Shown here piece after piece: positions 1 through 32,000 of a stretch of 32,000 nucleotides of DNA (position 1 is its first letter; each line of letters begins with the position of its first letter). The position numbers and the translations under genes were made by a program. The notes beneath the pieces were generated by a model. It saw only the letters and a program-made list of their open reading frames with translations, had not been told where the DNA came from and did no database searches. This DNA is from Microcystis aeruginosa NIES-843 (lineage in GTDB: Bacteria > Cyanobacteriota > Cyanobacteriia > Cyanobacteriales > Microcystaceae). The stretch covers positions 4,890,001 to 4,922,000 of the forward strand of contig NC_010296.1 in assembly GCF_000010625.1 (NCBI RefSeq). The letters run 5' to 3'.

Positions 1-519
1 AAAACCACTGGGATTGATGCCCAATTGTGCCAAGATGGCAGTAACATTTTTAGAACCGCCGATAAAGCGAAAAAGAGTGTCAGCGTAGAAATTATTACTT
101 CTCTGATTAGTGATATTAACCCAATCGCGCAGGGATTTTTTTTGAATTGTCGTCTCTGGGTTCATCACTTGTAAAGCGGCAGCCGTGGTAAATAACTTTG
201 TATTAGAAGCAGGGATAAAATAGCGATCAGCGTTATGACTATAAATAACTGTTTGGCGATCGATAGATTCGATTAATATACCCCACTGATTGGGAGCTTG
301 ACCGATAATTTTATCGATATTTGCCCCGATCGATTGAGTACAGGTATTATTGGTGTTATTGTTTTCTGGCGGGGGAACGTATAATTCTATGGATTCGTTC
401 GACGAGGAAGGAGCGGGATAAACAGACAGATTAACTTGAGCGATGCTAGGATAGGCCAAGGCGATAGTGGCTACACTGGCCACTGTCAACGAATTGAGGC
501 AATTGAGGAGTTGTTTCAT
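1..519 (-). CDS. dacB: D-alanyl-D-alanine carboxypeptidase/endopeptidase (PBP4, peptidase S13), N-terminal part; continues past the left edge
   Basis: Not in the ORF track because it is open to the window edge. My translation of the minus strand from the ATG at 519-517 gives MKQLLNCLNSLTVASVATIALAYPSIAQ (signal peptide), then DRYFIPASNTKLFTTAAAL. That is an SxxK active-site motif in PBP4/DacB-like context. Confidence 0.7.
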   Translation of the reverse strand, partial: MKQLLNCLNSLTVASVATIALAYPSIAQVNLSVYPAPSSSNESIELYVPPPENNNTNNTCTQSIGANIDKIIGQAPNQWGILIESIDRQTVIYSHNADRYFIPASNTKLFTTAAALQVMNPETTIQKKSLRDWVNITNQRSNNFYADTLFRFIGGSKNVTAILAQLGINPSGF

Positions 520-799
520 GCTGTGTTTGTGTAAGAGTCTGGTTTCCGTAAGCGTTCGCCCTATTGTACCAGTTGCTGCTCAAGTGTCAAAGTTACCTTT
601 CTAACAGATTTTAGCGGCTAATGCACACCAATGCCAGAGAAGAAAGCTGGCAATAGCCCGGAACTGCACTGATACCCCTTCTCAAGACCAGTTGGAATTT
701 TTCTGGGTTCCAAAATCGTGCTATTTTGATACCGTTGACATTGCTGGTGACAATTTGGGGATAATAAAAGCAAAGTGTAGGAAGAGGGATATCCGACCC

Positions 800-1780
800 A
801 TGTATTCTGTCTCAGATGATTCCAAAACAATGACGAATACCAGCCGTCAAACTGTGCTAGAGACGTTAAACTTACAAAAAACTTATCGGACGGGATTCTG
901 GTTAGATAAAAAAATCGAATCCTTGAAAAACTGTACTTTAATTGTCCATGAGGGCGAAACCTTTGGATTATTAGGCCCGAACGGGGCCGGCAAAACCACG
1001 CTCTTAAAAACCCTTTTGGGGATTGTCCGACCCACTTCCGGACGGGCCTTGATTCTCGGTCAGCCAATTGGCGATCGCTCGGTCAGGCAACGCATCGGCT
1101 ATCTTCCCGAAAATGCCTACTACTACGACTATCTCACCGGCTGGGAATTCCTGCAATTAATCGCCAGCATTTTTCAAATTCCCTCTTCTGTGCAGAAAAA
1201 ACGCATTCCTGAATTATTGGATTTAGTGGGATTAGACCGCAAAACTGCCCAGAAAAAACAATTGCGTCAATATTCTAAGGGAATGATGCAACGGATCGGT
1301 ATAGCCCAAGCATTAATCAATGATCCTGAATTAGTCTTTTTCGATGAACCGATGTCGGGACTAGACCCTATCGGTCGCTATCAGGTGCGGGAAATTATTC
1401 AATCCCTCAAACAACGGGGGAAAACCATCTTTTTTAACTCTCATATTCTCTCCGATGTGGAACAAATTTGCGATCGCATTGCCCTGTTGGCCCGGGGAGA
1501 ATTACTCTGTGTTGGTTCCCTCGAGCAAATTCTCGGTCGTGCTGATGTCTATCAGGTGATTGTTCAAGGTGGTAGGGAGGATCAACTACAGCAATGGATA
1601 CTCGGTTTGCATTGGCGCGATAATTGTTGGCAGGGACAATTACAGGGAGAACCCGCTGCTTTTCTGGCTGCCCTGCCTAGTATCGATGCTCGCTTGATTA
1701 GTCTGAATTTAGCTCGTGCTTCCCTAGAAGAATTTTTTATCGACCAATTACGTCAGCGCGGTATTACCTCTAGTCAATAA
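800..1780 (+). CDS. ABC transporter ATP-binding protein (ABC-2/DrrA-like subfamily)
   Basis: ORF 692-1780. Walker A GPNGAGKT, signature YSKGMMQR, Walker B LVFFDEP, H-loop NSHIL. The likely start is ATG 800 (MYSVSDD) or 830 (MTNTS), not 692. No permease gene follows. Confidence 0.85.
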   Translation: MYSVSDDSKTMTNTSRQTVLETLNLQKTYRTGFWLDKKIESLKNCTLIVHEGETFGLLGPNGAGKTTLLKTLLGIVRPTSGRALILGQPIGDRSVRQRIGYLPENAYYYDYLTGWEFLQLIASIFQIPSSVQKKRIPELLDLVGLDRKTAQKKQLRQYSKGMMQRIGIAQALINDPELVFFDEPMSGLDPIGRYQVREIIQSLKQRGKTIFFNSHILSDVEQICDRIALLARGELLCVGSLEQILGRADVYQVIVQGGREDQLQQWILGLHWRDNCWQGQLQGEPAAFLAALPSIDARLISLNLARASLEEFFIDQLRQRGITSSQ

Positions 1781-2005
1781 GCACTCTCAGAGCAAATCCG
1801 TTTTTAGTAATATGATTAACTTCCAATCCCACTGTAAAAACCAGGTTATGGATTGTTTCTCGCCGCTCCGGCCCTCCGCTCCTCCCCTATACCTTTTAAA
1901 CAGGATTTAGTATCAGAGGGGGGTAAGGATTGATGATATTCAATCCCCCCGGCTACGATTGAATCATCTTAATCTACAAGGGAAGTTGCCAAAAAGGAGA
2001 CGAGC

Positions 2006-3124
2006 GTGCGACGGGGAAGACATAAAATTTTTATCGGCATGGCCCCGGGGGTCGGGAAAACTTACAAAATGCTGGAGGAGGGGCATAGCCTCAGAAAGCA
2101 GGGAACCGACGTGGTGATCGGACTTCTCGAAACCCACGGCAGGAAAGAGACCGCCGAAAAAGCCGGGGGGTTGGAAATCGTACCGAGAAAAATCCTAGAG
2201 AAAGAGGGATTCACTCTCTCGGAAATGGATACGGAAGCGATTATCGCCCGCTCGCCGCAGCTGTGTCTGATCGATGAATTAGCCCACACGAACGCGCCTA
2301 GTTCGGAGCGAGAGAAACGCTTTCAGGACGTGGAGATAATTTTATCCCGGGGAATCGATGTTTACTCGACAGTGAATATCCAGCATATCGAGAGTTTAAA
2401 CGATCTGGTCGCCCGAATCACCGGGGTGGTGGTGCGGGAGCGAATACCCGATCGAATTTTGGAGGAAGCTGATGAAGTGATCGTGGTAGATGTTACCGCC
2501 GAAACCCTAGAGGAAAGATTATTAGCGGGAAAAATCTACGCTCCCGAAAAGATCGAACAATCTTTAAATAATTTCTTTCAACGGCGTAATTTAATCGCCC
2601 TCCGGGAACTGGCCTTGCGCGAAGTGGCCGATACGGTAGAAGAAGAAGCGAGTAATTCGACCAAATTCATCGGTCAATCCTGTCCCGTTCACGAACGGGT
2701 ATTAGTCTGTATTTCCACCTATCCCAACTCTTTACGATTATTACGTCGGGGAGCGCGGATAGCGGGGTATATGAACGCGGAATTTTTCGTGATTTTCGTT
2801 GATAACCCCGAGCGCTTTCTCACCAGAGAGGAGGCTTTACATATCGAAACCTGCGAACGTTTATGTCGGGAATTCGAGGGGAAATTCTTACGGGTTAAAA
2901 GCTATCAGGTGGCGGCAGCGATCGCCGAGGTGGCCGAGCGCGAACGGATCACCCAGATCGTGATCGGGGAGAGCCTTCAATCGCGCTGGAAGCATTTCAT
3001 CAAAGGTTCTTTCACCCAAAAACTCATGCGCCTGATCTGGCAGAAAAATATCGATCTTCACATCATCGCCACCGATCCAAAAGTACCAATTAAAGACGCG
3101 CGAGCCAAGGGGGTGAAAAGATAA
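2006..3124 (+). CDS. kdpD: Short KdpD-type protein (KdpD N-terminal sensor domain plus USP-like domain, no histidine-kinase part)
   Basis: ORF with a GTG start preceded by aaaggagacgagc. The N-terminus HKIFIGMAPGVGKTYKMLEEG...VVIGLLETHGR is the KdpD N-terminal P-loop-like domain. The C-terminal half (ERVLVCIS...QIVIGES) is USP-like. No TM or HisKA/HATPase region is present. Confidence 0.75.
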   Translation: MRRGRHKIFIGMAPGVGKTYKMLEEGHSLRKQGTDVVIGLLETHGRKETAEKAGGLEIVPRKILEKEGFTLSEMDTEAIIARSPQLCLIDELAHTNAPSSEREKRFQDVEIILSRGIDVYSTVNIQHIESLNDLVARITGVVVRERIPDRILEEADEVIVVDVTAETLEERLLAGKIYAPEKIEQSLNNFFQRRNLIALRELALREVADTVEEEASNSTKFIGQSCPVHERVLVCISTYPNSLRLLRRGARIAGYMNAEFFVIFVDNPERFLTREEALHIETCERLCREFEGKFLRVKSYQVAAAIAEVAERERITQIVIGESLQSRWKHFIKGSFTQKLMRLIWQKNIDLHIIATDPKVPIKDARAKGVKR

Positions 3125-3134
3125 CTACCTTTCT

Positions 3135-3191
3135 CCCACTTCCCCACTCCCACTTCCCCACTTCCCCACTTCCCCACTTCCCCCTTCCCCT
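3135..3191. repeat. Tandem CCCCACTT-type octamer array (C4 tracts on + strand)
   Basis: Reads cccacttccccactcccacttccccacttccccacttccccacttccccc directly. It begins 11 nt after the kdpD stop. Confidence 0.9.
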
Positions 3192-3279
3192 CTCAAATCG
3201 GCAACGCCTTGGCTTCTCTGGGATGATATTCTAGGAGTTAATCTTTATGCAAATCCGTTGTCACAGAGGGAGTTAACTC

Positions 3280-3387
3280 ATGCAAGTAAATAATCTCGGC
3301 TTTATCGCTAGTATCCTATTCGTCCTAGTACCCACCGTTTTCCTCTTGATTCTGTTTATCCAAACCAGACAGGAAACCGAGGGTTAA
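3280..3387 (+). CDS. psbM: Photosystem II reaction centre protein M
   Basis: A 35-codon ORF below the ORF-track cutoff. My translation is MQVNNLGFIASILFVLVPTVFLLILFIQTRQETEG, almost identical over the first ~27 aa to Synechocystis PsbM as I remember it. GAGGGAG lies upstream and an intrinsic terminator follows. Confidence 0.9.
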   Translation: MQVNNLGFIASILFVLVPTVFLLILFIQTRQETEG

Positions 3388-3413
3388 ATTCCTTCCCTAT
3401 CCCTATTCTTCCT

Positions 3414-3455
3414 AAAAACCCCGGTGATTTCTTGAAGTCATGCGGGGTTTTTTCG
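3414..3455 (+). terminator. Rho-independent terminator of psbM
   Basis: Sequence aaaaaCCCCGgtgatttcttgaagtcatgCGGGGtttttt. A CCCCG/CGGGG stem, extendable by A/U pairs, is followed by a T6 run. Confidence 0.7.
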
Positions 3456-3509
3456 CTTGAATTAGGAGAAAATGCTAGTTTCGTCACCTGATCCAAAATA
3501 GCCTATAGT

Positions 3510-3727
3510 TAGGGTCTGCTGAAAAAGTTTGTTGGTGGGGGCAGGGTGTGGGGTGTGGGGTGTGGGGTGTAGGGTTTTACCGATTTTGAGGTAGTCAGTT
3601 ACCTAATTTTCAGGGAAAAAGTACCTGAATTTTACCCCCGCTCCCTCCAATGGTCGGCACTTTTTGAGGGAAAAAAAGTATAAAAGCCTTATCCAACAAG
3701 GTTTTTAGATTTATTCAGCAAGCCCTA
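3510..3727. mobile_element. MITE unit, TAGGGTYTGC-termini family (inverted copy of 30281-30497)
   Basis: The termini tagggtctgctgaaaaag and ttattcagcaagcccta are inverted repeats. The interior holds a GGGTGTG x4 array (3544-3574). The whole ~218 bp aligns by eye to the reverse complement of 30281-30497. Confidence 0.6.
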
Positions 3728-3729
3728 GT

Positions 3730-3803
3730 TAGGGTTTGCGGCAAAAAGTTTGTTGGTGGGGTTAGGAGTCAGTAGCCGGTCGTCAGTAGCCGGTCGTCGG
3801 GAG
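3730..3803. mobile_element. Partial second MITE unit of the same family (matches the reverse complement of the right part of 30017-30278)
   Basis: Sequence tagggtttgcggcaaaaagtttgttggtggggttaggagtc plus (agtagccggtcgtc)x2 parallels the reverse complement of 30190-30278. Similarity is lost after about 3803. Confidence 0.5.
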
Positions 3804-3889
3804 TTTCAGGCTTTGTTGCCCTCTCTTTTTTGTACCAACTTATGTACTATAAGAAGGATAATGCCAGGTTTTTGAGGGTCCCAATCCGA

Positions 3890-4560
3890 ATTTGCTAGAA
3901 TGGTAGTCATGTATATAGAAAAAGTTCCTAACCGTAATTCCCCCCCGCCGTTCTTCGACCTGATTCTTACCGAGAAGGAGATCAAGTCAAAAAAAGAACC
4001 CTGGCCAACCTCTCAAAATTACCCGATGATATTATCGACAATTTGAAACTGGCTCTCAAAGGGGCGTTACAATCGAGATAAAAAGAAAGGGAAAACTCAG
4101 ATAGTTTTTGGCCTACTATGTTAGGCTAAGGCTTGTCCGATAGCGGTAGAAGTCTTTGAAGGAAACACATCCGATAGTGCCACCTTAGCCAGACAAATTG
4201 AGAAAGTCAGAAAAGGTTGGGGGATTGAGAATGTGGTCTGGGTAAGCGATAGAGGAATTTTAACCAACGTAAAAGAAAATCAATGAATTAGTAAAACCGC
4301 TAGAAGGATTAGACTATATTACTTTCGGACTTTGTTGGAAGACCTGGGGACAATTTGCTTGAATACAGTAGAATGTACGATTAGAGAGGGAAGTTATCGT
4401 TTTGCTAAGATAACTCGACCGACTTCCCTACAACAATCATGCGTTAGATTTATTAGGGGTTTCCCTGATTTGTACCCAGTAACGGGCTGGCGGAAATTCT
4501 CTTAATCCCTCCTACAGCATAGGTTATGGCCTTTTGTCAAGGGGGAATTCCAGGTATCAG
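3890..4560 (+). mobile_element. Internally deleted IS4/IS1634-like element, copy A (non-autonomous, transposase in fragments)
   Basis: Encodes MYIEKVPNRNSPPAVL...KKRTLANLSKLPDDIIDNLKLALKG, then a stop. A DDE-region fragment follows (VEVFEGNTSDSATLARQIEKVRKGWGIENVVWVSDRGILTN), then a C-terminal fragment (LNTVECTIREGSYRFAKITRP). It is a near-duplicate of 9848-10702. The family call is from memory of that N-terminus. Confidence 0.7.
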
Positions 4561-4699
4561 CAATTCCAAATTTAAGGTTTCATGACGTAAAAATCCTTAT
4601 GACAAGAGGGTTGTACAATTCTTAACATTTGGATTGATCTCTGAAATGGCGCAAAATCGTTCCGAATTTATTTTTGCTGTCCAGGTATTCAGGGCAGAG

Positions 4700-4821
4700 G
4701 AAGGGGAGAAGATTTTGGGCGGTGTCTATCGGGTGCGGTCTGCGTAGCAGAGTGCTTGGCGATCGCTTTCGAGGACAAACCAACCCGATCCAAGAGGCAG
4801 TAGGTCGGGGAGGATGTCAAC
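4700..4821 (+). mobile_element. Orphan IS200/IS605 right-end relic (tnpB 3' fragment plus candidate omega-RNA 3' module)
   Basis: Ends in a hairpin (cccgatc...ggtcggg) followed by gaggatgtcaac. That 12-mer is identical to the last 12 nt of the right end of the element at 25504-25540. The upstream attttgggcggtgtc...gcggtctgcgtag resembles the NIL-G-encoding tnpB 3' ends. No tnpB ORF remains. Confidence 0.4.
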
Positions 4822-4869
4822 GGAATAGGATCATTAAAATAGGTTTAAGGAAATAGTTGAACCAATAGG

Positions 4870-5640
4870 CTAATCTTGGTGCGTCCAAGAGCGATGAGCC
4901 AGACGCAAACCCCAATCGAGCAGATAACCAATCGCGCCAATAACGAGAATCACCGCCATCAACTCTGAATAAGCGAGTCGATCGCGTGTATCGAGAATAT
5001 AATAACCCAAACCCGCACTAACCCCCAGCATTTCCGCCGGTACAAGAACGATCCAGATAATACCTATAGCCAAACGGAAACCAGTTAGGAGATGGGAGAG
5101 GATCGCAGGCAGAATAATCTGGAAAACCGTTTCCCCTCGCGTAGCACAGAGACTGTGGGCTAAAGTCAACCAAGAGCGATCAACCGCATTAACCCCAGCA
5201 GCCGTATTGAGAAGGATCGGCCAGATAGCCGCCACCGTCAGCAAAAAATACACAGGTAGATCACCAATTCCCAAAACCATCACCGCTAAAGGCATCCAAG
5301 AAAGGGGCGAGATCATGCGTAGAAATTGAAATAGGGCCGACAAAGCCGATTCAAGGGAGCGATACAACCCGATTAATACCCCCAACGGCACACCGATGGC
5401 ACTAGCGAGAACCAAGCCCACAATAACCCGGCGGCAACTGGTGAGGATATGGGGCATAATCTCCCCCCCAACAAAAAGACGTAATAAAGCGACAAAAGAT
5501 CGCTCAGGGGAAAAATCATTTAAAATCGGGTTTGAGTGCCATAGAGGACTGGTAAATAGCCACCAGAGCAATAATCCCAAACCGATACCCCATAAGGGTA
5601 GTAAAGCTCTTGGCGGGGAGGTCAAAGATTGTGACTTCAT
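4870..5640 (-). CDS. ABC transporter permease, NitT/TauT family (NrtB/SsuC/TauC-like)
   Basis: A 256-aa polytopic membrane ORF, last gene of the operon. Its architecture is BPD-type, e.g. ALFQFLRMISPLSWMPLAVMVLGIG. It starts 12 nt after the binding-protein gene. Confidence 0.85.
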   Translation of the reverse strand: MKSQSLTSPPRALLPLWGIGLGLLLWWLFTSPLWHSNPILNDFSPERSFVALLRLFVGGEIMPHILTSCRRVIVGLVLASAIGVPLGVLIGLYRSLESALSALFQFLRMISPLSWMPLAVMVLGIGDLPVYFLLTVAAIWPILLNTAAGVNAVDRSWLTLAHSLCATRGETVFQIILPAILSHLLTGFRLAIGIIWIVLVPAEMLGVSAGLGYYILDTRDRLAYSELMAVILVIGAIGYLLDWGLRLAHRSWTHQD

Positions 5641-5652
5641 AGGTTCGGACCT

Positions 5653-6861
5653 TTAAAATTTGATCGTCTCGATGCGGGAGAGATTATTCGGTAAGCCGAA
5701 AGCTTTCGGTCCGCCCACCTGTTGCAAGGCATTACGGACAAAAGAGTCATCCACGAGATCCCGCGCCACCTGTCGGGGTTGCAGTTTTTGGAGAAAATCC
5801 GTATTTCCTTCCACCTGAGTGGTTTTGAGCAAGCGTACCAGTTCCTCCGTATAGGAAGGGAAAGGATAGGGCTGGAAATCGATCCGGTTGACCTGCCAAG
5901 CTGGATTCTCGATCGCCCCGTCTTTTTTATAGAAATTGCGATCATAGTAAGTAAGCGCCCGTTGCAATACCGGCAGCGGGTGAGGCGTATATTTTCCACC
6001 ATCTTTAGAGAGAATCCGGGCCACTTCCGAGCGATTGCTCCGGGACCAGAGTTGGGCTTTAACGAGGGCGTTTACCACCCTCTGCGTCCATTGTTTCCGT
6101 TGCCTAATATCCTCCTCGTGAACAAAGACAACGCAACAGGCGTGATTCTTCCAGACATCGCCGGTGAAACGGAGAACCCTACCGGTTTTGAGATTTTCCG
6201 CCGCCGCGTTGAAAGGTTCAGCAACGATATAACCACCGATGCTCTTATTGGCGAGGGCTGATACCATATCCGGGGGCGGGAGAACCACTAGATTAACCTC
6301 GTTAGAAGCGATCGGCGCGTCCTTGGGTTTGCGAACTATTTTCAGCCCGTTACGTTGTAAGAGTTGTTGCAAGACCAAATTATGAATCGAATACCAGAAA
6401 GGAACCGCGATCGTTTTACCTCCCAATTCCCTGGGATTTTCAATATCGGGAAGGACGGTGAGGGCTGAACCATTGGTATGGTTCCAAGCGACGATTTTAG
6501 CGGGGAAATTGCGCCCGTAACGAATCCAGATCGAGGTGGGAAAAAGAACGTGAATAACGTTCACCTGCCGAGCGAGAAAGGCCTCAACAATCTGCGCCCA
6601 AGAGCGGAATAGGCGCGGTTGTTCGGCAGTTAAACCTTCCGCTTGATAAAGTTTTCGCGAGTGGGCTACCAATAGGGGGGCGGCATCCGTAATCGGTAGA
6701 TAACCGATTTTCACAGGCTGATCGTTGGCATTGGCGTGAACAGGGAGATTCCAATTATCGGCGGCGATCGCTGCTCCGAAGGAACTGGTAAACAGTGCCG
6801 AAAGTTTCAGGAAATCTCGACGGCTCATGCCGCAACAAGCACAATTATGGTGTAGGTTCAT
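5653..6861 (-). CDS. ABC transporter substrate-binding protein, NrtA/CmpA/SsuA-like, Tat signal
   Basis: Twin-arginine signal MSRRDFLKLSALFTSSFGAAIAA; the real start may be the internal ATG at 6828. The motif PVKIGYLPITDAAPLLVAH is typical of NrtA/CmpA-type binding proteins. Confidence 0.85.
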   Translation of the reverse strand: MNLHHNCACCGMSRRDFLKLSALFTSSFGAAIAADNWNLPVHANANDQPVKIGYLPITDAAPLLVAHSRKLYQAEGLTAEQPRLFRSWAQIVEAFLARQVNVIHVLFPTSIWIRYGRNFPAKIVAWNHTNGSALTVLPDIENPRELGGKTIAVPFWYSIHNLVLQQLLQRNGLKIVRKPKDAPIASNEVNLVVLPPPDMVSALANKSIGGYIVAEPFNAAAENLKTGRVLRFTGDVWKNHACCVVFVHEEDIRQRKQWTQRVVNALVKAQLWSRSNRSEVARILSKDGGKYTPHPLPVLQRALTYYDRNFYKKDGAIENPAWQVNRIDFQPYPFPSYTEELVRLLKTTQVEGNTDFLQKLQPRQVARDLVDDSFVRNALQQVGGPKAFGLPNNLSRIETIKF

Positions 6862-6865
6862 GGAT

Positions 6866-7648
6866 TTACAGTGTCATGACAAGGGCTAATTCTTGAAAAA
6901 TTGACCGGCGTAGATCACTCAAAAGCTTGGCTGACTCGAAACGGGGTTTCGGCATCGAGATGGTCCATTCTCGGCGGATGCCCACCGGATGACGGCCCAT
7001 GAGAAGAACTCGATCGGCCACTAATAGGGCCTCGTCGATGTCGTGGGTAACGAGGAGAACCGTGCTGTTATAGAGAGCTATGACTTCTAGGAGGAGTTTT
7101 TGCATCTCGAAACGGGTGATCGCGTCGAGGGCGCTAAACGGCTCATCCAGGAGCAGGAGAGAGGGGCGGCGGGCGAGGACGCGGGCTAGAGAAACTCTCT
7201 GAGCCATACCGCCGGATAGTTGATGAGGATAAGCACGCTCGAAGCCATCTAGTTTGACGCTTTTAACGGCGATGTGAACCCTTTCCCGTAATTGCTGATG
7301 ATCGAGGCGGGGCATCCGCTTTAATTTCAAACCAAAAGCCACGTTTTGCCAAACGGTTAACCAAGGTAAAAGGGCGGGGGATTGAAAGACGATCGAGCTG
7401 CGGATGTCTGGGGCTTGTAGGGGTCGTGAGTGCAATTGTATTTCTCCGCCATCGGCACTTTGCAAACCAGCGGCGGTAGCAAGGAGGGTAGATTTACCGC
7501 AACCACTAGCCCCGAGCAAACAAACCACCTCACCGGAGCGCACCTGTAGGTTAATATCCTCAAAAACGGTACGGTAGCCATGGCGGGTTTTATAGCGTTT
7601 ATGGAGATTTTTGAGGGTGAGGACGGGGTAATCAGTGGCGATACTCAT
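6866..7648 (-). CDS. ABC transporter ATP-binding protein, NitT/TauT family (NrtD/SsuB/TauB-like)
   Basis: Walker A GASGCGKST, signature LSGGMAQR, Walker B LLLLDEPFSALD. Its start overlaps the upstream gene's stop by 4 nt (ATGA). Confidence 0.9.
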   Translation of the reverse strand: MSIATDYPVLTLKNLHKRYKTRHGYRTVFEDINLQVRSGEVVCLLGASGCGKSTLLATAAGLQSADGGEIQLHSRPLQAPDIRSSIVFQSPALLPWLTVWQNVAFGLKLKRMPRLDHQQLRERVHIAVKSVKLDGFERAYPHQLSGGMAQRVSLARVLARRPSLLLLDEPFSALDAITRFEMQKLLLEVIALYNSTVLLVTHDIDEALLVADRVLLMGRHPVGIRREWTISMPKPRFESAKLLSDLRRSIFQELALVMTL

Positions 7649-8760
7649 TCCCTCACCCCCGCTCGATCGAGTTCGCCAGTGAAAATTTTATCGCTAGAGG
7701 ACTGACGTTGTAACTCTCTTTCCAGTTGAATCAGGCTCGGAGTTAACACCGGTAAAAAGGCGACCTCCCGCAGCCGTCGCGCCGTGTCGCTATTACGGAA
7801 ATAGCCTTTTCCTCCCTTAATTTCCGCTTCTAACCCTACGGATTCCACCGCTAACCGGGTAATGTCCACTCTGAGGGTGAATAGTTCGCGTGTTCGTGCG
7901 AGATCGAAGCTTTCTAGGGTGCTGAATTGCACGATTGTCTTTTCTAGACGAGTCAGACGCTCCCGGGCGAAGAAATAACGATCGCTGGCTACCGCTGCCT
8001 TTCCCCCTAAATTTTTCTCCGTCTCCCCAAGGGATTTACGCGTAATGCCAAGGGCCAGTCCGCATTGTAACAGCAAGAAACAGGGGCGGACTGAGGGTAA
8101 AAATTTTGCTGCTTCCAAGCTGATAATCCAGTCGTGAGATAACTGAACTCGATCGAATTCAAGGGTACTGGTGCGGGAAGCTTGTAAACCCAATAATTGT
8201 AGGTCTTCACCCCGTTTTAACCCCTCTGCGAAGGAGGGAAGGGCGAGGATAAGAGTTTGTCCAGATCTAGTTTGAGCGGCAACGGCCACTATAAATTCTC
8301 CCTTAGAGTCGAGATTAGAGGCCCAGGGCAGGAAGCCATTAACAGTGACGTTTTCTCCCTCGATCTTTGCTTGTAAACGCAGCTCCTCGATACCGCCGAG
8401 GTACTTCATCGCGTTAGAGAGTCCTGTCGCTCCGGCTATCTCTCCCTTGAGAACAGCCGGTAGAATTTTGTTTTGTAGGTAAGTGTTATTACTGGCCGCC
8501 AGATATTGAATGAAGACGCGCTGACACCAGAAAACAAAACCGGTGGTGAGGCAGCATTGGGACACAGAGGAGATCGCCTCTACTGCCTGTAATAAGGAGC
8601 CACCCCGACCCCCTAAGCTTTCAGGTATAGCATAGCCGAACCAGCCCGATTCTCCTAGCTTGGTTAGGGCCAAACCGACGTTGAGATTAGCTGTACCGTT
8701 GTTGAGGTCAGTGGCTCTTTCTTCTAGAAAAGAACTGATTTCGGAGCCTCGAGCGAGCAT
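7645..8760 (-). CDS. Acyl-CoA dehydrogenase-fold flavoprotein (possibly a DszC/SfnB/MsuC-type monooxygenase; function open)
   Basis: A 371-aa ORF with ACAD-like three-domain layout: an N-terminal alpha region, a middle region GEIAGATGLSN...VNGFLPWASN, and a C-terminal helical region ARRLREVAFLPVLTPS. It is translationally coupled to the ABC ATPase. Confidence 0.7.
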   Translation of the reverse strand: MLARGSEISSFLEERATDLNNGTANLNVGLALTKLGESGWFGYAIPESLGGRGGSLLQAVEAISSVSQCCLTTGFVFWCQRVFIQYLAASNNTYLQNKILPAVLKGEIAGATGLSNAMKYLGGIEELRLQAKIEGENVTVNGFLPWASNLDSKGEFIVAVAAQTRSGQTLILALPSFAEGLKRGEDLQLLGLQASRTSTLEFDRVQLSHDWIISLEAAKFLPSVRPCFLLLQCGLALGITRKSLGETEKNLGGKAAVASDRYFFARERLTRLEKTIVQFSTLESFDLARTRELFTLRVDITRLAVESVGLEAEIKGGKGYFRNSDTARRLREVAFLPVLTPSLIQLERELQRQSSSDKIFTGELDRAGVRE

Positions 8761-8772
8761 AATTGTTCTCTC

Positions 8773-9303
8773 CTAGGGGTGAATATTTTCAATCGAGGTC
8801 AAACTATCTATAGGTGCGCCGACCACTTCTCTGGCTCTTTTCACCGCCGCTTCATCGGGACTATCGTAGAAACAGAGACATTTACTCAAGTCTTCGCAAA
8901 TATATGTACGCTCGAAACTGACTTCAGGCACTTGAGCATAAAGGGGGGTTTTCTCCGCTTTTCGTTGCAGGTAAGTTTCCATCGTTAGCCCCGGAGGTAA
9001 ATTCCACTGTACTAGATAGTTGGCTTTGTCTTTGCGCTCTCGCACAGTGGCTAAGTCCTGCCCAATCAAGCGCATTTCCTTGATTAGTTGCCAACTTAGC
9101 CCAGCGTTTTCTAGTACTTGTTCGAGGGAGGCGCGATCGATCGCTTTGATAATCAGGAATAACCGCCCCTCTGTTTCACCGATTAGGGCTTCGATTAACT
9201 CTCCCTGCGATTTTGATGCGAGTGTGGCAATGCGCTCCAATATCTCGCTCACCTCTTCTTTTGTCCTTTCTTGTCGATCATCCTCTACTAGATATAGAGT
9301 CAT
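8773..9303 (-). CDS. Tandem DUF4242 (SCO4226-like, ferredoxin-fold) protein
   Basis: Both halves fit the DUF4242 pattern as I recall it. Half 1: MTLYLVE...EGRLFLIIKAIDRASLEQVLENAGL. Half 2: YLVQWNLPPGLTMETYL...ERTYICEDLSKCLCFYDSPDEAAVKRAREVVGAPIDSL. It is the first gene of the operon. Confidence 0.6.
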   Translation of the reverse strand: MTLYLVEDDRQERTKEEVSEILERIATLASKSQGELIEALIGETEGRLFLIIKAIDRASLEQVLENAGLSWQLIKEMRLIGQDLATVRERKDKANYLVQWNLPPGLTMETYLQRKAEKTPLYAQVPEVSFERTYICEDLSKCLCFYDSPDEAAVKRAREVVGAPIDSLTSIENIHP

Positions 9304-9847
9304 AATTCATCTAAAATACATTTACAATACATTTGAGTTTACTTTCTTTGAGAAAAAAAAGCAATATTTTCAAGAGCCTGAAAACGAGGTGACACGGGAG
9401 TAGATGGTTCAAGACCGTTTCGCTCAAGTCCAGGCGAGAACCCTTGGCTTGGGTGATATGCGTGACCTTCTGAGGCAGCTGAGACTCACAGTCTGTGTAA
9501 ACTTCGACTGAGTTCTTGTATCTCTGAACTTCCTCCATACATATCTACTACAAGAGCCGAAAACCCTTATCCATCAATGGATACACCCATTAACTTCTCT
9601 TGATGTACCCATGGAATTTGTAATACTTCTGGTTCTTCGGTTTTTGTTATGCAATGGAGGGGGGTTATAAGGGATGAAACCCTTATATATAAAGACATTG
9701 CTTCGATTTTTGCCAATTGTTTTCGATCTAGAACGAGCTAATCAATTAAGTCTCTTGCCAGATAAGGATTTAGTCGATTTATGCCACCCGATCAAACCAT
9801 ACCAAGTAACGAAGAACCATACTTCTTAATAGACCAGAACTCTCTCC

Positions 9848-10702
9848 ATTTGCTAGAATGGTAGTCATGTATATAGAAAAAGTTCCTAACCGTAATTCCC
9901 CCCCGCCGTTCTTCGACCTGATTCTTACCGAGAAGGAGATCAAGTCAAAAAAAGAACCCTGGCCAACCTCTCAAAATTACCCGATGATATTATCGACAAT
10001 TTGAAACTGGCTCTCCAAGGGGCGTTACAATCGAGATAAAAAGAAAGGGAAAACTCAGATAGTTTTTGGCCTACTATGTTAGGCTAAGGCTTGTCCGATA
10101 GCGGTAGAAGTCTTTGAAGGAAACACATCCGATAGTGCCACCTTAGCCAGACAAATTGAGAAAGTCAGAAAAGGTTGGGGGATTGAGAATGTGGTCTGGG
10201 TAAGCGATAGAGGAATTTTAACCAACGTAAAAGAAAATCAATGAATTAGTAAAACCGCTAGAAGGATTAGACTATATTAGGACTTACGCATTGACAGGAT
10301 TGACCAAATATGAGGTATGGGTTTCAGGCATTTTAACGTGATTTTTTGATGACTTTTGAGCGACCGCTATCGTTGGGAAGTTAATCGCCAAAAGTCTGAA
10401 ACGACCGATTTTCATTCATGCACATCATGGTGAATTTGTACAGTGCGTAAGTCCTATATATTACTTTCGGACTTTATTGGAGGACTTGGGGACGATTTCC
10501 TTGAACACAGTAGAATGTACGATTAGAGAGGGAAGTTATCGTTTTGCTAAGATAACTCGACCCACTGAACTGCAACAATCATGCGTTAGATTGATTGGGG
10601 GTTTCCTTAATTTATACCCAGTAACGGGGGAGCAGAAATTCTCTCAATTCCTCCTACAGCACAGGTTATGGCCTTTTGTCAACGGGGAAGTCCAGTTATA
10701 GC
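9848..10702 (+). mobile_element. Internally deleted IS4/IS1634-like element, copy B (same derivative as copy A, carrying a nested MITE)
   Basis: 9848-10277 matches 3890-4319 with 1 mismatch in 430 nt by manual alignment. After the 179-bp insert, 10462-10702 matches 4320-4560 at only about 87 percent. Same orientation as copy A. Confidence 0.7.
10278..10456. mobile_element. 179-bp MITE nested in IS copy B
   Basis: The terminal inverted repeats are TAGGACTTACGCAtTG and CAgTGCGTAAGTCCTA. A 5-bp TATAT is duplicated at 10273-10277 and 10457-10461. Copy A has the uninterrupted site gacTATATtactttcgg at 4312-4328. Confidence 0.8.
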
Positions 10703-11233
10703 GGCTAAACGGGCCAGATAGAAGCTAGTAATAGTTTTAGCATCGATCGATTCTCCCCGTGCGATCGCCGATTCCATTTCCTCAAAACTCATCAAAACCA
10801 CTTCCAGATCTTCATCGACATCTTGAGCGGGGGGCAAGCTTAATTTTTCCAGATCCTGGGCTAGAAAAGCATAGATGTATTCATCGGAATAACCTGGTGC
10901 CAGGGCAAATTTACCCAAAGATTGCCAATTGTGCGCCCGATAGCCCGCTTCTTCCTCTAATTCTCGTTTTACCGTCGTAGCGGGGTCTTCTCCTTCATCG
11001 ATCGTTCCGGCGGGAAATTCCAGAATTCGAGCTTGCAAACTAAATCGATACTGACGTACTAAAACCAATTGACCTTCCTTGGTGATTGGAACTGCTAAAG
11101 CGCCACCCGGATGACGGACACATTCCCATTCTCCCTCGACACCGTTAGGTAAACGCAGTTTCGAGACTTCAAATTGAAAGACGCGACCTTGATAAAAAAG
11201 ACGTTGTTGGAGAAATTGAGGCGGTTCAGACAT
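10679..11233 (-). CDS. NUDIX hydrolase (ADP-ribose pyrophosphatase-like)
   Basis: Nudix box GTIDEGEDPATTVKRELEEEAGY. The last ~8 codons (AITGLPR, stop) lie inside the right end of IS copy B. Confidence 0.85.
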   Translation of the reverse strand: MSEPPQFLQQRLFYQGRVFQFEVSKLRLPNGVEGEWECVRHPGGALAVPITKEGQLVLVRQYRFSLQARILEFPAGTIDEGEDPATTVKRELEEEAGYRAHNWQSLGKFALAPGYSDEYIYAFLAQDLEKLSLPPAQDVDEDLEVVLMSFEEMESAIARGESIDAKTITSFYLARLAAITGLPR

Positions 11234-11394
11234 AGAAAATTTGCAACTAGGACTTTAAGAATTAATATCAACAAATGTTGCTTTTGTCACCGGTGTTAGG
11301 AAGCGGGTAGAATTATCGTCTAACGGCCAAGGAGAGATTCAGGTTATAATGGGAAATGCTGTCTTTACAGGTTAAATCTTTTTCGAGAAACCCC

Positions 11395-11697
11395 ATGGCA
11401 AAAAAATCGATGGTAGAACGCGAGAAAAAACGCGCTCGTCTCAGACAAAAATACGAAGCTAAACGGACGGAACTAAAAGAACAATTCCGTACTGCCGAAG
11501 ATTTTGAAGAAAAACTGGCAATTCACCAAAAATTACAGGAATTACCCCGCAATAGCGCCCCCAGTCGTCACCGCAACCGTTGTTTAACGACCGGCAGACC
11601 GAGAGGATACTATCGCGATTTTGGTTTATCCCGCAACGTTTTACGGGAATGGGCCCACCAAGGTCTTTTACCCGGTGTGGTCAAGTCTAGCTGGTAG
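11395..11697 (+). CDS. rpsN: 30S ribosomal protein S14
   Basis: [24 protein letters not shown]...[41 protein letters not shown] is the canonical long-form S14. The start is the ATG at 11395, inside ORF 11356-11697. Confidence 0.95.
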
Positions 11698-11727
11698 TCA
11701 GAAACAATATCTAGGGAAAATACCGTG

Positions 11728-11765
11728 ATAGAGGCGTGGTTTTTGCGTCTCTATTGCTGTTTTTA
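11728..11765 (+). terminator. Probable rpsN terminator
   Basis: Sequence ATAGAGGCGtggtttttGCGTCTCTATtgctgttttt. A 9-bp stem (one G-U pair) is followed by a T-rich tail. Confidence 0.55.
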
Positions 11766-11873
11766 TACTAAATCCGTTGAGTATAGTTTACATATCAGAC
11801 AGGCAAAAGGCAAAGGGGAGAATAAATAATCAGTTTTTAATAACTGGATTTAGTATGAGGCAATTTTAGCGAT

Positions 11874-11902
11874 AAAAAAACCCTCGATCGAGCGATCGAG
11901 AG
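11874..11902 (-). terminator. Probable pnp terminator
   Basis: The minus strand reads ctctcgatcgctcgatcgagggttttttt. A GC-rich palindromic stem is followed by T7, about 25 nt after the pnp stop. Confidence 0.6.
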
Positions 11903-11925
11903 TTAACCATGAACAAAAAATTCAC

Positions 11926-14079
11926 CTAGACTACAGTAGCAGCCTTACGGGCAGCGGCGGCCTCATCGGGATGAATACCGAGACGGGTAAGATTGAGACG
12001 ACCTTTACTATCGATCTCCCGTACCTTGACTAACACCTCATCCCCGACGGCCACTTCATCTTCGACCTTACCGACGCGTCCCTCGGCCAATTGGGAAATA
12101 TGGATCATTCCCTCTTTCCCCGGCAAAACTTCCACAAAAGCACCGATTTGGATAATGCGAGTCACGCGACCGAGATAAACCTCACCCTCATTGAGTTTGC
12201 GGGTCATATTGTAAATCAGTCGTTTAGCTTTTTCGGCCTGTTCCCCATCGGTGGAGGAAATGGTGACAGTACCATCGTCATCGATATCGATTTTCGTGCC
12301 GGTCTGTTCAGTAATCCCTTTAACCGTCTTACCACCTGGCCCGATGACTAACCCGATCAGGTCCGGATCGATCTTGATCGTCAATAACCGGGGTGCGTGG
12401 GGAGATAATTCCGTGCGCGGTTTTTCTAGGGTCGCTAACATCTTCTCGAGGATATGTTTGCGGGCCGGTAAAGCTTGTTCGATCGCCTTGGCCACCACTT
12501 CCATGCTTAAACCGGGGATTTTCATATCCATCTGGAGAGCGGTAATGCCAGAATCAGTGCCAGCCACCTTAAAGTCCATATCTCCCAGAAAATCCTCGAT
12601 ACCCTGGATATCGGTCAAAATCCGCACTTCTTCCCCTTCTTTAATTAAACCCATGGCCGCACCGCTAACGGGTTTTTTCAGGGGAACACCGGCATCCATC
12701 AGCGCCAGGGTAGAACCGCACACGGAACCCATGGAGGTGGAACCATTAGAAGAGAGGACTTCCGACACCACCCGCAACACATAGGGAAATTCCTCCTGTG
12801 GGGGAAGGACAGGTACGATCGCCCTTTCCGCTAAAGCACCGTGACCGATTTCTCGACGGCCGGGAGAACGCATGGGACGGGTTTCACCGACGGAAAAGGG
12901 TGGGAAATTGTAGTGATGAAGATAGCGTTTTTCGTCTTCGGGATGGAGATCGTCGCCCAAATCCTGAGCATCACCGGGGGTGCCAAGAGTGGCGATCGAA
13001 AGCACTTGGGTTAAACCGCGATTAAACAAACCGCTACCGTGAACCCGACGGGGTAAAACTCCTACCCGGCAAGAAATCGGCCGTACTTCGTCCAGTTGGC
13101 GACCATCAACCCGCACCCCATCCTCAATAATTTGGGCGCGCATCAGTTTTTTGGTCAGATCCTTAAAGAGATTACCGATTAACTTGGGTTCTTCCAGGGT
13201 TGGAGCTTTTAAGGTATCTTCGTCGGGGAGAGCGGTGATAGTTTCCTTGATCCGATTTTCGATCGCCTCTAATTTCTCATCCCGTTCGGTTTTGCTGAGG
13301 GTAAACTGAGAGAGAATCTGTTTAATTTCCTCTTTAGCTTGTTCTCTCAGGAAATTCTGCACGGTTTCGTTTACTGCCGGCGCTTCTCGGGTCACGAGGG
13401 GAATACCCAACTGATCGATCAATTCCCGTTGAGCGGTGATCAGGTCGCGGACCGCTTCATAACCAAAATCGATCGCCTCAATAATATCCCGTTCTGGTAA
13501 CTGATTAGCTCCCGCTTCGATCATCACCACCCCTTCGGGACTACCGGCCACCACTAGATCCAATTCTCCGTTATGGATTTCCTTGTAGGTGGGATTGATG
13601 ATAAATTCATCCCCCAACAAACCGACGCGCACCGCTGCCATCGGTCCTTGGAAGGGAATACCTGCCAACAAAACCGCCACGGAAGCCCCAGTAACGGCCA
13701 AAACATCCGGGGGGACTTCCTCATCCATTGAGAGGGTCGTAGCGACTACTTGGATATCATCCCGCATCCAATTGGGGAATAGGGGACGCAGGGGGCGATC
13801 GATCAAACGACCGGTCAGAATTGCTTTTTCCGGGGGACGACCTTCACGACGCAAAAATCCTCCCGGGATGCGCCCGGCGGCGTATAATCTTTCTTCGTAA
13901 TCAACGGTCAAGGGCAGGAAATCTACTCCTTCTCTGGCTTTGGCTGTGGTTGCTGTCACTAAAACCGCCGTTTCTCCCGATTGGATCAGAACACTACCGC
14001 CAGCTTGGGGGGCTAAAAGCCCTATTTTTAGTCGAATATCCCTGCCATCAAAGGATATTGACTTGTCAAACTCTTCCAT
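11926..14079 (-). CDS. pnp: Polyribonucleotide nucleotidyltransferase (PNPase)
   Basis: A 717-aa ORF with two RNase PH domains, a KH domain ([12 protein letters not shown]) and an S1 domain ([33 protein letters not shown]). Confidence 0.97.
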
Positions 14080-14165
14080 GTAAAGTTATATTCCTTTCTT
14101 TCACTTTTCTCTGTGCTGTGGCAATCCTAGCATTTTTTGTAGCCCTTTCCAGCAGGTTTAGTATT

Positions 14166-14203
14166 CAGTGATCAGTGATCAGTGATCAGTTATCAGTGAT
14201 CAG
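14166..14203. repeat. CAGTGAT/CAGTTAT heptamer array (reverse complement of the CTGATMA family)
   Basis: Reads cagtgat cagtgat cagtgat cagttat cagtgat cag. It lies 87 nt upstream of the pnp start. Confidence 0.9.
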
Positions 14204-14262
14204 AGTTGAGTTTTCAGTTCGCTGATTACTCTTTACCGTTTACTGATCACAGCAAAAAAGCT

Positions 14263-14393
14263 CCCCACTTCCCCACTTCCCCAATCCCCCACTTCCCCAC
14301 TTCCCCAATCCCCCACTTCCCCAATCCCCCACTTCCCCAATCCCCCACTTCCCCAATCCCCCACTTCCCACTTCCCACTTCCCTGCTCCCTGC
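14263..14393. repeat. C4-tract array mixing CCCCACTT and CCCCAAT(C) units
   Basis: About 130 bp of ccccacttccccacttccccaatcccccactt... in the pnp/prfA divergent intergenic region. It generates the artefactual ORF 14206-14538. Confidence 0.9.
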
Positions 14394-14706
14394 TTTTAAA
14401 CAGGATTTAACATTACTTGCTCAAACCGGCCAAAAAATGATAGTTTCAGATATAGGAATAATCTGGTTAAGAAAAAAATGTCTTCCCTTGCCGCTTGCTG
14501 GCCCAAAAATATTTCTAAGTATTAGCAAAACTGACTGACTGTCAGCAGTTGGGCGGGATTTTTCCAGGCTCGAAGAACCCCAAACCAAGAAAATTAAGAC
14601 AATTAAAAGGATTGCGTCTCTATTATCTGTTAGACGCTTCTAATCCAGTGAATTTGCGGGTTATATTCCAATTAACCCCGTTTAACCCTATTTGTGGCTA
14701 TCGATT

Positions 14707-15807
14707 ATGGCTGAAAGTTATTTACTAGACAAACTGCAATCTGTAGAACAGACCTACAAAGAATTAACCCGTCGTCTAGCGGATCCCGATGTCACCGGTA
14801 ATCCGGGTGAATTGCATCGTCTGGCCAAATCCCGCGCTTCCCTAGAGGAAACGGTCAACACTTACGAAATTTGGCAAAAAAGTCAAGAGGATTTAATCGG
14901 TGCGAAACAAATCTTCAAAGAATCCGCCAGCGATCCCGAATTAAGGGAAATGGCCGCCCTAGAAGTGGCAGAATTAGAGGAAAAAATCGCCACTTTGGAA
15001 GACCAATTAACAATTCTGCTGCTGCCCCGGGATCCCCTCGATGAAAAGAATATCATGCTAGAAATTCGCGCTGGGACCGGAGGTGATGAGGCCAGTATTT
15101 GGGCGGGGGATTTAGTTCGCTTGTACTCAAAATATGCCGAAACTCAAAACTGGAAAGTTAGCCTTTTGAGTGAATCTCAGGCGGATATGGGAGGATTTAA
15201 AGAGGCAATTTTAGAGATTAAAGGCGATAACGTCTATAGTAAGCTGAAATTTGAGGCGGGAGTCCATCGGGTGCAGCGGGTTCCTCTGACGGAAGCCAGT
15301 GGTCGCGTCCACACTTCTACCGCTACCGTGGCGATTATGCCAGAAGTGGACGATGTGGAAGTGCATATCGATCCCAAGGATATTGAGTTAACCACGGCTA
15401 GATCCGGGGGTGCAGGCGGTCAAAATGTCAATAAAGTGGAAACTGCCGTCGATTTAATCCATAAACCCACGGGAATCCGAGTTTTTTGTACCGAGGAGCG
15501 ATCGCAATTGCAAAACCGGGAACGGGCCATGCAGATTCTCCGGGCGAAACTGTACGATATGAAGTTACAGGAACAACAGGAAGCGGTCAGTTCCATGCGA
15601 CGCTCTCAGGTGGGAACTGGTTCGCGTTCGGAAAAAATTCGCACCTATAACTATAAGGATAATCGTCTCACCGATCATCGCTTAAATCAGAATTTTTCCC
15701 TCGATCGCATTTTAGACGGCGATATCGAAGAGGTGATCCAATCCTGTATCGCCAAGGATCAACAGGAAAAACTGGCAGAATTAGCCGCTGCCCAAGAGAC
15801 AGCTTAA
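14707..15807 (+). CDS. prfA: Peptide chain release factor 1
   Basis: GGQ motif [18 protein letters not shown]1-type PxT tripeptide in [17 protein letters not shown]. The start is the ATG at 14707 ([10 protein letters not shown]), within ORF 14692-15807. Confidence 0.95.
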
Positions 15808-15931
15808 TCAGGACAAGGGAGACTCCGAGACTCCTGGATTATTTTTATTTATGCTCCCCCCGCTCTCTTCTCCCTTCTCCCCAACCCGCAACCGTAGCTT
15901 GACGGTGGGAGTGTGTCAATTGCTATCTCAA

Positions 15932-15989
15932 GGTCGCGAGAGGACTCCCGTTAAACCGCGTAGCGGTTAACGGGAGATGAATCGCGACC
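15932..15989 (+). other. Left-end compound hairpin of E1
   Basis: Sequence GGTCGCGA gagga CTCCCGTTAAACCGC gta GCGGTTAACGGGAG atgaa TCGCGACC. Two nested stems are read directly from the sequence. Confidence 0.7.
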
Positions 15990-15998
15990 AGAATGAAA

Positions 15999-16429
15999 CT
16001 AACGCGGTAGGGTTTCCACTTTCGGGGAGTTTTGGTTCTCGACGTATTTTTTTAGTTGTTCGACAGTAACACCTCCACAACTAGCCACGAAATAACCTCC
16101 CGTCCAAAAATAAGGTTTATTGTCGAAATACTTTGCCGCCAAATCCAGAAATTCCTTTCTAATTAATGGGACTACTAACTGTTTTAAGGTTAGCGATTAA
16201 TTTGGATAAAGCGATGTCAGGTTTGTCATCGATAATCCGGTGAACGTAATCCGATTCACCGTTGAAATCAAGCAACACGCTTTCCCATTTTGTGACGTTG
16301 ACACAAAAATTTCTTGAAGTCGGGCTAAGATTTCATTGTTAATAGCAATGGTCGGTATTTGATGACGAATACGACCTGAGCGGTAAGTCTATAAACAGAG
16401 CAAAATTCATGATTGTAATCAGTTGACAT
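15999..16429 (-). pseudogene. tnpA: IS200/IS605 Y1 transposase TnpA, frameshifted
   Basis: My translation needs three frames. Frame 1: MSTDYNHEFCSVYRLTAQVVFVIKYR. Frame 2: IAINNEILARLQEIFVSTSQKWESVLLDFNGESDYVHRIIDDKPDIALSKLIANLKTVSS. Frame 3: LIRKEFLDLAAKYFDNKPYFWTGGYFVASCGGVTVEQLKKYVENQ. The 431-nt span is not a multiple of 3. The expected HUH motif reads YVH. Confidence 0.8.
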
Positions 16430-16451
16430 ATTAGGCGGTAAGTGTTATAAT
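16423..16451 (+). promoter_or_regulatory. Consensus sigma70-type promoter for tnpB (E1)
   Basis: TTGACA (16423-16428), a 17-nt spacer, then TATAAT (16446-16451). The -35 box overlaps the tnpA start codon on the other strand. Confidence 0.6.
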
Positions 16452-16455
16452 CTAG

Positions 16456-17694
16456 TTGTACATCACGAAACGAACGACAGTGATAACGCTTACCTACCAG
16501 TACAAACTAAAGGTAAACAGACAACAGGAACGGGAGATCATCCACATTCTTGATGTTGCCAAAAGCGTTTACAATTACGCGCTGGCGGAGCGAAAAGATT
16601 GGTTGAACTCTCGAAAGTGTCTTGCGGATCGTTGTTCGTTAGTTTCCGAGTACATAATTCCTGCGGATGAACCCTATCCTAATTACTTCGTTCAAGCTAA
16701 AAATCTAACGGAAGCTAAAAAAGTTTACCCGATATTAAAGACGGTTAACGCTCAAGTTTTACAGCAAGTCTTAAAAACTTTAGATAAGGCGTTTAACCAG
16801 ATGAAGTCGAAAGGCTTCGGCTTTCCTAGATTCAAAAAAAAGATGCGAAGTTTTATTTTTCCTGCGCTGTCAAAAAACTTTCTAGGGGATGGATGTTTGA
16901 ATTTTCCACAATTAGGAAAAATTAGCATACGGCCATCTAGAGAATACCCGTCTGGGTTCGAGCCTAAACAAGCTCGAATTATCCAAAAAGCGTCGGGATT
17001 TTACGTTTCGGTTTCCTTCCAATCTACGGAATTAGTTCCCGATATGACAGTAGGGAAGACCTGTTTAGGAATTGACGCGGGAATTGAAAGTTTTGTCGCT
17101 ACTTCACGGGAAGATTTAATCAAAGCCCCTCGATTTTTGTTGAAAGTACAGAGTAAGCTTAAATTGCTACAAAGACGCTTGAAACATCAAGTCAAAGGCT
17201 CGAACAATTGGTTAAAACTCCAAGAGAAGATAGCAAGATTACACGAGAAAGTGTCTAATACTCGTAGAGATTGGCATTTTAAGTTAGCTCATTACCTTGG
17301 CGATTTTGCTGATAATATCTTCGTTGAGGATATTAACTTCGTTTCCTGGTCTAGAGGAATCGTTAGAAAACAATCTCTAGATTCGGGTATCGGTAGTTTT
17401 ATTAACGAGATACTACCGTTTGTTGTTTGGAAACGGGGAAAATATTATCTTAAAGTCGATAAAAACGGAACTTCCCAGGATTGTCCGAATTGTGGCGCGA
17501 TTACCGGCAAAAAGTCCTTATCGGAAAGAGTCCACCGGTGTGATTCTTGCGGTAACATCGAACCAAGAGACACGGCATCAGCGAAGGTAATCGAGAACCG
17601 AGGAAAAAATGCGGTCGGACTGACCGTGTTAGAAAACGCTCGCGGAGGCGATCTGACGGGGATCGACCGGGTTAAACCAGGTCGATCTAGTTAA
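16456..17694 (+). CDS. tnpB: TnpB (IS605 OrfB) RNA-guided nuclease family protein, E1
   Basis: RuvC contexts CLGIDAGIES, IFVEDINF and PRDTASAKVI. Zinc finger CPNCG...CDSCG. The likely start is GTG 16480 (VITLTYQYKLKV), given the promoter position. Confidence 0.9.
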   Translation: MYITKRTTVITLTYQYKLKVNRQQEREIIHILDVAKSVYNYALAERKDWLNSRKCLADRCSLVSEYIIPADEPYPNYFVQAKNLTEAKKVYPILKTVNAQVLQQVLKTLDKAFNQMKSKGFGFPRFKKKMRSFIFPALSKNFLGDGCLNFPQLGKISIRPSREYPSGFEPKQARIIQKASGFYVSVSFQSTELVPDMTVGKTCLGIDAGIESFVATSREDLIKAPRFLLKVQSKLKLLQRRLKHQVKGSNNWLKLQEKIARLHEKVSNTRRDWHFKLAHYLGDFADNIFVEDINFVSWSRGIVRKQSLDSGIGSFINEILPFVVWKRGKYYLKVDKNGTSQDCPNCGAITGKKSLSERVHRCDSCGNIEPRDTASAKVIENRGKNAVGLTVLENARGGDLTGIDRVKPGRSS

Positions 17695-17756
17695 AAGCCT
17701 AAGAACCGAGAATCCCCCGCTACACCGGGCGAGCGGTTAGCGGGGGAGAGTCAAAA
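17560..17756 (+). ncRNA. Candidate omega-RNA (reRNA) scaffold of E1
   Basis: By analogy to known TnpB systems, the scaffold would overlap the tnpB 3' end and the right end. It ends in gaatCCCCCGCTAcaccgggcgagcggtTAGCGGGGGagagtcaaaa. The 5' limit is a guess. Confidence 0.4.
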
Positions 17757-17790
17757 TCGAGTGTCGAATTTGAGTAGGAGACGGGATAAA

Positions 17791-19032
17791 ATGGCCGATT
17801 GGCAGGAAATAGAGGGGGGGATCACGGCCCCAAAAGGATTTAAATCCGCAGGGATGGCCGCGGGGCTAAAACCGTCCGGTTTGCCCGATTTAGCCCTAAT
17901 TGTCTCGGAAACAGAAGCGATCGCCGCCGGAGTCTTTACCACCAGTCAAGTGCGGGCCGCTTGCGTCGATTATTGCCGTCAACGCCTACAAACTAAAGCC
18001 AGCGCCAGGGCGATTTTGTGTAATGCCGGCCAAGCAAACGCCGCCACGGGGGCAGCTGGATGGCAAGATGCCCTCGATAGTGCCGCCGCCTTGAGCCAAG
18101 TTTTAGGGATTCCCGCCGATGCAATTTTGCTGGCTTCTACAGGAGTCATCGGGCAACGGATTCGCATGGATGCGTTAACCGCCGCTTTACCGACCTTAGT
18201 GGGTTTATTGTCGGAAAATGGTGGCGAAAGCACGGCCCGGGCGATTATGACCACGGATCTAGTCCCCAAATCGATCGCCTTGCAAACCACTATCGAGGGT
18301 CGTCCGGTCACAATTGGGGGAATTGCCAAGGGATCGGGGATGATTCACCCGAATATGGCGACGATGCTCTCCTTTATTACCTGTGATGCCGCAGTATCGA
18401 CGGTTCTCTGGCAAAATATGTTAAGTCGGGCGGCCAATAAAAGTTTTAATCAGATCACGGTGGATGGGGACACCAGTACCAATGACAGTCTGATCGCCTT
18501 GGCTAACGGTCAATCGCGCACCACAGCCATCACAGAAATGGGCCGGGATGCCCAAAAGTTAGAGGCCATGTTAACGGAAGTTTGTCAATACTTGGCGAAA
18601 GCGATCGCCCGGGATGGCGAAGGGGCCACCTGTTTAATGGAAGTGCGGGTTTCGGGGGCGGCCGATGATCAGTCCGCTCGTCAGATTGCTCGCACCATTG
18701 CCGGTTCTTCCTTGGTAAAATCGGCGGTTTTCGGTCGAGATCCTAACTGGGGACGAATTGCGGCGGCCGCGGGCCGGGCCGGGATAGTCTTCCATCAAGA
18801 GGATCTGCAAATTAAGTTAGGCGACTTCGTGATGATGGAAAATGGCCAACCTCTGGCGTTCGATCGAGCTAGTGCCAGTAATTACCTGAAAGCGGCAGCA
18901 AGCGGGGCTTATTTACGAGAAGATACCGTTTTAATGTCTATCTGTATCGGTAACGGTTCGGGAACAGGTACGGCCTGGGGTTGCGATCTTAGTTACGATT
19001 ACGTCAAAATTAACGCCGAGTACACTACCTAA
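17791..19032 (+). CDS. argJ: Bifunctional ornithine acetyltransferase / N-acetylglutamate synthase
   Basis: MADWQEIEGGITAPKGFKSAG at the N-terminus, and the autoprocessing site KGSGMIHPNMATMLSFITCDA. The start is ATG 17791 (taggagacggg upstream), within ORF 17761-19032. Confidence 0.93.
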   Translation: MADWQEIEGGITAPKGFKSAGMAAGLKPSGLPDLALIVSETEAIAAGVFTTSQVRAACVDYCRQRLQTKASARAILCNAGQANAATGAAGWQDALDSAAALSQVLGIPADAILLASTGVIGQRIRMDALTAALPTLVGLLSENGGESTARAIMTTDLVPKSIALQTTIEGRPVTIGGIAKGSGMIHPNMATMLSFITCDAAVSTVLWQNMLSRAANKSFNQITVDGDTSTNDSLIALANGQSRTTAITEMGRDAQKLEAMLTEVCQYLAKAIARDGEGATCLMEVRVSGAADDQSARQIARTIAGSSLVKSAVFGRDPNWGRIAAAAGRAGIVFHQEDLQIKLGDFVMMENGQPLAFDRASASNYLKAAASGAYLREDTVLMSICIGNGSGTGTAWGCDLSYDYVKINAEYTT

Positions 19033-19185
19033 AGCGATCGATCGGTTCTGTAAACAGGCTCTCTTGTCTTTGCTGGATTGTATCGCAACAGCTTGACCAA
19101 AGGTTGACGGCAGCATCTAGTCTATACTGGCAATCTCGACGATCAATCCTGTTGATCACACACCATCCAAGAGAGCCGATTACCC

Positions 19186-19368
19186 TTAATTAATCTTTTC
19201 AATCACCGCTTGTCCTAGTTGAATCAACTCAAAACCGATAAAAAGGCTTAAAATCACGGTGACAGCCTGATTAAGTAGGGGTATATTGCCTTTGCCTAGA
19301 ACAGAAGCGACGAATTTGACCACAACTAAAACGAGAGCGCTAACAACGGCGATTTTGACGGCTATCAT
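19186..19368 (-). CDS. Hypothetical small membrane protein (2 predicted TM helices)
   Basis: A 60-aa ORF, MIAVKIAVVSALVLVVVKFVASVLGKG...VILSLFIGFELIQLG, with GAGGA about 11 nt upstream of the ATG. I recognise no homology. Confidence 0.35.
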   Translation of the reverse strand: MIAVKIAVVSALVLVVVKFVASVLGKGNIPLLNQAVTVILSLFIGFELIQLGQAVIEKIN

Positions 19369-19444
19369 AGATTAATTTTTCCTCACGGTTAACCAAAGTA
19401 TACTATGTTCCTGACGGGGTGACAAGCAGATTGAAAGTGAGACA

Positions 19445-19475
19445 GGGTGTGGGGTGTGGGGGGTAGGGTGTAGGG
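19445..19475. repeat. G4-tract array (GGGTGTG type, G-rich on + strand)
   Basis: Reads gggtgtggggtgtggggggtagggtgtaggg. Confidence 0.85.
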
Positions 19476-19667
19476 AGCAACAATCCATAACTGGGTTTTT
19501 AAAGTTCGATTTGTCTCGTTCCAAGGTAGAACCTCCGCAAATGCGTTCCAAGGGTTTCCCATAAAACGATTTAGTATCATTCCCAAGTATGAGAAAGCTG
19601 CCCAATGCCCAGGTTTTTGTTAAGAATTGTAAAATGTAGTTAGATTTATTTACTCAGAAGGGGATTT

Positions 19668-21209
19668 ATGTCTAACCAAGAGTCGATTTTTCCGTTCCCT
19701 CAAAAACCAGTGTATTCCTCCGTATTCAAGTCGATTTTAGCGATAATATCAGTTATCTTAATTATGTTAGCAGTGATCGGCGGGCTAATGATGGTCAGTT
19801 TATCATTATCTTGGCCAGAACACAATATTTAGCGATTAATCCTTGGCTTAGTAGAAGATTTTTTTAATCCATTTGCTTGGATTAAAGTTCCCACGGTTGC
19901 TCATAGCTATCAATTATTATTACCCACAGTTATCCTGCTAATTTTTACGCAGTTAATCATTTTATTTTCTCCGCGTCCGCAAGTTTGGTCAAGATTAGTC
20001 ATTATTTCTATCACTCTCGCTATCACCCTGCGCTATCTAGTTTGGAGAATTCTGGCCACCTTAAATCTTTCTACTCCTCTCAATACCTTTTTTAGTTTAC
20101 TGCTTTTAGGCATTGAGATGATAGTTTTAAGTGGTAGCATAATTCAGTTAGTTTTAGTCTTAACCACAAAAGATAGACGCAAAGAAGCTGATTTTTATAG
20201 CCAAGCAGTGATCAATAAACAATATTTGCCCACGGTAGATATCCTGATTCCCACCTATAATGAGCCAGCCTTCATACTCAAAAGAACTATTATTGGTTGT
20301 CAAGCCCTTAATTATCCTCATAAAAATATTTATATTCTCGATGATACCCAGAGAGCAGAAATTCATCAATTGGCAGAAAAATTAAATTGTCATTATCTAA
20401 CTCGTGAGGATAGAAAAAACGCTAAAGCAGGCAATTTAAACCATGCTCTCAGACAAACACAAGGGGAATTAGTGGTAGTTTTTGACGCAGATTTTATCCC
20501 TTGTCGTAACTTTTTAGAAAGAACTGTTGGCTGGTTTCAAAACCCTAAAATTGCCCTAGTGCAAACTCCCCAAAGCTTTTATAATGCTGATCCTATCGCC
20601 CATAACTTAGGTTTAGAAAATATCGTTACTCCCGACGAAGAATTATTTTATCGTCATATCCAACCAGCTAAAGATGGGGTGGGTAGTCCTGTCTGTGCTG
20701 GCACTTCTTTTATTGTCAGAAGAAAAGCATTAGACGAAGTGGACTACTTCAATACAGAATCTATTAGTGAAGACTATTTCACGGGAATTGCTATCTCTGC
20801 CAAAGGTTATGAAGTTATTTAGGGTTTGCGGCAAAAACTTTTTCAGCAGACCCTAATTAGACAGGGCAATCTGAAAAAACTTTCAGAAATAGGGGCAGAA
20901 ATTCACCTGAGGGAACCCATCTACTCAGAAAAATTACTCCTAGATATTTTAGGCGAAGATTTGTGCCTATCGTCTCATCTAGTCAATCTAGAAAAACGAG
21001 GAAAAATCTGGCAAGCAACCCTTAAATTCCAGCCACTTAGCCTATCAGACCAGAGAAAACTAATTACTTTTTTATTCTGTCTTCCCCAGCGCTGGGATCT
21101 GAAAAATACGGCAGGAGAATTACAATCCCTTTGGTTGTTAATTATCAGCTTTTTTCGGGGGATAGGCTTGATTTGTCGGGCAATTCTGAATCGAAAAACA
21201 GCCCTTTAG
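19668..21209 (+). pseudogene. bcsA: Cellulose synthase catalytic subunit-like GT2/PilZ gene, disrupted (nonsense codon plus internal deletion at a mini-MITE)
   Basis: ATG 19668 is in frame with ORF 20118-20822 (450 nt apart), interrupted by a single TAG at 19830-19832. The GT2 domain is present (DILIPTYNEP, ILDDT, VFDADF, QTPQSF) but stops at GYEVI, where the MITE begins. The QxxRW region and C-terminal TM helices are missing. ORF 20826-21209 retains a PilZ-like tail (KLSEIGAEIHL...ATLKFQPLSLSDQRKLITFLFC). Confidence 0.75.
20820..20855. mobile_element. 36-bp mini-MITE / solo-termini palindrome of the TAGGGTYTGC family
   Basis: Sequence tagggtttgcggcaaaaac tttttcagcagacccta is the left and right termini of the family joined directly. 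Its first 3 nt form the stop codon of ORF 20118-20822. Confidence 0.6.
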
Positions 21210-21407
21210 TTCAGTCAAAAATCGAAAATACTTATCGAAAAATTAATGACTGATTATCGTATCAACTGGCTTTTGTCTGTGATTTTACTCACATGGCTAT
21301 TCCTGTATTATCACAGTTGTCACTTGACCAAAACTTGACAGTATTATAGTAAGAGTAACCATTCTTAGATGGACTGGCTTATGAACAATCGTTTATGTCT
21401 TCACCTG

Positions 21408-22814
21408 ATGGCTAATAAGGAAAAAGGGTTTGCCTTGCCTCTTGCCGTGTTAATTGGACTTATCCTGATGGTGACAGGAATGACTATGATCATGCGCGCC
21501 CAAGGGGACCAATCGAAAGTAATTGCCCAAAAAGCCCGGGCTGATAGTTTAACAAGTTCCGAAGTGGGGCTGGCTCGCGTGCAGGATCTACTCAATAGTG
21601 TTCGAGTTATGGCGACGGTTGACAGGAATTGTCCTCCTGGTGGCGATTGTTGGCAGAACGCCGAAGTGGTTACTAATCCCAGTACCAATTTACAAAGACA
21701 TTTAAAAAAATTAGTCGACGCCGCCCCCTCCTGTAGTAATCCCAACGATGCTGCTACCTTGAAGGCAAAAATCCCTGAATTAAAAGATTTGAGCGAAGAT
21801 AAATGGGTTGATCTCGGTAATAATCGTTATTATCGCGTGGTTGGATATGATTATAATCCTGTGTCCGGGCAGGGAGTTCTCACCCTCGAAGGACTTTCCC
21901 GCAAAAGTGCCGCAATAGACCTAACTAACATTGCTATCAATAGAGATAGTGACGACAATGCCGCCTCCCGTAACCGTGTGGTGGTAACTATCCCTATTCT
22001 TGATGCCCCTCCCCTCGCATTTAACCGCACCACGGTCCCAGCTTTATGGATAAGTGAGGGAACGGCGGACGGTGATGCTAAATTTGAAGGGGATGTGGTG
22101 GAGGTTGTGGCGAGGCCAGAATGTGATAACAGACAAGATAAGATTAAACAGCCCACACCCGCACCCAGTCGCGACTACGAAGCACAATTTGTCGGTGTGT
22201 TTTTCCCCAATTTACCGCCGATTCCCACCGGCCTTCCCCCTGGTCAGAACATTCCGCTACTTAATACTTCTCAAACTTTTCCCAGACCGGGAGACACACC
22301 CACTACCCGCACGATTAACGGTCAAAGCGTACAAGTGTACGAGTATATCGTTAATAAAATCAACTTGAGTGTTGGCGATAAGATTACCATTACTCGGGGG
22401 CAACGGGTAGTTTTCTATGTTAGAGGTAATATTCAAGGTGCCATCGAACACAATTGTGCTGGTGAGTCTGACTGTAAACCGGGCAATCTACAAATTTATG
22501 CCGATAATGGATCAGGTTCCCCCAATCCGCAAATTTGTCTGACAGGAAACCAAATACTACAAGCGTTTATCTTTGCTCCTGACTATTCCCTCGGTAACAC
22601 TGGTGATCGTAATTTCTTCGGTGCTGCCTGGGGTAAAAATTGGGGCAAAATTACAGACTGTGCCTCAAATAGCGGTGCTGTAGCTGTTACTCAAATGGTA
22701 GAATGGACTGACTTAATCCAAGACCTGAAACCCCAATTTCCCCGACTTGGTAAGATTGCCAATTGGTGTGAGGAACCCATCGATACCGATCCGACTGTCT
22801 CTATGTGTGATTAA
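21408..22814 (+). CDS. PilX-like minor pilin / pseudopilin-type exported protein
   Basis: Prepilin-like N-terminus MANKEKG|FALPLAVLIGLILMVTGMTMIM, then QKARADSLTSSEVGLARVQDLLN (PilX_N-like). The C-terminal part is Cys-rich and beta-rich. The start is probably ATG 21408, inside ORF 21369-22814. Confidence 0.6.
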   Translation: MANKEKGFALPLAVLIGLILMVTGMTMIMRAQGDQSKVIAQKARADSLTSSEVGLARVQDLLNSVRVMATVDRNCPPGGDCWQNAEVVTNPSTNLQRHLKKLVDAAPSCSNPNDAATLKAKIPELKDLSEDKWVDLGNNRYYRVVGYDYNPVSGQGVLTLEGLSRKSAAIDLTNIAINRDSDDNAASRNRVVVTIPILDAPPLAFNRTTVPALWISEGTADGDAKFEGDVVEVVARPECDNRQDKIKQPTPAPSRDYEAQFVGVFFPNLPPIPTGLPPGQNIPLLNTSQTFPRPGDTPTTRTINGQSVQVYEYIVNKINLSVGDKITITRGQRVVFYVRGNIQGAIEHNCAGESDCKPGNLQIYADNGSGSPNPQICLTGNQILQAFIFAPDYSLGNTGDRNFFGAAWGKNWGKITDCASNSGAVAVTQMVEWTDLIQDLKPQFPRLGKIANWCEEPIDTDPTVSMCD

Positions 22815-22854
22815 TTTCCCGACTGCCTCACCCTCTCCCAGTCCCTAAAAAAGT

Positions 22855-23601
22855 TTAACTTATCGGGTCGATAAGCGGGGTTGAGGATTTCGGTTCAGGA
22901 CAGGTTTTATTGGTGAAATCACAGCGATAAATTGCCGGTTTTTGCCAACTGAGGGGAATTTCCAGCAAATCCCTGGAACCGTTCATGGCTTGTCCCAGAA
23001 AGAGAGCCAGAGCAATACAATTGAGAATTGTATGGGCGATGCGCCAACGATGGGAACGGTCTTTATAGATATCTTCGACAATTGCCAGAGAGAAAATCAT
23101 CAGTAATGATGCCGCCATGCCGATATAGTAGTGAGACCAGTACCATTGGTCAGAGAGTCGCCAGACCCCATCCTGAGAACCGATAATAATTAAACCCATG
23201 CCAGTCAAGGTGGCAAAAATTCCGCGCCAGAGAGCTTGTCTAGCGCGGTAGAGACAGACCAAAGAGGCAATGGTGACAAAAAACATCAAAATCACAAAAA
23301 TGACCTGAAAGGAGTCTAATTTTCCATCTTTTTGTTGATCGACAAAACCATTAAAACCGTAAACGACCGAGTAAGCTAGTGCTAAAAGGTTAACCCCTAC
23401 CACTGTACCCGTTAACCAGAGGCCTCAGCGTAGATGTTCTGGCCCGACCACTGGGGGAATTTTACTTTTATTTCCCGCATTGGTTTCTAGGCGACGTTGA
23501 CGGGTTTGCCAAGCAAAGTTAACTACGAGGCCGATCATAGGGAAAACGACCACTATCCCTAGGACAGGATGAATGAGAGCCAGAAAATCGACGAATTGCA
23601 T
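22855..23601 (-). pseudogene. DUF4079-family membrane protein with an in-frame TGA
   Basis: My translation from ATG 23601 gives MQFVDFLALIHPVLGIVVVFPMIGLVVNFAWQTRQRRLETNAGNKSKIPPVVGPEHLR. A TGA at 23427-23425 follows, then GLWLTGTVVGVNLL continues in frame into ORF 22855-23403. Confidence 0.65.
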
Positions 23602-23770
23602 ATAAATATCCCGAAAATCGTCAGCAGAAAATCTTCAATAGTTGACAAGCTATAGCCTTGTTTTTTTTAGCTTATCGCAGATATCAGGAGGCAAAAGGCA
23701 CTCATGCAAAAGGCAAAAGGCAGGAGATAGGGTGATAGGGTTTTGGGGTGATAGGGTGATGAGACAGCTT

Positions 23771-23945
23771 CCCCACTTCCCCACTTCCCCACACCCCACA
23801 CCCCACACCCCACACCCCACTTCCCCACTTCCCCACACCCCACACCCCACACCCCACTTCCCCACTTCCCCACACCCCACTTCCCCACACCCCACACCCC
23901 ACTACCCCACACCCCACACCCCACACCCCACACCCCCACTTCCCA
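23771..23945. repeat. 175-bp mosaic C4-tract array (CCCCACTT octamers and CCCCACA heptamers)
   Basis: More than 20 consecutive C4 tracts, read directly. It is the source of four overlapping artefactual ORFs on both strands. It lies 70 nt upstream of murE. Confidence 0.95.
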
Positions 23946-24014
23946 TTTCGGCCTAGGAACCTCTTTGATAATCGGCTAATCTAAAAGCAGCAATCCCTAG
24001 ATTCAATCCTGACT

Positions 24015-25508
24015 ATGAAACTACAAGAGCTTTTAACAACTATCCCTCTGGTTTCCCCGATTTCTTCTCCTATCGCTTTAGAAACCGAGATTACAGGAAT
24101 TTCCACCAATTCCCATGCTTGTCAACCGGGAGATTTATTTATCGGTTTACCCGGTACTCGCGTCGATGGGGGCGAATTTTGGCGTTCCGCTTTGGAAACC
24201 GGGGCCGTAGCGGCGATTATCTCCCCGGCAGCCGCAGCTAAATTTCCCCCCCCGGAGGATGCTTCGGTAATGGTTGTGGCAGATTTAGTTACTGCCGCTG
24301 CTGCGATCGCTGCTAAATTCTATCATTATCCTGCCCAAACCCTAAAATTAATCGGTGTGACGGGAACCAACGGCAAAACCACCACCACCCATTTAATTGA
24401 ATATTTTCTCAGCCAAGCAGGGATTCCCACCGCGTTATTCGGGACTCTTTACACCCGTTGGCAAGGATTCCAAGAAACCGCTAATCATACCACCCCTTTC
24501 GCTAACGAGTTACAAGCTAGTTTAGCCAAAGCGGTGAGCGCCGGCAATGAAATCGCCGTCATGGAAGTTAGTTCCCATGCACTGGCCCAGGGACGGGTAC
24601 AGGGTTGTACTTTTCCCGTGACGGTGTTTACCAATCTCACCAGAGACCATCTCGATTATCACCTCGATATGGAAGATTATTTTGCCGCTAAAGCTAAATT
24701 ATTTAGTCCCGATTATCTGCAAGGTAAGGCGATTATTAACCTTGATGATGCCTACGGTCAACGTTTAGCGGCCTCCCTCTCTCCTCAACAGGTTTTAACC
24801 TATAGTGTGTGCGATGCTCGTGCCGATTTTTATACTAAAGATTTACACTATCAACCCACGGGAGTTCAAGGGGTGATGGTGACTCCCCAAGGGGAAATAG
24901 CCTTTGCTTCTCCTCTGGTGGGTCAATATAATCTGGCTAATCTCTTAGCGGCGGTGGCAGCAGTGTTAGAATGTGGTGTAGATTTAGGGAAAGTAATCGG
25001 TCAAATTCCCCAGTTTTCAGGAGTACCGGGGCGGATGGAACGGGTTAGCATCGCTCCCGACCAAGATATCAGCGTCATTGTTGATTATGCCCATACTCCC
25101 GACAGTTTAGAGAATGTTTTAAAAGCTTCCCGGCCCTTTATTTCTGGTCGGATGATTTGTGTTTTTGGTTGTGGCGGCGATCGAGATCGGACAAAACGGC
25201 CGTTAATGGGTAAAATAGCGGCAGAATTAGCAGATTTAGCCATAGTTACCTCCGATAATCCCCGCACAGAGTCTCCCGAACGAATCCTTCAGGATATCGT
25301 CGCTGGCATTCCCTCAGAAATTACTGTTCAGGTAATTAGCGATCGCGCTTTGGCCATTGACACCGCTATTCAAGCAGCGCAACCGGGAGACGGAGTAATT
25401 ATTGCCGGTAAAGGTCACGAAGATTATCAAATTTTGGGGACGGAAAAAATCCATTTCGATGACCGCGAACAGGCCCGGGCCGCTTTGATAAAAGTGAAAA
25501 AGTGTTGA
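24015..25508 (+). CDS. murE: UDP-N-acetylmuramoyl-L-alanyl-D-glutamate--2,6-diaminopimelate ligase
   Basis: P-loop GVTGTNGKTTT, the DNPR motif (TSDNPRTE) and Mur-ligase middle and C-terminal domains. The final codon and stop lie in the right end of IS element E2. Confidence 0.95.
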   Translation: MKLQELLTTIPLVSPISSPIALETEITGISTNSHACQPGDLFIGLPGTRVDGGEFWRSALETGAVAAIISPAAAAKFPPPEDASVMVVADLVTAAAAIAAKFYHYPAQTLKLIGVTGTNGKTTTTHLIEYFLSQAGIPTALFGTLYTRWQGFQETANHTTPFANELQASLAKAVSAGNEIAVMEVSSHALAQGRVQGCTFPVTVFTNLTRDHLDYHLDMEDYFAAKAKLFSPDYLQGKAIINLDDAYGQRLAASLSPQQVLTYSVCDARADFYTKDLHYQPTGVQGVMVTPQGEIAFASPLVGQYNLANLLAAVAAVLECGVDLGKVIGQIPQFSGVPGRMERVSIAPDQDISVIVDYAHTPDSLENVLKASRPFISGRMICVFGCGGDRDRTKRPLMGKIAAELADLAIVTSDNPRTESPERILQDIVAGIPSEITVQVISDRALAIDTAIQAAQPGDGVIIAGKGHEDYQILGTEKIHFDDREQARAALIKVKKC

Positions 25509-25700
25509 CATCCTCGCCGCCGTAAAACGGACGGCGATTCCCAAACCTCACGATTTGGGTTTCTGCTTCTTTCCCGAAGGATTTTTCGCACCTGCCTTAA
25601 CAGATTTACTCTGTTCTGGTCTTATGGTCGCTCTACAGACTGACACCGCAAGCCCTGCGGCCAAAATGTTTTTACTAGCGTTAATATCTCGGTCATGGTG
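25504..25700 (-). ncRNA. Candidate omega-RNA scaffold of E2
   Basis: The tnpB 3' end plus the right end, ending in hairpin plus gaggatgtcaac. The 5' limit is a guess. Confidence 0.4.
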
Positions 25701-26735
25701 CGTCCCACAGTCTGGACAGTCCCACTCTCGAACATTTAACGGCATTTTCTCAGCAATATACCCGCAATTACTACATCTTTTAGAGCTAGGAAACCATCTA
25801 TCTATTTCGATGTAGTTTCTCCCATACCAACGGCATTTATAGGCTAATTGTCGAGTGATTTCTCCCCAGCTTACATCAGATATTGCCTGAGATAATTTCG
25901 GGTTTTTGACCATATTCTTGACGGCTAAATTCTCAACCACAATCGTTTGGTTTTCACGAACTAATTGAGTGGTTAGCTTGTGTAAATGGTCTTTTCTACT
26001 ATCGGTGATTTGAGCGTGAATCTTGGCTACTTTGATTCTTGCTTTTTCCCGATTTTTTGAGCCTTTCTGTTTTCGAGAAAGACTTTTTGGGTCCTTTCGC
26101 AGTCTCCGATAATGCTTTTTAAAGTGCTTAGGATTAGATACTTTATCGCCATCGCTGGTAATTACTAGGCTACTAATTCCTAAGTCAATTCCGATGGCTT
26201 TATCGGTTGGGGGTAATGGCTGGATTGTTGGGTCATCAAATCTTATTGAAATATGCCAACGTCCAGAAGGATGTAATCTGACTGTTACTGTGCTTGGTTC
26301 ACAGCTTTCTGGTATTTGTCTTGACCATCGAATAGGTAAGGGTTCTGTGCATTTAGCTAAATAGATTTGTTTGTCTTTGAATTTAAAAGCAGATTTGGTA
26401 AATTCGGCACTTCCTCCTTGATGTTTTTTCTTAAAGTTAGGATACTTAGTACGACCAGCAAAGAAATTAGTAAAAGCTGTTTGTAAATGTCTTAACCCTT
26501 GTTGTAAAGGAACACAGCTTACTTCATTGAGAAACTCTAATTCTTCTTGCTTTTTCCAATCGGTTAGCATTGAAGAAGTTTGAGCATATCCTACTCTTTC
26601 TTGCTTTTCGTACCAAGCTTGTGTTCGTTCGTGGAGAGCTTTGTTGTAAACTAATCTTACACAGCCCAATGTGCGCCGCAATAGCGACTCTTGTGTTGGT
26701 GTGGGGTAAAATCGAAACGAATAGGCTTTTTCCAT
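25548..26735 (-). CDS. tnpB: TnpB (IS605 OrfB) RNA-guided nuclease family protein, E2
   Basis: RuvC contexts AIGIDLGISS, IVVENLAV and DRDINASKNI. Zinc finger CSNCG...CPDCG. Confidence 0.9.
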   Translation of the reverse strand: MEKAYSFRFYPTPTQESLLRRTLGCVRLVYNKALHERTQAWYEKQERVGYAQTSSMLTDWKKQEELEFLNEVSCVPLQQGLRHLQTAFTNFFAGRTKYPNFKKKHQGGSAEFTKSAFKFKDKQIYLAKCTEPLPIRWSRQIPESCEPSTVTVRLHPSGRWHISIRFDDPTIQPLPPTDKAIGIDLGISSLVITSDGDKVSNPKHFKKHYRRLRKDPKSLSRKQKGSKNREKARIKVAKIHAQITDSRKDHLHKLTTQLVRENQTIVVENLAVKNMVKNPKLSQAISDVSWGEITRQLAYKCRWYGRNYIEIDRWFPSSKRCSNCGYIAEKMPLNVREWDCPDCGTHHDRDINASKNILAAGLAVSVCRATIRPEQSKSVKAGAKNPSGKKQKPKS

Positions 26736-26990
26736 ACCTCACATTTTAGCATATATTTCGTAAATGTGCTAATATTTAACAGTAAAGCCGTCGTAGAACG
26801 ACGGGGTTTCAGACCCAAATTTTCGATGAGGGATGATTAATTGTCAAGAAAAGCTAACATTAGTTGACCGAAAATTTGGGTACAAGCCCCGCCATGCCCG
26901 CGCAGGGTCGGGCGGCTCCACCTTAAATATGTATTGTCAACTTAAGGAATTTTGTGTTAAGATGTTGATACTCGATCGAGCAGTGTCAAG

Positions 26991-28214
26991 ATGTTTGTAC
27001 TAGAATACAAGGTTAAGCCAAAACCTAATCAGATAGAAGGCATTAACGAAGCAATACGGACAACCCAATTTGTTCGGAATAAAGTCCTGCGTTATTGGAT
27101 GGATAATCAGGGTGTTGGCAAAACAGAGTTATTTCGATACAACACAGCATTAAGGAAAGAGTTTAAATTTGTTGATGATTTAAACTCCCATGCTTGCCAG
27201 ACTGCTGTAGAAAGAACCTTGCGGGCAATTACTCGGTTTTACGATAATTGCCAAAATAAAGTTAAAGGAAAGAAAAACTACCCTAAGTTTAAAAAACATT
27301 CCCGTTCCGTTGAGTATAAAGTATCTGGATGGAAGCTATCAAAAGATAAACGCCATATTACCTTTACAGATAAAAAAGGTATTGGCACTCTTAAGTTGAT
27401 TGGTTCTAGAGATATTAATTACTATCAACCAGACCAGATTAAACGGGTAAGAATCCTGAATCGTGCCGATGGTTATTATGTGCAGTTTTGCCTTAAATTA
27501 GACCCCAGAGACACGGTTAAGCCTTTAACACCTTCCCAGAAAGCCACTGGGATTGATGTCGGATTAAAGTTTTTCTTAGTAGATAGCGAAGGCCATCAAA
27601 TTGATTGTCCGAACTACTATCGAAAAGCTGAAAAACAACTAAACCGATTAAACAAAAAAAAGTCAAAGAAATACCGTAAGGGTAAAAAACAATCTCGTAA
27701 TTATCACAAAGCTAGAAAGCGATATGCTCGGAAACATTTAAGAGTAAGTAGGCAACGAGAAGAGTTTGTCAAAAGTGTGGCACTCCGTTTAGTTAAGTCT
27801 AACGACTTAATCGTCTATGAAAACTTGAATATCAAAGGCATGGTCAAAAATCGTCATTTAGCCAAGTCGATAACCGATGCAGGATGGTCTGTTTTTAGGC
27901 AATGGCTAGAGTATTTTGGGGACAAATACGGCAAGTTAACTATAGCTGTCTCACCTCATAATACGTCTCAAAATTGTTCTAATTGTGGACAAAAAGTCCA
28001 AAAGTCGCTATCTACTCGAACCCATGTTTGTCCTCATTGTGGATACACAGATTGTCGAGACAGAAACGCCGCTTTAAACATCTTGCAAAAGGGATTAAGT
28101 AGCGTGGGGCGCACGCAAACTTTAAACGCTTCGGGAGAGATTCCCTCTTGGTTGGTTGGAGAAATCCTGCTTGCTAACGGAGACTCAATGAACGAAGAAT
28201 CCCCGTCTCTTTAG
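26991..28214 (+). CDS. tnpB: TnpB (IS605 OrfB) RNA-guided nuclease family protein, E3
   Basis: RuvC contexts ATGIDVGLKF, IVYENLNI and CRDRNAALNI. Zinc finger CSNCG...CPHCG. The stop codon sits inside the right-end hairpin. Confidence 0.9.
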   Translation: MFVLEYKVKPKPNQIEGINEAIRTTQFVRNKVLRYWMDNQGVGKTELFRYNTALRKEFKFVDDLNSHACQTAVERTLRAITRFYDNCQNKVKGKKNYPKFKKHSRSVEYKVSGWKLSKDKRHITFTDKKGIGTLKLIGSRDINYYQPDQIKRVRILNRADGYYVQFCLKLDPRDTVKPLTPSQKATGIDVGLKFFLVDSEGHQIDCPNYYRKAEKQLNRLNKKKSKKYRKGKKQSRNYHKARKRYARKHLRVSRQREEFVKSVALRLVKSNDLIVYENLNIKGMVKNRHLAKSITDAGWSVFRQWLEYFGDKYGKLTIAVSPHNTSQNCSNCGQKVQKSLSTRTHVCPHCGYTDCRDRNAALNILQKGLSSVGRTQTLNASGEIPSWLVGEILLANGDSMNEESPSL

Positions 28215-28231
28215 AGCGGGGAGCGTCAAAC
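28030..28231 (+). ncRNA. Candidate omega-RNA scaffold of E3
   Basis: The tnpB 3' end plus the right-end hairpin and agcgtcaaac. The 5' limit is a guess. Confidence 0.4.
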
Positions 28232-28370
28232 AAAAAAGGCGTTACAGGCGCTTTGATTGTCTGAGGCCTCTGGTTTTAGACTTTGGGAGATACCCCCCTT
28301 GAGGAGAATCTCTTAAAGTGCATTGTTAAGGTGTGTTAGTAAAAAAGTATCGGTCAATTGGTGATTCTAG

Positions 28371-29957
28371 ATGACCTACTGCCTTAATCCCAACTGTACT
28401 CAACCAAAAAACGCCCCGACAGCGTTAATCTGCGAGAGTTGCGGTTCAAAACTTCTTCTGCACGACCGCTATCAAACCCTACGCATTTTGGGGAAAGGAG
28501 GGTTTGGGGCAACTTTTGTATCATCGGATCTGTCCCTACCAGATAAGCCCCTCTGTGTGGTCAAACAACTGCAACCTCCCCCTAAAGATGCTAGTGTTTT
28601 TCGCATGGCTAAGGATCTTTTTGATCGAGAAGCGGAAACCTTGGCAAAACTGGGAGTTCATCCGCAGATTCCCCGATTATTAGACTATTTTGAAGATAAT
28701 CAAGAGTTTTATCTAGTTCAAGAATACGTTAAAGGTCATAACCTGCACCAAGAGGTCAAAAAACGCGGACCGTTTAGCGAAGCGGGAGTCAAACAGTTTT
28801 TAAGTGAACTCTTGCCGATTTTGAAATATGTCCACGAGCAAAGGGTAATTCATCGGGATATCAAACCCGCTAACCTAATTCGTCGGCAAACAGACCGAAA
28901 ATTGGTTCTGATTGACTTCGGGGCCGTCAAAAATCCAGTTAATAGCGTCATGGCCAATGCCGATTCTCAAACCGCTTTGACTAATTTTGCCGTGGGTACC
29001 CAAGGTTTTGCCCCCCCCGAACAGATGGCCATGCGTCCCGTTTACGCTAGTGATATCTACGCGGTGGGAGCTACCTGTCTCTATCTACTCACGGGCAAAT
29101 CTCCTAAAGCGATCGAAGTTGATATTAATACAGGTGAATTACTCTGGGAAAAATTAGTCAAGGTGAGTCCCCAGTTTGCTAAAGTCCTGAAAACAATGCT
29201 GGAAGTCTCTGTCCGTCATCGCTACAAATCCGCTCAAGAGGTAATGGATGCTTTAGACATGACGGCTTATGCCGACAGTCTAGCCCAAAGTTTAATCGCC
29301 GCTCCAATGGTTACTTCCCAGCCCCCCCGACAAAATTCAGGTTCGATGGCCACTTCCTCCGTTTCTGTCCCTCTCAAGTCTAAATTTCGTCCCAAAAATC
29401 AAAATCCAGAGGCCTCTCCAGATAATATGCTGGGGGGACAGATGGCTTTTTCGCTGTTTAATACAAATGTATTGAATAAAAGTAAAGCCCGCAGCAGCAC
29501 AGAGCTAACCTTACTGAAGAAAAAACCCCGCTTAGATGAAAAAGCGCTTCTCGATGCTTACAATAACGGCCGGCGCAATTTCGCCCAAGAGGAATTACCA
29601 AATCTCAATCTGGCCAAAGCCAAACTTGTGGGCGTCAATTTCTGTCAATCCAAATTAACAAGAGCTAATTTACAAGGGGCAGATCTGTCCAATGCGGATC
29701 TGGGCCGGGCTAATCTCAGTCAAGCTATTCTCAAAAGTACCAATTTAAATAATGCCTATCTCGGTTATGCAGACCTAGAAAAGGCCGATTTACGCGGGGC
29801 TAATCTCACTGGCGCCCATCTTCGCTACGCTAATCTCAAAGATGCTAATCTTTGCGGGGCTAATCTCTCTGATGCCCAAGTAACTCGAGAACAAATCGCC
29901 CTAGCAAAAACCAATTGGTTAACAGTTATGCCCAATGGTAAACGCGGTTCCTGGTAA
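28371..29957 (+). CDS. Ser/Thr protein kinase with N-terminal zinc-ribbon and C-terminal pentapeptide repeats (SpkB-like architecture)
   Basis: N-terminal CLNPNC...CESCG. Kinase motifs VIHRDIKPANL, DFG and GFAPPE. The C-terminus carries tandem A(N/D)LxG-type pentapeptides (ANLQGADLSNADLGRANLSQA...). Confidence 0.9.
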   Translation: MTYCLNPNCTQPKNAPTALICESCGSKLLLHDRYQTLRILGKGGFGATFVSSDLSLPDKPLCVVKQLQPPPKDASVFRMAKDLFDREAETLAKLGVHPQIPRLLDYFEDNQEFYLVQEYVKGHNLHQEVKKRGPFSEAGVKQFLSELLPILKYVHEQRVIHRDIKPANLIRRQTDRKLVLIDFGAVKNPVNSVMANADSQTALTNFAVGTQGFAPPEQMAMRPVYASDIYAVGATCLYLLTGKSPKAIEVDINTGELLWEKLVKVSPQFAKVLKTMLEVSVRHRYKSAQEVMDALDMTAYADSLAQSLIAAPMVTSQPPRQNSGSMATSSVSVPLKSKFRPKNQNPEASPDNMLGGQMAFSLFNTNVLNKSKARSSTELTLLKKKPRLDEKALLDAYNNGRRNFAQEELPNLNLAKAKLVGVNFCQSKLTRANLQGADLSNADLGRANLSQAILKSTNLNNAYLGYADLEKADLRGANLTGAHLRYANLKDANLCGANLSDAQVTREQIALAKTNWLTVMPNGKRGSW

Positions 29958-30016
29958 TCTTTTTTCAGTGGGTAAGTTATCAGTAATCAATGAAAAGACA
30001 GTAGGAAACTTCTATT

Positions 30017-30497
30017 TAGGGTTTGCTGAAAATTACTGAAAGCCTTACTAGAAAACGGTTTTGGCACTTTTTTAGCCCAAAAAGTGCCAGAAACAAACGT
30101 TGAGAAATCGATCCGAGGGACTCAAAACCCTTGCACTTTCGCTCTTCGATCTCGAAGGGTTCCGCTTCCAGACGTGCGAGGTCATTCTGTTATTCTGACT
30201 TCCCCTCCCGACTCCTGACGACCGACTCCTGACGACCGACTCCTAACCCCACCAATAAACTTTTTGCCGCAGACCCTATTTAGGGTTGGCTGAATAAATC
30301 TAAAAACCTTGTTGGGTAAGACTTTTAGACTTTTTGTCAATCAAAAAGTCCAGGACTGGGAGTGATCAGGGGGAAAATTCTGGGACTTTTTCCCTGAAAA
30401 TTAGGTAGTTGACCACCTGAAAATCGGTAAAACCCTACACCCCACACCCCACACCCCACACCCTGCCCCCAAGAAAAACTTTTTGCCGCAAACCCTA
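30017..30497. mobile_element. Two tandem MITE units of the TAGGGTYTGC family (30017-30278 and 30281-30497)
   Basis: Each unit starts with tagggtt(t/g)gctgaa and ends with ctttttgccgca(g/a)acccta. Unit 2 contains a CCCCACA array (30433-30470) and is the inverted counterpart of 3510-3727. Confidence 0.6.
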
Positions 30498-30524
30498 TTT
30501 AATACTGTCACTTAAAACTCAAAT

Positions 30525-30580
30525 CTGATAACTGATAACCTACCCACTGATAGCTGATAACTGATCACTGATAACTGATT
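30525..30580. repeat. CTGATAA/CTGATCA heptamer array
   Basis: Reads ctgataa ctgataa cctaccca ctgatag ctgataa ctgatca ctgataa ctgatt. It abuts the desA stop codon. Confidence 0.85.
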
Positions 30581-31620
30581 TAACCGCGACTTTCCTTAAA
30601 AGTTTTGTAGGCGGTTTCGGAGTCGAAAATATGGCAATAATCAACAATTCGCTTCATTAATGCCCAAGAAAACTCGGTTTCTTTCAGGTGACTACCCCAA
30701 TTTTCTTTGAGACTAGCGTGAACTTTGCGGAGGTTATAGGAAGGAATCGCCGTCGAGATATGATGGGGGATATGGACATTAATATCGTGACAGAGAATTT
30801 CTACCCAACGGGGATAGCTACAGTGAACTGTCCCTTCTAGTTGCGCTAAAGCTTGATTCCAGTCTTCGGGATAGGAAAATTGAATATCGGGGTCTGTGTG
30901 ATGGACAAGGGTAAAGGTACTCATCCAAAAATGATAGACAAACCAAGGTACCACCCAAAATTTAACCAATCCCCAAACACCAGTGTAGAAAATTAGGGTT
31001 GGGAAAAAAATAGCGGCAAAAACTAGGACGACAATCATCGAAAAGCGCGCTTTTTCCCGTTCGTTCTCCTTGAATTGTTCGATGTTGAAGTGTAGAATAG
31101 CCCAGTGGGCGATCGAACCAAGCCACCAGAAACGTCCGCGAATGCCGCGATAAAAGAGACGCACTAAGGGATTGGCCGAGTTAAAAGCTTCTAGTTCCCA
31201 CGGATCCCAAGCATTATCTATAGTTACCATGTTAGTTTTAGTATGATGGCGATCATGCAGGAAACGCCAGCAGTGGAAGGGATAGATAAGCGGTAAGAGG
31301 AAAATATGACCGACAAGATCATTAACCCAGGGTCGATTGGAAAAAGACCGATGACCGCAATCATGCGCGATCACAAAAAATCCCGTTAAAGCTGTACCCG
31401 TGAAAATCCAAGCTAAAGGCAGTAAATACCAGGGAGAATAAACTAGCATTGCATAACCCGCAATGACCGCCAAAATATTCGTAATCACTCCAAACCAAGC
31501 TTTAACTGGGTCTTTCTGGAAATATTCTTTGGGAATGCTTTTAATAATATCTTTCAGTTTAAAGTCTGGCTCGATCGAGGTGATCAACTCCCCATGCAAT
31601 TTATCCGTCGTTGCCGTCAT
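30580..31620 (-). CDS. desA: Delta-12 acyl-lipid (fatty acid) desaturase
   Basis: Three histidine boxes: HDCGH, HDRHH and HIPHH. It is collinear with Synechocystis DesA as I recall it ([42 protein letters not shown]). The start is ATG 31620 (MTATTDKL), within ORF 30580-31656. Confidence 0.9.
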
Positions 31621-32000
31621 GAAATCTCCAATTACACTTAGGTGAACCCTTGACAAGAAATCAGCTAGGAGGTTTGGCTAAATTCTGCTCCCTACCACAA
31701 GCCAATTTTTTTGTCAATATATTTTTAACTTTAATTAATAAACTTCCGCGAAGCTTAATAATCCTTTACTTTATATACCATAAGAGGAGATTTTCTGTTT
31801 TGGCAAAATTTGACGGCGGGTGCATCTCATTTTTGTAAATCTACCAATTGGGATTTTTACGGGAAAACTCTCGGCTAAAATCGGGCATTACTTCCGATTT
31901 TATCACTCAATCCCAGCTTTTGGGGGGTTCTACCCCCCAAACCCCGGAGCGCATTAGCTTTTCGGTGAGATGCTTACACGCAGCTGCTGATACATTTGTC

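Follow-up and report, generated by a model that had tools for sequence, protein, structure and literature searches.

The window, i.e., the whole stretch of 32,000 nucleotides of Microcystis aeruginosa NIES-843 that was analysed, contains five minus-strand genes (4870-9303) which, as the initial annotation had it, lie between two copies of an insertion sequence (IS) derivative, here termed IS-L and IS-R, with psbM and a NUDIX hydrolase gene as the outer neighbours (Table 1). Scans for tRNA genes and Rfam families found nothing in the whole window, and promoter and terminator scans at the operon ends gave nothing over shuffled expectation.

Table 1. Features of the psbM/NUDIX locus of M. aeruginosa NIES-843 (positions in the window).
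Feature	Position	Strand	Remarks
psbM, 35 aa, left core neighbour	3280..3387	+	Pfam PsbM on orthologous called genes
Dispersed ~290-bp repeat copy (3513-3803) and 86 bp	3513..3889		GGGGTGT heptamer runs
IS-L, doubly deleted IS1634-family derivative, 5'-truncated	3890..4561	+	no left TIR, right TIR degenerate
Left spacer, 291 bp	4562..4852		only in strains with the operon at the psbM/NUDIX locus
4.62-kb operon segment	4853..9472	-	from 17 bp past the permease stop to ~170 bp upstream of the first gene
ABC permease, Ssu/Tau/Nrt type	4870..5640	-	PF00528
Substrate-binding protein, NMT1_2, SsuA family-like	5653..6861	-	profile matches
ABC ATPase	6866..7648	-	profile matches
Acyl-CoA-dehydrogenase-fold flavoenzyme	7645..8760	-	weak SfnB-family match
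SCO4226-like/DUF4242 protein, first gene of the operon	8773..9303	-	pANL homologue annotated DUF4242
IS-R, same IS1634-family derivative, both ends present	9517..10702	+	left TIR degenerate; two MITEs inside
190-bp MITE, IS-R left-end region	9630..9819		TIR TGGTTCTTCG; TSD TACTTC 9624-9629 and 9820-9825
179-bp MITE in IS-R, at second deletion junction	10278..10456		TIR TAGGACTTACGCA, 13+ bp; TSD TATAT 10273-10277 and 10457-10461
NUDIX hydrolase gene	10679..11233	-	last 7 codons and stop (10679-10702) from IS-R right end
Inverted segment: NUDIX, rpsN, pnp, release-factor gene, TnpB insertion, argJ	10703..19181

Regarding the function of the operon, the permease matches the NCBIfam models SaoP, NtrB, TauC and SsuC, all under their equivalog cut-offs, and none of the curated equivalog cut-offs for SsuABC, TauABC or SfnB was reached (SsuA_fam, 89.7 bits vs. 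a cut-off of 163.5; SfnB, 37.8 vs. 430.9 bits). In solved-structure searches the flavoenzyme matched distant ACADs only and the DUF4242 protein nothing. In the sulfur-regulated region (srp genes) of Synechococcus elongatus plasmid pANL the five genes recur in unchanged order (DUF4242, ACAD-family, ABC ATPase, binding protein, permease), adjoining cysK and a gamma-glutamyltransferase gene, and they do so too in the sulfur cluster of Pannus brasiliensis, among sbp, cysA and SsuD-like genes. Sulfate or sulfonate transport genes are among the neighbours, and this neighbourhood in Pannus and pANL suggests a sulfur-scavenging role. At the DNA level the segment is 68% identical to pANL over 35% of its length. 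The Microcystis operon, unlike those of pANL and Pannus, stands alone, apart from other sulfur genes; a plasmid copy was not found in Microcystis.

The higher G+C of the operon had been read as a mark of acquisition, which would make it a horizontally acquired foreign genomic island. The three 60-nt counts behind this reading (40/60, 31/60 and 16/60) are exact, and the operon has 50.5% GC against 45.7% for the window; however, the comparator is an atypical, glycosyltransferase-like gene of 36.6% GC. In the flanking core genes the value is 49.7%, with kdpD, pnp and argJ at 50.2-53.8%, and GC3 is likewise equal. In codon usage the operon is 0.099 from the core, close to the 0.086 that separates the core from the right-side genes, leaving the operon indistinguishable from the neighbouring core genes. 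Its closest relatives are cyanobacterial and broadly follow phylogeny (Pannus, 67% aa identity; other cyanobacteria, 50-60%), with the same gene order, and the psbM/NUDIX copy nests within Microcystis diversity. On GC, GC3, codon usage, homologue taxonomy and phylogeny the foreign-island reading was rejected, and we give it next to no credence; the operon is an old cyanobacterial unit, native to Microcystis and not foreign.

The two direct repeats are real and share one orientation, positions 3890-4189 and 9848-10147 being 100% identical over 300 nt; in the alignment the match extends to ~432 nt with one mismatch (99.8% identity). The 3' parts (4315-4557 and 10457-10699) are 89% identical, their difference of 10.8% being roughly double that seen at third codon positions between operons of the two locations described below. 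With an annotated IS1634-family element of Gloeothece PCC 7822 as reference for both copies (transposase WP_013335032.1, 335 bits on NF033559, IS1634 family transposase), the same three transposase blocks are retained in IS-L and IS-R (aa 1-53, 192-280 and 532-587; 57-78% aa identity, tblastn), and therefore two internal deletions are common to both, as had been proposed. The earlier designation as a defective IS4/IS1634-like element is sharpened to the IS1634 family, the stitched IS-L translation matching NF033559 (E 4e-21, 75.5 bits), and both copies are non-autonomous, with no intact transposase ORF: reference aa 54-191 and 281-531 are deleted, and there are frameshifts and an in-frame stop. 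The derivative core, with its two deletions, is 806 bp; a longer relative sharing the first deletion occurs on locus L012. The apparently short IS copies of locus L003 (GCA_000312265.1), tried as a different derivative, proved to be 100-N scaffold gaps.

The previously given limits of the left copy (3890-4560) are about right, its end lying at 4561 and its 5' part being truncated, but those of the right copy (9848-10702) start too late, its left terminal inverted repeat (TIR) being at ~9517. The "545-bp upstream region" of the operon is therefore partly IS DNA: only the first ~170 bp are native to the operon, and they are followed by a 44-bp spacer and by the left end of the IS (331 bp), which the 190-bp MITE interrupts. 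The left TIR reads TATTACTGGACTTCCCC in L003 and L081 and the right end, when reverse-complemented, TATAACTGGACTTCCCC, so that the outer ends match at 17/18 bases. In the window, L002 and L004, IS-L has neither the TIR nor the rest of the outer 135 bp, and among operon-bearing loci only L003 has intact outer IS ends. Neither the outer junctions nor the flanks of each copy by itself showed a target-site duplication (TSD); the left copy is flanked by GCGGATCT and AATTCCAA (in L003) and the right copy by GAGTTCT and GGCTAAAC, and no bases of the empty NUDIX site (CGTTTAGCC/CTTAATTAA) are repeated at the opposite end of the IS.

Both insertions within IS-R are short and non-coding, have TIRs and TSDs and are matched by empty sites in relatives, and were assigned to the MITEs. 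For the 179-bp MITE the empty site is seen in IS-L, L007 and L081, and the 855-bp version of IS-R is longer than IS-L only because of this MITE. The 190-bp MITE is missing in most related strains (empty site in L002 and L081) and has a relative, 85.6% identical, at L082:5532-5717. MaeMITEh (179 bp) and MaeMITEc (182 bp) are listed in NIES-843 (PMC2779907), and their lengths are near those of the nested MITEs, a coincidence that is a lead only.

As judged from their sequences, IS-L and IS-R are old paralogues, the 5' 432 bp of which were probably homogenised by gene conversion; the right copy of L007 is L-type up to position 475 and R-type thereafter and has lost the MITE, a conversion tract. 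The copies have the deletions of one derivative in common but are not its recent duplicates at the psbM/NUDIX site, the 3' parts being 10.8% apart.

On the left, the flank downstream of psbM is kept to ~3512 in all strains, the alignment stopping at 3511/3512 in L080, L081 and L003, and the IS of L003 and L081 begins directly next to 3512/3517. In the lineage of the window, 3513-3889 stands where the left IS copy would have its first 135 bp; the dispersed repeat that it contains recurs in inverted orientation at 30205-30497, and L021, L023-L026 and L003 carry relatives of it. The left spacer carries a small palindromic repeat (~4565-4640), and many short-read contigs end at 4652. The "orphan TnpB right-end relic" annotated at 4562-4869 was not confirmed: neither tblastn nor blastn related the stretch to any of the window's three TnpB elements, and it has no match to TnpB elements in any fetched locus and no Rfam match at E<=1. 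An exact-protein look-up of the 60-aa ORF in the 291-bp spacer, made to trace its origin, returned no record.

Regarding the distribution of the operon, the same 4.62-kb segment is present in many Microcystis strains between a Ser/Thr kinase gene and pyrG, where it is IS-free (8 looked-up loci) and 97.6-98.0% identical to the segment at psbM/NUDIX. In a metagenome/MAG scan, 12 or 13 of 22 kinase loci were filled and 9 were empty; no assembly was common to the set with an empty kinase/pyrG site and the set with the operon at psbM/NUDIX. The segment has the same end points at psbM/NUDIX, at filled kinase/pyrG loci and at the empty kinase/pyrG site. The DNA shared between the loci includes nothing of the IS copies, from which 291 bp separate it on one side and 44 bp on the other. 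In a tree of operons rooted with Pannus (100 bootstraps), those at the psbM/NUDIX locus, which belong to one clade only, are monophyletic in 100/100 bootstraps and nest within those at the kinase/pyrG locus, also in 100/100. This nesting therefore points to a single relocation, and the tree indicates that the ancestral Microcystis site was between the Ser/Thr kinase gene and orf117/pyrG, from which the operon moved to psbM/NUDIX once. Of the suggestion that the operon was acquired as a unit, its presence or absence and its relocation as such within the genus are upheld, while a compositionally foreign origin is not.

The layout of two IS copies and the operon recurs in other, independent assemblies, the complete NIES-102 chromosome among them, and strains in which psbM is linked to the NUDIX gene by a solo IS, as predicted from the annotation, do exist (L079 and L081, operon absent). 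Both have a 184-aa NUDIX protein. The solo IS of L081 has both outer junctions as in L003, while that of L079 shares the NUDIX junction and is 5'-truncated against the dispersed repeat. These solo copies form a third allele, 4% from the 3' part of the right copy and 9% from that of the left copy. On the right, an 8.5-kb segment is inverted relative to 11/11 Microcystis species representatives, with the junction resolved to the base pair and one breakpoint being the IS-R right end; the C-terminus of the NUDIX protein has changed from the ancestral ...RLALN to ...RLAAITGLPR here, each followed by the stop.

We consider it probable that the locus is a rearrangement hot spot of the Microcystis chromosome and not an active composite transposon. 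The non-autonomous IS1634-family derivative sits between the psbM flank and the inverted NUDIX-to-argJ block, and in one clade the five-gene operon lies between two direct copies of it, after one move from kinase/pyrG. The copies would now serve as passive stretches of homology, in which gene conversion may hold the 5' 432 bp alike as far as the MITE heterology. A single reciprocal crossover would interconvert the IS-operon-IS and solo-IS alleles and would also yield a circle of one IS copy and the operon; we infer both the direction of change between solo and double-copy alleles and RecA-type recombination as the mechanism. Several observations count against the hot-spot interpretation. The solo-IS copies are not clean left/right recombinants and therefore the crossover is unproven; no source was found for the 291-bp and 44-bp spacers; the segment, though its end points recur, has no terminal repeat, hairpin or recombinase gene that would account for its movement; and well conserved outer TIRs with degenerate inner ones would also be expected of a once-functional composite transposon.

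A true composite transposon, in which a 6.9-kb unit (IS, spacer, operon, spacer, IS) entered the psbM/NUDIX junction and is movable again, a full-length IS1634 member recognising the outer TATWACTGGACTTCCCC ends in trans, is very improbable. Direct IS copies do bracket a cargo, the outer TIRs of L003 and L081 match at 17/18 positions with degenerate inner ends, and IS1634-family elements are many and recently active in Microcystis, with 41 copies of ISMae31 in NIES-843 (PMC2779907) and new insertions in PCC 7806 delta-mcyB (PMC11448079). Against this stand the lack of a TSD at the outer junctions, where the flanks differ and the right one is the inversion junction, the loss of the left outer end in the window, the ending of the shared DNA before the IS copies, the diverged 3' parts, and the finding of no full-length relative with this TIR among the fetched Microcystis loci (~1.5 Mb). 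When two operon proteins were looked up by exact match, two contexts only came up, the second being IS-free; the bracket was never found at a second locus, and the module behaves as a recombination substrate.

Gain of the operon as a translocatable unit is an unlikely alternative. Here a solo IS would be ancestral at psbM/NUDIX, and a circle in which one diverged IS copy was joined to the operon with its 291-bp and 44-bp spacers would have integrated into it by homologous recombination, resulting in two hybrid copies, the reverse of the deletion reading. This is consistent with the solo copy of L081, which is L-type at the far left and R-type at the right end with both TIRs good, with the diverged and degenerate operon-facing parts (3' part of the left copy, left end of the right copy), and with the strains concerned: the flanking genes of the solo-IS strains, at ~95%, are as distant as those of unrelated lineages, whereas the operon-bearing strains are a tight group (98.7-99.4%) and their clade is derived. 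However, a donor locus or circle with an IS beside the operon was not seen, deletion in the opposite direction predicts the same sequence pattern, and recombination between strains blurs arguments from lineage. It is also conceivable, if quite unlikely, that the 4.62-kb operon is a discrete, recombinase-less cassette with fixed ends, moved from one chromosomal site to another by a specific trans-acting mechanism; it may travel as a circle on one IS1634-derivative copy or through an unrecognised end-recognising system. Its ends have neither the terminal inverted repeats nor the hairpins that a transposon-like or IS200/IS605-type cargo element would have (fold z-scores -0.8 to +0.4). Such a cassette, if real, would be a way to shuffle nutrient-acquisition operons within the species complex.

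Compared by family and length, the derivative resembles ISMae32 (896 bp) and ISMae33 (653 bp) of NIES-843, which belong to the same family, genus and size class of transposase-less derivatives and are listed with the full-length ISMae31 (2168 bp) (Kaneko et al., 2007, PMC2779907), but its core of 806 bp differs from both in length. As in compound transposons and IS26-type pseudo-compound transposons or translocatable units, direct IS copies bracket a cargo operon, there is a solo-IS allele with the same outer junctions, and reciprocal recombination would release or integrate a circle of one IS and the cargo. Unlike in these systems, neither copy has a functional transposase, there is no TSD, one outer end is missing here, the copies belong to IS1634 (IS4-related) and not to IS6, unrelated spacers lie between the cargo and the IS ends, and the unit was not seen at a second site. 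The locus is a case of ordinary repeat-driven genome shuffling and adds no new type of mobile element. In Microcystis, a major bloom former among the cyanobacteria, nutrient-scavenging genes vary among strains, and the locus provides a base-pair-resolved case of IS debris reshaping the chromosome, with a native operon relocated, presence/absence alleles at two sites, an inversion breakpoint and the end of a neighbouring gene rewritten. Because the operon is native and not foreign, the locus is useful for strain typing and for "accessory" calls in pangenomes.

Comparison with other Microcystis loci revealed the operon of five minus-strand genes (4870-9303) at a second location: in eight looked-up loci, one of them BBPA01, which we take to be strain NIES-44, it is flanked by a Ser/Thr kinase gene on one side and orf117/pyrG on the other, and the vicinity is free of IS copies. 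Exactly 4853-9472 is common to the window and these kinase/pyrG loci (97.6-98.0% identity); this span begins 17 bp beyond the stop codon of the permease gene and includes approximately 170 bp of DNA ahead of the first gene. Terminal repeats or hairpins were looked for at the ends of this 4.62-kb segment and none were found. Among 22 kinase loci in a scan of metagenomes and MAGs, 12 or 13 were filled (one of these by an operon with an internal deletion) and nine were empty, ATTAA being the allele of the empty site. The end points of the indel lie no more than 5-15 bp from those of the common segment. In a MAG contig with this locus (L107:2598-6132, VYKR01000065.1), the operon has lost the gene for the binding protein together with parts of the permease and ATPase genes, which shows in-place decay of the operon in some strains. 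In other strains, the operon at the kinase/pyrG locus has (GGGGAAGT)n, the motif of the window's intergenic arrays (see table), immediately at its junction on the permease side. In a neighbour-joining tree of the operon (4433 ungapped columns, Pannus root, 100 bootstraps), the operons of the present psbM/NUDIX locus were monophyletic in 100/100 bootstraps and nested inside the kinase/pyrG-locus operons in 100/100. This nesting under the Pannus root indicates that the kinase/pyrG site is ancestral and that the present location would derive from one relocation within the genus.

Regarding the flanking repeats, the pair noted in the initial annotation is real and consists of the left (IS-L) and right (IS-R) copies of a non-autonomous IS1634-family derivative with an 806-bp core and the end sequence TATWACTGGACTTCCCC: 3890-4189 and 9848-10147 are identical, the alignment extends to approximately 432 nt with one mismatch, and 4315-4557 and 10457-10699 share 89% identity only, the difference in length being a 184-bp insertion in IS-R, which is the 179-bp MITE (10278-10456) with its 5-bp duplication. 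The 671-bp unit aligns in three blocks (75% identity) with an element on plasmid Cy782202 of Gloeothece PCC 7822; the 587-aa product of this element carries the annotation IS1634 family transposase and reaches a score of 335 bits against NCBIfam NF033559. Both window copies retain only transposase amino acids 1-53, 192-280, and 532-587, interrupted by frameshifts and a stop codon, so the same internal deletions had been correctly attributed to them; the stitched remnant matches NF033559 with an E of 4e-21. The left boundaries originally assigned to the copies were wrong, since in L003 (GCA_000312265.1) and L081 (GCA_027533345.1) the element starts 135 bp further upstream with TATTACTGGACTTCCCC, an inverted repeat of the right end (reverse complement TATAACTGGACTTCCCC; 17/18 match), from which the extent of IS-R in the window follows. 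Apparently short IS copies in L003 were not short and were explained by 100-N scaffold gaps. At L012:1-160 (JGI Ga0183339_1002197), on a contig that shares 99.85% identity with the window over the operon, the IS upstream of the operon extends beyond the second deletion junction and includes transposase amino acids 281-329; either this population holds a longer member of the family that also has deletion 1, or the scaffold has crossed into another copy.

Mobile, repeated, and associated features of the window
Feature	Position	Setting	Details
IS-L	truncated at 3890		first 135 bp replaced by member of dispersed ~290-bp repeat family (3513-3803)
IS-R	9517-10702		left TIR degenerate; two nested MITEs
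MITE, 179 bp	10278-10456	in IS-R	TIR TAGGACTTACGCA; 5-bp duplication TATAT
Second MITE	9630-9819	in IS-R	TIR TGGTTCTTCG; TSD TACTTC
Dispersed ~290-bp repeat family	3513-3803; 30205-30497 (inverted)		internal GGGGTGT heptamer runs, TAGTTAGGGTTTGCGGCAAAAAGTTTGTTGGTGG motif
CCCCACTT / CCCCACA arrays	3123-3206; 14246-14385; 23754-23967	intergenic	octamer + heptamer repeats
Low-GC (~40%) insertion	15875-17754	between release-factor gene and argJ	missing from L021, L023
TnpB (OrfB_IS605) gene	16456-17694	in low-GC insertion	
Two further TnpB genes	25548-26735; 26991-28214		
ORF with 15-nt periodic repeats	28371-29957		repeat family D5, 29679-29868

The second MITE is missing from most relatives. Copies of the ~290-bp repeat family are present in many Microcystis loci, and the point at which this repeat adjoins or replaces the left end of the IS differs between the window and L079. 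The spacer on the IS-R side of the operon segment is 9473-9516. The 291 bp between IS-L and the operon (4562-4852), mistaken at first for an orphan TnpB right-end relic, contain a small palindromic repeat and have no similarity to the three TnpB elements of the window or to any Rfam family.

Exact-protein look-ups detected the window genes in many bloom metagenomes as well as in NCBI Microcystis assemblies, including AP019314, which we take to be M. viridis NIES-102. The layout kdpD-psbM-left IS-operon-right IS-NUDIX-rpsN-pnp is present in NIES-102, GCA_003389435.1, GCA_000312265.1, and several draft or metagenome contigs (98.7-99.4% identity). In locus L007, the right copy has no MITE and is left-copy-like to position 475 and right-copy-like after it, a clean conversion tract. 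A metagenome contig (L009:6019-7909) carries an IS607-type element (resolvase and TnpB fragments) inside the 3' part of IS-R, adjoining NUDIX, which is further evidence that the junction is an insertion hot spot. The predicted state with psbM, a solo IS, and NUDIX and no operon was found in two assemblies (loci L079 and L081; genomes GCA_007095915.1 and GCA_027533345.1), and the outer junctions of L081 are exactly those of L003. The solo copies represent a third allele, their 3' part differing by 4% from that of the right copy and by 9% from that of the left copy, with flanking genes just ~95% identical to the window; this allele may come before or after the two-copy state.

The two direct copies had been read as a composite-transposon-like module acquired as a unit, but an active composite transposon is disfavoured, as neither copy has a transposase, one outer IS end is missing, no target-site duplication was found at either copy or around the pair, the unit occurs at a single locus, and unrelated spacers part the cargo from the IS ends. 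Third-codon-position divergence between the two operon locations is 4-5%, half of the 10.8% between the 3' parts of the IS copies, which points to the copies being older paralogues, their 5' part homogenised later, rather than duplicates made at the present site. The observations agree with dead IS copies that act passively through their homology: gene conversion is seen directly between the two, and reciprocal crossover would interconvert two-copy and solo alleles. Full-length ISMae31 (41 copies), the short IS1634-family elements ISMae32 and ISMae33, and MITEs of 179-187 bp have been listed for NIES-843, and genome plasticity driven by IS elements and MITEs has been proposed (Kaneko et al., PMC2779907); in PCC 7806, IS1634 elements moved over 26 years of culture (PMC11448079). 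The present locus is a well-resolved example of this known phenomenon in Microcystis.

The operon is not compositionally foreign, with a GC of 50.5% and GC3 of 51.9% compared to 49.7% and 49.9% for the flanking core genes combined (kdpD-like 50.2%, pnp 51.7%, and argJ 53.8% GC). The counts behind the suggestion of a G+C-rich operon were exact, but the comparator, a glycosyltransferase-like gene of 36.6% GC, is an outlier, as are the TnpB genes (~40%). The operon encodes a DUF4242/SCO4226-like protein, an acyl-CoA-dehydrogenase-fold protein that is far from solved ACADs and matches SfnB weakly, an ABC ATPase, an NMT1_2/SsuA-like binding protein, and a permease; a 312-bp deletion within the DUF4242 gene was observed in the L012 contig. 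The same five genes in the same order are found in Pannus brasiliensis (flavoenzyme 67% identical), near genes for a sulfate-binding protein, a cysA-like protein, an SsuD-like luciferase, and further Ssu-type transporters, and on plasmid pANL of Synechococcus elongatus, adjoining cysK and a gamma-glutamyltransferase gene in a sulfur-metabolism region (PMC9239245). Their position among sulfur genes in both suggests a role in organosulfur scavenging.

To the right of the operon, the window lineage carries an 8.5-kb inversion of 10703-19181, containing NUDIX, rpsN, pnp, the release-factor gene, and argJ, since the NUDIX 3' end is joined directly to window position ~19176 in 11/11 Microcystis species representatives of the genome collection (empty site CGTTTAGCC|CTTAATTAA) and psbM adjoins argJ in other strains. 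The right end of IS-R coincides exactly with one breakpoint; at the other (19181/19182) there is no IS and a duplication of at most 1 bp. The NUDIX C-terminus (10679-10702) is IS-encoded, the last two codons (LN) being replaced by seven new ones (AITGLPR), which changes the ancestral ...RLALN* (179 aa) to ...RLAAITGLPR* (184 aa). This longer version is widespread, with identical proteins indexed in 72 collection blocks. Elsewhere in the window, the ORF with 15-nt periodic repeats is consistent with a pentapeptide-repeat protein.

Follow-up and report, generated by a model that had tools for sequence, protein, structure and literature searches.

As reported, plasmid pANL of S. elongatus PCC 7942 carries a cluster in which srpL and srpM are the names given to the binding protein and permease (PMC13125312), with "srp" standing for sulfur-regulated plasmid-encoded (PMC8049743). 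In P. aeruginosa, PA2331-PA2327 is treated in the literature as a single operon with expression following that of sulfur genes; a mutant in which 71% of the changed genes are sulfur-related shows PA2328-PA2330 falling along with the cys, ssu, and tau genes (PMC8466066). The same operon has also been reported to be quorum-sensing-activated, AmpR-controlled, and NaOCl-induced, so an oxidant-stress role would fit too. Moreover, S. aureus has a DUF4242 gene adjoining ssuBAC, whose expression rises under sulfur starvation as well as in a cymR mutant; this Staphylococcus evidence covers only the DUF4242 gene and the adjacent transporter. PA2330 and S. aureus SA0165 were equated by annotation and gene order with proteins of the window, the 32-kb stretch of Microcystis aeruginosa NIES-843 DNA analyzed here. 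The earlier note on this DNA knew of no described pathway with such a gene combination. The gene set is in fact already annotated as srpL/srpM on pANL, and PA2327-PA2331 is alike; the statement stands for biochemistry, as no published biochemical function was found for either the srpL/srpM cluster or PA2327-PA2331 in the literature searched.

The window contains five ORFs on the minus strand, transcribed from 9303 to 4870. They encode a DUF4242 protein (8773-9303, 176 aa, PF14026 match), an acyl-CoA dehydrogenase (ACAD)-fold flavoprotein (7645-8760, 371 aa, PF02771 match and AlphaFold model), an ABC transporter ATP-binding subunit (6866-7648, 260 aa, PF00005 match), a periplasmic substrate-binding protein (5653-6861, 402 aa, NMT1_2 match and NrtA/SsuA-type fold), and an ABC transporter permease (4870-5640, 256 aa, PF00528 match). 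The DUF4242 and ACAD-like genes, read directly, are joined by TAG, 12 nt with GGAGAG, and ATG, while the ATPase start lies on the stop of the preceding gene in an ATGA overlap (7648-7645). The ATPase and binding-protein genes are joined by TAA, 4 nt, and ATG, and the binding-protein and permease genes by TAA, 12 nt, and ATG. The co-directional unit with one 4-nt overlap and other gaps of 4-12 nt that the earlier note had described was confirmed in its junctions and in the coordinates of each ORF, and the five genes form a single tightly coupled operon. The absence of the usual partners was also borne out, with no nir, nar, cynS, or ssuD gene anywhere in the 32-kb window. The operon is chromosomal, stands alone between two IS1634 relics, and no sulfur genes were found in the rest of the window. 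Upstream, the non-coding region at 9304-9847 on the minus strand (no ORF of at least 80 aa) is the expected place of a promoter and regulatory site. Other Microcystis genomes share no more of it than the 64-208 nt nearest the start codon, a consensus promoter scan of 9304-9847 did not rise above shuffled controls and identified no regulatory element, and an Rfam search of the window returned no family reaching threshold.

The module is present in at least seven phyla and extends to Clostridia, Bacillus, Armatimonadota, Nitrospira, Deinococcus, and Thermomicrobium. At E<=1e-30, the ACAD-like family comprises 325 clusters defined by 50% identity, with at least 557 relatives in species-representative genomes. 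Among the 88 loci examined, the order ACAD-like, ATPase, binding protein, and permease is the same in 78, and the gene ahead of these four encodes a DUF4242 protein in 23 and an AhpD-like protein in 57. Upstream of the module, the Pseudomonas protegens, Paraburkholderia, and Variovorax loci carry a gene for an AraC-type regulator.

The genomic surroundings of the relatives point to sulfur. The pANL cluster, which is orthologous to the window operon at 50-65% identity, comes immediately after genes for a chromate transporter (presumably srpC), CysK (srpD), and a gamma-glutamyltransferase, and it lies near cysK, a serine acetyltransferase gene, and srpI. Six Nostocales genomes have an ACAD-like paralogue oriented divergently from a phycocyanin alpha/beta pair. 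Eleven of the 12 predicted phycocyanin products have no Met beyond Met1 and only one (alpha) or two (beta) Cys, which is the count that the bilin-attachment cysteines alone should give, and a cysA-type ATPase gene or a rhodanese gene lies near these loci. Additionally, the Paraburkholderia module adjoins genes for the SrpI encapsulin, a rhodanese, and a cysteine desulfurase, and further rhodanese genes stand beside or behind the module in Limnothrix, in Pseudosulfitobacter, and on the contig of a natural DUF4242::ACAD-like fusion (P0363). The proposal of organosulfur or organonitrogen scavenging is thereby supported in its sulfur half, which independent genomic context and the transcriptome papers both back. 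On balance, we lean toward reading the operon as a sulfur-starvation scavenging operon, the Microcystis copy of a widespread, biochemically uncharacterized module, which in Microcystis would be under sulfur regulation.

Based on the AlphaFold model (pLDDT 92.3), the 371-aa protein adopts an ACAD fold, for which Foldseek returned SCAD, IVD, and butyryl-CoA dehydrogenase as best matches (TM ~0.8, 14-19% identity). Its sole Pfam match is the ACAD N-terminal domain PF02771 (38.8 bits). Its WxSN and GGxxY align with ACAD flavin motifs, and the protein would bind flavin. However, IVD Glu254 aligns with a variable position, and the MCAD-type Glu position is occupied by Thr340-Pro341-Ser342. Because the catalytic Glu is absent, the protein is predicted not to be a genuine acyl-CoA dehydrogenase. 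The earlier note would have given up its reading for a genuine dehydrogenase with this Glu or for a neighborhood conserved nowhere else; the Glu is absent and the neighborhood is strongly conserved, so neither outcome was obtained. We presume that the protein is the sulfur-releasing enzyme.

A different chemistry would follow if the ACAD-fold protein belonged with DszC, SfnB, and MsuC among the two-component monooxygenases that depend on reduced flavin, oxygenating an imported organosulfonate, sulfone, or sulfinate with release of sulfite while the partner removes the peroxide of uncoupled turnover. This is unlikely, though it ranks first among the alternatives. The importer lies beside a flavoenzyme, as in ssu, msu, and sfn operons, there is weak HMM likeness to SfnB (1e-9) and DszC, and MsuC and DszC structures match at ~1e-8. 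Antioxidant proteins are co-induced with flavin monooxygenases in sulfate-starved cells, which peroxidase-type partners would fit. Nevertheless, the membership of this group suggested at first did not survive: the protein scores 37.8 against a cut-off of 430.9 for SfnB (TIGR04022) and 15.2 against 850 for DszC (NF043015), and PF08028 gave no match. Moreover, the family profile is nearer to true ACADs (IVD/butyryl-CoA dehydrogenase ~1e-22, with IVD at 5e-22, versus DszC/MsuC ~1e-8), as is the model, and the ACAD-type flavin motifs are retained. Furthermore, a flavin reductase gene belongs to the module at none of the 88 loci. A rubredoxin-reductase fusion in one distant variant is the sole exception to the missing reductase.

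The small partner encoded ahead of the ACAD-like gene matches PF14026 at 74.8 bits (cut-off 28.5). The "tandem" DUF4242 architecture is retained in structure, as the AlphaFold model (pLDDT 91) has two consecutive beta-alpha-beta-beta-alpha-beta units, but not in sequence, where DUF4242 is detected only in residues 96-170 and the N-terminal half shows no detectable similarity. The model thus predicts two ferredoxin-like halves, the C-terminal one being DUF4242/SCO4226-like, and Foldseek returned two-domain alpha+beta barrel proteins (TM ~0.55-0.6). Cys136, Cys142, and Cys144 (YVCEDxSKCLCFYD) are invariant in 17 DUF4242 sequences from four phyla. The partners of other lineages carry HGCxFCxxGH when AhpD-like and GxC(L/V)AVG when OsmC-like, and AhpD-like and OsmC-like proteins are classically peroxide reductases. 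We infer that the cysteines of the DUF4242, AhpD-like, or OsmC-like partner make it either a thiol redox partner or a sulfane-sulfur acceptor.

Such partners also fit a module for defense against oxidants or electrophiles (organic peroxides, HOCl, and hypothiocyanite) or one linked to quorum sensing, with the sulfur link a side effect of thiol oxidation. PA2328-PA2331 are listed as upregulated under NaOCl, the P. aeruginosa operon is reported to be activated by quorum sensing, and an AhpC/TSA gene adjoins the operon in Raphidiopsis and S. elongatus. However, HOCl itself triggers a sulfur-starvation response, and this explanation, to which we give little credence, would account neither for the 78 of 88 loci that have a dedicated, high-affinity ABC importer whose binding protein leaves by the Tat route nor for the pANL sulfur region, the sulfur-depleted phycocyanin, and the cysA, rhodanese, and SrpI encapsulin neighbors.

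The importer is of the NitT/TauT class, in agreement with the first assignment. The ATPase matches ABC_tran (PF00005, 2e-31) and, among NCBIfam models, TauB, SaoA, NrtC/D, and SsuB best; the permease matches BPD_transp_1 (PF00528, 82.8 bits), with SaoP, NrtB, TauC, and SsuC as best NCBIfam matches, and all these matches of both proteins remain under the equivalog cut-offs. The binding protein, whose NMT1_2 match reaches 152.5 bits, has 3UN6, NrtA (2G29), and CmpA as PDB relatives. Its N-terminus is Cys-rich, with a CxCCG pre-motif conserved among orthologues, and bears the twin-arginine signal SRRDFLK. Tat dependence is favored by this signal and by a twin-arginine motif in at least 80 of 88 orthologues, but the Pfam TAT_signal score (16.2) is below the cut-off of 22.7. 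The mature binding protein contains 0.8% Cys+Met, against 3.3% in the other window proteins, a strong depletion that adds to the link with sulfur. In the pocket, the Trp and His of NrtA are kept, while a Cys-Cys pair stands where NrtA has its anion-binding Lys; W88, H160, and C243 are present in 88/88 orthologues, and H240 and C242 of the His240-x-Cys242-Cys243 motif in 87/88.

Proteins of this fold class are known above all from nitrate, bicarbonate, and cyanate systems, and the NrtA/NrtB-type matches could suggest an importer of nitrogen or carbon oxyanions (nitrate, nitrite, cyanate, or bicarbonate) on the model of NrtABCD, CynABD, or CmpABCD, in which case the other two genes would be unrelated passengers. 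One distant variant is indeed accompanied by a sigma-54 regulator and a cyanase (cynS), a nitrogen context. We consider such an importer very improbable: Gln155 and Lys269 of NrtA are replaced by Ser132 and Cys243, the permease reaches 141.5 against a nitrate permease cut-off of 209, across phyla the supposed passengers are conserved along with the transporter and coupled to it in translation, and nir, nar, and cynS are missing from the window. Least credible is a system for acquisition or homeostasis of nickel or another metal, which the Pfam family name of the SCO4226-like protein, the three invariant DUF4242 cysteines, and the binding protein's HxCC motif and Cys-rich leader might evoke, since the "metal-binding" label finds no support in the score of 18 against a cut-off of 125 for the SCO4226 nickel-binding equivalog (NF033706), an AhpD-like protein stands in for DUF4242 in most lineages, no metal regulator is conserved beside the module, and NitT/TauT transporters are not known to import metals.

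In a sulfur-scavenging operon, the binding protein would be exported folded by the Tat pathway and would capture a small sulfur-containing solute, probably an anion, which the NitT/TauT-type permease and ATPase would bring in. In the cytoplasm, the ACAD-fold protein would act on this solute rather than on an acyl-CoA, working with the small cysteine-bearing partner (tandem DUF4242 here, AhpD-like CxxC or OsmC-like elsewhere), and the sulfur would be freed in a form entering cysteine synthesis. A beta-carbonic-anhydrase-like gene of the COSase clade is embedded in the operon of some relatives. Because of these genes and the cyanase of the distant variant, a C1-sulfur compound of the thiocyanate or COS type is the most specific substrate candidate.

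Compared with known systems, cynABDS of cyanobacteria and cynTSX of E. coli likewise join cyanase to an ABC importer that has an NrtA-type binding protein, plus a beta-carbonic anhydrase in E. coli, and the carbonic-anhydrase-like gene and cynS recur in the module relatives mentioned above. In contrast, the window and its close orthologues lack cyanase and have a Cys-Cys binding pocket, and cyn operons have no counterpart of the ACAD-like or cysteine-bearing proteins. The 3-sulfinopropionyl-CoA desulfinase AcdDPN7 (PDB 5AF7) shares the ACAD fold and the loss of the catalytic Glu, and it releases an inorganic sulfur species. The 371-aa protein weakly matches its model NF042439 at 2.6e-7 (29.7, cut-off 600) and 5AF7 at 7e-7; however, the AcdDPN7 substrate is a CoA thioester from separate enzymes, whereas the window module is without a CoA ligase or transferase.

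Similar to the window operon, which is probably expressed under sulfur limitation, the ssuEADCB, tauABCD, msuEDC, and sfnB/dszC-type operons pair a NitT/TauT-class importer with a flavoenzyme, and MsuC, SfnB, and DszC share the ACAD fold. In contrast to these desulfonation operons, the window enzyme fails the SfnB and DszC models and retains ACAD-type flavin motifs, its operon has no reductase gene, its binding protein is longer, NrtA-like, and Tat-exported with an HxCC pocket, and a cysteine-bearing partner is integral to the module. P. aeruginosa PA2331-PA2327 shares with the window the genes for the ACAD-like protein, the ATPase, the NrtA-like binding protein, and the permease, and the small cysteine protein encoded ahead of them is of the AhpD-like (CxxC) type instead of DUF4242; identity to the window proteins is 41-63% for the counterparts in other Pseudomonas species. 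On its plasmid, the pANL srp cluster is surrounded by genes for a chromate transporter, a gamma-glutamyltransferase, and a beta-carbonic-anhydrase-like protein together with cysK and srpGHI, whereas the Microcystis copy sits alone on the chromosome between its two IS1634 relics; both nevertheless carry the same five genes in the same order, namely, DUF4242, ACAD-like, ATPase, binding protein, and permease.

The operon lies on the minus strand and comprises five genes, each delimited as an ORF and by its domain matches. It begins with a 176-aa DUF4242 protein (8773–9303; PF14026, SCO4226-like/DUF4242) and a 371-aa protein of predicted acyl-CoA dehydrogenase (ACAD) fold (7645–8760; PF02771, the ACAD N-terminal domain). 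These are followed by a 260-aa ATPase (6866–7648; ABC_tran, with TauB, SsuB and NrtC/D types as the best NCBIfam matches), a 402-aa binding protein (5653–6861; NMT1_2/SsuA_fam) and a 256-aa permease (4870–5640; BPD_transp_1, with NrtB, TauC and SsuC types as the best NCBIfam matches). As read from the sequence, the TAG of the DUF4242 gene is separated from the ATG of the ACAD-like gene by 12 nt with a Shine-Dalgarno-like GGAGAG motif, and the ATGA overlap between the ACAD-like and ATPase genes is confirmed at 7648–7645. The ATPase/binding-protein and binding-protein/permease junctions, read in the same way, consist of TAA, 4 nt and ATG and of TAA, 12 nt and ATG, respectively. An Rfam scan of the whole window returned no family above threshold; therefore, no riboswitch (guanidine, ykkC) was placed upstream of the operon. 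Additionally, consensus promoter and terminator scans of 4400–9900 performed no better than shuffled controls. The usual partners of such importers, nir, nar, cynS and ssuD, were not found within the 32-kb window, as the earlier note had observed, and the remainder of the window consists of housekeeping genes and three TnpB genes. Matches to relatives at 95–97% identity confirm Microcystis as the source of the window. The latter are of the TnpB/IS605 OrfB type, with OrfB_IS605 and Cas12f1-like TNB domains, and lie at 16456–17694 (+), 25548–26735 (−) and 26991–28214 (+).

Gene order was scanned by script in 88 loci, 80 from species-representative genomes and 8 fetched earlier. The genes for the ACAD-like protein, ATPase, binding protein and permease kept the same order and orientation in 78 of them, and the arrangement of enzyme plus importer recurs across phyla. 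DUF4242 is the leading gene in 23 of the 88 loci (cyanobacteria, Armatimonadota, Nitrospira, Clostridia and Bacillus) and also leads the Thermomicrobium module. An AhpD-like gene, encoding a carboxymuconolactone-decarboxylase-family protein with the motif HGCxFCxxGH, leads in 57 loci (Pseudomonas, Paraburkholderia and Janthinobacterium), and this partner also occurs in Deinococcus, Roseomonas, Bartonella and Variovorax. In more distant variants of the module, the partner is an OsmC-like protein. At one locus, in Pseudomonas gregormendelii, the AhpD-like and ACAD-like genes are present with no transporter genes within the 5 kb scanned downstream; decay or rearrangement of the module may explain this.

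The ACAD-like family is of modest size, with 325 clusters (50% identity) at E ≤ 1e-30. An AlphaFold model of the 371-aa protein, built from 20 homologues (pLDDT 92.3), has the three-domain ACAD fold, and the closest structures found by Foldseek are SCAD, IVD and butyryl-CoA dehydrogenase (TM ~0.8, 14–19% identity). Similarly, the family profile matches IVD at 5e-22, compared with ~1e-8 for DszC and MsuC. PF02771 is the sole Pfam match (E ≤ 0.01), and the middle (PF02770) and C-terminal (PF00441) domains were not detected. In the sequence alignment with IVD, LPWASNL falls on the flavin motif FWITNG, and GGKGY/GGxAY falls on GGNGY. As judged from these alignments and the predicted model, the protein has the ACAD fold, and flavin binding of the ACAD kind is probable. 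Its candidate active site differs from that of the dehydrogenases. Catalytic Glu254 of IVD aligns with a variable position of the family (Cys227 or Val224), and when HMMER aligned the Thermus ACAD 1WS9 with a more remote member of the family, the canonical IGEGT was paired with VTPA. The family counterpart of the IGEGT site, which holds Glu376 of MCAD, is Thr340-Pro341-Ser342. Pro341 never varies in the two family alignments (A2 and A4), and the flanking Thr340 and Ser342 never vary in A2 and seldom in A4. Arg81 is likewise invariant. A genuine acyl-CoA dehydrogenase was thus rejected, the catalytic Glu being gone at both the MCAD Glu376 and the IVD Glu254 positions.

The earlier note had likened the protein to the flavin-dependent organosulfur monooxygenases found next to Ssu/Tau-type importers. 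A two-component monooxygenase of the DszC/SfnB type is the alternative that survives best, and we nevertheless regard it as unlikely, since the family models do not recognise the protein and the module lacks a reductase gene. The SfnB model TIGR04022 scored 37.8 bits against a cut-off of 430.9, the DszC model NF043015 scored 15.2 bits against 850, and PF08028 gave no match. No flavin reductase gene was found in the module across the 88 loci scanned, a result that bears on dependence on free reduced flavin and is suggestive only. Collectively, these results place the 371-aa protein outside both the genuine acyl-CoA dehydrogenases and the known sulfur monooxygenase families.

Sulfur-related genes lie near several of the relatives. 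On plasmid pANL of Synechococcus elongatus PCC 7942, the orthologous five genes occur in the same order with 50–65% identity, directly 3' of a chromate transporter gene (which we take to be srpC), cysK and a gamma-glutamyltransferase gene, and a few kb from cysK, a serine acetyltransferase gene and srpI. The pANL cluster and the Microcystis operon thus share the same genes in the same order, and the correspondence is one of orthology. In the pANL nomenclature, the binding protein is srpL, the permease srpM and cysK srpD (2026 paper, PMC13125312), srp standing for sulfur-regulated plasmid-encoded (PMC8049743). In six Nostocales genomes (loci L024, L025 and L028–L031, from Calothrix, Scytonematopsis and Aetokthonos), an ACAD-like paralogue without a transporter is divergent from a phycocyanin alpha/beta pair located ~300–450 bp upstream of it. 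In 11 of the 12 predicted phycocyanin products, Met1 is the only Met, and one Cys (alpha) or two (beta) are present, the count expected for the bilin-attachment cysteines; one beta subunit has a third Cys. Such sulfur-depleted phycocyanin is known from Calothrix as the cpc3 set, specific to sulfur starvation (Mazel & Marliere 1989). A cysA-type ATPase or rhodanese gene lies near this paralogue, as do PucC-like and 2OG-oxygenase genes. Moreover, the Paraburkholderia module has as neighbours a rhodanese and an SrpI-type encapsulin with the cysteine desulfurase that belongs to it. In Limnothrix, in Pseudosulfitobacter and on the metagenomic contig that encodes the fusion protein P0363, rhodanese genes likewise stand on the flanks of the module or after it.

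Expression reports on relatives add to this picture. PA2330 of Pseudomonas aeruginosa and SA0165 of Staphylococcus aureus were set as counterparts of the window proteins by annotation and gene order. PA2327–PA2331 are treated in the literature as one operon, with an alkylhydroperoxidase domain in PA2331 and an ACAD domain in PA2330, and expression of PA2328–PA2330 declines alongside that of cys, ssu and tau genes in a P. aeruginosa mutant in which 71% of the changed genes are sulfur-related (PMC8466066). In S. aureus, a DUF4242 gene adjoins ssuBAC, whose expression rises under sulfur starvation and upon mutation of cymR. Collectively, the contexts of these relatives, together with protein composition, point indirectly to a probable sulfur role for the Microcystis operon. 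The AhpD-like and OsmC-like partners, and NaOCl and quorum-sensing data for the P. aeruginosa operon, would also fit a module serving in oxidant defence; we hold this to be improbable, because it leaves the dedicated importer and the sulfur neighbourhoods unaccounted for.

The transporter is, by sequence, a NitT/TauT-class ABC importer, and NMT1_2 matches the binding protein at 152.5 bits against a cut-off of 24.7. All equivalog cut-offs were missed by the three subunits; therefore, no known substrate class was assigned. Among the top NCBIfam hits for the subunits was Sao, Haft's selenoprotein-linked ABC system, which was set aside as a class-level resemblance with scores far below the cut-offs. 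The binding protein carries a twin-arginine motif (S/T-R-R-x-F-L-K before a hydrophobic stretch; SRRDFLKLSALFTSSFGAAIAA); at least 80 of 88 orthologues retain an RR motif, and Pfam TAT_signal scored 16.2 against a cut-off of 22.7; on its motif, the protein is a putative Tat substrate. Directly before this motif, at the N-terminus, lies a Cys-rich peptide (MNLHHNCACCGM; 6829–6861), which is conserved as NCxCCG in cyanobacteria, MC(L/M)DD..CC in Pseudomonas, NCC in Armatimonadota and GCCGHDG in Pseudosulfitobacter. Because this stretch is conserved ahead of the twin-arginine motif, the start codon was placed at 6861. A Cys-rich N-terminus is odd in a binding protein of probable sulfur-starvation role. 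The mature protein contains 0.8% Cys + Met, compared with 3.3% for the other window proteins, which fits sulfur sparing, albeit on a small sample.

To describe the ligand pocket, the NrtA site, which we take to consist of Trp102, Gln155, His196, Gly240 and Lys269 (2G29 numbering), was carried onto the window protein via the printed alignment, in which an offset of 29 reproduces W102, Q155, H196, G240 and K269. W102 and H196 correspond to W88 and H160, while Q155 is replaced by S132, G240 by Ala and K269 by C243. Among the orthologues, W88, H160 and C243 are present in 88 of 88, H240 and C242 in 87 and S132 in 86. The codons at 6133–6144 specify His240-Ala-Cys242-Cys243, where NrtA has His-Pro-Glu-Lys269, and Tyr-Cys-Cys occupies the same site in the S. 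aureus structure 3UN6. A vicinal disulfide between Cys242 and Cys243 in the ligand pocket is possible. A nitrate or bicarbonate binder of the NrtA/CmpA type was rejected, for although the Trp and His are kept, Gln has become Ser132 and Lys has become Cys243. Since the oxyanion-binding Lys of NrtA is replaced by an invariant His-x-Cys-Cys, a role with nitrate, bicarbonate or cyanate is unlikely, and the reading of the module as an oxyanion importer, contradicted by these pocket residues, is very improbable.

Within the 176-aa partner, PF14026 matched residues 96–170 only (74.8 bits against 28.5), and the N-terminal half showed no similarity by BLASTP or Pfam. The structural model (pLDDT 91) contains two successive beta-alpha-beta-beta-alpha-beta units, in keeping with the ferredoxin-like fold of the family, and Foldseek returned two-domain alpha+beta-barrel proteins (TM ~0.55–0.6). 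The description of this protein as a tandem DUF4242 is therefore supported by the model, whereas the sequence match extends over the C-terminal half alone. The ~175-aa form is a coherent family (47–77% identity) of cyanobacteria, Armatimonadota, Clostridia and Bacillales in which Cys136, Cys142 and Cys144 of YVCEDxSKCLCFYD are invariant. The label of an SCO4226-type metal-binding protein found no support, as the nickel equivalog NF033706 scored 18 against a cut-off of 125; a metal system, which has the family name as the sole point in its favour, is scarcely credible. P0363, encoded on a 38-kb contig of JGI metagenome 3300056388, is a natural 532-aa fusion of a tandem DUF4242 with an ACAD-like protein; its gene is preceded by rhodanese and OsmC genes, and of the three CX5CXC cysteines it keeps the middle one alone. 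The conserved pairing and this fusion indicate that the enzyme and the small cysteine protein work together and that both are tied to the importer.

Other loci offer pointers to the substrate. A clade-D beta-carbonic-anhydrase-like gene, absent from the Microcystis window, forms an orthogroup of 70–83% identity in or beside the module in other cyanobacteria. In a Leptolyngbyaceae genome, an uncultured-bacterium genome bin (L018), Raphidiopsis and Alkalinema, it separates the binding-protein gene from the permease gene; Pannus has it next to the operon, and pANL has it in the sulfur region (L017, 11352–11933; L020, 11198–11824; L018; L021; L016; pANL locus L090, 4872–5450). Among the PDB relatives of its product are carbonic anhydrases as well as COS hydrolase (5e-27) and CS2 hydrolase (3e-26), and two of these operons (L017 and L018) also contain a TauE/SafE-type anion exporter gene. 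A distant variant on a Burkholderia plasmid encodes a sigma-54 regulator, an OsmC-like protein, the ACAD-like protein and a rubredoxin-reductase fusion, followed by an NrtA-type binding protein carrying HPCC, a permease, an ATPase, cyanase (cynS) and an MBL-fold protein akin to persulfide dioxygenase or glyoxalase II. Similarly, a Pseudosulfitobacter plasmid encodes a binding protein 50% identical to that of the window together with OsmC-like, ACAD-like, rhodanese and DsbA-like genes. The beta-carbonic-anhydrase-like, cyanase and rhodanese neighbours suggest a substrate that yields sulfane sulfur and a C1 heterocumulene (cyanate or COS).

This suggests thiocyanate as the obvious candidate, which we put forward strictly as a hypothesis. 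Thiocyanate reportedly supports the growth of S. elongatus as its source of sulfur but not that of a cysR mutant, and CysR is reported to control the srp genes of pANL. SCN− would be captured by the NrtA/CynA-like binding protein with its Cys-Cys pocket and split by the ACAD-fold flavoprotein and its cysteine partner into cyanate and protein-bound sulfane sulfur. Such an enzyme would be a thiocyanate dehydrogenase based on flavin, in contrast to the known one, which is a copper enzyme; alternatively, the split might proceed via COS. The last steps, where the genes are present, would fall to the COSase-clade beta-carbonic-anhydrase homologue, rhodanese, cyanase and the persulfide-dioxygenase-like protein. 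Literature searches combining thiocyanate with an ACAD-like protein, OsmC or cyanase described no such system. We entertain, with low confidence, the possibility that the module lets thiocyanate, or a close C1-sulfur relative of it, serve as a source of sulfur by a pathway so far undescribed.

In NIES-843, the operon is bracketed by two direct copies, each ~670 bp, of a frameshifted and internally deleted IS1634-family transposase gene relic (NCBIfam NF033559 fragment, 3e-15). The left copy spans 3890–4561, and the right copy spans 9848–10703 and is split by a 185-nt element (10272–10456) with imperfect inverted ends of 29 nt. The first 432 nt of the copies are 99.8% identical and the rest 89%. 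Pfam gave no matches on short translated pieces of this repeat; NCBIfam then gave the IS1634 transposase fragment. The relic is missing beside the operon in the other Microcystis loci fetched, bar one partial 84% match in L014, and the bracketing is therefore strain-specific. The pair constitutes a composite-transposon-like arrangement or a deletion substrate. Adjoining the left repeat are a stand-alone KdpD N-terminal-domain gene (2006–3124) and a 35-aa ORF, psbM-like by eye (3280–3387). Just 3' of the KdpD gene, a C-rich run of short repeats of the CCCACTTCCCCACT type (3121–3197) has a spacing of 8 and 14 nt. A KdpD N-terminal-domain gene also lies ~4 kb from the chromosomal module copy of another S. 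elongatus strain (L001), a possible trace of old synteny.

The module is found in hundreds of species of at least seven phyla, three model organisms among them. It combines an ACAD-fold protein that, by its residues, should be unable to act as an acyl-CoA dehydrogenase, swappable cysteine partners (DUF4242, AhpD-like or OsmC-like) and a binding protein with a Tat signal and a Cys-Cys pocket. Solving it would bring a new enzyme activity to the ACAD superfamily and a function to DUF4242. Moreover, it could explain a sulfur source that is invisible to current annotation and used by cyanobacteria, including bloom-forming Microcystis, and by pseudomonads; this source may be thiocyanate, which is relevant to mining waste and airway fluid. 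The earlier note knew of no described pathway with this gene combination. The gene set itself is already in databases as the srp cluster and as the make-up of PA2327–PA2331, so this part of the claim falls; the other part stands, as the literature searched gives no substrate, activity or mechanism, and that on PA2327–PA2331 consists of expression lists. Among alternative sulfur sources, the scavenging of sulfonates and sulfate esters is understood in detail, and we rate the present operon alongside the known sulfur-starvation operons that pair an importer with a flavoenzyme.
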